This document shows positions 1 through 64,000 of a stretch of DNA of 64,000 nucleotides, piece by piece. Position 1 is the first letter of the stretch; each line of letters opens with the position of its first letter. Origin of the DNA: Yuukianura sp. NJ FZ-2021 (Eukaryota). Both the position numbers and the translations under genes were made by a program. The stretch lies in the NCBI GenBank assembly GCA_046563655.1, contig CM102283.1, positions 5,332,001-5,396,000 on the forward strand. The letters are read 5' to 3'. Under the pieces are notes generated by a model that was not told the origin of the DNA, did not search any database, and saw only the letters and a program-made list of their open reading frames with translations.

Positions 1-1944
1 GATTGGTAAATGAAACAGATATGGTGAGATTGCCTTTCGAAAGTACAGGCACTGGAATTGCTACCGCCATATTTTCATGGTGGACTTTGGAGTTGGACAA
101 GGAACGAGAAATAAACATAACACTAAAACCGTACTGGGCTGGTGGATCAGCACACGATGTGCGGTATCATTGGAGCCCAGTCGTATACTATGGACAAGCA
201 GACTTTGAGCTTAAAGAAAACACAAGATATTACTTAGAAGGATTTCGCGGGAAACAGTACTCAGAAGGCAGAATCGACATGTGCTTTCGCATTTCATCAA
301 GCAGCAACATTATACTTCCAAATCCACAACCTTGGGATAACCGTTGCCAATGCGGATTTCATGGAGTATCTACATACCAAGTTCGCAAATGGAATGATCA
401 AAAATTGATGGGGCAGTACGTGCTGGCTTTGAAGTCGATGATTGTACCCGGGCATTCAATACTTTTGTGCTTGAGCGACGCTACAGCAACAATTTTGCAT
501 ATAATAGCGCACTACCTAGGTGCAAAAAAAATTTACGTCAAGCTACGATATAAGACCGATGGTCAGCGAGCTGCTAGATTTGCTGAACTATGTGGTGTAA
601 ACTCGGGGATAGAATTTGTGACTTCGAATCAGATGCAATCGGTTGCGAAAAAGGTAAGTTAAAACTTTCTTCACAACTTCGATTGTCTTTTGTACGTTTT
701 TGATTTCAAAAATACGGGTTGTGTATAAATTAGGAATACGAATAATATATAGATCACAACTTTTTTAAATGTAGATATTATTGTGGCGGTAACACAATGA
801 AGATCAAGTTTACTGCAGTAGTTGTTTGTTGGAAAGGCATCGTGCGATTTAGAGAACAATTTTGCATCGATGCGCAATTAATGTTGAACAAAAGACATTC
901 TCGTTTGTGCATCTTTCCCTTATACTTTAGAGTTTCAGCATTCGTTTCGAGTAAACTGCGTTGAGACTCTGACGATCTGTAATTTATTATCAAGAGTGCT
1001 TAATTGACCGCCATCTGAGGTCGCTGGAAATTTGTTTATATTTTCTACCAAACAATTTGCCAAATGTTCAAATGTGATATATATCAATAACGCCATTTGA
1101 TCTATACACTGTAAGTACAAAATAATTAACAATTTGAAAATTCTCTAGGTGACTGCTGTAATCGGAGATCCCTTTTTTATGAAAGACCAAGAAAGTCCAA
1201 TGTTTAACCCGTTTTCGACACTGTCTCACGTTGATGATCACGAAATATTGTGGTATCATCTTCGCTATTTTCGTTTTCTGCAAGAAATGGGTCTGACCTC
1301 AAACCAAACACGCCTGTCTCCATTTAAAGCCGTAATTCGTGGTGTTCTCATGCGGTTTGAAAAACTTTCCAGAATCAATACTCCTCTCCGCAGTATTCTA
1401 GAAGGAGAATTCACCATAAATGGATTTGCTGACTCGTACATGGTAGACTTATTCCTTCAAAATTTATCTAATTTATCTACAATTTATTCAGCGATTTATT
1501 TATTTATCTCTTGTTCATCTAATAGCAAATGTATTTTTAAATATTTCAACTTAGGACAAAGCGGTGGAAGACCCGAGCGGAGTGGGCTATGAATTTCTAT
1601 GGCAGTTTCCAGGAATAGCTTGTTGTGAATCCTTCGATATTTTAGACATCCATAACGACGGAGTTCTAATGAAAACATCTACTTCAGAGTGCAAGGCAGA
1701 GCGTGAGGAATTGGAGCCGAATGGATTAGCAATTTGGATTGATTGGCATTTGGCAGAAAATGTCATCGCATCATATGGACCTGCAAGTGACATTGTTGTT
1801 GGAAATCCAGTCAAATGGACAAATGTAACTAAACAAGCAGTCAAGTTACATCATTGTGGTTGGAAAGATGCTGTGAAGTTTACAACTGAGTACTCCTTGC
1901 TTGCGGCCACTGTTCGGTTTGAATTCAATAATGAGTTTGAGTAA
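1..1944 (+). CDS. Protein arginine N-methyltransferase 7-like, 3' part; exons <1-653, 1149-1442, 1555-1944
   Basis: GT-AG sites join the three ORFs in frame. PRMT7-like motifs occur in order: WWTLELD..PYWA..RYHW, CQCGFH, ND..YVLALK, VIGDPFF, FLWQFP, NGLAIWIDWHL, W..KQAV. Confidence 0.75.
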
Positions 1945-2001
1945 CAGGAACGTCGGCACAATTGCCTTTCAGTATCATAAGCTTTACATCCGAGCATCAT
2001 T

Positions 2002-2299
2002 TTAAGACACGGGTGCAACTACAGTTCGGAGTGTATGAGACATGATTGGGACTGCTATCTGCTTGTGCCTTTGTGTACAACTAGTTGCCTCTCTCCTGTG
2101 AAGAGAGGGAGCGTCTGCTGCGAATTAGTACAAAAAAAATTTTTTCTGTTCTTATGGGAGTTTTTTTTTGTACCAACACGGCGCTGGGCTCTCCCTCTCT
2201 TCATAGAAGAGAGGCAACTAGTTGTACTCACAGGCACCAGCAGATAGCAGTCCCAATCATGTCTCATGTACTCCGAACTGTAGTTGCACCGTGTTTTAA
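2002..2299. mobile_element. Fold-back MITE, almost wholly palindromic (~135-bp arms), TTAA at both ends
   Basis: CACGGGTGCAACTACAGTTCGGAGT..CATGATTGGGACTGCTATCTGC is mirrored by GCAGATAGCAGTCCCAATCATG..ACTCCGAACTGTAGTTGCACCGTG. The same peptide start (MRHDWDCYLLVP) appears in ORFs on both strands. Confidence 0.85.
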
Positions 2300-2419
2300 G
2301 ACCTAAAAATTTAAGCATGATTTCAGTGACAAAGTAATTATTTGTTTATGTTTAAATAAACGTGTAATAGGGTCGTTTTATGTGTGTGTTAAGGTTATTA
2401 TTTAATGTTCATCTAAATT

Positions 2420-4277
2420 TATTGTAAGGTTTGTTGATTACCTTTTTTAAGAACTTTTGGAGTTATTGGCATAGACAAGAGAAAATTTTCTAACAGTCTG
2501 TGACCAACATACTACTGCTGAGATCACTCCGGGTCGTTTCAATGACTGGAACACTTTGTTATAGAAATCGTACATATGAGTAGCATTTAGTGCCCAATCG
2601 AAAGCATTCAAAGCTATGCTATAGTGATACCACAATTATATTTTCATTATACTTGGCTGCTTTCCAGACTCTGCACGGCGCTAGTTCGGACTCGGGCGAA
2701 AACACCGGCGAAAGTTAAAAAGTTACCTAATATTGAACAAATTAAAATTTATTGTCCAAATATTTACATTCAATTCGTCAATTCAGCCAAGGTCAATTCG
2801 TAAGGCTCAATTTCCTCGTCATTTTAGGCTAAATCACTTTTTAAATACATTCAACAAGTAGCATTGGAAACTAAATGTGGAGATAAAAGAAAACAAAATG
2901 ATGTGAAAATGATTTAAAGTTTTTTACAGAATTAATGACTTAATGTAGGATGTCGTAACCCGTGAAATTCAATTTGTTCTTCTTGGACGCAGACTGACGT
3001 GTTATTCATGGCGTCACAAAAAAAATTTAAAAATTTGATTAATAAAAATAAACATACGTTACAACAAATTCAGATGAACATAACTAGCTTCTACTTAATC
3101 TAGAAATAGAGACTCGACCTTTAATATTTGTGTGTGTGTCTGGCCGGCCACAGGTGGCGAGGCTCAGTCAGCCAACCACACAGAAGTAATCACTATTGCG
3201 AGACTTTTATGGCGGGTTCGTCTATTGCAGGTTAAATTTCAACGAAGTTTAAATGTTTAACCGGAAATTAAAAAAATTAACTGAAGAAAATCAGCCGGTT
3301 AAAGTTAACCTGAGTTTAACCGACGGAGAATTCAAGAATTTTGACACCTTGCATGCCAACAATAATTGATGCATAATGGGTATTGGTGGATAAACATTTT
3401 TTCGGCATTTCATCCAGGAATTGATATCGAGTGAAAGAAATGGAAGTATTGATAATTTGGGCTCGTGTGTACTTTTTCAACTTTTCATTCACTTTTACTC
3501 GGAATTCTACTGCTTTCTCCATGAAATCTTCTGAATTTGACACTGCGTGATGGGTGAGGAGAAGGTTTATTTGACTGCTTATATTTGTTGTTCTACTTAA
3601 AATAGTCAGCCGAAGTTTTACTTTCTCTGAAAAATGTTGCTTGAATTTCGGTGGCGTTTTGAACATTCCACTGTTGCAGATTCTTTATCCTGAGGATTTT
3701 GCCGGCTTCATGTGAAGCCACAAAATTTTTAAGCACAAACTTGTTAATCTAATGTAGCTTTGTTTCTTTCCTCCTTCCAGAATTTGCTTTTTCCAAATGT
3801 GTGGTTTACATTTGGATGAAAGTGAAGAGCATCCATTACGTCTTAAAGTAGGCAGACTGTATTTAGGATGTAATTCGACAAAATCCAGTATTCTCTTTTT
3901 TTTCTTGTAAAAGGATTTCGTTGACCTGACTACATTCATCTTCGGATTCAAAATTTTTATCGACTGTTTCTAAAACATGTTTAAAAACAAAGTTGTAGAA
4001 TCTTTTGAAAAAGCACTTTTGAGAGAAACTTTTGACATTCACTTAACTGACCTGCAGTTATCAAGTGCTCATCTTCTCCGAAAACACAGTCATCAAGTAG
4101 GTGGAGGAAAGTTGTGTACAATTTATGAGCAAAAGCGTCAGAACTTTCACACATCGGGCTTACATTGTGTTCCCCAAACTCGTATTCTACAATTTTGACA
4201 AACTTTTTTGCAATTTCGCTTGGTTTTACGTCAATTTTTGAAAAAAAAAGCTGGAAATTTTTTAAATTGATTTTCAC
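2420..4277 (-). pseudogene. Degraded pogo/Tc5-like (CENP-B HTH, DDE) transposase remnant
   Basis: Collinear broken ORFs 3981-4277, 3685-3951 (KKRILDFVELHPKYSLPTL..HIWKKQI..GG) and 3316-3666 (FK..F..F..KV...IINT), with a C-terminal fragment near 2450-2660. Family assignment is from recalled similarity. Confidence 0.5.
3208..3358. repeat. Dispersed repeat; inverted copy at 16550-16706
   Basis: GCAGGTTAAAT..AACCGG..GAGTTTAACCGACGGAGAATTCAAGAATTTTGACACCTTGCATG is close to the reverse complement of CATGCAAGGTATCAAAATTCTTGTATTCCTCCGCCGGTTAAACTC..AACCTGC. Confidence 0.75.
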
Positions 4278-4856
4278 CAGTGCACTACGGTGTTTTATTT
4301 TATTTTTTGGTTCTCAGGAAATCAAATAAATTTTGTAAACAAACTTATCAGCGCATTTTTACCCAAAAATTGAAGTACAGATTGATTTTTGGCCTCGAAA
4401 AGCCTCACCCTCCAATGACAAACCAAAGGTTGATTGGCGTTCTGGAAGACTTGGTCTTTGATATTTTGAGGTGCAAATCGGCCCATAATGCTTAGTTATT
4501 TCCTAAAGCTTATCCAAAGTATCTCTAAATTTTTGTTTATTTTCTTGGTTGCAATAATCATTATTTGCAAATTTGTGATTTTGCAGAGACAACTGGATGT
4601 TATACCTCGAGATTTAACGTAGTTTCGAAAAAAAATCTGAAACCAAATTACTCATTGTCTTTTGTGTCTATTTGGTCGGTCGTCAATCAAGTCCAAGTCG
4701 TTTTTCGAGTCAGAGTGATGGGTTAAGATAGATGTACACGGTTTCCTTCTTTCGACCGCCTCAGTTGTCAATGGAAACGGTGTGATTAAAGTTTGTTTCA
4801 AAATAGGACCGAACTTTTTTTTTCAGATTCCGACCATAGTGCAGCGAAGGAATCCC

Positions 4857-4935
4857 TTTTTAGTCTTCTGGAGACGCATGTCTAACATGCTGAAGAAGAC
4901 TATTGATACGACTTTGTCTGTCTGTCTGTCCGTTG
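4857..4935 (+). mobile_element. 5' end of a DINE-1/Helentron-associated (HINE)-like element
   Basis: T-run, then the short inverted repeat TAGTCTTCT..AGAAGACTA, then (GTCT)n-GTCCGT. This is the known HINE layout. Confidence 0.45.
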
Positions 4936-5881
4936 GCTTTTTTAGGATCTTTTGCGCTGAAACATAAGCTCCATTTTGTGCGGCGGGTTATGCATGCCTC
5001 AAGTTTTTGCAGATTGCACTCAAAATGTAATATTAACAACGTAGAAATGGGCGACTGCTTCTTAACGCGATGATTCTTAACTCGTCAAAATTTTGTGTTA
5101 GGTCTGCATTAGACTCAAATATTTTTTAAAAACGAAGCTTTGATTTGGACATTTTCTGACAGTATGTTTATTTACGTTGTTAATTTGGGACTAATAAGAG
5201 GGCTCAGATTCCGGTTCAAATTTGTAACACGTAAACAGTGAATGGGAGGGTACAAATTTGCGTTCACAAGAAATTTTTAAGATTTGATTTTAAAGAAACG
5301 ATATTTGACCCCTTCTCTCAACGTTCAATTTTGTGCATGATGCACACAATTGAAGGTTTTTGCAGGTTTGGGAACTACCTTGAGCATTGCCTGACACGAA
5401 ATCGAATCGAAACACGTTTTGTGTTGAAGAATTCGATATAAAAAATATTTTTTCTCATTATTTTGGAGCTGGGACACGGGTTTGACGCCAGGTCGGGGTA
5501 TATTTTTTTTTGGCATTCGCAACTGAAACTACTGCAGAAAATCTTCTATTCACATGTAGAATATGACTGTAATTTTCAAATTCCAAATTTCGAGATCACA
5601 CGAAAAAGCATTTCGGAACTAGGGTAGATTTTATTTCACAACAGTTTAAATTCGCGAAGTAGAAATACTCTGGACTACACTGTCCTCTGAAAATTACGGT
5701 TTGTTGCACATATTAAGAATAGTAGTTGGGTTTAGGTTAATGATTTTTTTGACTAGCAATGTTTGGGTTGATGAGACTTATTCCTGACACCCCACTTGTC
5801 ACAATTATCACAGATATTTTTTCTCGAAAGCCAACACATTTTTCACAATTTTAAAAATTTTGAACAATTAACGTTTCAACT

Positions 5882-6241
5882 TGTAGCGGCCTTGTCCTTT
5901 CCCCCAGTTTCCCCCCATTTCGTCATGCTAGTAGTTAGTCAGTAGTTTGGAGTTTAGCTTTTCGCTTTTCTGCGGACACAGACTGCAATCTGTGTCCAGC
6001 AGTCAGTTCAGTTAGTTTAGTTTTACCTAGTTTCAGTTCATTCTTTGCTTCCGTCGAGTTAGCATTGTTGGCCAAGTTGGTTTTTGTGACGCAAATAAGC
6101 TCCACGTCACATCACAGATTGTTGTTAGTTTCGTTTATTTGTCCTTTGGGTCCTTTCCAGGAGCTTGAGCCTGAGCCTTCAGCCCTTAGTCTGGAGTCTG
6201 ATTGGTGGAGTTTTCGGAGTGTTCGTAGCCGCAGTGCTACA
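5882..6241 (+). mobile_element. Solo LTR (Gypsy-type), 360 bp
   Basis: Ends TGTAGC..GCTACA; 4-bp TSD AACT (5878-5881 and 6242-6245). Its 5' part resembles the LTR at 54188-54362. Confidence 0.75.
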
Positions 6242-6254
6242 AACTACCTATAAC

Positions 6255-6392
6255 GTTTATCTATAATATTATATAAATATTAAATAACAATTAATAACAA
6301 CATTAATAACAATTAATAACAATTAATAAATAACATTTATTAAATAACAATTAAATAAATATTATTTAATATTATATAAATATTAAATAATA
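6255..6392. repeat. AT-rich low-complexity repeat (TAATAACAAT-like units)
   Basis: Seen directly in the sequence. Confidence 0.7.
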
Positions 6393-6632
6393 CATATTCG
6401 ATGAAATTGTTAGGATGGGTTAACTCTTTTTTATTGTTTTAACCATTTTAAACTGCGGTTACAATTTCTAGCATTGAACGATAATAAAAGCTTGAAAGTC
6501 ACCATGCTTGTCACTTTCAAGTATGGTGACGTTCAACGTTTTTCGATAGAATTGTTAGAGTAACCCAGTCAACCTGGTAGCATGGATTTACACCATGCAT
6601 TTACCACGAATGCAATTCGGCGTTGTGCCAGT

Positions 6633-9600
6633 TGTTGAAATTGGGTTTAAGTTATTTTTTGGATATTTTTATATTTTTTGGACTAGTTTCAAAAGGCTAA
6701 ATTTTGTCCATAATTTTTCTATACAACAGGGACTAAGTATAAGCATTTTTGAAAATATGAGGAAAATTCTTCGTAGCGTTTGCCTAGGGAAACTCTTCAA
6801 AGTTTGACTTCCTGAGATAGGTTATATTTGGTCTTATTATGTTATGCTTAGCTTGTGGGAGGATAGGGAGTGACAATAGCGTCTGGCCTTGGGCTGAGTT
6901 GGCTCTTCTGTTTTTTGTTCCCTCTTTTTTCCTCTCTCATATACAGTACGTTATAAGAATTGAGATAGGATACACTTCATGTGTAATAACTTTTAAGTTT
7001 TCTTTGATTTTAATTGCAAGATTTTCATTGATCGCAAAGTGCGAATAAATAATTGGATTTCATTAATTAACCTCCGAGTCAGAAAGTCGAGTATTTTTCA
7101 TAAAGTTATCCAGAGTCTTATTAGAAGGAATATCTACCCGGTGGGTGATATTTCCTATTTGAGTGCTTGGATCCAGATTCAACATTTATGGCGACCACTG
7201 GCTAAATTGGAAACTGAAAGACGTCTGGACTAACTGGAGGAACTTTTCTGACGACGGGAGGAGACAATTGGACACGGATTGGCACCTGGAGAGTCTTAAA
7301 ACTGCTTTAGCGTCGTGGTATGTCCTGAACCGGATCAGGACTAAACAAGGTGACCAATTTCCAATTGATTTTACCAGTATTTGACAAGTACCTAATTGGT
7401 GGATCGTTTGATGACTTTTTTGGATCCTACTGGGAACGACAAACGACTTCACGGGGACTTGGAGCTTTCGATCGAGATTCGAGAACGACTACGATAAAAC
7501 CAACCGTTTACGTAGAGGTTTGTCCTCACCGGACGAGGACTGAGCAAGGTGAGAGTCGCTCCAATTGTTAATTTGAAAGATTGAGGCTAATCGTAGCTCT
7601 TTCTTTACGGTTTCGTGACGGAACTTGGACATTGGAACGATTTCGAACATGGATCGACTGAAGAAGGAACGACGGCTGATACGGACTGCGGTTACCAAAC
7701 TGATCACTGCATTGGAAGTGGAGCTGCAGAAGGAGGAGGTCAGTAGACTTCAAGTGGAAGCATCGTTACCTGTTCTGGAAAATCACTACAAGAAATTGCT
7801 TGAAGTTGATGACGTCATCAAGACTGCACTGCTTGACGACGACAAAGTTACAGACGAGACGTTGGATGCGGAGTCAGATGCTGCACAAGTCTACATTATG
7901 AATGTCAGCCAGATGAAGGTGCGGATCAATTCGTTCTTGTACCCGACTACTCCAAACCAACTTCCAGGAAGCCCGCACACCATTCAAAGTGGGAGGAGCT
8001 CATCCTCATATCATCAGAAGACCCTCAAATATCCGAAAATCGACTTAATCAAATTTGGCGGAGACTTGAAGGAGTGGCTGGGATGGTGGGCTCAATTTCA
8101 GAAAATCGACTCAGATGAAGGACTAGACGACAGTGACAAGTTTACATACTTAATTCAAAGTATGGAGAAGGGCTCAAGAGCAGAAGAACTTGTCAAGGGC
8201 TACCCACAATCTCGCTCTAATTACAAGAAAGCAGTAGAAGCTTTGAAGAACAGATTTGGGAAGCCGAAACTACTTAAGCAAGTCTACGTTCGAGAGTTGA
8301 TCTCCATGATCATGAGCAAGACTCACGAAAAGAAAATGGCTCTTTCGTCACTGGTGGATCGTTTGGTCTCGCATCTTCGATCTTTGGAATCATTGGGAGT
8401 GACGGTGGAGCAGATGGGGGTCTTCTTGTTTCCCATGGTGGAGTCGTGCCTGCCGGAAGATATTCTTTTAGCATGGCAAAGAAGTAACTTTTTTGGGATC
8501 GACGGCTCCAAACAAGACCCACCAAAAGGCGAGTTGGACTTCTTGATGGATTTTCTTCGACAAGAAGTAGATAACGAAGAACAAAGGAAGCTGGCCAGGA
8601 GCGGATTTGAATCGGTTGAAAAAAGAAGTAACCCTAGAAAAAGGAGATCAACTGATGACTCATCAGACGTTCCAACTGCAGCCGGCTTATTCAGTGGCTC
8701 TTCTGCAAAGCTCATTTGCATGTTCTGTGACAAATCACATTTGAGTAAGGACTGCTTTGCTGCACAGAAGATGACCAAAGAAGAACGAAGCGACAAATTG
8801 AAAAAGAAGGGTGCTTGCTTCGTCTGCCTCAAAAGTGGACATGTAGCCAACAAATGCAAAGCCAATGTCAAATGTCCATTGTGCTCAAAACGACATGAGT
8901 TGCTATTTTGCCATTTGAACCCGAAGAACAATCCAAAGAGCGATCAGAAGAAGAAGGATGAAGTCCCAACGACTCAAACCAACCTCAATTGTACAAACGA
9001 AGTTGTACTCAGAACCATGATGGTAAAGTTGGAGAATCCTTCTACTAGAAAACTGAAAACGGTTCGTGTTCTTTTGGATTGCGGCTCACAGAGGAGCTAC
9101 TTGCTCAAGAAAACTGCTCAGGAGTTGGGACTTGTTCCAGTGCAGACAGTTTCAATTCACCATCAACTTTTTGGAGGGTCAGAAGTCAAGAACACGCCAC
9201 ATTACGTCTACAATTTAAAGATCGGCAGTGTCAAGGACTCGTTTGCGATGGCTGTTGAAGTTATGGACCAAGAGAAGATCTGTGGAGACTTGCCTCGTGT
9301 TTCAAAGGGACCATGGATGTCAGAGCTCAAGGAATTGGGGATTTTCGTGAATGATCTAGACGACACGAGATCCAGGGAAATAGAGTTTCTTGTTGGAGCT
9401 GATATTCTGGGGAATCTGCTGACAGGGAACATGAGGAAGCTGAAGAATGGTCTCACATTGACAGAAACAAAATTCGGATGGACAGTCATGGGGGTTACAA
9501 AGGAACCAGCAGAATCTAGCCTGGCCATGACAGTCATCTCCCTCAGCGTCACCAGTGCTACTGTTCAAGACTTGTGGTCATTGGATGTTCTCGGAATCAA

Positions 9601-12600
9601 GGATCCTGTTGAAGTTACGTCGCAGGAAGAACGAGACTCCCAGGCTCTCAAGAATTTTATTGAAACCGTGACGCAGAACGAAGAGGGACGGTACTCAGTT
9701 TCATTACCGTGGATTCCAGGAGGGGTACCTATTCCTCAGAATCGACAAGTCGCAATACAGAGACTGGAATCAACGACAAGAAAGTTGATTTCGCTTGGAC
9801 AACTTGAGCAGTACGGTCGTGTCTTTCAAGCGTGGGAAGAAGAAGGCATTATCTCCAAGGTTGCAACAGAAGATGGAGACGGACTGAGATGTCACTATCT
9901 GCCCCACCGAGCCGTGATCAAGCCGGAAAGCAAGACCACTCCAATCAGACCAGTCTTTGATGCCTCCTGCAAGATTGGACGATCACCATCGCTCAATGGA
10001 TGTCTCGAGAAAGGTCCAAACCTTATTGAACTAATTCCATCCATTTTGCTGCGTTTCAGGTATGGAAAATATGGAGTGACCTCGGACATCCGAAAGGCGT
10101 TTCAAATGATCGAGGTACACGAAGAAGACAGGGACTCCTTAAGATTTTTGTGGTGGGAAGACCCTGAGATGAAGACGATGACTACTTTCAGACATAACAG
10201 AGTCGTATTCGGAATGAATTGTAGTCCATTCCTACTTGGTGCAGTGCTACAATTTCATTTGGACAAGGTGGAGCAACAATTTCCAGAAACATCAGCCCAG
10301 TTGAAGAATTCAATCTACGTGGACAACTGTGTGCATGCTGTGGACACCTTGGAGCAGTACGAAAATTTCAAAACAGAAGCCACTGCAATTTTGAAGACGG
10401 CGGGAATGGACTTGAGACAGTGGGAGAGGAGCGGTGACATAAGTGAAGAAGTGACTTGCGTACTGGGTATGAAATGGAATAAGGTGGAGGATGTGATGTT
10501 AATTGATTCCATTTCAGACCAGCCGCCAGAGAAGATCACTAAGAGACTGATGTTATCTTATGTTCACCAGATTTTTGATCCTCTAGGACTTCTCTCTCCA
10601 GTGGTGTTAGTGCCAAAAATGCTTGTGCAAAAAGCATGGACTGAAAACAGGAAGTGGGATGATCCAGTGTCAGAAGAAGTTGGAAAGGAATTCAGTAATT
10701 GGTTAAACGAACTGATTCCTATTTTTGATCATTTCAGAATTCCAAGGAGATGCACAAGCGCGAAGAAAGAAGACTGTCAGAAGTTTCAATTTCACGTCTT
10801 CTCAGATGCCAGCAAAAATGCGTATGCAGCGGCAGTCTTCCTACGTACAGAAATTGATGGGATCGTGGAGCTACAATTACTTCAAGCCAAATCCAGAGTG
10901 GCTCCCGTTACCAAAGTGACCATTCCGCGTCTAGAGCTACTGGGATGCGCCATAGCAGCAAGACTGACTATGTCAGTGAAGAAGGCGTTAGGAATGGAAG
11001 ACGTTCCAACTTGGTTTTGGACAGACTCTTCAACTGCCCTGTCCTGGATCACGAACAGTGACGACTGGGGAACCTTTGTCGGGAATCGGGTCCGGGAGAT
11101 CTTGTCCTTGACCAAAATTGAAAATTGGAATTTTGTGCCTGGTCATCTGAATCCTGCAGATTTACCTTCTCGCGGAATCTCACCAAAGAAGTTTCTCCAA
11201 TTGAAGTGGTGGGAGGGGCCTGATTGGCTGAAATCGGAGAAGAAGAATTGGCCTTCACAGACATTCTCAATGGATCCTGAACTGGTAAACAGTGAAAGGA
11301 AGAAAGGACTAAGGCATTCTCTTATTTCTTTGACAGAGAGACCATGTTACCTACCGAAGAACTCTCATCACGCAAATGTCCGCATCATGGCCTACGTTTT
11401 TCGATTTGTGGACAAACTGATGAAGAGGGAACGGGAATGGAGTGCGTTGAGTCGCAAAGAAATCGATGAAGCGGAACTGAGACTCTTCAAAATCGTTCAA
11501 ACTGAAGTATTCTCGCCTCAGGATACGGTGATCTGCGGGTTGAGGACCATCAGAGATGAAGAGAACATCATCCGTGTGAAGACGAAGCTGACTAATCGAC
11601 AGGATTCGCCCGGATTCAAGTCACCCGTCTTACTACCTCAGACACATCCACTAGTTGACCTTCTGATTCACGAAGAACATGTTTTGAATTGCCATGGCGG
11701 AGCTCAATTCCTCATGGGGCGACTTCGAGAGAAGGTTTGGATTGTGAAGGGAAGACTGGCTGTCAAGAAAGTACTCCGCGCCTGCGTGACATGCCAGCGA
11801 TTTACTTCTAAGAAGACTGAAGTGTCAACTCCTGCACTACCTGAAGCTAGAGTCAAGGACGTGGGAGCTTTCGACACTACAGGGATTGACCTAGCTGGAC
11901 CGTTGGTGTTGAAGGACAAGAGCAAAGTTTGGATTGTCATCTTTACTTGTGCTATCTACAGATGCGTTCACATCGAGTTGGTGACGGCCATTTCTACAGA
12001 AGAATTTCTCCTAGCGTTTACCAGATTCTGTATGAGGAAGAGACGGCCGACAACAGTGTACACCGACAACGGAACAAACTTCGTTGGAACAGAAAATTTG
12101 TTCAAGACCATCAATTGGAAAGAAGTGGAGCGCAAGACCAAACATCACCGAATCCAGTGGAGGTTCAACCCTCCAGCAGCGCCGTGGTGGGGTGGCTGGT
12201 GGGAGCGACTGATCAGAAGCCTCAAGGACTTGCTGAAGCGGATGTTGGGATTTGCAAAACTCAACTATCAAGACCTGGAGACATGCGTGTGTGAAGCAGA
12301 ATGGGTCATGAATCATCGCCCTCTTACTTTCATAACGGAAGACCAGGATGACCTCATTCCGCTGACTCCAGCCATGTTCGTCTACGATCTTCCAGCAGAC
12401 GGACTACCTGAAATTGCAGTGATGACTGGAACGAGCCTAGAAGGAAAGAGGAAGAACCTCAAGAAGCTACTGGAAGAGCTACAAGATCGTTTCAGAAAAG
12501 AATATTTGGGAATTCTGGTTCAGCGTGGATCTCAGAAGATTTCGCCTGTGCTAGAAGTAGGAGACTTAGTCTTCGTCGGACGTGAAGACGTGAAGAGGAC

Positions 12601-13547
12601 ACTTTGGCCTATGGGACGGATTTTGGAGCTCATCCCCGGAAAGGATGGAACATCCCGTGTAGCCAAAGTGAAAACGAAGACTGGAATCCTGACTCGGCCC
12701 ATGCAGCGACTCTACCCATTGGAGCTTTGTCATCGAGAGGTTCCGGACGTGCCTGAGAAGAAGGAGAAGAAACCCGTGGCACCGGAAAACCACCAGAAGC
12801 CTCAGAAGAAGACGGTGACCAAGGACATTCAACCTCAAGAAGTCGACATCGTAACTACTCGGAGTGGACGAAGCATCAAGAAACCCGTGAGGTTCTGCGA
12901 TTATTGATATGGTTTTAACTAAGTTCATTGTTTTAATTTTAAAGAGTTTTGACTGTTTTGTTTTTCTTTTGTTCCCACAAAAGAAAGTGGGAGTATGTTG
13001 AAATTGGGTTTAAGTTATTTTTTGGATATTTTTATATTTTTTGGACTAGTTTCAAAAGGCTAAATTTTGTCCATAATTTTTCTATACAACAGGGACTAAG
13101 TATAAGCATTTTTGAAAATATGAGGAAAATTCTTCGTAGCGTTTGCCTAGGGAAACTCTTCAAAGTTTGACTTCCTGAGATAGGTTATATTTGGTCTTAT
13201 TATGTTATGCTTAGCTTGTGGGAGGATAGGGAGTGACAATAGCGTCTGGCCTTGGGCTGAGTTGGCTCTTCTGTTTTTTGTTCCCTCTTTTTTCCTCTCT
13301 CATATACAGTACGTTATAAGAATTGAGATAGGATACACTTCATGTGTAATAACTTTTAAGTTTTCTTTGATTTTAATTGCAAGATTTTCATTGATCGCAA
13401 AGTGCGAATAAATAATTGGATTTCATTAATTAACCTCCGAGTCAGAAAGTCGAGTATTTTTCATAAAGTTATCCAGAGTCTTATTAGAAGGAATATCTAC
13501 ACGGTGGGTGATATTTCCTATTTGAGTGCTTGGATCCAGATTCAACA
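6633..13547 (+). mobile_element. Full-length BEL/Pao LTR retrotransposon
   Basis: 552-bp LTRs at 6633-7184 and 12996-13547 (TGTTGAA..TTCAACA); 5-bp TSD CCAGT; PBS-like TGGCGACCACTG at ~7189; PPT AAGAAAGTGGGAG just before the 3' LTR. Confidence 0.97.
7649..12907 (+). CDS. BEL/Pao Gag-Pol polyprotein (first ATG 7649; ORF open from 7625)
   Basis: Gag (DUF1759-like) with three Cys-His knuckles; protease LLDCGSQRSY; RT with YVDN; RNase H HVFSDAS; HHCC plus DDE integrase (DLAGP, TDNGTNF, WERLIR). Order PR-RT-RH-IN. Confidence 0.97.
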   Translation: MDRLKKERRLIRTAVTKLITALEVELQKEEVSRLQVEASLPVLENHYKKLLEVDDVIKTALLDDDKVTDETLDAESDAAQVYIMNVSQMKVRINSFLYPTTPNQLPGSPHTIQSGRSSSSYHQKTLKYPKIDLIKFGGDLKEWLGWWAQFQKIDSDEGLDDSDKFTYLIQSMEKGSRAEELVKGYPQSRSNYKKAVEALKNRFGKPKLLKQVYVRELISMIMSKTHEKKMALSSLVDRLVSHLRSLESLGVTVEQMGVFLFPMVESCLPEDILLAWQRSNFFGIDGSKQDPPKGELDFLMDFLRQEVDNEEQRKLARSGFESVEKRSNPRKRRSTDDSSDVPTAAGLFSGSSAKLICMFCDKSHLSKDCFAAQKMTKEERSDKLKKKGACFVCLKSGHVANKCKANVKCPLCSKRHELLFCHLNPKNNPKSDQKKKDEVPTTQTNLNCTNEVVLRTMMVKLENPSTRKLKTVRVLLDCGSQRSYLLKKTAQELGLVPVQTVSIHHQLFGGSEVKNTPHYVYNLKIGSVKDSFAMAVEVMDQEKICGDLPRVSKGPWMSELKELGIFVNDLDDTRSREIEFLVGADILGNLLTGNMRKLKNGLTLTETKFGWTVMGVTKEPAESSLAMTVISLSVTSATVQDLWSLDVLGIKDPVEVTSQEERDSQALKNFIETVTQNEEGRYSVSLPWIPGGVPIPQNRQVAIQRLESTTRKLISLGQLEQYGRVFQAWEEEGIISKVATEDGDGLRCHYLPHRAVIKPESKTTPIRPVFDASCKIGRSPSLNGCLEKGPNLIELIPSILLRFRYGKYGVTSDIRKAFQMIEVHEEDRDSLRFLWWEDPEMKTMTTFRHNRVVFGMNCSPFLLGAVLQFHLDKVEQQFPETSAQLKNSIYVDNCVHAVDTLEQYENFKTEATAILKTAGMDLRQWERSGDISEEVTCVLGMKWNKVEDVMLIDSISDQPPEKITKRLMLSYVHQIFDPLGLLSPVVLVPKMLVQKAWTENRKWDDPVSEEVGKEFSNWLNELIPIFDHFRIPRRCTSAKKEDCQKFQFHVFSDASKNAYAAAVFLRTEIDGIVELQLLQAKSRVAPVTKVTIPRLELLGCAIAARLTMSVKKALGMEDVPTWFWTDSSTALSWITNSDDWGTFVGNRVREILSLTKIENWNFVPGHLNPADLPSRGISPKKFLQLKWWEGPDWLKSEKKNWPSQTFSMDPELVNSERKKGLRHSLISLTERPCYLPKNSHHANVRIMAYVFRFVDKLMKREREWSALSRKEIDEAELRLFKIVQTEVFSPQDTVICGLRTIRDEENIIRVKTKLTNRQDSPGFKSPVLLPQTHPLVDLLIHEEHVLNCHGGAQFLMGRLREKVWIVKGRLAVKKVLRACVTCQRFTSKKTEVSTPALPEARVKDVGAFDTTGIDLAGPLVLKDKSKVWIVIFTCAIYRCVHIELVTAISTEEFLLAFTRFCMRKRRPTTVYTDNGTNFVGTENLFKTINWKEVERKTKHHRIQWRFNPPAAPWWGGWWERLIRSLKDLLKRMLGFAKLNYQDLETCVCEAEWVMNHRPLTFITEDQDDLIPLTPAMFVYDLPADGLPEIAVMTGTSLEGKRKNLKKLLEELQDRFRKEYLGILVQRGSQKISPVLEVGDLVFVGREDVKRTLWPMGRILELIPGKDGTSRVAKVKTKTGILTRPMQRLYPLELCHREVPDVPEKKEKKPVAPENHQKPQKKTVTKDIQPQEVDIVTTRSGRSIKKPVRFCDY

Positions 13548-13619
13548 CCAGTTGTGTTTTCCGAATTATCAGGGGATTGGTCTTCGCTCTGTGACGCCAA
13601 AAGTGCGAGGGAGTTAGAA

Positions 13620-13978
13620 AATTCGGTTGAAGTAAACTTTGACTCCGTTCGTTGTACCCCTCAAATTCCAATGTCATGCACCCCCCACCCCCCGATTACA
13701 ATCCGCGGCTGCAAATTCAAAAAAGAAATCGTCGCTACTGGCTAGGCTACCCTAACTTAACAAAGTGGATGTTCTGATCCGGAGGTTTAATGAGGGGGTA
13801 CAGTTCATAAATCTATGCGCAACTGAACAAATAAACAGAAGAGGGGGCGATATGTTTCTTTTTTGAATTTGCCGCCACGGATTGTATTCGGAAAAGGCCG
13901 GGGGGGGGGGTGTGGTGGTACAATACAATGCAATTTGGGGGTACAACAGAGAGAATCAAAGCTTACTTTAACCGAAAA
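13620..13978. mobile_element. MITE-like element with ~65-bp imperfect TIRs, just upstream of MED20
   Basis: TTCGGTTGAAGTAAACTTTGACTC..GTTGTACCCCTCAAATT pairs with AATTTGGGGGTACAAC..GAATCAAAGCTTACTTTAACCGAA. Confidence 0.65.
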
Positions 13979-14096
13979 TTCGAAAACATAAACAAAAAAC
14001 TAAACAGGAACACGGCACGCTGCGCTGCATCGCTGCATCCCTAACGTACTGCAGAGTACAGTTTAAATCAAACAATTCCAGCGTCACACCAACGGC

Positions 14097-17000
14097 ATGG
14101 GTGTTTCGGTGTAAGTTTTAGGCTAGTAACTAGTAAAGTACTTACAAAACTGAGCTTCACTAACCAACTACGTTAACTAACTGAACTTTAAAAATGTGTC
14201 CTCAACTCCTCCTAACTAGTATATGCTTGTACGTATAGCCTATTCTTTTGTAACACCTTGATATTGATTTCATGTAAATTTTGTAGCTTACAGGTTTACG
14301 TTGTTAAGGAAGGACTCACTGGCACCCAGACGATTGATATTCTGACTCAGCGTGTGCAAAACCTTGGAGGTGTTCAAACTGGACATTTCGTAGTAGACTG
14401 TGATTCATTCGTATGCCTCCAACCAGTCAGTAAGTCACTTTTCGTTAATCTTTAACAATTAATCGAGTACCTATTTAGCTCTCTAATCGTTTGCTTTTTC
14501 TCCGCCAATTCTAATTAGACGGCTAAGCAATTGAAAGTTACCATGCACGTTGTAACGATGTGGTAGTTTTTGCCGGTAATTTCATGGTTGAGGTTGATTT
14601 CTGAATGTGTTTTTATTGTCAACTTTTAATATGAAGTACTTATACCGAACTCTATTAAAATCACAGAATGGTGAGTGGTTGGATAATACACTAACCTAGT
14701 TATATGGAACAAACATCAGTTAACGTCTATTTTTCAGCCAGTTTTCTTAGTTTTACACTCGTGCCTAAACTTAAGCTAAGGGGTTGATTGGTGCTAGGCT
14801 GCACAATTCATGAATTCGCATCATCTAACATCTTGATGTTAATTGTTTAGGTTAATCGTCAAATTCTATTTAATTATTATTGTCTTTGTTATTTATTGTC
14901 TTAGTAAGTTTCATGGAAGCGCTCAACACAGTACTCTGTGGGGACTGGGAGGCTATGATTAGGTCATAAGGTTTCGCTGCCGCTTCTGATTGATAAATCT
15001 ACCCTAACTCTGTTTTTGATTTTAAGTATTTTGTAAAGCAGCGCCAAAAATTGAAGAAGTCCAGATCCAACTGTTCAATCGGAAACCCTGTCAGTGTCAC
15101 TGCTGCTGCGTCGTGAGTTATACGCGTCTCATGTGTGTATAATGGAAAAATTCACTCCGTTTCTTCGCACTTGCCTCATGCGCTAATACTGCTCGATTTG
15201 TGTCAGTCATGCCAGAATAACTTTCCTTTCCCTGTGCTTACTCATTCGCCGACATTTCGAATTGCCTTTTGTCGCCGTTAAACTGCATTTATAGAACTTT
15301 TTCTAAACTGCCACCGAGCGACGGGAAAGGGAAGTCAGCCATCGGCATCAGGTACTCCATTTGCATCTTTCACTCTCCTAAATAATGTGCGACTCAAACA
15401 GAGGTGCCTCTGAGTTGGTGTCTTCGTGGCAGTGGTAGGTAGTATGGACCGCCGTATGTTGTCACTTGAGGCGGAGCATGCGTGTAGGTGTGATACGTGT
15501 TATGATATTGCGGTGGTGGTTGCTGTTGATATCGATGGTGAAGTTGTTGAGTGTTTTGCAAGTAGGGAATGAATTCGTTCAGATGTGAGTAAGGATTGCG
15601 GTAGTGGTACTTGTGATATGAGTTGAACAGAGGGCGCTCTTTCATGTCTTCATACGAGTCAACGTAGTCGGTCTGGAAGTAGTCATGCGCTATGTTAGTT
15701 TGGAAACGACTGGCAGTTGGTGGTTGATACTCCTTCAAGATGGATCTGGGGCCGGGCTCTCGCTCAGGCTGAAGGGAATTCCTGATCAGCTGATGTCGCT
15801 GCGTCAGCTGACTTTTGGTTTGCGGCGTGTGGTGGAGTTGGTTGTTGTTTAGTGATGGTAGTTCTTGAAGATGTTCTTTGAGTATTGGGCGCGGAGAAGG
15901 TTGTGGTGGTGGCTGCTGCTGATTTGTTGTTGAGTGATTTGAGGGTGGGTGTGGCTGGTGGGATGGTGGGGCAAGGCCATGACTGAGGGTGGTGTCCATG
16001 TGATGCATCTCTTCCAGTTCCACTCCCTTTGTTTCTGGCACTGCGTAGCAAACGAAGAAGAGCCCTACGATGGATATGCCCGAGTAGATCCAGAAGGCTC
16101 CGTAAAGGCCAATGTGGGATTTAATATCTTCGTACGTTTTGACAGCCAGGAAGGCGCAGGCGTAGCTGAAGGAAGTACAAATGGCTCCACCAAAGGCCCT
16201 GTTTGGATTCAAGTATTTCGTTATTAGAGAGATTTGGATTTAAAATTGGCTCTTGACTGAAGTATTACAATCGTACATAGTATTTATGTTTTGAGCAACT
16301 AGATTGTTGAAAATATTGTAGACACTACTCGGTGGAGTTAAACTTTAAGGGCCATTATACGATGATTTTCATTATATTCGCTGCCGGCATGTTCCGTGAC
16401 TTTCATTGCTGTCTACGCCATGGTGGCAACTAGTGTTAAAACGTAACTTTAATGGCCAGTTCTACCATTGCCGGTTAAAGTTAAACTGAGTTTAGTGAAA
16501 ACTAGTTCCACCTTTATACTCAATTAACTTAATTATGTGTCAATTGATCTTGACATGCAAGGTATCAAAATTCTTGTATTCCTCCGCCGGTTAAACTCCG
16601 GTTAAATTTAACCGGCCGATTTTCTCCAGTTAAATTTTTTAATCTCCGGCTAAATATTTAAACACCGTTTACATTTATTAACCTGCAATGGTAGAACCGG
16701 GCATAAGTGGCATCATGAGTTAACACAACGTGTAGCCCCCCATTGTATCAACATAGTGGCTACAATGGTTTTCTGTAAAGTTAGCGTCAACCCTGGGAAG
16801 CTACACTCAGAATCAGGAAACCGAGGCCTCAACAAAGGCGTTTTTTAAGAATTGGCGCGTAACTTTGAAAATTCACCTAAATTCGAGCGGGAAGAGTTCT
16901 CCGACGAGGAGCCACGAGATGGGTCCGATGCCAATGGAGAAGAACAGTGTGAAGAACAGGACACAAGTGAGAGGGATCCAGTCGAGAGAAGGTCCGAATC

Positions 17001-20000
17001 CGGACTGTTTGGCGGGTAGAGACACTTCCAGCCAATTGTACAATCCAAATCCAAAAAAACTTCCCGATATGAAAAGGCTTGAGACAATGAGCAATGGGAG
17101 GCGACCTGCAATTGGCACAGTATGTTTAGGTTCAATTCAATCGCTGGTCATTTAATTTAAGAGTTGTTGATTACCGGCAGTGTCGATTAAAAGTCCAGAA
17201 GTCATTGAGCCCAGGAGTTGAAGAAAAATTACCACAATGGCAGCTCCATGAGGGTTAAGTGCTTTTCCAAAAACCTGAAGAAGATGATAAATTGAAAGTT
17301 AGGATTTTCTGTTTATTCCGCGTCAATGGCGCGAAGAATTTGTTTTCATATTGATAAGCATAACATGGGAAGGAAACGGAAAGCAACACCAGTCATTCAT
17401 AGTATGTCACTAACCATAATGACGTTTTCTTCTGACTCAATTCCAGGCAAAACAAAGGTTTCGTTGGGCTAAGGAAACAAAATTAAAAGTGACATGCGCA
17501 AAATAATTTTTGTAAAAACTAAAAAATGGGGGCTACCATGCTCATGCTGGTGTCTTCATCAGTTGTAAAATTAGCAGAATCTAGTGAATAGTTGCCTCTA
17601 TTGTAAACCTTAACAAAAGCAACCAAAACTTGATTTAGTACCTTCCAGCAACTAATTATTGTTACTTACATGCTGGAAGATGGGAACTGCGTAGTAGTTG
17701 AAGACCGTGACCCCTGAGAACTTATGAAAGAACATGAGTCCACATGTGATACAGAGAGGGCGCGTCAGTTGACTAGTTAATTTGGGTATGAGGCTCTTCT
17801 GCTTCGTCAGGATGTTGGATCGCAGGGTTTCGATTTCGGAGGGCACGTCTTCCTGACTTGACCTCAGCCATGACAGTGACCTTGTCGCCTCGTCTTCTCT
17901 TGAATGGTATAGAAGGAAACTCGGTGTTTCAGGAATTGCTAAAATTGCTAAGAAAAATAGAATCGGAACCACGGCTGCAGCTCCCGCCAGTTCCCTCCAA
18001 TCCAAAAAGGCTCCGAGAGAGGCAGAGCATAGGGCACCCAGTTGACCAGCCATTTTCAAAATGGCGCTCAAACATCCCCGAATCTCTGGATGAGAAATTT
18101 CACTCACGTAAACCTGCGAAGAAACAGTCTTTTAGTGGCGGGAATTTCAAATTGATGAGTTGTTTTTGAATCGGATTTAAAGTTTAACTTCGCTATTTGG
18201 TACCTGGGTGGCTAGCAGTATTGAGGCTGAACAGAAGCCGGCCAGGAATGAACTGCAGTACATCATTTCCACACATACTGCGAAAACAGTTAGAAACCAT
18301 GAGGCTGAAAAGGGCAGTGCGACAACCAACAGCGACATCTTTCGACCAAATTGCAGCAAAATCCCGCCAGCGAGACATCCGAAAATGGCGCCCAACAAAG
18401 ACAGGCTCGCAATCCATGAGGCTTCCTACGAACCAAACCCAAACCGTAGTTTTTAGAAAATCCCGCTTTTTTTTTCTTTGAATTTTTTTCCCTATGTTGG
18501 GAATATGTTTTTGGTTTTGCAGGGTTTCATGAGTTTTGCTTTTTCTTTTATGTTTTTTTACCTTTTTGGAAAAAGTTTAATGGTCATAGTTAGTATTTTT
18601 TTTTGTGGATAAGTTTTACATTTGACCTTAAATGTTGATTGGTAGAATGTGGATTTCGTTTTGTTCGTAATTGCCAAGGGACTGTTCACTTTATTACGAT
18701 AGAATCCAATGTCCTTTCGTCCAAATGAGAAAGTTTTATTGCCAACTCTCTAAGCATCTTATTCAGTACGTGAAGAGAGGAGAGAGACGGACGGAGAGTG
18801 AAAAACCCGAATTCGGTGTTTTTGGAAAAGAGCAAAGACTTTCTCCGAATTCTTCTAAGAGAAAGGAATGGAATTGGATCATTCCGGTTTTATGAGGCCG
18901 TTGACCAAATGTGGCTCTCTTTTGTTCGATTATTGGTGCCACTGCGTATTCGAAAGTCTATTTATGCGAATTGCGGCAGAGTGAGACATACTTGCACGGT
19001 TTATGTACTTTTGTGTCATTTGAACTAGTAGTTTTTATATTATATATTTTAAGTTTTTATGTTTATAAATGTAAACTTACTTGGGGAGATACAGGGAAAG
19101 TGGATGCTTTTGAGTCCTTGAGAGATGCCAATGCGGGACTCGTGTAGCCCTTCCCCAGTCCTGCTGCAAAAGGGCCCAAGCTCACTGCGAGCGTTGCCAA
19201 AACCTGGAAAGGTGAAAAATGCGGGTGAGTTCGTGTTTGTCCGGAGCTATTAATCTGCAGGAAGACAATGTCCTTATCATCGAACAGAGATGCAGCGACA
19301 TGTGACCAGGCTCTCGTTTTATCCCAATTTTCAAGTGGCACTCAACCAACCCCTAAAAACTTTTTGGCACAAATCCAATTTTTGGCTCAAACATGAAATT
19401 TTTAATGGGCATGAGAGATGGTCCACCTCAAATACTGGAGATAGGAGGAGTTGAATTTTGGAAAATTAGAAAAGATGTGTTCAAACAGACTTTGAATATT
19501 GGCGGGCTAAAACAGCGGCGGCGGGGCTTGGGCGGATGGTTACTAAGGATTCATTATAGATTTTTTCTTTTGAGCCATTTTTGCTCTTCTTTTCTTGTGA
19601 AGAATGTAAATGGGTTTAGTACGTTTTTTTCCTTGCAAAATAAAAGGGAGCGAAATTTAATTTCATGAAGCAGATCACGTTAGAACCCATTACTGTTTTA
19701 TGCTGAGGCTTCACATACGTTTTCTTCTCTCTTTTTTACTGTCGTCATCATCCAAAGCTTTCTGGATGACGCTAAAGAAAAGAAAGAGATGCTTTCGATC
19801 TAAATTGGAACGAAGCTAGGCGGGTCATTAAAACGAAATTGGAGCTAAAAGGCTAACGTCGTGATCGATTTTAGGAAAAAAAACATAATTGGGGCAGGTT
19901 GGAATCGAACTGAAAACTTTTAAAAAATGAGATACCCCTTTTACCGTTTCGTATCGGTTTTTAGAGTGGTTGTGTAAGTGTAGAAGGTGCGTAAAAAAGT

Positions 20001-23000
20001 AGGGCAAAGGACGGAAGCCATTTCGGTGCTACGCGTGGCAGAACCTTACTTTTGATTAGAATTCAGCACGAGTTTTTTGTTGATTACGGAGAAAGTGAGA
20101 TTGGGGCGAAGTGAGATTCGGGTTTCCTGGAGAAAGTCATGATTTTGCAAGGGGTTTTGAGATGTTAATGGGAAAGGAGGCGGGAATGTTGTGAACGAAC
20201 GTCGTCGTTGCTTACGTATATACTGTGTGGAGGTTTACTTAATCAAAGTCTTTTGAACCTTTGTTTTTGGTGGGAAGTTTGAATTTTGAGCCTTGATTTA
20301 AATTCAAAGGAGCTGGGGTGGATGTCGGAGCTTTTGTTTTGGATTGAGGTGGAAGAACAAGGGAATTAAATCGGATTTCCGTCTTTTTGTGCTGCGTTGT
20401 TTAGACAAAATAAACCGGTTGTAAACCGCCCATAATGATAATAGCTCAGGAATAAGGGGTTGCCCCCCAGGGGTGGGGGTGTCCCCCCACTTTTCCGCTC
20501 CCCAGGGGGAGTGGGGGTGTGTTCCCCCCTCATTCCCGCCCCCCCCGGTGGAGTGGGAGTGGTTTCCCCCCACTTTTTTGCTCCGCACCCCAGGGGGCGT
20601 GGGGATGGGTTCCCCCTACTTTTTAGCTCCGCACCCCAGGAGGCGTTGGGGTGTGTTCCCCGGGGGAGAGGGAGTGTGTTCCCCGGGGGAGAGGGAGTGT
20701 GTTCCCCGGGGGAGAGGGAGTGTGCTCCCCGGGGGAGAGGGAGTGTGCTCCCCGGGGGAGAGGGAGTGTGTTCCCCGGGGGAGGGGCGTGGGCTCCCCCG
20801 GTGGTGTGAGTGTGGGTCACCCGGGGTGTGTGACGGTGGGTCACCCGGGGGTGACGGTGGATCACCCGGCGCTGTGGGGTGGGTTCCTTCCGCTTCCCAG
20901 CTAGCAGGACGTTAATATGAAAAAAAAGTTGACCTTTGACCCGGAAGCAGGTCACTTGGGGTCATGTGATCTACACAAAAGTTGTTGGTGTCAATGAGAT
21001 GAACAACTTTTGTAGAGGTCATTTTCCGGGTTACCGGGGATGAAACCGGTTGACCTTGACCTTTGACCCGGAAGGAGTTGCCCCACGGGGGTCATATTCA
21101 ATAGTGAATAGGTCCGGGTCATGAGATGGTCACTGGTGAAAACCCGGTTGAAATTGGTCCAATAGTTCCGGAGAAAATCGTTCTAATGTTTTCCGGGACA
21201 GACGGACAGACGGACGGACAGACAAACCACTTTTATAATAATAGCTTCGCTATTATAATAAGGAAGGATAGCCTCTTGTCACTAGGAAATGACAGGGAGT
21301 ATGCGCCATTGAATCCACACTAAGATTAGTTCAACCGACTACTATACTACTGCCCGCATATGGTAGTACTACACTAGTTATCCGAATTCCGCGCCGAGAA
21401 AGAAACAGGAGAAATTAAGGATTTAAATCAGTTTTAACGAGACAAGGCTCTCTAGAAATGGGTTCTCTCTCAAACATTAAAATGTTTAACTTATCTTTTC
21501 CAACTGTTTTTCCATTCTAACACGCCCTCGTAATTCCAACTTTCCTACTAATCCCGAAAAGCACTAAAAAGTTCATAATCTGGATGCTAGAAGTCATTTT
21601 AGACAACGCGGAAGTCGTATTTTTAAGTTGGGTTTACAAACTGAAACTGCGAACTTCCGGAAAATACAAAATTGAAATTTAAAAAAAATAATGTCGTAGG
21701 TTCTGAAATTAAAGTTAAGAGTGTCGTTCTTACCTGCGTAAAATGTCGTGGAATTTTGGTGCGAATGACGGATAGGAAATTAGGCATCTTCTTTTTTCGC
21801 ATGATTTCAAGTTATGTTTTTGGAGGAGGACGAAAGCATGACGTCGTCGTTTCCATAACCCAGCGGAAGTTTGTTTTCTTGTCCCAATTTAGTTTTTTAA
21901 GTTTTGGCGGGAAGTTGGGTTTTTGTTGGAGGCAGCAAAAGTTAATTTGGTTGAAAATTGACGTGGGTTGCTGGATTTTTGGCGATGACAGGCAGGATAG
22001 GGAGATGAAATTAAACTTTGATTTCCATCTTGTGCTCCTTTCTTCTCAGGCAGTAACGTCCATCTCCAGGGAGTTTTTTTGAATTTCCCTCCAAATTAAA
22101 TATGGGCGAACCCCAGAGAAGCGGAAAACGACTTTTTGGCTCTGTGTTTAATGAATCGAAACAGAACTGTTTGGAAGCTGTGTTTCTAATGAGAAAATAA
22201 AAAAGAACATGGAGTCAAATGAGTACTCTGCTTGAGACTGTTTGTTACTTGGGAATTCTCCTGCTGCATCATCAATTCCACGCAAAATACGGAGGCAATT
22301 TCGGTTTTACGAATTTAGTCAGCTTTACGTTTCATTTACTTTTGGTCATTAGAACTTCTTCCAAGTAGTCGCGCTGGAACGTTCATGAACGGGTTCTAGC
22401 GAACGGTTTACACCGTTTTGTTACGGGTTTTTGTTGACAAAAAGTGTTAACTTTGTGAGAAAGCTAACAAGTGAAATGTATGAGTTGCCCAGTTCACAAA
22501 ATATTCATTGTGAACGTCCGTCCTAAACAGACGGTTAAATTAGGACGGAATTGCCAGTTTTGTAGCCTCGCAGTGTAACCACCATCGTTATTTTTTTTAG
22601 CGTCATGTGATAATGTAACCATAACTGGTTGCAATTCAATTCGTAGTTAATTAATTCCATTGTATTAGTACTTGTACTCCTGCTACCCACATGGTGGTTT
22701 GGTTAGCCAATTCTTTTCAAGACGGAATTGGGTACGGTTTATAACCACTTAATGTAACCACCTCCCCCGCTTTCATAACGGCATTTACATTAGAGGGAGA
22801 CAAAATTTAAAAATTGCTGGCGACTGCGCCTTTTCAACTACACATTTGTAACCACTGGGTGGTTCTGAATATTTTGGCGGTTGGTACACCAGAAGCAATT
22901 CCGCCGAACCCCAACCACAAATTCATCCAGGATTGTCCTGTCTTCCAGTTGCATCTGCACCAAGGCACACCCAAGCTACTTTTCTTTTTAGTTTTTAAAA

Positions 23001-26000
23001 GTAAAATCCAGATGGGATTGGAGAGTGTTGGAATCCATTTTGCAGAAGAGCCGAGAAAGATGGAATGGTGTTTGTGGAAAGTCTGTTTGTTTTGATTTTA
23101 GTACTGGTGGAGGTCGTGTTTTGTGGAAGTGGGGCGGTGTTCGTTTCTGGTTAAGAGAGATAAAAGACACTTTGGAGCGGGAGGGAGGGTGCGGATTTTA
23201 TTTTAAGAGGCGCATATGTGACACTTTCCCTGTGTAAGGGATAATAAGGTGGCTGGAGTGGTGGTGGGGCTTAAGCACCAGGAGACTTCTGGGGAAGTGG
23301 GTTTAGGTGGGGCTGTGAAGTGTTTGAAAATATGAGTCGTCGTGGGACCACAATGGAATGCCTCTCTCTCGCTTTCTTCCTCCATTTCCCTTCTGAGAGG
23401 ATTTCACTTTATAATGGAGGAGGAGATAAGAGATTTACGATGTAGGGCCACGATGGTTGCCAACAGCAACATCTCGTCTATCAAATCTCCAGCAGTGTTC
23501 CGACACCGAGGGAGCGTTCAAATATAATGTAAAGTCTTATCAGAAAACTTACACACACCTTTGGACTTGTAACCGTGGCGACGGGGGTAATAATAATACT
23601 CTCAACCCGTGAAAAATTTTAGGTGGCACGGCGGCCTAATTTTGGATTTGCGCGGGAAAATTCAAAGGAAACGAAATCTGGAGTCGAGGTTAGTGTCATA
23701 GTAAACCCGTCGTAAAAAAGATAGCTCAGACGCCATGTTGGAGTGAGGGAGGGAGGTGTGGTAATGGGTAGTGGTAGAACACTTCTGGATCTGGACGGAA
23801 TCTTGTGCACGACGGAATGTTGTTTTAAGCGCGGACAGTAATGGACGGAACGACGGAAGTGTCGGACGTGATGTTTATGTAAGGACGCGGGCTTTTAAAA
23901 TCCTGTGAGTAAATATCCGTCCAGAACTGTCCGTCGCTCGTAATGGATTTGTTTTTAACTGTTATCTGGAACAAGGAAATATGAGGAGCTTAATGGATTT
24001 TGGGTAACGGGACTCACCTTAGGTCCATACCAACACCACAAGAACCTCCGACCAATAAATTGCGGGGGATATAAAATGTTTTGAAAATGGCGCCATAATT
24101 TGCAACCGCCTACTCAAAACGGAGAGAAAGCGCACAGGTGAAAGTAAAGGAAAATTGAATTTAAAAAAAAGTTTAAATTTAAAATAGGAGCGAAGGAAGC
24201 AGGAAAAAGTGAGAAGGACATTCATGTAAATGAGATTTAAATGGGAAAATGTACTGCTGCTGGAATTTTTTTTTCCAAATGTTGGTTCTTGGAAAGCGGG
24301 ATTTTTGAATTTCCAGGAACGTGGGTTTATTAAATTGGGAATTAAAGTCAGGGCAGTTTGTGCTGCTAGGGTTTCCTTATTTTCAAGAAAAAAATTCATT
24401 CCAGGAGGCATGCACTTAAGTTTCCTCGGGAGTCGCATGTTTATTTCCGGCTTTTCTGTAACAAGCTTTTTCCTCCTTTTAAGTGTCTCACTGGAGGATT
24501 TGAAGTTTGGCGCGCTAGTGTACAGCTTTTGTAGCTTTCAAACGGGTGATGTTAAAAATGAAACATTTTTGGTGTGCTGCGAAGCATAACAATTGACATG
24601 GACGAACAGCGTTTTTAGTGTTAACTCTTAAAACGTGCGTTTTCAAAAACAGGCTCCTAATTCCACTTCACTTTTAACGCATTTTGGGCGGGTTGTTGGA
24701 TTCCTGCCAGTGAAAATTTTAAAACTGAAATCGCAAACGTACGACAGCTGCAACCTGGAAGCGTTTTAAGAGTTCATCCACTTATTACGCCACCAAAAAC
24801 CACTTTCTCCACAAAAAAAAATTGTATAAGCTTTTCCTTAATTTTTTTTCTTTTATACGAAGTTAAGTGAAGTTAAGTTTTAGAAAAATTTGATACCGTG
24901 AAACAAATACGCCTTATATAGATACGCCCGGACGTTTACTAAAAATTCCAACTTTTGTGTCTGGGCTTTTTACTCAAAATCTCAACTTTTGTGCCCGGGC
25001 GTTTATTCGAAATTTAAAGTAAAAAGTTGAAATTTTGAGTCAACACTCGAGTGTAAAATTACACGGGCGTTTACTCAAAATCTGAGCTTTTACCCCTGGC
25101 GCCTGTTGGATGCATGCGTTTATTGGAAGTTCTACGGTATAAGAAATTTCTGTAATAAAAATTTCTCATCCATGTCATCCCCTCACTAGTGATGTAATGA
25201 CATGATAAATGGATGGATCTAGGCTTCCAAAGGCTTTTAATTTTGTTTCCTTTTATTAGATTTTTTCCCTGGACAATTTACGTTACGTTACGTTACGTCT
25301 TGCGTTGGTAGGGCTAGTGTTTTCATGTGTTGGGTTCCCAATTAGCAGAAGAGACTTTCCCTGTAAGAGGCTTGTGGTTGAGAAATACGGTTTTCTGGAG
25401 GATTGTGAGCTTTTGTATGTCTTGACAATTGGGAGTTGCTGTCATTTGAGTCTCCTGGGAATTCCTAATTCCTTCATCTGTCTCCTGTTTCTCCGAGTGT
25501 CGATGGACACAAGGAAACTGGAAAATCGTGTCGGGTGTCGAAGTGCCTTTGTTGGGCTGTCAGGGTGGCTCCAAGGTTGTATTGTGTGGAGTGGACTACT
25601 AGTCTACAACTAGGAACTAGACTAACCTAACCCTGGTATTGGTGGATGTGGTGGTGGTGGCTTGGGGGGCACAATGGGCGGGAGGGTTTGAGTGCGGCAA
25701 GGGGGGACGAAACTCTATTGATTTCTGGCTGCCTTGTACGCTCACTTTCTCGGTGCACTTTCACCCGCCATTCCATTCAACGCCACTTGCCAGAGGCATA
25801 CCTCAATCCCTTATCTTCTTCTTCCAAGATGACAAGGATGACAACAGAAATCATCAATGCCAAGCTCGCAAATCCCTATCCGATCGTTTTCCGATTCCCG
25901 AATTTCGGTTTTTACGGAAATTTGCGGGTGAAATCATAACGGAAGCCAAAATTTCATGTTGGGCGTACCGAAAATTTATAGAATATGCGAGGGAAAGTTC

Positions 26001-29000
26001 GGTTATAAAAATTTTCTTTTACGGTTTTACGGTTTTACGTTTTTTTACGGAGGAAGTATAGCAGCTTTAGCTTTTTCCTTTTCTATTAGAATGACGCATG
26101 AGAGTGCTTGAAGTTTTTGATTTTAAGTTCAATTTACAACTTGAGAGATGCGCAACTGAATTGATTGATGCAGCTTGAATTCATTGAATTGAAATTTTCG
26201 ATTTGAATGAAATTTTGTATATTAAATGGTACTTACCGGTTGGTTGAGAATGTCAGAATGCGAGTTGTTGGCTTACAATATCCGTAGTTATTCGCTCAAC
26301 TTTGTTTAACTGAGGCACCGCCCTATGATTTGACAGTTGCACAACCAAAAATTAGTATTTTTTTTTACTTGTGTGTAGTTTGAGCGTGGACTAACTAATA
26401 CTTGTGCTAAGGCAAGGGCAGAGCAGTGTTGAGGTGACCTGGGGGCTGTGCTGGTGCAGGGACAAGGTCGAGGAAGGAAGAAAGCGGAGTGTGTGTGTGG
26501 TGAAAAGCCGTGATTTAAACGTGCTTGTGGAATTTAAAAAGGCGAGTGGCGGAGAAAGTGAGTGACTGAAGGCTGGGGCTGGAAGGGAGACAGAGGCTGG
26601 GGGAATTGTCGATTTTTAGGAGGCGCATGCACTTTGTTTGGTGCGGAGAAAGTGTCCTTTGTTTAGACTTCGGAAGGGGAGGGGGACTGGGGGGAATCAA
26701 TTATTTCATTAGGGACCAAAGGCAGAAAGCACTAATTAAATCCTGGCACTCGTTCTTCACTCAAATGAAACCATTCAAACCACACACGACCAGCAGTTCA
26801 AACACTCCCGCTTTCCCTTTTTAACTAAACTTACATCATATCATGATGGGCTTTTTAGAAAAGCAAATTCATGAGGAGGTCATGCGCCTGCTTTCTTTTT
26901 AACTGAATTAAAGCAATTAATTTTAATTTTGATTTGAATTTAATTAAGTTTCAAGTATGTAGAACTAATTTGGTTTTAATTAAAACTAATTTTTGTTAAT
27001 TTGGTTGTGGCTGTATTAGTTTTGAAGATTTGCTAAATTTGAAATTTGCAAATAAGCTTCTAACTAATTTTGAAAATTTGTTGGATTCTGGATTTTTAAA
27101 GCTTCTGAAAACTGGTTTTGAAAATTGGCTGAATTCTGGTTTTGGAAACACATATGTCCTAGCTCGTGCTTAACTTTTGTTAGTTTTGAATGCTACAGCC
27201 AAATATGTTGAAGATGATGCTTTTATTGTTCCTTTTGGAAATTTTGTTTATTTTGGGGCATTTACAAGTTGGTTGGCAATTTTCCACTGGGCTGCGACTG
27301 CTCTGTAGATCCAGTCCCATATTAAAACCTACAGTGTGTTTACACTACATTTCCCCCATTCATTCCTACCACTTTCCCTTTTGAATTTGAGTGCCTCATG
27401 CAAACAGATTCAGAGAGGTACTTAAGAGTACAGAGTACACAAAGACAAGATCGGAAGGTGCGGATTGAGATTTGAGAGTTGCTCATTAGGTGTTAAACCT
27501 TGGAGAAATGAGTTGCTTAATCAAATCATGCTGTGTATCACACTACGACCTCACCTTATAGGTTTTCAGATCCTGAACTGACCGGTATTTCCAAGGTCTG
27601 CAAAATCCAGACGACCTCTTTTATTCACTTTGATGATTTTTTGAGCATACGAAGAGTAAATGAGAACTGGGACTGGTTAGTGGGAAAGTTTTTAAAAGTT
27701 TGGAGAATACTTGATATTGATCAAATTCCAAAAATTTCAATCAAGATTTAATGATGCTTCATGAAAAGCTTCAAGAAAGAAAATTTTCTTTTAAATGGAA
27801 ATGTTTTTTTTTTAACGAAATTGGAAAAATGTGGTTTGAAAAACTGGGACTTGTTTGAATTCCGTGTCGTACAAATGTCTAACTCGTTAACATTGGCACT
27901 GGGTTTTCCAGATTGGAATTGTAGGGAGTAGAAGTTACATGTAACAAGGGAAAATCAATTTCAATTACCAATTTTGAATGCGTCTGTTCGAAGAAGCTGA
28001 CGTTGGTCTCTGCTGTTCTTTGAAACCCAATGGTTTGCCGCCACAAAAAAACTGTTGTTGAATAAAATGTTGTTTCTGTTGACGTGTGTTGTGAAGATGG
28101 TGTTTGGTGGCTGCTGGTAAGTTGTGAACTGAGCGTCTGTGGACCTCCCTCCATCTTCTTTATCCGAAGAACAGAGTGGTCCATTGAGAGATGTCTGTTT
28201 TCCTTTTCATTTTTTCCTGTTTTGGTCTTTTTGGGTAGTTTGGCTCCTTTCAAGATCCCTTTGAGTGATACACTTTGGCACTCTTAAAATTGTTTCAAAA
28301 GTGTCATTGTTTTAAGGACACAAGGACATAGTACAGAGTTGTCCAGGGCAACGTGTGAATCCAACTGCGTGTGTGTCAGCTTTTACTTTGGTAATTTCAA
28401 ACAAGGTTTGGATGTGAGCTGGTGTTTGAACGTTGAAAGTCGTAAAATCCGAGTCTCCTTAGCTGATTGGATAATTTGGAAATTGATTGTGAGATGGAGA
28501 TGCTAGATTGCATTGTGAGTTGGTAATTGGAATTGGAAGCATAGTTAAGTTCTTTCAAGCGGCTAAATAGACTTGTTAAGGGAGCAGTTTGGCATGATTC
28601 ACGAAAAAGGAACTGGGCGGTGGTACTTTGGCCGGTCCATGTTTTGCCATGGACTGCTTATTCCCGAGGGAAACATGTCACATTTATGTGTTTTTTTGGA
28701 CGATGTGGGGACTAGTGAACATAAAATACTGCCAAGCATAATGTTGTACAATACACTTTTTCTATGGAATAAATTTGGATTTAGAGTTTTGGAGAAAGAC
28801 AGGTTGGAGTGCCGCGGGGGTCAAAGGTTAAAGCTTTTTGGGTGCCGAAATTCCTCAAAGGCGTTAAAAGTCAAAGTGAATTTTATGCTGGAGTGATGAG
28901 AAATGTTGCTTATGCGCATGTCGTTTTCTATATGACCCTGAAGCGTGAGATCAGTGACAGTTGACACCCGTTTGAACTACTGTCAGTGCTCAACTGTCAC

Positions 29001-31091
29001 TTTTCATTTCCTTCTTGCATCTTTTCTACATTTTTCCCAGGGAGCTTTTTCCCGAATTTCAGAGGAAGAGAACAGGAAATGAAAAACTTCAAAACTGGAG
29101 GGTGAAGTGAATTTTTTGAAGTAAAAAAAATCCTATCAAATTATAGAAACGTATCTCTCAAAGTGTCAAGGAAATTGTCAAAGAAAACAAGGCGCCTATA
29201 TGTTGCAGGCTGCGGTACATAAAGCAATGCTTTTTACCAGGTTCAATTTTTTTTCCAATTGCTAATACGGTATGACGCTTTTGCAGAGTGGTTTTTACAC
29301 CCTTTGAACTCTTTCCTAGAAAAATGCAAATTGGAAGCAGTTGTTGCAAATTCATACTTGCAGAAGAAAAGTGGAATTATGCTTTTGAAAGTGTGGAACT
29401 TGAAATGAACTTTATGAATATAAGCCGCAAAAGATGTAATTGCGAAGTAACTATATTTTTTAATTTATGAGTCCCATAACTAGTATGACTTGTCCACGAA
29501 AACTTTACTTAATTCACAAGCTATACATGTTATTGTGTTTTGATTTTTTAGTTTTCTTTGGAAGCGGGTGCCTGAGGAGATGTATTTTTTGTGTGATGTT
29601 TAAATTGTCGTTGCTATTGGGAAACCGGTTTTTGATGAACTGAAGATGATAAGAAGGATGGCACATGAAGATTTGAAAAAAGTCCATGGCTAAGCAACTT
29701 TTGGCAAAGTGTTAATTTTTATAATTGTAGTAAACCAGAGCAGTGGCTTTGGCAGATGAATTTATACGGTGCTGGTCCATAATTAATTGTACTTTTCGAT
29801 TGAATGCTGCACCTTTATGAGCAAGAGATGTAAATTAGATGTTGAGCACGCGATTCAAACTGCGCAGTAGATTGATTTCTTTGTCACGATCTTTATAGAG
29901 GAAATTAACGAAGCAGTCCTCTTAGGTATTTAGGTACTTGTTAGTTGTATGAGAGATTGGCAAAGTTGTTTACAATTTTGGAACTAAACAATTGTGCACA
30001 AAAAACTACCTAAGAAAAACAAAGCGTTTTATGATGAATTTAACGAATGGTTGAACTTATAAATAGAAATAAATAGAAATCCTTTTAAAATTGTCATTTT
30101 GTTTGTTCTTTTATAGTGGGAGGAAGCCAGGGTCAGCCTGGGCCACCGAGGACACTCAACGTTTTGCACAATTCGGACTACCCTGCCACGACTTTTGCTC
30201 TCCTCGAAGTCCCACTACCGAACATGCAACAACAAGCTGCTGCTGGCCAGCCAATTCAAACTTCGTACAAAACTGTTTCACTTGTAGCAGACAGTCTTTT
30301 TGATCTCATCGTTCCGAAACTCCAACCAACCTACACTCCGAAGAAGATCAAAATTGAGTCGAAAGGACCACGATTCGAAGTGGGGGACTTCGTGGTCAAA
30401 CTAGGCAGTGTCATCATGTCGCAGAGCTTCAAAGGCATTCTCGTAGAGGTCAGTGATAATTCCGATATAAAACTTATTTAAAACTTATTTAATTTCGTTG
30501 GAATACATTTTGAAACGTTTTTTTCCCAATTCTTATACGAAATTATGATGAAACGTTTTTAATTCGAATTTGTTTTCGTGATTTCAGGTGGAGTATCGCC
30601 CTTGCGTGGTTGCTGAAAGTTGCTGGGAGCTTCTGATGGAATTTGTCCAAGGAGTTTTAGGACAGAATGCTCAGACGATGATTCCCAGAACACTTCAGGT
30701 AATTGGTTGAGTAATCTTCAAACTTCTCTGATCTGTACTCTTACTTTTCCGTTGTCCTATCGAAGTTGCTAGGAAAATCTAAGTTTTTCCAAAGTCGACT
30801 AAAGGTTCTAATGAAATACTTTGTTAGAAAGTTTTTCTAGTTGAAAGGCCTTTGAAAAACTTTTGACTTTGTTCATTTGAGTTCTTGTGTTTCAAAGAAA
30901 TGAGAATTCAGAGAGGTTTTGAGCAATTTCGAGTCTTACGCGACGTAAGATCGGAGTCGGTTCGAAAATCTCAAGTGTTTGTGTTTTGATTTGACCAGAC
31001 ACGGATGAAGGACGTGTACATCCCCTTGGACACAATGCATCAATACATGGATCAATTCACTGGCTTCAGAAAAGCATCTGGGATCCGATAA
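14097..31091 (+). CDS. MED20: Mediator complex subunit 20; exons 14097-14110, 14287-14429, 30117-30448, 30588-30698, 30999-31091
   Basis: Spliced product MGVSVLQVY..GHFVVDCDS..VLHNSDYPATTFALLE..KIESKGPRFEVGDFVVKLGSV..KGILVEVEYRPCVVAESCWELLMEF..DTMHQYMDQF..GIR matches the MED20 consensus. All splice phases are consistent. Confidence 0.93.
15394..21802 (-). CDS. Facilitated trehalose transporter Tret1-like (MFS sugar porter); exons 21802-21734 (tentative), 19203-19081, 18425-18204, 18113-17670, 17274-17175, 17105-16877, 16198-15394
   Basis: Sugar-porter motifs GYTSPAL, FGRK, YVSEISHPEIRG, IPETP, IDTAGRLPLL, GIGPISWLLVGELFP and VPETKG; in-phase GT-AG junctions. Confidence 0.9.
20410..21260 (-). 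mobile_element. HINE/DINE-1-like non-autonomous element containing the minisatellite
   Basis: The minus strand starts with the hairpin ATAATAGCGAAGCTATTAT followed by a (GTCY)n microsatellite; repeated TGACCTTTGACCCGGAAG. Left boundary approximate. Confidence 0.5.
20651..20781. repeat. 23-bp minisatellite GTGTGTTCCCCGGGGGAGAGGGA, ~5.7 copies
   Basis: Direct tandem repeats inside a GC-rich island (20455-20900). Confidence 0.9.
24894..25139. mobile_element. Possible Tc1/pogo-type MITE
   Basis: Ends TACCGT..ACGGTA; internal repeats of GGGCGTTTACTCAAAA. Confidence 0.45.
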
Positions 31092-32828
31092 TTTTCCAAT
31101 AGATGTATACCCTGTAAGAATGTTAACTATTAAGTAGAACTATTTTTTTTTTACTTCATACTAAATACGAGCGATGGGGATTCCTTTGTTGCTTATTACA
31201 ACGATAATTTAGAGCAACAATATCGGAACGAGGGTAAAACGCAGCAACCAAACAAACCAAACCAAACAACTGAAAATTCCTTCTTCTTTTTTTTGCATGT
31301 ATTTGCGATGTAATTTGCTTTACCAACAAGAAAAAATTTTCTGTAAAAAAATTTTTTTTGTTAGTGTTGAGTTTGGGCTTAAGGTGACCACTAAAGGGGT
31401 CACATGCAGCGGAAGTCTAGAAATGAGGATACCTCTGGAAACGTGCCAAATTTCTGGGGGAGGGGGCAAAGTCAACATGCCACTACTATACTTTGTAAGG
31501 GTCAGTAAGGTCAAAGGGTCACTTTGAGTAAGTGCCCTACCCTGATGACCTCTTAGCGAAGGGGCGCGGTCACTTGGCGCTGAAAAGGCCAATTATTTTT
31601 GTAGGTATCGAAGTTATGGCCCTTAAGGGTTCCGAAGATCCGGTCAGCAGATCCACTTCGCCGCCCTGAGTAGTCGCAACTACTCGCGTCGGCGGCGCGG
31701 AGTGGACGCTGAAAGGGGCACCTAAGAATCAAGGGCCGACTTAACTGTGCGCCCCGCCTCCTTGGGTCAGTCGCAACTGCCGGCGGTGGAGGTGCAAGGT
31801 GCACTAACGGGATTCCGGGGGCGGGAGTCCTAAGCTTTTGACGGGTGAAACCCGTCCAGGAGCCGACAGGCTCTGCGCCCTTCCCAGTCCCAACCTGGGT
31901 AACCAATAATCTAATTGTTCAAGTTTTGTTTGTTATGTACGTTGGCTTTTTGTTTCCTTAACTGCTGAAGGGGTCCAAGTCTCCCAAGTTGTTTACTGAG
32001 TAGTCCCTTGGCTGATGAGAGAGATGGAGAGCGAAGAGGCGAAGCAGTGAAGTTAGATTTCAGAATTTATTATTTTTGTCAAAAGAAAGAAGAAAAGGAA
32101 ATTTTGAAAATTTTAGCAAATTTTAAATCTATGTACTCGAAATATTTTCTTAAGAATCTAACAAAATTTTAAACTGAAGGGAATGATCGAGGAGCTGCAC
32201 ACTTGCAGCCTATATTTATAGACGTAACATTTTGTTGCCACGCTGCGACGTTTTGGTCTGTCATTCAGTATTTTGTCTAATTTTTGAAACTTTGTAATTT
32301 TTAATCTAAAACCATGTTCAAGTCAACAGCAATCTCCGATTGTTGGTGCCTTGAGTGTTGGTTTCCCCCATGCCCCCTAATGTAACTACGAATTGAGTGT
32401 TGAACTCTTTTGATCCCATTAATGTCTCAGCCCTGGTCTTTTCTATCTAATTTACAACGCTTTTGGTTTTTCTACAATTTTGTCGAAATCTAGTAAACTT
32501 TTGAAAACAGCAAATGAATGAACTGAAGAAAACCGGTTCTAACCGGATCTAATTTAGATACTACCTAAATGCTCTTTTTCCAGGTGTAACGACTTGCATA
32601 ATATATGTATGTAATACATGTATATGTATATATACATATGTGTATAGGTATTTACGCAATATATACATAAAATACAATAATTATAATACATCAAAGTATG
32701 TAATTGTATGTAATTACTCACCTACCCCATCATTCGAACGAAGCGCCTCAGATGTACGCGTTGTGTTGACCCCTTAGACACCTTTCGCCTTGTGGGGGAG
32801 GGGGCGTGGTAGGCAGGTCAACGTGCCG

Positions 32829-33240
32829 CTGTGCATTACTCCACCCATAGAGCACGCATAACATAATAAGCACACATGACAATCTACTGTTACCACGTTG
32901 TAACCACGAGAGGCGTAGCCTGAAATCGAAAGTAGAATTCGTTTTAAAGTTGTTGTGGTGTTATACCTATAAAAATAGATAAAACTCAAATATAAGATAG
33001 CATTACTCCTTCTTGGTTGTGTAACCCATGCTTAGTCGGCACTTTGTTGGAGTCCATGTGTGATAACTTTTAGGTGAATTCCGGCGTAGCAGCCGAAGTT
33101 TATTGGTACAACATCGGATATGTAGAGCGCATCGTCCTCTCTGTCATATACAACAAAGCAGTTATTGTTGAACGGAGAGTTAACATTTATGTTAGTGCTG
33201 TCAGGTATAGTCACAGCAATACCTCTAATCAGGGTTTATT
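32829..33240 (-). pseudogene. Pancreatic-lipase-family gene fragment, copy 1
   Basis: LKVITHGLQQSAD*AWV, then after a putative intron GYASRGYNVVTVD. This resembles the lipase motifs IIHGW and YNVIxVDW. In-frame stop. Confidence 0.45.
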
Positions 33241-33262
33241 GACAGCGAAAACGCTTTTAGTA

Positions 33263-33714
33263 GGTTACGGAATAAGCCGATTATGGAGGGTGTTCTGGAA
33301 TAAACGTTATTCTAGGTAGCTCGCTATTTGGAGGAAGAATTAACTTTTATTCAGAAAGTTTAGTTGGGTTGAATGAACTCTGGTTCGTTCGCAGAACGAA
33401 CAGAGTTCTAGTAAGATTGAAACTTTGTCGAAGAGTGAATTGTATGAGGTCACGGCCGAGCCCTTTTTATAGGCATCGTACACGCGCCGTAAAGAACAAA
33501 AGACTAACGGTTAACGGTTTGAAAATCTATTTTCAAATACAAACTGGTTTGAACTAGAATGTTGTGTGCAAAAACAGATAGTTTGCAGAAAGAACAAAAG
33601 ATTAAAGACAATGAACTCTAACTTAGACGTAGAGAACTCTGGTTTTAACTGGATTACTAAAGATTTGCAGAAGTAAAGATTACCATAATTTTTCTTGTTG
33701 TCTACTTCGTAACA
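33263..33714 (-). mobile_element. LTR-like repeat of the same family as 49307-49674
   Basis: Ends (G)GTTACG..CGTAACA; minus-strand TATAAAA and AATAAA; shares GAACTCTGGTYCGTTCGCAGAACG and GGTCACGGCCGAGCCCTT with the 49-kb copy. No TSD seen. Confidence 0.6.
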
Positions 33715-33998
33715 AGGGGCATGAGATCACTAGAACTATACGGGAGGAGAAAATTTAGCATTTTCCCACTACTGAGGCGTTTGTTTGTTTTTGAAAAACA
33801 CAAAATCAAAAAAGAATCCTTGATGACAATTCTGTAACACTGAAAGAATCTCAAAATCGAGGTAATTGTAAAATTAGAATTGTGGGTTTTCTTAAGTGTC
33901 AAAATTGGGCAAATGTTGGGCATAATTGGAACTGTGTACAACTGTAAAATCTCAAAGTCGAGAATTGCTTGTGCATTTCGTTAGCAAAAAGTTAAACG

Positions 33999-34900
33999 TT
34001 ATAGTTTCTTATTAACTTGCGTCTGGCTGCGATTTTTCTGAGTTAATTTCTTTGCAGAATCCGGCCCTACGGGTTCCACTTGAGGCGAGAATGTACATAG
34101 ACTAACGGAATTTACAGTGCCACTGAAAGGGGCAATTGGAGGGTTATAAGAAACAGAATATCCCTGAAGAATTACTTTTTGATCGAACTTTGATCGAACT
34201 TTGGAAAGGCCACTGGAGATCGTTGGTCGATTTTGGTTGGGAATGATAAGTCTGCCCGGTTGTATAACTTTTCGTGGTGATCTTTTTGTTCGTTTCCGCG
34301 TAACTCTCTCGAAAGCTTCTTCATCTTTTTCTGTTTCATCAGTGTCAAATTCAGAGGTTATTTCACCTTCAGATCGAGTAGTATTTTGCACGTTGAAGAC
34401 TCCTTTCGATTTTGCAAGGTCAGCCCATGTTGGAATGGAGAGTGAAGTGCTGATGTTGGTAACTGGATTTTTCGGAACATTCTTTCGGTCATTTGTAGAG
34501 TTTGTAGCAAGTCTCTTCTTGCACTTACTAGCGAAGCGGTTAGTTCCATTGCAGAAATGGCATCGCTGTGCTTCTGTGTCAAGCTGGATAGTATGACGAC
34601 CCTCGTAATTCACTGGAATGACCTTGGAATTTCAGACTTTTCAACAGTAAGTTCCACAGTTGCCTCCCGCATGAACGTGTTGATGGGTTAGAGTTTTTCC
34701 AGAAGAGAGCGGAACTTATCTTCGAGGTGGTAAGAACTTTACCAAATCCACTGAGTGAAGTGACAATTGGATCATCAGGAATAAATGGAGGCACATTACG
34801 CCTGAAGATCTTTGAATAAGATCTAGTGAACGGTGAAACTGGAAGACAGGAGTCACCAACTGTGATTGTTCCGGAACCAATTGATCATCATCCATCAGTT
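33999..34900 (-). pseudogene. Non-LTR retrotransposon ORF1 remnant (L1/Tx1-like), frameshifted
   Basis: VPPFIPDDPIVTSLSGFGKV, then YEGR..RCHFCNGTNRFASKC (degenerate zinc knuckle). Confidence 0.6.
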
Positions 34901-35141
34901 ATTGATTGTGGGTCATCCAAGTCAGAAACAGCACTGAGGTAATCGAATAAACGATATCTTGGAAGGAATGGTAAAATAATACCATTGGCCTTTGCTGGAT
35001 TGATATCCAGCTCCATCTCGCCCTTCAAATGGGAAGGTAAAACTTACAGGTGGTCTGCAAGAACAGTTTTTGTTTGTTTGATTAATCACTAATCACTGGC
35101 ACTGATCCCCAGGTAGTGGTGAACATTATCTATCAGTTGAT

Positions 35142-35614
35142 TAGAGATGCCGCGATTCGAGGATTTTCCCGCATCGCCTATTCAGCGATTCTTTGAACCC
35201 CCTGAATCGCCTTCGCGATGCATCGTCCATATGCATCGCGATGCATCGCGATTCACCGTTCGTTCCAATTTAATAATATTTCCACCAGGCGCATGGTGGT
35301 TTTCACTATCTCCTTATGGAAATTACGGGTTAAAAGGTGTTTCCTATGTCCCAGTTGCTGTTTAAACTTATAAACTAATCTAACCTAACAAAGTCCAGGA
35401 AAAAAACTGTTTAGATCGGCTCGAATTTCTTCAAATTTTCAAAAAATAACTCAACTAATAGGGAAAAAATCAACTTTTTTGAATCGCTTAATGAATCGCG
35501 ATGCAAGCGATTCTCCACATTTGAAAAAGGGCGATTCTAGTGCATCGCGCAAAACACAAAAGGGGGTGAATCGCGGGCGATTCATCGCTCGAACGATTCA
35601 TCGCGGCATCCCTA
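35142..35614. mobile_element. hAT-type MITE
   Basis: TIRs TAGAGATGCCGCGAT / ATCGCGGCATCCCTA; perfect 8-bp TSD CAGTTGAT; subterminal GCGATTC/GAATCGC repeats. Confidence 0.9.
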
Positions 35615-35976
35615 CAGTTGATGTGTGAAAACTTTCAATCTGTGGTGTTTAGAGCAATGATTAATTAGTAATTAAGGAGAGACTGTAGTCACACTACCAG
35701 CGGATCCTCCTCCTCAACCTCCTGTTACTTCGGTTTGTTGTAGTGTTTTTTTTAAGAATAAAAAAAGAAGTTGTGTGTCTGTGACTTGGTCACAATTTGG
35801 CCTAACCTGAGCTGTCAATTGTTCAGAATGATAAAAGCTAACGGCATCTGCAAGGGAATTCCCAAAAATCCAAGATGGCGGCCATCCTTATCAGCATCTG
35901 CATCTACAATTACGTTTTAAAACGTTTTTTGATGACGTCATCACCCCCCCCTACTTCCGCACCCCCATACCCCCCA

Positions 35977-36597
35977 CTATATATCCCTTCCCCCTATATC
36001 CACCCCCCCCCCACGTGACCCTGCCCCCTTCAAAAAAAAATACAACAATGGAAATTTTGGCAACAATGAGACTTTAATAAAAAGTTTGAAATTTTTAGAA
36101 TTCATTAAAAAATAATTTCGAAAATAATTATAATAAAATAATAATTTTGTACATCTACTCGTCCTCGTCGTCGTGGTGGGATGAGTCGGTTTCTGGCCTT
36201 GCCTTCTCCGTGGGGGCAAAGCCGCGGCCCCTGGCAATTGAGCTCGCTTCATAAATTGTTGTTTTTTCCCTCTAGGCTGATTCAAGTGACGCCTCTTCGC
36301 CCCCTTTCCTATGATATGGTGTGAGGTATCAGGGCATCGGCAGTGTTCAATTTTGTAACGTTCTGAGATTGGTTGGGAGGAACTGGCGTATTTTCCCCAG
36401 AGAATTTGACCGCGTTCGATTGGTACTCGGGTACGAACCTTGACACCGCATTTTCCGTTCACCTGGCAAGCCTCGTACCTTATGTTGCGAACCTTTGGGT
36501 TGCATGCGTGATTAATGAATCGCGCAGCGTTGCCACGTTTTCGAGCGTCGATGTACACGTTTTTCCTGACTTCGAAGAGATAGTTTGTGAATACTGG
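35977..36597 (-). pseudogene. SET-domain lysine methyltransferase, C-terminal half (NSD/ASH1/Set2-like motifs)
   Basis: NYLFEV..YIDARKRGNAARFINHACNP..PIERGQIL..Y..CRC. The N-terminal SET motif is absent. Confidence 0.8.
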
Positions 36598-36599
36598 AA

Positions 36600-38257
36600 A
36601 TTGCCAAAAAATCAAAAATTAGCATTTGAAATCCAGCATTTAAAATGCGACAAAGCGTACCCTTTCCCACAACCTTGGAGAATTTGGTGGATGAACTCGT
36701 GGCTTCAAATCACAAATTTCCAATAATTTCCAAGTTTTTAAGAGACGAAGGTCAAGGTCAACTTGACCCACAGTGGTTTCTAACACGAAAAGTGCAGTTT
36801 CCGAAATTTAGTTCCTTGCAAGAGTTTCTTTCCAACTACTGGGCCCAAGACCCGCTGCCAAAGGAAAAATTTATTCAAATTCTTGGTGAAAGTGCTTCAG
36901 AAGAGTCTGTGTTTGTTTTTGAGGTGTATGCCAAGTCGAATCTTTTGAAGTATTTGAAATCGCTGTTAAGTGTCCAGTGCCTAGTGCAAGCTGAAGTTTT
37001 TGAAAAGCAACGAAGCATCAATTGGAACGAATTTGGCCTTGAACTGGCCGGAAGTTGGACAATAAACAGCTACGCTTTCAACGCTGCTGCCTACATGGGA
37101 AAATTTGGAAAATTTGAATACTTGAATGACGAACAGTTTATTCAGGACGTGGACAGGGGATTAATGGCGGGAATTCAAGTTTTAAACAAACGAAAAGTCT
37201 TGTGCAACACTGACAGGTATGGCGCAGAATATTTTGACCCCACACGACCTCGAATCGAGTGTCTAAGTTGTGACGTGACCGGTAGCTACCCTTCCGTGTG
37301 CCTTGGGCCCTTGCCCTATGGTGATTACCGACAAATGACTCCGGAAGAAATTGCGAGTTTTGACTTTGTAAACCCCATATGGGCCGAATAAAGTGGATTT
37401 GTTTTCGTGTGTGACATTCACTTTCCCGACACGAAAAACTTTCTGATTTAGTTTGTCCCCCAGAAAAAAAACGAGTTTTGTTTGACAATCTGTCAAAAGT
37501 TCGATAAGAATTTGTGAAAAGTAGTGACAAGAAATTGTCACACGAATTTCTACTTTTGAGTCTAACGGACAAGACTGAAATTGTCCTTCATCATCAGCTT
37601 TTGGCAATGACGTTGAGATTGGGCGGTGTGTTGACCAAAGTGCATCGCGGATACAGTTTTTCCCAAAGGCCACTTTACGCAGAATATATCCAACACAATT
37701 TAAATAAGCGAAAGTTGGCGAAAACTCGAACTGAAAAGGAACTAGCCAAATTGGCCAACGTGAGTCTTTCCGGAAAGTGTTTAAGTGATCCTGCCATGTA
37801 CAATATGGACCCTCAGCTTTGCAAAACTTCTGTCAAGGCCAAATCTCTCCTCGCTTCAAGCAATTTTGCAAGTTTTGAAATTGTTAATCACAACGTGACG
37901 CTGTTTCACATGAAAAAGAAAAAGGTGTTTCGAAAATACCTAAAATTGATTGTATTCGTCATTTACAGTGTTTCAAAAGCAGTGTTGTATTCGTACGTCT
38001 ACGATTACATTTATCCTGCATTCAATTACAAAATGGAGCTGGTCATGTGTAATACAGACAGTTTCATGGGAGTTTATCAGGACGAAGATGGAGACTTTCT
38101 TGAAAAGTTGAAGAGTCTCGCCGAAATTTTTGATTTTTCTGACCAAGATGGTGAGCTCTACGACAATCGAAATGTAGGAAAGGCGGGAGTTTTCAAAATT
38201 GTAAATCTAAACATCAAAGAAGCCTTTCTGCTTTCTCGCAATCAATGGCTAATTTGA
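36600..38257 (+). pseudogene. Protein-primed family B DNA polymerase remnant (Polinton/Maverick-like), truncated at both ends
   Basis: Collinear motifs LTRKVQFP, LVQAEVFEKQR..FGLE, motif A DVTGSYP..PLPYG, LTKVHRG..FSQRP, motif B KLANVSLSGK, motif C CNTDS, FDFSD..GVFK. Stops and a frameshift at 37389-37510. Confidence 0.85.
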
Positions 38258-38360
38258 CACCGAGTTTTATTACTTTTGTTTTGTCTCGGCCGGGAGTTGT
38301 TTTTTCACTTGGCTTAGTTGCGTTTCAAGTCTGATTAGATAGTCTTGGAAAAAGAAAACA

Positions 38361-38926
38361 ATGGGTAAGCCCACTTACAAATATTTCAAATTTAAACCTA
38401 AATTTAATTTTCGGAAGTTGTACAATTTTGAAAACTTGTTTTTTTTAAATACACAGACTGCACAAAGCAAACTTCCTGTGTAAACTGCGTGAGCGGGCAA
38501 TGTTTTTGGTGGATCAACACAAATGGCCAGTCTGGATGCGTGGACGACGTTGATAAAGTTCCGAACCTCGAATTTGTAGTGGCCGAGGGTGACGCTGGGG
38601 ACTGCCCGAACGAACCGACCCCAGTACCAGGAGAGTCTTCAGCATTGGCGTGGACGGGGTCAACTCTTTCGGGCAAGTCAAATTAAAATCTGTTTTTTTT
38701 AAGTAAAAGTGCGCAACTAAAATTTAGACCCAGAGGGAGGCAACTAACATTTGATTTGTTTTAAATTTCAGTTGGTCTGGTCATTGCTTTGATGTTCATC
38801 GTCTTCCTTGAACGGAAAAGACAACCAGTGGCAGCGGCAAAGCGACGGCGCATGCGACGTTTATCGCAAGACGCCGTGGAGCTCCAAAGCATCGATTTAA
38901 ACACAGAAGAAACTTCTATGCTATAA
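38361..38926 (+). CDS. Small Cys-rich (PSI-like) single-pass membrane protein A; exons 38361-38364, 38457-38672, 38772-38926
   Basis: Phase-1 junctions (second donor GCAAGT) give MDCTKQTSCVNCVSGQCFWW..LAWTGSTLS-VGLVIALMFIVFL-ERKR. Confidence 0.55.
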
Positions 38927-39196
38927 TTGTTATTCGATTAAAGACAATGACATTCTTTGTGTTAGGAAAGCTTTCGAATTATAGTCTGACCTTGTTGAAT
39001 TAACAACCATTTGTTTGTGAAATTTCAAATTACATTTCCTTTCCAACCCCGACTAGTTGGGTTGTTTCAGTCAAGTTTGAATTTTCAAATAACCTAAAAT
39101 GTTGCAAATCATTCTTTTTGGATCGATAGGTAAAACTTGGTTTTTGATAAAACAAAAAAAAAATTAGAGTAGTAGGTTAACATAATGTAATTGTAG

Positions 39197-39471
39197 GAGC
39201 CTTGGGGTTGCTGGTCGTTGGGCTGGCAGTGGCGCCTTGTGTCGCTTGCCGGCGCATGCGTCGAGGTCAACCAGATTACACTGAACTCAGTAAAATTAGA
39301 ATTCTTCACCGACGTGACACGGGTCGCTCTGGCATCTACATTGGCTTAAAAGACCTCGTCCCTCCAGAATCCGCACGGGAAATGGCACCAAAAACATTAC
39401 CTGAGTTGGCAAGCGCATCACGCCTGAAAATTCCTCCCCCTCCGCCGTTGCCGCCAAGTCCTCAAAAATGA
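39197..39471 (+). CDS. Second TM plus cytoplasmic exon (alternative 3' exon or paralogue remnant)
   Basis: TTGTAG acceptor, phase 1; ALGLLVVGLAVAPCVAC-RRMRR..DYTEL..poly-Pro. RRMRR is shared with gene A. Confidence 0.45.
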
Positions 39472-40109
39472 CCTTCCACAGTACAAGCCACCCACCAACA
39501 ATCGAAACAAATTTTTTGAAATTACGAATACGGAATTTAATTTAAAATGACTCAAAATCTTAAAAAGTCTAAAATCTACAAAGTTTCGGAACGACAGAAA
39601 CAACATGAATAAACTCGAACATCGGAAATAAAATTTTTCAAAGGATTGCAATTTCGAATGGTGACTATTTTTTTTATTCGTAATAAAAATTGCAAAAATT
39701 TATTCAAATTTATTTTATAAATGTGACTAAAATTGAAAAATAGTAAAGGTGAATACTTATTGAAAAATTTTGAATAAAGAAAAAATTGCATTGAATTGTT
39801 AGGTGTTGTTGAAATTTGAAGTGAAATTGTTGAAATTTGAATAATCTCAATTGATGGTGTTTACTCTAGGAATCCTTTTGGGCGTTTTCCCTCAGCCCCA
39901 TCTTTGATTGGCTACAAACCAAAATTTATTTTCGACTTGGAAAATTAAGAAAAGAAAAATGCTTCACTCCAAACTATTTTCCTCTTACCTCGAATTGCCT
40001 GCACTGCTTGTCGACGTCGAAGTGACTCCCGTGCTAGCTCCTCCGCATGGTATTCGAAAAGCTCGCGGTCTCTATCTACGACGGGCTGCCGCGGGGAAAA
40101 TGGCATCAA

Positions 40110-40394
40110 TCACCTTGAACAAGAAATCCGAGAATCGTAGAATTCGCAATGGAACAATTTTCCAACCCCAACAGTGCGTTTGACACAATCCCTTGCCGGT
40201 CGAAATGTCGAATTTCTTGTGTTCGAACGCACAAAAAAAAACTTGACACCGCCGATAAATGCGGCGGCAAACTCAACAAGCTTTTGCTTGAAAGTTGCAA
40301 CTAATGAGAACGCTGGCACCACAGGTGAGTCACACCCACAGTCCCAATTGTCGCAACCATAGACTGACTCCTCCTTGGAAAGAAATTGCCCCAT
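40110..40394 (-). CDS. Hypothetical Cys-containing protein with a possible N-myristoylation start (MGQFLS)
   Basis: ATG ORF just inside the right TIR; weak similarity to a peptide at 43039-43230. Confidence 0.3.
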   Translation of the reverse strand: MGQFLSKEESVYGCDNWDCGCDSPVVPAFSLVATFKQKLVEFAAAFIGGVKFFFVRSNTRNSTFRPARDCVKRTVGVGKLFHCEFYDSRISCSR

Positions 40395-40736
40395 TTTCGT
40401 GGAAGGAAGTACTGTGGAAAGAACTAACGAGCGAATAAATGAAAACTAAAACTCACAAACCATAGTATTGTCCTCGAAACAAAAAGTTTGTAGCAAATAA
40501 AAAAAACAAAAGAGAAACCACGATGACGTCATCAAAAAACGTTTTAAAACGTAATTGTAGATGCAGATGCTGATAAGGATGGATTTTTGGGAATTCCATT
40601 GCAGATGCCATTAGATGATAAAAATGGCGAAACACTGAGAAATCCAATTGTATGAGCACTTTTATTATGCTCAAGTCTTAAAATTTCTTAAAACTAACAA
40701 TTGTGATCACACACACGGGAGGGAAGAGACAAGAGG

Positions 40737-43020
40737 TGTTGTTGGCTCAGTGGCTGGACAGACTATGTCCCACTGTGAGGAGTAAAGACTCCACACACGT
40801 CCACAGTCAACGCCAATAGGAGGGTTGACTTTGTCCACACCGAAGTGAACGCTCTCTTAATGGGCTCTCCAGCCAGACTCAAGGCTGACCCCTCCAAGTC
40901 AGCGCTCACCCTGACCTTGACTTTTAACTCGTTTTATGAGTTCTCGCTTTGTCCTTGGTTGACTTTGCAAGTCAACCATGGGCAAATCACAAAATCTACC
41001 AGAGCCGCAAACACTCCCACTTGATGTACATAGTACATCATTACACTAAATCCTAATAACCTACAGGGGGTACTTAGGGACACTGGAATCTTCTGGAAGG
41101 GGAATGATTTTAACTAAAATTTAATCTAAATTTTTGAAAAGAAAACAAATGAATTTTAGAATTAAATTTCCAGAAATAGGGACTACACTCACTCACACAT
41201 TCAAATAATTTTTATTTGAACTAAATCTTAGGAGTTATGTCTATGTACCGTCTTTGATTTGAAGTGGGGAAACCTTGGTGATGGGGCGGTTGTACGTCTT
41301 GATGGTGACCTTCCGTTTGTTGTCAGTCACTGGAACATGGACATCGCAGACTCTGACGAGGTTGTCCTTACCAGGGCACACTGCAGCGATACGTCGAAGC
41401 GTCCATTTTTGTGGTCCGAGGTCAGAGTCGCTGTCATTCAGCAGAACCAACGTTCCAATTCCAAGGTTTTCTTGCTCTGCAAACCACTTTGGTGTTTTCT
41501 GCAGAGTCTGGAGGTACTGGGAAGACCAACGTTGAAGTGCTGCGCCATTTGCTGGACATGTTGCCAGCGGGTCAATTGATGAACTTTGAATCCATCCAAG
41601 TTCTCCTGTGGTGCAGCCTTCAAAGTTTGTCCAATTAGGAAATGGCCGGGAGTCAGAGCAGAGAAGTCGGCATCCAATGACAATTGGGTCAAAGGTCGAG
41701 AGTTATTTATTTATTTATTTATTATGCCAATCGGGCACTCAGCCCACGGGGCCATGGTAATCGTTTAGTACATGAAAGTCGGATTATAGAGTCTGGCTAT
41801 AAATTAATTTACATAATAAATAAAAGTATAGCAGTTGGTATCTTCTTGCCGTAGTTTTGGTTGGTTGACCAGTTCAGAGGCTGTCTCGGACGGATTGACT
41901 AATTTACTATCTAGCGTTGTGTCAGCCGAACTGTTTCACATCTCCTTCAAAACTAAAAGTCGCCATTTTTCCGATTAGTCACATCCCATTTCAAGCCATG
42001 TAACGCATGTCCTTTCCTTCTTCCTTTTGTTGATGGACTAATTTAGCTTAGATGTGACTTAATAGACTAAATTAATCAATAATAATTAACTACTACTAAA
42101 GGTCGAGAGTTGAGTGTTGCTTCAATTCGTTTCAGAAGAGTTCAGAACTCTTCAATGGAGAGACCATCGAGTCACTAGCGACACGATGGAGATGAACTTT
42201 CATGGATTTCACTCCAGCTTCGAAAATCCCGCCAAAATTTGGGTGGGTTGACGATAAATTCCACATTCTGATCCACGAAAAACTTGGAGACTTGGTTAAC
42301 ATGTGGAGTGGAAGTGACAAAATGCTGGAAAGTTTCAACTTCGTTTTTTGAGCCCAAAAAGTTCCTCCCACCATCACACAAAACTTTTGAAGGGCAGCCT
42401 CGGGTTGACACAAAACGATTGAAAGGACTTATGAACGCGGGAGTGGAGAGGTCACTGGCAAACTCCAGGTGAATTGCTTTGACCGCTAAGCAAACAAACA
42501 CTGCTACATAGGCTTTTAGCAATTTTGGATTTCGTCCGGAGGTAGCATTCACATGACATGCACCAGCGTATTCCACACCGACATAGGCGAACGGTAAAGT
42601 TGGAGTCACGCGGGAAGTAGGCAGTTGACCCATCTTCTGTCCCATCACTTTTGGATTGACTTTGTGACACTGCACACACTGTCGTACAATTGATGAGCAC
42701 AACTTTGGTCCATTCGAGATCCAAAATTTGTCACGGACAAGAGAAAGCAGAAGTTGTGGTCCAGGATGGTTGTTGGCATGGTGCACATGTCTGATGACAC
42801 AATTTGTGAAATGGTGGTTCCGAGGGAGTAAGATGGAATGCTTTTGGTCATATGACCAGAAACTATGACGAAGTCTCCCTCCCACCATTAAAATTCCATT
42901 TACGTTAGGAATGGCATAAGGGATTTTAGATTTTACGGTACTCGGTGATGTATTTTTACGCCGGCACCAGTCCAACTCACTTGAAAATGTATCCATTTGG
43001 ACACAACGAACTAGAAGGAT
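40737..43020 (-). mobile_element. Truncated, degraded BEL/Pao element (integrase, DUF5641-like C-terminus, PPT, 3' LTR 40737-41013)
   Basis: VGGRL, HPGPQ..C..C, VGVEYAG, CDGGRNFLG, GGIFEAGVKSMK, LTPGHFLIG, GKDNLVRV; PPT AAGTGGGAG followed by TGTTTG..CAACA. Confidence 0.85.
41705..42097 (-). mobile_element. Short non-LTR retroposon insertion (SINE or 5'-truncated LINE) inside the BEL remnant
   Basis: 14-bp TSD AAAGGTCGAGAGTT (41691-41704 and 42098-42111); (TAAA)n 3' tail. Confidence 0.8.
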
Positions 43021-44035
43021 AGGAGTTCAGAATTAATTCAAACTTTTGGCTACCAAATCTAGTCGCCATTTTCTTGAACCAATTGCCCCCAAGGGCGGGA
43101 ACACGATTGGTCTTGTTTATAGCAATGCGCTACGAATTTCGCATTGGACTCGACATTGCAACGACTTGGAGTTGCAACTCGTTTGTCCTCGAAAGCTGTT
43201 TTTTGAAGAAAAATCCCAAGTTGAGCTAATTACAAATCCGTAAATCATCCGATGTGGAATTGAATCTAATACTTCAACTCGTTTGTTAAGGTGTATTAAT
43301 ATCAAAATCTTAATTTCAATAAAAACATCCAGTAACAATTACAACACTCGGTGTTGTAATTGTTATATCGTAATTTTATTTTAGCATTTCACAAAGCCAT
43401 TTTGGTAAGGGAGAGGTGGAGTGGCGGAGTTTGGTGGATAGATTGGAGGGAGTTGGTAACCGTCTTTCTGCCGGTGGACCCTTTGGAAGCGGATGCCAAA
43501 GAGAGAGATGTGACTTTGACAATCGGTGTGGTGGTGGTAATCGTCGACGAACACGACGATGACGCGCAGCAGTATTAAATGTTGGTCATCGTCGTTTGTT
43601 TCTCCGTATCTGGTGCCTGTTCCCTCCTAGCCTTGCGGGCTGACGCCTTGTCTCGCTTAAGTTGATTCAGATACCTCCACTTGTTGGGGTCATCCTTGAA
43701 ATATAAATTTGTATTGTTTTTCGTCTTTATAATCGAGATTCCGAGGTTTATGAGCCCAGATGGCCCTGGCCCTTGCTTCAAAGCCGTGGGCATAATGCAC
43801 GCAACGAAAGAAGTTATTGTCATAAGCCTCGAAAATAAAAAAAAAGAAACTAAATGTAAAAATTTAGACCATTGAAAGAATGGCGTATTCGGTAATGTTC
43901 AAACCGAGTGAACCTTGGTTTTTGACCGTCAAGTTAATTTTCAAGGAAGCACTTCACACTTCCCTATATAAGAAAGGTTAGGTCTAAGTCGATCTTCAAT
44001 CTTTTAGCCTCAATCCGAACTCGACATCAATAGAA

Positions 44036-44677
44036 ATGAGACTGGGTGAGTGATTGATAAAAAAAGACTTTAAAAATCATACTTTTCAAATTCAAACGTT
44101 TTTTTTTTTAAAAAAAAACAGAATGCGCCAAAATAGCCGAATGTGGAGTTTCCGTTGACAGCGGTTGCACTTTTGTGCAAGTCAACCAAAGCGGGGAATG
44201 TATCGCATCCCTCCTAGATGCTTCCGGTACAGTGACGTTTGCAGTTGGACACAACCAGCGCGGAGGATGCAAGAAGGAAGCGCCAACATTTACAGCCGGA
44301 TCATTCGCGTTTTCAGAATTGGCATGGCACTTGCCAGTAATCGGTAAACGTGCAAAAAACAAATTCCATGTCATTTTTTTTCGAAACTACGATGCAACTT
44401 GTAACGAATTAAAGGAGTGTTGCTGTTTCTACTACTGATAGTATCATTGACTCTGTGCGACTACTGCATTCGAAATAAGAGATCGGGGTCAGCATATGCC
44501 CAGGTCCCAGATGACGCAGCGATTATAAGTAGCATTAGGAGACTGGAGAACAGAAGTGGAAATGGACAATATCACAAGCTACAAGAGATTAGGCCTGAGC
44601 CACTGGAGCCGAAACCACGAAGGGCCAAGATAATCTCTACAATTTCTAGCAGAATCCCTCCTGCGCACTTTACATAA
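44036..44677 (+). CDS. Small Cys-rich single-pass membrane protein B, paralogue of A; exons 44036-44045, 44122-44343, 44415-44677
   Basis: TATATAA ~70 nt upstream; phase-1 junctions; ECAKIAEC..C..C..FAV..GGC..E..SELAW, TM segment, tail with YAQV and YHKL. The last acceptor is weak. Confidence 0.55.
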
Positions 44678-45866
44678 AACGTAGATTAGGTTAGGTTATA
44701 ACTTTTTCAGAAAATTACTTTAATTAAAATGAAAATAAATTTAATTTTGCAATGTCACAAAAAGAAATCGAAATTGATTTTCCCGGTTTAAAAGGTTGGG
44801 TTAGGCCTAAAGTTTCCCCGAGTACCATAAAGTTTCTTTGAAGGTGCACATCCATACTTGCCTGTCGCACTGTCACATAGCAGCATTTGCAATGTCACAA
44901 CAAAAAGAAAATCGAAATTGATTTTGCAGGTTTAAAAAAAATAGTACTGAGTACTGAGATTTTCAAATCGGCCTTTCATAGATTGCTCAGCAAGCACACC
45001 GCCAGATCCTTGCAGGTCAATTGAACGCCAAATGGAAACCACACGCTCGGAGGGAGGAGGGAACTCTTGACGTTTGACACTGCTTGGACCACGACACGAT
45101 ACGCGGCTCCCTAATGGTCAGCGCACTCTGAGGCAGACAGGGCCAACTATATAATGCTAAAGAAACTATAACCTACTACAACTAAGGCAACTAGAGTTCT
45201 CACAGTCAAAATTAGAAACAAAATAATTTTAGCTGAGATTTACTCCTAAAAAATAAATCCAATTTTTTGAGAATTATTGGTAAAAACAAAAATTCTTTTT
45301 CATTCGGAGAATTACTGTGCATAACTCTATAACTTTTGTTAAAAAGAAAACTACTCCATTTTTCCGTCTCCGTTGTTTTGGCATTTTGAGTGTGTTGGAA
45401 CAAAAGATGAACTAAAATACTTCTAGCAAAAACCACTGCATTGGACTCTGAGGCCCTTATCTTAAGCTAAAAGTCACAGACCATTGTTTTATTTTTATGT
45501 CCTATAAAGTTGACATATAGATGTAAAAAAAAGAGACTTCCTTCCAAGACTTCTACAACAGCAAGGTAACTTTGCCAGCAATCTATAAGCTAAAACAAAG
45601 AGAACATTTTGAAATTTCTTTGATGCTTTTTTTTTGGTTTCCAAAAAAAAAGTCTTTTACTTTCATCATCCTTCCAGCATGTTTTGTATTTTATTTTTTC
45701 AAAAAACAGCAAAACAGTAATTAAACACATAAAGCTCGAGTGAGCATGGGCGAAAAACCAAAACATAAGAAGTTGCACACAAATGCAGAAGAAAAGGGGC
45801 AGGGGGGCTTTATCCACCCAATACATTGACTTTTGACGATTTTCTTTGCCTTGTGTTCGATATATT

Positions 45867-46169
45867 TTACCATCTTGTTCCTTGTGGACCGTACTTTTTA
45901 TTTTCTACCTCCTCGTATTGTGCCATTGGATCCTCCCAGGCATCTAAGCTCCAACTGTTGCCGATTTGGACTTCAGTGTGTGCCCGGTTTTTTTTATGAG
46001 AGAGTTCAATCTCCGGCAAGTCGTTCACTGACCCACCGTGTTCAAGAAACAGTTGGAAGAGGCTGCCGACGAGTCCCGGGATCATCTCCAACTCCATGGC
46101 GACTGATGCACCCCTGTGTTCGATACGTAGTGTTTTTGGGCAGTCTGGACACACCTCTGTGACGAACAA
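45867..46169 (-). CDS. Hypothetical protein, paralogue of 46584-47081; probably frameshifted from 46082-46444
   Basis: EMIPGLVGSLFQLFLEHGG versus EAVPTLIGKLFHLFLRNGG. Confidence 0.4.
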   Translation of the reverse strand: MFVTEVCPDCPKTLRIEHRGASVAMELEMIPGLVGSLFQLFLEHGGSVNDLPEIELSHKKNRAHTEVQIGNSWSLDAWEDPMAQYEEVENKKYGPQGTRW

Positions 46170-46583
46170 TTCGCAATTACTGGATTGTGGATCTGCACTT
46201 TATGTATGCGTGGCCATGGCCTGCAGTCCCCGGGCAATTCTCCGTGCGAATGGCACCTTGGTTTTGGTGCGCTTTCATTAGTTGGCTCCGTGGTCTCCAT
46301 TGCCTTGTAGTTACGCGAAGTTTCTTTCAGACTTGATTTGGGGATTTCGAGAATACGACTGACATCGAGAGACGAGAGTCCACGGAATTTTATTTCCTGT
46401 TGGGTTTCTATCTGTGCGAATGAATCACGGTGGGGGGATACCAATTGGTTTCAGTACGTCGAAAAACAAAAGGATAGATTGGTGAGGAGGGTAGTGTGTC
46501 ACTTGTTGTGTATGTTCAGTTTTGAAAAGTCAAATCTCTCTTCTAGAAACAAAGTCTGAAATCCTTATCCGAATCGTAGACTG

Positions 46584-47081
46584 TCAATGTCTGGAATAGC
46601 ACGCCTGGCCCAAGGGCCGTTGGAGTATTCCCTCCAATGGGGACTGACATGAATAGAGTGTCGGCTGTGCATCGACCGCTTTGACTTTTGAGACGCCATT
46701 CTCTTTACTCTTTTGAATCGCTTCTTCCGGTTTTGTCTTCCAGTGATCAATGCCAAGAGAGTATTTGTCTCGAACAGCAATGTCTGTGCTGTCCTTTGCT
46801 TGATAAACTTTTACTCCGCCGTTTCGGAGAAACAGATGAAACAATTTGCCAATGAGCGTAGGTACAGCTTCAAAATCCACTGTGGCTGCCGTACCATTTT
46901 GTTTAATGTAGACAACTTTTGCGTCTTTTGGGCCCCGTTGTATTAGAAAACAATCCAAAGGGGCTGGGAATTTTATTCGCTTACTTAGTTTACTGTCCTT
47001 GTCCTTGTGCCCTTGTGCAGGAACAATAACCGGAGTTGACGCTAGTTGCTTCTGATCTTCCATTGCTATTTCTCTAGACAT
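46584..47081 (-). CDS. Hypothetical protein, 165 aa
   Basis: ATG ORF with an adjacent paralogue. Confidence 0.45.
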   Translation of the reverse strand: MSREIAMEDQKQLASTPVIVPAQGHKDKDSKLSKRIKFPAPLDCFLIQRGPKDAKVVYIKQNGTAATVDFEAVPTLIGKLFHLFLRNGGVKVYQAKDSTDIAVRDKYSLGIDHWKTKPEEAIQKSKENGVSKVKAVDAQPTLYSCQSPLEGILQRPLGQACYSRH

Positions 47082-47350
47082 TTGTTTGTCTCACTAGCTG
47101 AAGACGCAAAAAGTAAGACTGAATGTAAAGAAAGTCTATGAAAGTTTCAAAGGCTCTTTCCTTTGATTTTTCTCGATGGACATGACTCATCGGAGAGAGC
47201 AGGGGGGGGGGGTACTGTTCCTTTTGGATTTGTCGAAGTGGAAGGGAAAAGGGGCCCTTCCATCAGGTAGTTGGTCAGCATTTTCTGTTTAGATCCTGTC
47301 ACTTGTCTACTCTGTGTTTCTGTGTTTACTCGTTCAAAGGTCTTCAATGG

Positions 47351-48186
47351 CTACATCAAAGTGCACCAAGTCTCATTGTCCGAACAAAGAAGGGTCCGCC
47401 TGTTCGTGTGGAGAATGTGTTCAGTGCCCAGTCTCTGCTTCAATTTTCGGTGGAATGCAAGTGGGCATCTCTGTTCCTCACCCGCTTCAAGTTCCAGAAC
47501 GCGTGAGCCTAATGTCAACTTACTTGGATTCAAAAGACTGCCTCAGCTTTCGTGCCGTAAACAAAGTACCTAAAAACCTAACCGTCAGCACACTGTCTGG
47601 TATTGTATTGGACACGAGCAGTGTAGCTGGAAAGCAAAACGTCTTTGACTTTGGAATTTCTTTGTCTAAGAAGATTGTCGCGAGTTGGACTGAAAGCATG
47701 AGATGACGACTGTTCGAGTTCTGACGGAAACGTACTACGACGAGGCGAGATGGCAGCATCACCCCCAACAGCATGTTTCTGCTTCCACTCTTCTTTTGCG
47801 GCTTGAATGTCATACGGCGCTCCTTATCGAGACGCTTCTCACATTCATTAATCAAATAGCCAGCATTAACATTTCCGGCCAATTCGTATGAGAATCTGTA
47901 ACAAAAGAATAATGTATCAACCGACTCAATGAATAGTTGAATCCCGTCTAAAGCAATACCTGTCACCGGAAGAATCGAATAGCGTTCCAAAATCCACTTC
48001 CTAGTAAGTATGGCCTATATGGTCCACCAGAATGTCCCTAATGCCAACAATGTCATACTCGGTCCCACCCACGGTCATCGTTGTATTCTTCCGTTGAGAT
48101 GGCTCATATGGAACCAGATCCGATGGGCTAGGTGGAGGTGATTCTTCTTCGGTGTCATCTGGCCTCCCCTGATAGTCCTGTAACAT
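47351..48186 (-). pseudogene. Broken hypothetical ORF(s) of unknown family
   Basis: Abutting same-strand ORFs 48001-48186, 47520-47990 and 47351-47533. Confidence 0.3.
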
Positions 48187-49167
48187 GATTAAGATACGTC
48201 ACTTATTATGAGTAAGCAAACAACGTTATATCCTCTTCACGTTAGGCAGTTGACTTACAAAGGGATCAAAGAACCGCAGTGGACCACCAACACTAGTACT
48301 AGACTGTACGACACACTGGAACAATCAGGAAAAAATGTTCCGGTCAAAAAAATAAATAAAACGACCGTAACACTTACTGATGACGTTGCTGACGCTGAGT
48401 CGTTCAACGTATGACCGACTTGTCTTTTACCACCCTTTCGCTCGTTTTTTACCACCCTTTCGCTCATGGCATGACTTCACAATCTTTCGCTGATTCGCAC
48501 TAAAAGTAACCTGAGACACAACAACAATAATCAAACTATAAACATAACACAAACCAACAATTAGCATAATCAGACCCAACAACTATAATTAAATTAAATA
48601 AAACAACCTGTTCCGACAACGAACTGTTTACATTTTCGACGCCAGGTGCCACTTCGTCAATCGTAACATCAAGAAGAGATGCCGAATACACAGAAACGTT
48701 AATGACACGGACCATTGTAAAAAAAAACGCAACACAACACACACACACACACTCTTCAACCCCTCTCCTTTTTTTTGCAATTAACTTGCACAAATAAAAA
48801 AAATGACAACAAACAACCCTGACAAAAACACAATTCAGGAGCTCGTGTTACAAAATTCAAAACTTTCGACCATTCCCGCCACCTTCCCAATCCACCCTAA
48901 CCCTCTCCCCTCTGAAGAAGAGGACGCCACGCCATTCTCTTATCCACACGAGAAGGGGTAACGAGGCAACACCATTCAGAACAATAAGAAATAATTGATC
49001 CAGGAAAAATCAATAATGTCAGTCCAATCCCTGTATAGCCTAACTAACTTACAACATCGTTTGGTGCGCCCATACTATGGAAACTATCTGAAATATTAAA
49101 TAAACTTTATAATACTGTTTTTGTTAAAAATATAGAACAGAATTGCTAAAGTTAAAATTTTAAAATT

Positions 49168-49306
49168 ACCACGTACTCCATCCGAATCAAAATTGTTTTC
49201 CGATGACATCATTTGAGTTGGGACGAGAGACATAATCCGTACTGTTTCTGGTTTCAAGTCCGCAGTTTTCTTTCCACCACCAGTTTTGTAAAGTTTTTTA
49301 CGCTGG
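49168..49306 (-). pseudogene. Myb/SANT-associated (MSANTD/Harbinger ORF-like) fragment
   Basis: QRKKLYKTGGGK..IMSLVP..NNFDSDG; cut by an LTR. Confidence 0.4.
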
Positions 49307-50056
49307 TGTTATGAAAAAGATAGTTTCTACAGAAGAGACTCGCAGTTTGCAGAGTAAAGTAGAGTGACTTTTTATTTTCAGAAAGTTGAAAGGTTGTTGA
49401 ACTCTGGTCCGTTCGCAGAACGGAAAAAGTTCTGGTAAGATAGAATGTTGAAGAAAGAGTGAATGTCGAGGGGTCACGGCCGAGCCCTTCTCAAAAGGCG
49501 CCGTGTTATCAAATATGCAATTCTAAATTTAGACTTGAGTTTGAACAAAAGACTAAAGACTAGAATACAGGCAATGAACTGTAAAGTCTAACAATGTGTG
49601 CAAAAATAGATTTTTGCAAGAGAACAAAAGACTAATAATTACCATAATCTTGAGAATTACTTGACTTCATAACATTTCCCTACCGTTAGTTTGGAAAATC
49701 TCCTGAGTTTCTCGGAATTGGTCGTTGTGGGCAGGATTTGCGCTTATGACCGAACCGGCCACAGATGAAACAGGACTTCGGACGTTGGCGTGGGGGGTTC
49801 TCCGTGGCCATTGACCAAAGCGTAGCTCGGAGATCACGGGGATCGCAGAGTACGACGATTGGGCGTCCGGATGCCCTCGGTTGACCTTGGGCAATTTGCG
49901 GTTCAATGACGTGCTCTGCTCATCCTGGGGCAGTCGTGTTGTCGTCTGTTGTGTCAGTGGATCGTGATTGGTTGAAGATTCGGATTGGTCGGAGCCTTCT
50001 TTTTCTTTGAAATTTTTCACTTTGAAAAATCGGTATTTCCGTCCGTTGGCTGACAC
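49307..50056 (-). mobile_element. 3' LTR (49307-49674) with PPT and adjacent internal fragment
   Basis: TGTTATGAA..TTCATAACA; minus-strand purine tract GGTAGGGAAA abuts the LTR. Confidence 0.65.
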
Positions 50057-50380
50057 TATCGTCCGAAACTATCAAAAGCTATTTCTCAAATTTACAGTGC
50101 GGTATAAATGAGTGTTTAAACGATAAGTGCCGTTAATTTTTTAAATTAACCGTTTTAATTAAAAAACAAAAAAAAAACAATTAATGGTTTTTTAGCATAA
50201 TTAATTTTTTTAAATTCGAATGAAATGTTGTAATTAACTACAGCAAGCAAAATGGCCGCCGCTAGACGTACCGCTTGATAGCTACGCTCCAACAATGTAA
50301 CATTACCAAATTCGGTTTTATGACTAAATTAAATTCTGTTGCTACAGGAAGCTTATACATACTTTCTACACTATGACTAA

Positions 50381-50650
50381 TTACCGAAAAATTGGGCGAT
50401 TGTTTTCCAGCGTTTGCATATACATAATAAAGTATGGTGTATTATGGGAATCCGTTGTCGAATCCACAATCAAGCTGAAAGGATTTCCCTCAGCAATCAT
50501 GTATTCTACCAACATTTTGTGCATTTCTTGGCTTAAATGCGACGTTATTTCTTGTGTAGCTTTATCGTTGTAGTAATACGATTGTAACGCAACCTGTAGA
50601 TCCTTAAGAAGTGATACAAAGTCTGGATGCCGATGAAAAGGTGTGTTGGT
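50381..50650 (-). pseudogene. hAT transposase fragment (KIAA1586/ZMYM-like)
   Basis: Manual translation HPDFVSLL..EITSHLSQEMHKMLV..PFSLIVDSTTD..FIMYMQ contains the first catalytic Asp motif FSLxxDxxTD. Confidence 0.65.
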
Positions 50651-50994
50651 TGGAATCGTTCTGTCAACACGACTGTGTCGAGGTGGTCTAAGCTGTCCAG
50701 TTTTTGTATTTTTGGGTCCCTGTTCGAATTTTCCTCACTAGAAACCAAATCTGCTATTCTAAACTTCCGGTGGATATGTCCACTTCTTCGGTCCCTGTAC
50801 TGTCGTGTCGTTTCCGTTGTCTTTCAATTGGAGTAATGGCTGGTTGTTTCAGGGTTTGTTGACTTGGTTAAGAAGTTGAGGGTTAAGAAGTGTCGAACTT
50901 AAAAGTTTGCTCATTATGTTAGAAAGTGTGAGATTAGTTTGGTAAGAGCTGTGATGCGACTGTTCTCTGTTGCTGTCAAAATCGAACTCCCTAC

Positions 50995-51310
50995 CACTGT
51001 GCATTACTCCACAGATACAGCACTCATAAAATAAGCACACATAACAATCTACAGTTAGCACGTTGTATCCACGAGAGGCGTAGACTGAAATCGGAAATAG
51101 GATTCATTTTAAATTTGTTGTGGTGTTGTACTTATAAAAATAAATAAAACTCAAACATAAAATAGTATTACTCCTTCTTAGTTGTGTAACGCATGCTGAG
51201 TCGGCATTTTGTAAAAATCCATGTACGATAACTTTTAGGTGAATTCCAGCGTACCAGCCGAAGTTTATTGGTACAATATCCGATATGTGGAGCGCATCGT
51301 CCCCTCTGTT
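50995..51310 (-). pseudogene. Lipase-family gene fragment, copy 2
   Basis: Clearly homologous to 32829-33143; LKVIVHGFLQNADSACV and YASRGYNVLTVD. Confidence 0.5.
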
Positions 51311-51378
51311 CTATAACACTACACTACTAAAAACAACTACACTAAATAATACTTCGTCTAGTCTACAGTTATGAAAAT

Positions 51379-51958
51379 TTAGGGAGGGCACCCGTTGTGT
51401 AGATTGCACACAATCGTCTTATTTTGTTGAGGTTCACATGAAAACCTCCCACAACTGGTACACTTGGTACGGGAATCTCTTCTACAAATATGGCAGTCCC
51501 TTTTCCCATTTTGGATTGGGCCTTGTGGGCGAAGAAACCGTTGTTGGAGGGTTTGGTTTACGCCGGCAGGTACATCTCTCAGTGCTGTCGCGGTGGACTT
51601 CTTCAGGCCATCTTCCACAGAACGACGAAACGTTGCGGCCACAACAAATCATATCCCAGGGTTTCCACGAATACAGAGCTTTCCGTGGTCTCTTGATCTT
51701 CAGTTGAGATTATTGACAGAATATAGTGTTCCAGAGTTGGCGACAGCGACATAAGCCATCTGGCAGAAAGTCGTGAAGGGTTAGACCTATTTGATCGGTT
51801 GCAGCTGTAATTCTCAACGAGTTGATCAACGTTGTCAACACCTCTTTTGGTCCTGCATAAAGGAAAAGTATGAAACTTAAGAATAGAATGTAACTTTAAT
51901 AGATTCGAGGCTTCCTGAATACCTGTTGTAATGCAATATTATTTCAGGCTTTTCAGGC
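51379..51958 (-). pseudogene. piggyBac transposase C-terminal remnant with a 70-nt intron (51853-51922)
   Basis: KPEIILHYNR|TKRGVDNVDQLVENYSC matches YNxTKGGVDxxD; C-terminal Cys-rich domain CHIC..KCTSCGRFSC..VC. Confidence 0.8.
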
Positions 51959-53129
51959 TATTGTGTATTCTTTGTTCATGTTGACACCAGGAACGTATTT
52001 ATTGACAATCGTTTGCAGTGACTGTTTTATTTGATTCTTAAGCTCGGGATCTTTGTAATTTCCCGTAATGAAGTAGTACGCAATGTCGACGATAGGAAAT
52101 GAGAATATTTGATAATAAGGTTGAAGTTTGGCAGCATCTTGGCTCAGGATTTGTTTATGCGCTGATATTATGTTCCGTTATGTTTGTAAAGTGCACTGGA
52201 TGCAATGGAGAGAAAAGGATAATTGGATATGCTAATCCGCTGATACAAATGTCTTTACTTTCAAGCTCCTTCTTCCCCTATTGCTGACTCATGTGGTCAG
52301 CCATTTTGAAAATTTTATGCAAACGTTAAGTTTTTGAGTTTTTAGACATTTTGGGCATGACATGTGCTCTTTTTTAACTTTAAATGACCTGAAAACCACT
52401 TACTCTAAAAAAACAGCGACAGCAAGCACTAATGGGTTGCGGTTTGGTTTGTGAGGGTACCTTTCTGTTGAAGATTTTTTTTACGGTTTTTTCGTGTGTT
52501 TTCGAATCTTCGGAGCTGACTCGTCCTGAGTCACTTAGTCGCCACGTGCTGCGGGTAACGGCTCGAAATCTCCCTGGCTGCACGGTGGAGCCTTGGTCAG
52601 CCGGATGCAATGTCAATGAATGAACGGAGAGACTAAGAAGAGCTTGTTTCTCTGAATAAGGCTGTATTAGTACTAATCTCCCTACTCATACATTTCTAAG
52701 AATCAGTGTGTACGCTATATTACCCTAAGGGGGTGTGGTCATCCTCCACCAGAGTTTATATAACTTTTACTAAATTGAAATGCAACTGAAGAAAATGTTC
52801 GTCTAACTGCATACTTGCTGGTAGTATTTATCAAAGTAACCTGTTGACGCTAAGGCGCGTCGTGCTGGCCTGACCGTGGAAAATTGCTATTGTTATGTTT
52901 CCGGTATTGAGCTTCATATAACTGAAGTCAATCAAAATATTCTGAGGAAAATGAACAAAACTAATCGCCTGCCGTGCCTTAATGTTTTGAATGACTGGAG
53001 TGATATGAAATGGAGCAAAAAAGAACCAATCGTCAATGACTCATTCTGAAAAGTGGATCACACTAGACTAATCAAAATTCACTCTGTCTGTATCTTGCTC
53101 TCGCCTCAATTCATAAACGAGATGAGTAA

Positions 53130-53720
53130 GCATCACAATAAAATCATCAATTGTTTAACACGGGTTATTAAAGTCTAACATGTTCGGTTCTCAAAATTTG
53201 TGATTTGGTGTGAAGATGTGCAAAGTGGAATTGCCTATGACAATATTAGATCTAAGTCTGCATGCTGCGATAATCCTTGTGTGTGTAGTGCTCAAATTGA
53301 GTGTAAGGTATGGAGCTGGTTTGGCGGTGTCTGTTTCAGTGTAGAGCTGCTTGTAGAAGTGGCTGTGGGATTTGGAGCAAATCTTGTACAGTTTCAAATC
53401 ACTGGGGAGGGAAAGTCGACTTGTTTCAATACACCTTTTGTTGTGGTGTCGATGCAAAGGATAACCTCTGCCCCCAGAAGATGATTTCCAGGGCCCTTTT
53501 CTCTCATTTCCTCCAAAACTTGAAAAAAGCACTCTGAAATTGAGTGCTCACTGGAATGTGGTTTCCCGATTGTTGCAATTCGTCCTCTCTTTTCAATCAT
53601 GCTGGCGGCCATTAGTTCCTGAATATGATTTTCACATGCCGTCAAGCTGATTTTACACAAGATCATCTCCATTTTTGGCCAACGTGTAAAGAAATTTCGA
53701 ATTACTTGGATTTTTTTAAC
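53130..53720 (-). pseudogene. LINE ORF2 C-terminal remnant
   Basis: FYKQLY..PAPYL..RIIAACRL is typical of post-RT regions of non-LTR elements; frameshifted. Confidence 0.45.
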
Positions 53721-53723
53721 AAT

Positions 53724-54720
53724 TCAAGGCTCCTCAACTCGACTACAAGGATCCTCAGGCGACAGAAGATCCTTGAGTGGCGTGTATGTACGCATGCCCA
53801 GAGACGAGCAGAAGACAGCTTTGCAGCGTGCCTCTTGTTCCTTTTCGTCAATTCCATTTAACAGGAGAAAGTACTTGAACAGATCAGTCCAATCGTTAAA
53901 GTCGTCCTTGTCCTGTACGAAGGACGGAACCGAACCGATGACGTGGACGAACTGAGTTGGAGTAACGGTTGGTTTGGAAGAGCTAGTAGATGCCATGATG
54001 TACTGTTCCTCAGATTATAGCAGTTAAACAAACTAACAATGATCGATTGGGTAATGTTAGGAAATGGGGATAGGCTAATTCAGATTACCGTGCCCAAAGT
54101 TACCAATGACGATTACCGTTGATCCCGTTGTGTCGTTGTGTTGTCGTTGCTGCGATGTAGAATCGTTGTTTGACTAGCCACGCCAAATGTGGTGTATCGG
54201 CAGTTTTAAATAAATGTAGAATTTATTTAATCAAACTTAAATCTAACAATTAAGTATTGCGAAGTATTGAGAAACTGTAAAGCTGACCTCCCAAACTACT
54301 GCTACTACTGACCAATGAACTGGAGGGGAAAACTAACTGGAAAAGGGGGCAAGGGCGCTACATCATCCTCCCTTAAGAGATAGTTACCAGGGCGAACCCT
54401 GGTCACTCTCTCTGATAACTCTAGCGACCTTGACGATTCTTCTTATTCTTCTGGTTCTTCTTGTAGTTGACGTTCTTCCGGTTACGGTTCTTCACGTGGC
54501 CCTCCGGGTTGTCCCATTTCTTGAATTCCTTGTGTCGTTGGAGTTTGCGCTTGGCGTAGGGGGCTTTGCTTCTCCGAATACGACAAGTAGCAGCGAAATG
54601 ATCAAAGTCTCCGCAGAACCAGCATTGCTTGAGGCCCGGAGGTTAACGACTGACAGCATGAGTTGGTTCTTTGGGTTTTGCTGCTTCTTTCACCGGTTCT
54701 TTCAGAAAATCCACGTCTTC
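53724..54720 (-). mobile_element. Gypsy (Mag-like) remnant: internal 3' end, PPT, LTR 54188-54362, PBS, gag start 53996
   Basis: PPT AAGGGAGGATGA; LTR TGTAGCG..CCACA; PBS TGGCGTGGCTAG; gag IGSVPSF..DWTDLFKYFLLLNGI..SLGMRTY..LKDLLSP. Confidence 0.75.
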
Positions 54721-56295
54721 TTAAGACACGGTGATGATGAGTTCGTCCTCTGCTGTGTCCGACATCACGACATTCCGAGTTGGTTCCAAATCCAAAGGTT
54801 TATCTGAAATAAAGGAAGTATTAGTATTTGTATTTTGTTTTGAAGCCAAATCTTTGACGTCTGGTTGAATTGTAAGTGGTGGGGGCGACATATCCCAATC
54901 AAAATTGTCAACAAATGTAACAGTTTGTTGAATTGTACGTGGTGCTGGATCGGTTGGAAGTTGAATATCCCAATCATCTTCGTATTCCGGTAACACAACT
55001 ACCGGTTTCTTCACCAGGTTGGAAGCCGAATCTCCGACTTCCAAAATTTGGTCTTCCCAGTTATCCTGTTTGATGATTTTCAGAACTCGCTTCTGGAAAA
55101 AATAATCAATTTTTGATGATCCGGGAATTGTTTTTAGTTGCACTGCCTTCTCTGGGCGAGCTCTCGCTAAATCTAGTACTAGCGAATCCTTGACGAAATC
55201 CGAAGGTTAACGAACGTATAAGGCGTTCTTTGTGCAGCCTTCTTCAAAATTTTTAAAATTTGTAACTGGCGCAACTGCATTTTTAAACCATTACACTTGA
55301 CGTCGAAAATAAAATCTTTTGTTGATACTATTTGTCGATGGTCGAAAAAATACGGCGGCAAGAGAAATAAACGTAGCGGCCGGTGAAGTCGAGTTAAAGG
55401 AATCACGCATAAAATTCCAATGAAAGTTTACAAAAACTGGCTGATACTACCATGATCTTGTTTTGAATCCAAATTGAGAAAACTGAAATTGTCGCGCGAA
55501 CGGCCATTTGCGATTACGTACATCTGTTCGCAGAGTTCTACGAATTACAATGTTGAGTTTTGTTCTCAGTTCTGGCATTTTCAACGTTATATTAATCTAT
55601 CTGAAGCTAGAAGAAAACAAAAGCAAAGCTAAAATGGGTGTTCACACTGAGTATCATTTGAAATTAATAACTCACGGAAACTAGCCAATTTTTTCCCCTA
55701 TAAGCCACGAACATCTCTCCGTCGTTGTCTTCATCATGACGTACAACGTCAACATGAAAGTTGACACATTTCTTTTTGAGCCGTTCCTTGAACGAAGAAA
55801 ACAACTGAGCCACGTATCAAAAAAAAAAGTACAACATGAAGGAAAAAGTTAAAGAAATAAAAGAAACTTATTTTTTGTAGCAATGAGCGCTGAGGAGCGA
55901 AAAGTTGAGGTATTACCGCAGTATCGGCTTCATGTCGAAAACATATCCATTCTGCCCATGCAAAAGTTCTTGTTCCTAATTGTTAGTTGAAAAAGTTATG
56001 TTTAGCCCAAACTTTGTGAATGTCTCAAAGAAGAATTTGATGAAGTATTTGTATATTTATTTTGCATTGACAATAGTCCAAAAGCTCCTAGCATCAAGGA
56101 ACTTGTTTCGGGAACTCGCGTTCACATTAGGTAAAAAAGGTCCTAGGAACTTGTGCCCGAAGCTTCGGGTACAAAAGTTTCTCCACTCCACGCGACAAAA
56201 TAATAATGAACTAGTTTGCATAATTGAATTCGTACATTTAATTGTTATCATTCCTAAGTGGGTTTTGTTTGTATCGACACAAATAGCAGAGCCCA

Positions 56296-56500
56296 CTAAT
56301 CATTTGCCACAATTGATCTCCCTCTCATCTTCCACTGTTGTCGTTGTGCCCACATTTCCTTTGACTTGTCGCCAGACTGCGGGTGTTCCCTCCGCCATTG
56401 GGCTTTGGCGTCATGCCAATGCTGATTTGAAGGGTCCTTGGGTTGGGGACAATTTACCCTGAAGTGTCCCTTCAGTCCACAGTTTGCACACTGATTTGAA
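56296..56500 (-). pseudogene. CCHC zinc-knuckle exon fragment, probably TE-derived
   Basis: CANCGLKGHFRVNCP. Confidence 0.4.
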
Positions 56501-57316
56501 GAAGCTAAGAACAAAAAAAAACGCATAACTACCCCAGAATTGAGTGGAAGGTTCTACACACCTAACACCAAACCTTCAAAAAAACTAAACTCTAACTCTC
56601 AAGTTTCACCCAATGGTGCCCTTCCGAGTAGTGGACCCCACCAAAAGTTATGGCAAGGCACCACCAGGGGTACGACCCCATTCACCAAAGTTTATGGGGG
56701 GCGGGCGGTGGCACGAACGGGTTGGTGCCACCACCGTTAGGTTACGGTAACTGCCTTGACGGGGAACTCCTCTTCCGCAGCCAAAGAACGCTGCTTATTA
56801 ATTACACCTTTGTATTAATTTAATTTGCCGTTTGTCCATAGCTATGCAATGTTTGAAATCCGATGAATAATGAAGAGTATCCCCATCGCTCTGCTAGAGT
56901 TACAATGAATAGAGCACAGTGAGCCGGTATCTCGAACCAAGCACCCAACGTTCGTTCGTTCGTTCAACAATTCTGTCACGTACGTGGTCATGATCGATCA
57001 CATTCATGGGGTACGTCATGTACCCCATGAATGTTTGCACAGGGACGAATTTTGTGTAATCATTTTGAGATGCTAGTCACTAGTTGAGCTAACCACAAAT
57101 AAAGTATCTAGTATCTACGATATAACTGTACTAAGGTAGTTTATATTAAGTAAAGTAACTGCACACATCTCCACCACTAATTAATTATTGGTTTTATTAT
57201 TGCATGTCATAGATTTCTACATTTTAATGTTAGGGACGAAGTTATGAAACCTTTTTTAATAAAAATTTTAAATCATATTCGTGGCAGTTATCAATAGAAA
57301 TCAGTTTGAAATAAAT

Positions 57317-59730
57317 TTATTTTGCAAACGTTTCTAAAAGTTGTCGGAATTCGTCGCACTTCGGTTCCAGTTTGAGGATTTGCTCTGCCTCCTTCCCATA
57401 TTCCATAATTTTTGTATGCTCAGAAGCACTTAACGACTCGTAATGCCGCTTCATCTTCAGTCCTCGTGATAAGTAAAACAGAATGATACCTAATTGCCAC
57501 AAAATAGGTTAATTTAAATATAGTAATATCGTCGCACTGCGTAAATAAAATAAATGGTACTAATCTTAAGTTCTTAACATCGTTTCACCTCTATTTCTAG
57601 TCATGCCTGGAGTGAGCTTGTCAAAAATGAAAAAGACGTTCGTTGCAAGTTTCAGGAAGATTCGTGCTAACTCCGCCTGATCTTTGTGCGTCCAAACGCT
57701 TTCATTTGAACAAACTTGATCTGGTGTGTCAATGATGGTATGGATGGTAGCAATCATTGCAGTTTTTATGGGTAGCAAGGAATAGTGGTTGGGATGAATG
57801 ACATCCTTGCCCAACCTATCAATTGTAGCGTCCATTTTGATGATATAGTCCGACTTAATGGAGAGAAGTTCTGGGCTATCCATGGGAAGCTTATCTCCAT
57901 CTGAAGAGTAAAATTCAAGTTCACTAAACAATGGATCATCCACTGTCATCTGCGTCGATTCGGCTACTTGACGCAGCGCTGGAAAAACAAGTGTGTTGTA
58001 GTTCCACTTTTTTCGGCATTCTGGGCATGTCCATGACGATGATAAGTCTAACGGTTTTTCTGGCAGCACAAACTTTCCTTGTCGCCGACATTTTTTCGTT
58101 TGGCACAAAATTCCTGAGAAATTCGTTTGGAGTTCAGAAGGATCCTGGCAGCGAGAACAGGAACAAGTAAACCAGTAAATGTTTTGAAGCAATTCTTGAC
58201 GTCGATGTGTTCCTGTGAGGAGACTTCCATAGAGTTGCGTCAACACCGAGCCTGCTGCGATTCCCAAAGTCGAAACTACAATGAGCTTGGAGTCGACGTT
58301 TGTCGTAACCTCGTCGGTTTCGGAAGACGTCTGAGCCATGCTCCGCGTGTTGGGCAAACATGAATGTGAGATTTTGCTTCCAAGTTCGTAGAGTTTGACG
58401 TAGAATCTGCAGGTTTTAATAAGAAATATTTATTAACCACAAGATTTAATGTTAGGAAATATGATTTTTTTTTCAGTTCAAGCTTGTTTACTTAGAAGCG
58501 TCACTGTATCCGTTAACGGTTAACATGCCATAGATTTTTTCAATTTCTTCAACACCAACATCAAGCAGTTTGCAGCGACCAAGTATGAAATTTGTAGCAC
58601 CCAGAATCTTGTCGAGTCCTTGAGGTTGACGACGTATACTTTCGCGGTGGAATTCAAATTTTGAGAATTTGTTCCACAAAGTTTCGTTTTTTGATTTCAT
58701 CAATACGCACCGAAGGATTGTCACAAACAAGAATTCATCTTCTGAAGATGGACGGCCCACTTGATTCGACTCGAATATTTTGCACTCGTAGTCCTGATGC
58801 CACGGATTCTAGAAGAATCAAGAAAGTAACTTTTGAAATTTTAGTCTCAAAAAAAGTTACTTTGTGTCGCCGAGATTTACCTTTTTTTTTAAAATAACGC
58901 TTCCTGGTTCTATTTAATTTTTTTTTGAATCATAGTTTTTTGTTTTATTATTGGAACTATGTTATGACTTATGAGCTATATGTGTATGGCTTCGGGCTGT
59001 GGGAAAAATCAATTAAAACAAATCCGTAGTTGATTGACAATTGCATTTTAAAAGTAGAACTCCGAAAGGGAAAAAAGTTTGATTACAAATCATTAATCAA
59101 CAGTCACGACTCGGCATTTGCTTTGACAGTTTTGCCTGAAAAGTACTAAACTGGGACAAAAGTCAGAAATTGAACAAAGTGATACTGAATGAGTGGCAGT
59201 GGTAGTCATAAACCTTCAGCTTTACTCGTTTTAGGTCACAGCAGTATGAATACAATTACCACCAGGATCTCTTCAGCAACTAACTAACTCATCCATGTTG
59301 TCATTTTTACAAAGATTCCTTTGAACACAAACTGTGCTTATAACGTAGTATTTCCAACCTGGTGACATTTGGATCCACACATTGGCCACTGACAGACTGG
59401 ACACGAATGGGGCTCCGTAGGAGAAACCAAATTGCAGCATCCCAGACAAACTTGCGCTGCTTTTGCCAAATTACTGCGTGGGCCAACCACGATTGGTTTC
59501 TCTGTCCAAATGACTTCACCACATGAAATGTCCCTGGTAGCCACCAGATGATGGCCTAATGTTTGTGTCCATTCCACTTTGACTGGGTGACATATTGGTT
59601 TGTGGGCCCTTCGGTCGAACTTCTGGTGATTCTTGGAACAGTAACTCACTTTTTTGCAATTCGCACAGGTCAAGGTGCAAGGGTCAAGACAGAAGGCGCA
59701 CAGTCCCGGGCTACTCGTATCTGCACTCAT
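57317..59730 (-). CDS. SET and MYND domain protein (SmydA/SMYD-like); exons 59730-59359, 58808-58492, 58406-57589, 57489-57317
   Basis: N-terminal MYND (CAFC..CANC..YCSKNHQ..HKPIC), GHHLVATRDI..GEVI..EKP, second Cys cluster, SHSCLPN, Y..RRQELL..YWFTCSCSRC. Splice phases are consistent. Confidence 0.92.
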
Positions 59731-60643
59731 TGCAAAAAAAATTATACAAGAAAAGACAAGAAACTGCTACTGCATTCCATTCAGACCTCCGAGAACCAGA
59801 TTCGGGTTAATTTTAGAACACTTCCGCGTGCTAAGATTTTATTCATCAGAGAAAGAGACGCATGCTCAGCGGAGTCTAAAGTATTATTTCCTGGAATATT
59901 CAGCACTGTATGGGAGAATTTTTATGGAAAGGTAGAAAATAAAATTCAGTAAAATGATGAATATGAATTTAAAAAATAAGAACAATACAAATGCTGATAT
60001 GGAATTTGAGTCCTGTTTTGCCATACGTCAAAACAAATTCTGGTTGCTCTTTGCTTAAGGAGGGGTGATTGATGTGGATATCAAGTGTCAATTTAGTCGC
60101 TACTCGCTACCCCTCGAAATGGCAATCCCTGCAAGTTCATTATCATTCTCTTAAATTTAGTCGTACACCCCACGCCAACCTCCACGAGTGTCAATAAATT
60201 CAATGTTTTCATTTTCAAAAACGGTGAATCAGTCATTGGTGGCAGTGGAACAATCGTCACATTCAGCATCAGATACGCTACCACTTCCTTGTCACTAAAC
60301 AATACTTAAAACCAATTAGTTCTTTTAGTAGTTTTTGTAAGTTTCCATTAGAAACCTTATTTTTCTACCATGCGCCTCTCTATTTGTACAGTTTTTCTCA
60401 GGAAATGAGCGGATAAGGAATAGAAAAGCGTAAAAATTGGCGTTCGGATACATTTGTAGGATACAGTTGAATACCAAAGAATAAGTTCTTCAGCCGCCGT
60501 CGATTTTTTTCCCCATTGCGTTTTGATGTTCAATAAGAAATCGTTTTGTGCATCTTGGTGATATTATTCTAACACTTGTGAGTGGCATTTTGACTTAATT
60601 GCGACTTACTTGATTAGTAAATTGTGAGTTATTTTTTTAAACG

Positions 60644-62798
60644 ATGGACATGCGATGCTTATGGTCGCTTGGAATTGTTGTGATTGAAATAGTTAGATAC
60701 GCCAGTGCAGCATCAAATCCTTTGGTGGATCAAGGCTCCTTTTGCTACGATCAAGCTATGTGTGGTAACTTATTCCTGCAATTGAAACTAAATTCCTTTT
60801 CGGAAATAAAATATAAACAAAAAATGTAATAAATAAAAATATCGTATATAGTTTTATATTTAATTGTTATGTACCTTTAGCTCAGAGCACTTGGGGCGGT
60901 GATTGTAACACCGGAAAAAGCCAGTCGCCCATTGATATTCAATTGCGTCTTTTCAAACCACATTGGGCGCCAGTTACAGCGTTCGACTTGAACAAATCAT
61001 ACTCAACAACCGCTACGCACGCATTTTATGGACAAAACAATGGACATACAGGTACGGCCGTACCTGTCCGGTACATTTTCACAGCATTAAGCCCGTATCA
61101 CATTGCCGACGCACCTCAACTTTTTGCGTTGGATTTGAATCCAACGCGAGAAAAAGGCTATCACACTGGATTTGAGGCTGCGTTGAGTTGACGCGCGTTT
61201 TTTCTCAGCCTCAAAGTTGACGCGACGTCAAAATCGGGGAGCTATCACACTGGCTCTTTCCGATTCAAAACTGACGTCGCGTCAAGAAAAGTTGACGCGA
61301 TGAGAAGTTGAACTTGGTTCAACTTTTCTTTGCGTCAAAATCAAATCGGAGCTACAAACCACGGCTGATTGTGTTTGTTTACGAATACAATCGTGTTTTA
61401 ACACTTAATTGTGCTTTAGTGAAGTGTGTCACAGTTCATATCATTATCAAACATAATTTTGATAATTAATATATAGTGTTTTAACGTTTCCCTGCCCCGG
61501 AACATGTGTTTAAGTTTAACTAAGGTAAAAAGTATCTGGCATCTGTACTTATAGATTGCATTATCGTATTCCTTAGCAATTTTGGCATTTATAATTAAAA
61601 AATTGGAGAAATTGAAAATTGTTAATTGTGGTTTGGCGCTGTAAGATTTTTAAAATGTTCTTCAGTCAACCACATTCGTCACAGATGTCAGTGCAGTTCC
61701 AGCGTTAATTTTGAAGCCGCGTTATTTCTGACGCCAGGACCTTGCAATGTGATAGCTACCATCTTTGCGTCAAAACCAACGCGCCTCAATTCTGGGCGTT
61801 GGATTTAAAGCCAACGCTCAACGCAAGCGGTGCAATGTGATACGGGCTTTACCTTTTAAGTTTCGTCGGTTAATTAATTTCAAAATGTTAATTTGGTAAA
61901 TAAATAATTAATTTAATTCACTTCTCTCATAGTTCAATTTGATCTCAGCCCCAACCTCGGCGCGCTTACCAGCGATTTGGAAATTGACGGTGGAAAGCTA
62001 CCAGCCAAATACACGTTTGCGCAACTCCACTTCCACTGGGCACAAACGGATCGTTTGGGCTCCGAACATCAAGTCAATGGACACAGGCAAGGAAACTAAC
62101 GTCAAATAATTAATAAAGAAATAATAAATTAACCATATCCAAATATTTTACTTACTTTTGGATAGCTATCCATTGGAGCTGCATGTCGTGCACTACAAGT
62201 CAAGCTACGATTCACTTGCCGATGCACTGAGCGCTACACACCAAGACAAAGAAGCTGTTGCTGTCATGGGCATATTTTTTGATGTTTGTCTTCACTAGAT
62301 TATTTTTGACTTTTGACCTCGGCCATAACCATTCCTTTACGGACGTTTCAGGTATCACATAAGACAAATAAGGCACTGCAGCCAATCGTTGACGCCCTAC
62401 CGGAACTGGAGGATAAAGGAATGCTTAAACTGTTTAACCTGTCTTTGCGCATCTCTAAATTGTACCCAGAACGACTTGAGTTTGCGCGCTACCATGGTTC
62501 TCTCACTACACCCGGTTGTGATGAAAAAGTCATTTGGACAGTCTTCCTGTGGCCCGCCAAAATTTCAAGAACCCAAATGGACGCTTTTCGTTTACTTACA
62601 AATGAAGAGCTTCTTTCATCCTTCAACTACAGAACTCCACAGCCGCTTAACGGAAGACAAGTTTTGTTCTACAAAGGATTTTTTGCTCTTCCGCCATTCT
62701 TGGCTGTATTCAATCCTGCCAAATATTTTCTGAACTTTCTACTTAACTTTTTTCAAACTACTTTTAATTACTTAAAGCCTAACCTTGTAATTTTATGA
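60644..62798 (+). CDS. Alpha-carbonic anhydrase, secreted or membrane-anchored; exons 60644-60764, 60881-61051, 61933-62086, 62166-62283, 62352-62798
   Basis: Signal peptide; QSPIDI, NNGHT, QLHFHW, GSEH, ELHVVH, YHGSLTTPGC, NYRTPQPLNGR; hydrophobic C-terminus. All three Zn-binding His are present. Confidence 0.95.
61090..61848. mobile_element. PIF/Harbinger-type MITE in intron 2 of the carbonic anhydrase gene
   Basis: TIR AGCCCGTATCACATTGC / GCAATGTGATACGGGCT; 3-bp TSD TTA. Confidence 0.88.
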
Positions 62799-63169
62799 GT
62801 GACTGCTTCTGAATATACGAGTAATTCTTTCACTGTTTATTGATAAAAATTATAGATAATAAAAGTTGCTATAAAATCTGATAAGAAAATGTATAATATT
62901 TCTAGCACTTAAATTTTCTGTTAGAACCAAACTTTTTTTTTGCATAACAAAAGACGAATACGATGCAGTATTCGCTTATTTCATAATGCATGGCAGGAAG
63001 AAATTGAGAACAAAACAATTGATAGCAGCAGCACTTAATTGAGTTAAGACTTTATATCAAGTGAAAAGTAAAAGTTAAAAATGCATTGTTCTGCCATTAC
63101 TTTGTTGATTGTACAATACAGGTAGCTTCTTCAGTAATTCCTTGTACATGGAGGTGTAGCGGATTCACC

Positions 63170-63723
63170 ATGAGTTTCGTGAAAATGGACGTAAGTAACT
63201 CCTTATTTAACTTTATCTGACTGAAAACTGTGCAAAATGTATTCAAATTACATAATACATATTGATGATTTTTTGTATTTCTTCCTATATTTGCCGTACT
63301 CTTCAGATACGAATTTTATTGTTACTGGCGCTGTTCTGGAACAGTGGAGATTGTGCAGCAGCAGGAACTGGAAAAGCCAGTCAGTCGCTTGACCTCGGTG
63401 GAAATGAAGCTAGATTTCAATCCATGGGGAAAATAGTGGCGAAATTAAGCCCCTGTGCAGGGCCTTACAACGACTGTTGCACCATCGACCCAGAGCAGGC
63501 GCAGAATCCAGACACAACTTTCATATATCCCAGCTACTTGACGCAATACTTCTATATTTGTGTAGAAAACAGAGAAACGGGTACTTTGGAACCCGAGTTC
63601 TTCCGATGCCCATTCGACGTCACCGATGAAGGGTACTACGAAGGGCTCTTCAATGCAGATGACTCGGTCGGATGCTACTTGGCTCCTGTTGAGGCTCAAC
63701 GAAAGCGAAGGCCAACAATTTAA
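63170..63723 (+). CDS. Small secreted Cys-rich protein with a possible divergent chitin-binding (CBM14-like) domain; exons 63170-63190, 63307-63723
   Basis: GTAAGT/CAG phase-0 intron; signal peptide; YFYIC..RCP..FN..C pattern; AATAAA at ~63788. Confidence 0.65.
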
Positions 63724-64000
63724 TTAACGTCTGGTATAATTAATTCCGTATTTGAATATTAGAATTTACTGCATAATTGAATTATTCAATAAAAGTTCAA
63801 TTCATGGAAGTTGATTAACGTTGTTCACAAAAATAAATTTCACTTTTTAAAGATTTTTACGTCATTCTGTATTGTCGACTGAGTCGGTAATTTATTTAGA
63901 AAAAGGATTCAATTTGCTCGTTTGTTAATAACGTAAATTCAAAGCACGAGAAACACTTCAATATAATAAACTCAAGCGTCGTAAAGAAAAGAAGATGACC

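Follow-up and report, generated by a model that had tools for sequence, protein, structure and literature searches.

At 4.8 kb (~4.78 kb), the insertion described here is a piece of mobile DNA in an animal genome, lying within the 64-kb stretch that was analysed as a whole (the window), and it raises the question of what kind of element places part of a virus-like polymerase, part of a SET-domain gene and a handful of orphan reading frames between inverted repeats. A sequence-only reading of the locus had described terminal inverted repeats (TIRs) of ~100 bp (CTAA..TTAG), a 9-bp target-site duplication (TSD), a remnant of a Polinton-type polymerase (pPolB), a SET fragment, intron-containing Cys-rich membrane genes and an MGQxxS open frame, with no transposase, integrase or capsid gene. 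It had offered two interpretations: an internally deleted copy of a large self-synthesising or virus-like element that uses a different integration enzyme and carries its own chromatin modifier, or a Pack-MULE-like element that had captured these pieces.

The boundaries show that the element inserted as a single unit into repeated sequence, duplicating 9 bp (Table 1). An exact copy of the 9-mer stands on both flanks, and the two TIRs, as had been claimed, are about 100 bp long: in a global alignment, 91 of 93 bases match, with one 12-nt indel (~98% alike), and the lengths differ (105 nt on the left, 93 nt on the right) because the right arm lacks those 12 nt. The inner parts of the arms (35882–35942 and 40522–40582) are 100% complementary over 61 nt, while the outer parts (35838–35872 and 40580–40614) are 94% complementary over 35 nt. 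The left TIR starts with CTAACGG and ends with the palindrome GATGACGTCATC, and each arm includes two GCATCTGCA motifs. A 26-nt degenerate pattern describing the termini was observed twice in the 64-kb window (expected: 0), self-BLAST found no third TIR copy there, and TIR patterns gave 0 matches in each of two collections, one of viral contigs and one of metagenome contigs. Since an extra G precedes CTAA on the left, the TSD is either 9 bp or 10 bp with one mismatch.

Table 1. Features of the insertion, in window positions.
Feature	Position	Strand	Basis
Left TSD copy, ATGATAAAA, 9 bp	35828..35836		Read from sequence; empty-site joint
Single G between left TSD and TIR	35837		Element's first base or mismatched 10th TSD base
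Left TIR, 105 nt	35838..35942	+	Arm comparison, global alignment, terminal pattern
C-rich low-complexity tract adjoining left TIR	35943..36050		Direct reading
SET-domain terminal exon, C-terminal half only	36332..36604	-	Pfam, PDB; open frame 35980–36618
pPolB piece 1, profile positions 528–758 of 1151, including motif A	36630..37388	+	Profile of relatives
pPolB broken stretch, stop codon and reading-frame change	37389..37507	+	Frames and profile
pPolB piece 2, profile positions 816–1048 of 1151, motifs B and C altered	37508..38254	+	Profile of relatives
Small Cys-rich single-pass membrane gene (model)	38361..38926	+	Exons 38361–38364, 38457–38672 (GC donor), 38772–38926; splice sites and frames read
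Second small membrane gene, proline-rich tail (model)	39099..39471	+	Exons 39099–39129, 39197–39471; splice sites and frames read
MGQFLS open frame, 94 codons and stop	40110..40394	-	Frame list; 125 nt inside of right TIR
Right TIR, 93 nt, end ...CCATTAG	40522..40614	-	Arm comparison, global alignment, terminal pattern
Right TSD copy, ATGATAAAA, 9 bp	40615..40623		Read from sequence; empty-site joint

An empty site is what the sequence-only reading had suggested seeking in other individuals, and contigs from public sequencing runs supplied the joint: they fuse 35827 to 40615, skipping 4787 bases and leaving one copy of the 9-mer. This joint was seen in two contigs of run X2 and in one of run X3 (shorter side 94 letters), with 9 and 7 letters, respectively, fitting either side of it; the source of these contigs may be other copies of the flanking repeat rather than an allele. 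The interior and both ends are represented in contigs from three runs; one 280-nt X2 contig breaks off precisely at the right terminus (40614), and within the left TIR loose contig ends branch off at 35905. Searches of the flanks found no hairpin or MITE structure, and the 64-kb window holds no further copies of the flanks. The sampled DNA is not letter for letter the same as the window: run contigs show a 36-base length difference at 38809–38817 and, across 1766 bases, 8 further letters that disagree.

Within the ~4.6-kb interior, the pPolB remnant was borne out through its relatives only: the window's own two frames gave no significant match in Pfam, PDB or PHROGs, and both are recognised by a profile of distant relatives (E 1.6e-41 and 1.1e-51). 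These relatives are proteins of ~1200 aa with 29–33% identity to the window piece; three of ten match Pfam DNA_pol_B_2, and when 12 of them were combined into a profile, it matched phi29 polymerase. Profile positions 759–815 are unreadable in any one frame, the exonuclease N-terminal part and the last ~100 profile positions are missing, and both ends of the protein are thus absent. In an alignment to a 40-relative profile, the RGG is replaced, as are residues in each of three motifs of an active polymerase: the ExoIII Asp, the N and Y of motif B (NSxYG) and the first Asp of motif C (DTD). The pPolB piece cannot work, and since it is so degraded while the TIRs still match at 91 of 93 bases, the polymerase was probably already dead before the element last transposed. 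A word-indexed search returned no longer proteins related to the second pPolB frame, and one distant polymerase (P0001) has no relative among the viral contigs. The 10.5-kb contig (L001) that encodes another relative (P0007) carries pieces of a PIF1 helicase and a BIR+RING gene, with neither integrase nor capsid, and is uninformative on the window's element.

When the element's 97 frames of 30 aa or more were scanned against Pfam (E ≤ 0.01), a single one matched, namely SET. The match (E 1.2e-7; 32.6 bits against a cut-off of 22.4) spans only profile positions 37–98 of 105, and the best PDB matches of the frame—SET1, MLL, SETD2 and NSD, with E from 1e-6 to 1e-4—cover the same half. The exon is preceded on its own strand by a tttccag splice acceptor; the N-terminal half of the domain was found in none of the 97 frames, leaving no complete SET domain. 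A SET fragment is therefore present as described, whereas the proposal that the element carries its own chromatin modifier is unsupported for this copy, which has only the C-terminal half of the domain. No relatives of the SET frame were found among proteins of near length. Copies elsewhere, in two X1 and two X5 contigs, share only 36332–36603 or 36111–36586, at ~85–87% identity (~87% for 36332–36603). Derivation from a neighbouring SMYD-like gene (57569–59766) was considered and rejected, with 24% identity over 50 residues (E 0.012).

In the same Pfam scan, none of the 97 frames matched a transposase, integrase or capsid, in agreement with the sequence-only reading, nor did any match a packaging ATPase or maturation protease, with limited sensitivity for Polinton capsids. 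Among the other scanned ORFs of the window, rve integrase was confined to retrotransposon integrases at 7619–12904 and 42178–43026; no MURA-type DDE transposase was found within the 64-kb window, and Rfam gave 0 matches over its whole length. Since the element encodes no recognisable mobility enzyme, it most likely moves by means of an enzyme encoded elsewhere.

The other frames of the interior are orphans. The sequence allows the predicted membrane genes to be modelled in frame, with GT-AG and GC-AG introns and hydrophobic segments, so that the earlier description of spliced Cys-rich membrane genes holds at the level of models, which they remain because they have no homologues. Neither these two models nor the MGQFLS frame has a Pfam match, the second membrane frame has no relatives among proteins of near length, and the first gave no usable match in the Atlas. 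The MGQxxS frame is present on the minus strand, and its MGQFLS start fits the N-myristoylation pattern, MGxxxS. A fold predicted for the Cys-rich exon without an alignment was not confident (mean pLDDT 51.1). Two candidates for this exon were set aside: a PSI-like domain, which was a guess with no supporting result, and kinship with the Cys-rich membrane gene at 44037–44676, to which no relation was found.

Contig depths, which are sums over contigs and not copy numbers, vary along the interior, at ~3–5x for the polymerase, ~2x for SET and 1x for the right half. The X1 sums are ~69–82 over SET, 87–198 over the polymerase, 82–103 over 38210–38597 and 37.7–47 over 38598–40343, so the segments do not share one copy number. 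At a likeness of at least 80%, 38598–40343 is present in X1 only as the element's own copy; other, diverged copies of the SET exon and polymerase occur in the same sample, those of the polymerase being 85–95% alike. Segments also appear in other orders: in contigs of X2 and X3, 9 other letters are all that separates 39518 from 36083, and in a single X5 contig 36603 adjoins 39457, which lies on the opposite strand.

Most likely, then, the element is a transposon of a fairly ordinary kind. The reading that we favour, at about an even chance, is a non-autonomous cut-and-paste element with Mutator-like hallmarks and a mosaic interior of the Pack-TIR type, mobilised in trans. The enzyme would be a DDE transposase from another locus of the genome; its binding to the TIRs, for which the pair of GCATCTGCA motifs in each arm may serve, would be followed by excision of the element and by reinsertion at a break with a 9-bp stagger, with gap repair creating the duplication. 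The interior pieces would have been acquired from other loci by capture of the Pack-MULE or Pack-TIR kind, rather than being the remains of the element's own genes, and would form a mosaic in which a dead Polinton-type polymerase fragment stands beside a SET-domain gene's last exon and some orphan frames.

In the account given in PMC5225508, Mutator-like elements (MULEs) have TIRs >100 bp and TSDs of 8–10 bp, and their non-autonomous members carry host fragments; the element has TIRs of 105 nt (left) and 93 nt (right) and a 9-bp TSD corroborated by the empty-site joint. Because no transposase of any superfamily was found, the assignment to Mutator is one by TIR and TSD length only. The Aedes aegypti element Muta1, a MULE active in an animal and, as PMC5225508 describes it, making 8- or 9-bp TSDs with no sequence preference, is likened to the element by that description rather than by sequence comparison, and differs in encoding its own DDE transposase; for Muta1, excision and reinsertion have been assayed in yeast. 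Pack-TIRs are described from 100 animal genomes in PMC8277862. Like these, and like the Pack-MULEs of plants, the element combines long TIRs and a TSD of the 8–10-bp class with the lack of a transposase, its interior is built from incomplete gene pieces, one of them an exon that retains its splice acceptor, and the copy number of those pieces differs from its own. Unlike them, it would have drawn one piece from a virus-like polymerase gene rather than a host gene, and it has a large interior with three orphan frames resembling whole small genes.

Some observations speak against capture. No parental locus came to light for any of the pieces. TIRs of 100–1500 bp are natural in pPolB-bearing elements, going by the figures in PMC10748475. 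Complete-looking small genes with splice sites, which the three orphan frames resemble, are unusual as Pack-type cargo, and a single-copy stretch such as 38598–40343 in X1 would be unexpected for a captured host gene unless its parent had been lost or had diverged too far.

To our knowledge, the terminal bases CTAA..TTAG match the motif of no superfamily; Polintons, in contrast, end in AG..CT. Merlin elements have TSDs of 8–9 bp, and we consider it rather improbable that the element belongs to another such superfamily or is a composite in which two end copies move a genomic segment, with the same passive cargo. The lengths of TSD and TIR are by themselves not diagnostic of a superfamily, and the cargo evidence would be identical to that for a Pack-type element; however, TIRs >100 bp with a 9–10-bp TSD are the classical Mutator combination in the account of PMC5225508, and neither arm reads as a small element with inverted ends of its own. 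More serious, if still on the unlikely side, is the first interpretation of the sequence-only reading, in which the locus would be a decayed, internally deleted copy of a larger undescribed polymerase-bearing element, Polinton-like or virus-like, with the SET and membrane genes among its own and an enzyme of its own leaving the 9-bp TSD. Its pPolB piece is related to that of Polintons (Mavericks) and lies between ~100-bp TIRs (105 and 93 nt), against the 100–1500 bp given for Polintons in PMC10748475; SET exon and polymerase point away from each other and neither retains its 5' part, the outcome expected of a single deletion between divergent genes; virus-like elements often have frames without homologues; the same sample contains multiple copies of polymerase-like sequence; and the X2 contig ending at 40614, with the branching at 35905, suggests further TIR copies. 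Polintons usually make 6-bp TSDs; by the same source (PMC10748475), they are 13–25 kb long with TSDs of 5–8 bp, whereas the element has 4.8 kb and 9 bp; no remnant of an integrase, capsid, ATPase or protease was found by Pfam in the 97 frames, and SET homology in other contigs does not go beyond the exon, the pattern of a dispersed host gene family. Although the TIRs remain ~98% alike, the polymerase between them is incomplete, interrupted and stripped of conserved catalytic residues, and depth varies by segment, with the right half single-copy in X1. The evidence leans to Pack-MULE-like capture because the polymerase is dead between ends so alike, the single SET exon starts at its acceptor, depth is uneven and segment orders are shuffled.

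By analogy with Teratorn, the element may instead be a stripped-down member of an undescribed animal family uniting a protein-primed polymerase, a SET chromatin modifier and small membrane proteins with an enzyme producing 9-bp TSDs (a Mutator or IS4-type DDE enzyme, not a retroviral-like integrase), in effect a transposon–virus hybrid on a Polinton-like backbone; this we think improbable. Teratorn, in which a piggyBac transposon and a herpesvirus are fused according to PMC10175614, sets a precedent for joining a cut-and-paste transposon to virus-derived replication genes, but it has ~180 kb with intact viral genes, whereas the element has only a dead polymerase fragment. Such a hybrid, if real, would be a new route for polymerase-bearing virus-like elements into animal chromosomes and a mobile element bringing its own histone methyltransferase, with a bearing on how host chromatin silencing is evaded or exploited. 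That the locus is not mobile at all—a chance inverted repeat, a local rearrangement or an assembly artefact, to which the length and letter differences between run contigs and window could be referred—is scarcely credible: inverted repeats of 61 nt (perfect) and 35 nt (94%) are far beyond chance, the two copies of the 9-mer are identical, contigs fuse the flanks precisely at a lone copy, and the interior and both ends are covered in three runs.

If the non-autonomous Pack-type reading is correct, the locus is one more animal TIR transposon that shuffles gene fragments, mildly unusual in that its cargo is partly a virus-like polymerase piece; as its ends are ~98% alike, the family may have been active recently.

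The insertion, ~4.8 kb long (35838-40614), lies between two copies of the 9-mer ATGATAAAA and is bounded by terminal inverted repeats (TIRs), which a repeat search recovered as outer arms of 35 nt (94% complementary) and inner arms of 61 nt (100% complementary). When the arms were globally aligned with each other, 91 of 93 aligned positions matched and there was one 12-nt indel, giving a left arm of 105 nt and a right arm of 93 nt. The 26-nt degenerate terminus pattern is present at two places in the window, where 100 shuffles predict none, and GCATCTGCA, a 9-mer present twice in each arm, occurs five times in the 64 kb (0.36 expected), four of them within the arms. When the element was compared with the window by self-BLAST, the matches were confined to the element itself and its own arms. 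As a single G (35837) separates the left ATGATAAAA from the TIR, the target-site duplication (TSD) can be read as 9 bp or as 10 bp with one mismatch.

Features of the element and of the surrounding window (window positions)
Feature	Position	Strand	Basis or content
TSD copies (ATGATAAAA)	35828-35836; 40615-40623		
Outer TIR arms	35838-35872; 40580-40614		repeat search
Inner TIR arms	35882-35942; 40522-40582		repeat search
SET frame	35980-36618	-	Pfam SET
Polymerase frame 1	36630-37388	+	pPolB profile
Polymerase frame 2	37508-38254	+	pPolB profile
Predicted small single-pass membrane gene, model 1	38361-38364, 38457-38672, 38772-38926	+	in-frame splice reading
Predicted small single-pass membrane gene, model 2	39099-39129, 39197-39471	+	in-frame splice reading
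MGQFLS open frame, 94 codons (predicted gene)	begins 125 nt inside right TIR	-	reading of sequence
Weak match, arginine methyltransferase	3-659	+	C-terminal subdomain
Apparent BEL/Pao retrotransposon	7619-12904	+	single 1762-aa open frame; DUF1759, aspartic protease, RVT_1, Peptidase_A17, integrase zinc-binding, DUF5641
Sugar transporter exons	15397-18425	-	major facilitator superfamily; Pfam Sugar_tr, four frames
G+C-rich island	20307-20961		
Mediator subunit Med20 exon	30089-30478	+	E 1.1e-21
BEL/Pao fragment	41244-43026	-	integrase zinc-binding domain, DUF5641
Host-side gene model	44037-44676	+	
SMYD-like gene	57569-59766	-	MYND zinc finger (Pfam E 7.3e-8), SET-like NHSC stretch
Carbonic anhydrase exons	60817-62795	+	E 6.8e-25

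Five public sequencing runs contain the stretch: four (X1-X4) share a single organism-A sample, and the fifth (X5) is from organism B. The contig sets of X1, X2, X3 and X5 were compared with 35300-41100 at 80% likeness. Two X2 contigs and one X3 contig join 35827 straight to 40615, skipping 4787 bases, with nine (X2) or seven (X3) letters fitting either side of the joint; this is an empty site with one copy of ATGATAAAA. The arms, the duplication and these joints bear out the ~100-bp TIRs and 9-bp TSD proposed in the sequence-only reading. The flanks (35494-35827 and 40624-41100) are repeated. In organism A their summed contig depth exceeds the single-copy level several-fold; in organism B, where single-copy stretches have ~5, it reaches 490-1888 (hundreds of times). 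Further contigs join the flanks with 21-34 different letters between, so the empty-site contigs may represent this repeat at other places rather than an allele; in either case, they fix the boundaries of the insertion. The repeated flanks may belong to the BEL/Pao fragment ~600 bases right of the insertion, for example as its LTR. The sequence of the sampled DNA departs from that of the window: a 1848-base X1 contig over 38817-40582 has eight other letters and one gap, and 38809-38817 has seven letters in the window against 43 in all four runs, an in-frame length difference of 36 bases that closely follows the membrane segment predicted for membrane gene model 1.

Taken alone, the two frames of the putative protein-primed family B DNA polymerase (pPolB) had no significant matches in Pfam, PDB or PHROGs, and a word-indexed search for longer proteins found no match to frame 2. 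Frame 1, searched exhaustively with phmmer, recovered 226 proteins at E ≤ 1e-3 and seven at E ≤ 1e-10, the top match (E 5.7e-16, 29% identity) aligning residues 14-251 with 580-819 of a 1203-aa protein. Ten of the best 14 frame-1 matches were scanned with Pfam: DNA_pol_B_2 was found in three (best E 2.3e-29), Endonuclease_7 in five and no Pfam match in three. Phi29 DNA polymerase (1XHX) was matched by a profile of 12 relatives (E 1.2e-4). Our own pPolB profile (1151 positions; the 40 best relatives of at least 1000 aa), compared with all six-frame pieces of at least 20 aa in the window, matched frame 1 with E 1.6e-41 (positions 528-758) and frame 2 with E 1.1e-51 (positions 816-1048); the nine other matches listed (E 0.034 to 9.4) are noise. 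These two matches make the family assignment sound and uphold the earlier claim of a pPolB remnant. The copy is without the first 527 and last ~100 profile positions and has a stop and frame change at 37389-37507; in the profile alignments, residues are replaced at columns invariant or nearly invariant among relatives, with MAG in place of RGG, substitutions at the Asn and Tyr of motif B, Asn for the first Asp of motif C and the ExoIII Asp lost. Judged by its sequence, the piece is a dead remnant. Nuclease insertions are described for nematode, oomycete and mollusc Polinton polymerases in PMC10748475; the protein part expected to carry such an insertion is missing from the element's copy. Beside the polymerase of a distant relative, on a metagenome contig (L001, 1-10461), lie PIF1-like helicase pieces spread over three frames as well as a BIR+RING (IAP-like) gene, and the 537-aa frame directly upstream of that polymerase has no Pfam match.

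Among the 97 frames of at least 30 aa overlapping the element, only the SET frame had a Pfam match at E ≤ 0.01, in agreement with the sequence-only reading that transposase, integrase and capsid genes are absent and that a SET fragment is present. That match (E 1.2e-7, 32.6 bits, cut-off 22.4) is limited to profile positions 37-98 of 105, and the N-terminal half of the domain was found in none of the 97 frames. The best solved-structure matches (SET1, MLL, SETD2, NSD3, EZH2 and ASH1L; E 1e-6 to 1e-4) cover the same half, and the Atlas places the frame among SET clusters (0.93). Directly preceding the match on its own strand is a tttccag acceptor (about 36604), only about 45 bases from the start of polymerase homology. 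Two X1 and two X5 records carry 36332-36603 or 36111-36586 at ~85-87% identity inside longer contigs, exon-confined sharing as expected from a dispersed gene-family exon. Comparison ruled out that the SET piece is a copy of the SMYD-like gene. Outside the element, neither a DNA transposase nor a Polinton protein was found in two batches of ORFs in the window, one of 17 (ten with Pfam matches) and one of 119 of at least 80 aa (four with matches; 15 of 134 frames were left out as out-of-frame overlaps with a sugar-transporter exon or the long retrotransposon ORF).

Spliced membrane genes and an MGQxxS ORF had also been proposed; the frames and splice models can be drawn, and the two membrane genes and the MGQFLS gene remain predicted. 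The second intron of model 1 requires a GC donor. MGxxxS is a myristoylation pattern. None of the three has a Pfam match, near-length homologues and Atlas look-alikes sought for the small membrane frames were not found, and the fold prediction for the Cys-rich exon is too uncertain for use. The host-side gene model (tiny first exon, Cys-rich exon, then an exon with hydrophobic segment and tail) shares the odd architecture of model 1, with no sequence similarity between them.

Summed depth in X1 is 37.7-47 over 38598-40343 (mostly from one contig), 82-103 over 38210-38597, 69-82 over SET and 87-198 over the polymerase, values that add up contigs and do not give copy numbers; the segment-specific depths do show that diverged polymerase and SET copies exist without the element's right half. 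The order of the pieces also varies: nine other letters connect 39518 with 36083 in contigs of X2 and X3, and one organism-B contig carries 39333-39457 and, ~230 bases on, 36603-36332 in opposite relative orientation. Signs of further copies of the element's ends are three X1 contigs branching off at 35905, within the left TIR, a different letter at 35906 in high-depth X2 and X3 contigs, and a 280-base X2 contig (six differences) ending exactly at terminus 40614.

Polinton termini are AG..CT. According to PMC10748475, Polintons are 13-25 kb long, their TIRs measure 100-1500 bp and their duplications 5-8 bp; the element shares with them only TIR length and a polymerase remnant, and all other Polinton features fail. 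PMC5225508 describes TIRs >100 bp with 8-10-bp duplications as Mutator-like hallmarks, non-autonomous members often with host fragments, and 8- or 9-bp duplications for the animal element Muta1. Pack-TIRs are reported from 100 animal genomes (PMC8277862), and Daphnia pulex Mutator and Maverick families are covered, as background only, in PMC2884549.

The TIR arms are still ~98% alike, although the polymerase has been truncated and broken and its catalytic residues have degenerated; this is most simply explained by an element whose polymerase was already dead when it last moved, with the enzyme supplied in trans. Three findings point to mosaic cargo: a SET piece that is a single exon, depths that differ between segments, and pieces found in more than one order. 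We put at about an even chance an element with Mutator-like hallmarks and mosaic cargo that is mobilised in trans. The main rival, in which the insertion is what deletion has left of an undescribed element that bears a polymerase and uses another integration enzyme, we consider unlikely, though it accords with orphan frames that resemble whole genes, with a right half that appears in the element alone and with the fact that parental loci of the pieces were not seen. It sits poorly with arms so alike beside a dead polymerase. Of the two alternatives of the sequence-only reading, Pack-MULE-like capture is thus favoured, and the undescribed self-synthesising element is kept at lower weight. That the element represents another superfamily or a composite seems rather improbable, and an artefact very improbable.

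The BEL/Pao, sugar transporter, Med20, carbonic anhydrase and SMYD-like genes in the window indicate an animal host, and the BEL/Pao retrotransposon at its left looks intact from its single open frame. The G+C-rich island (20001-21000 has a GC of 0.547, its surroundings about 0.40) has no Pfam match; on each strand several of its frames are open, and it encodes proline-/glycine-rich repeats.
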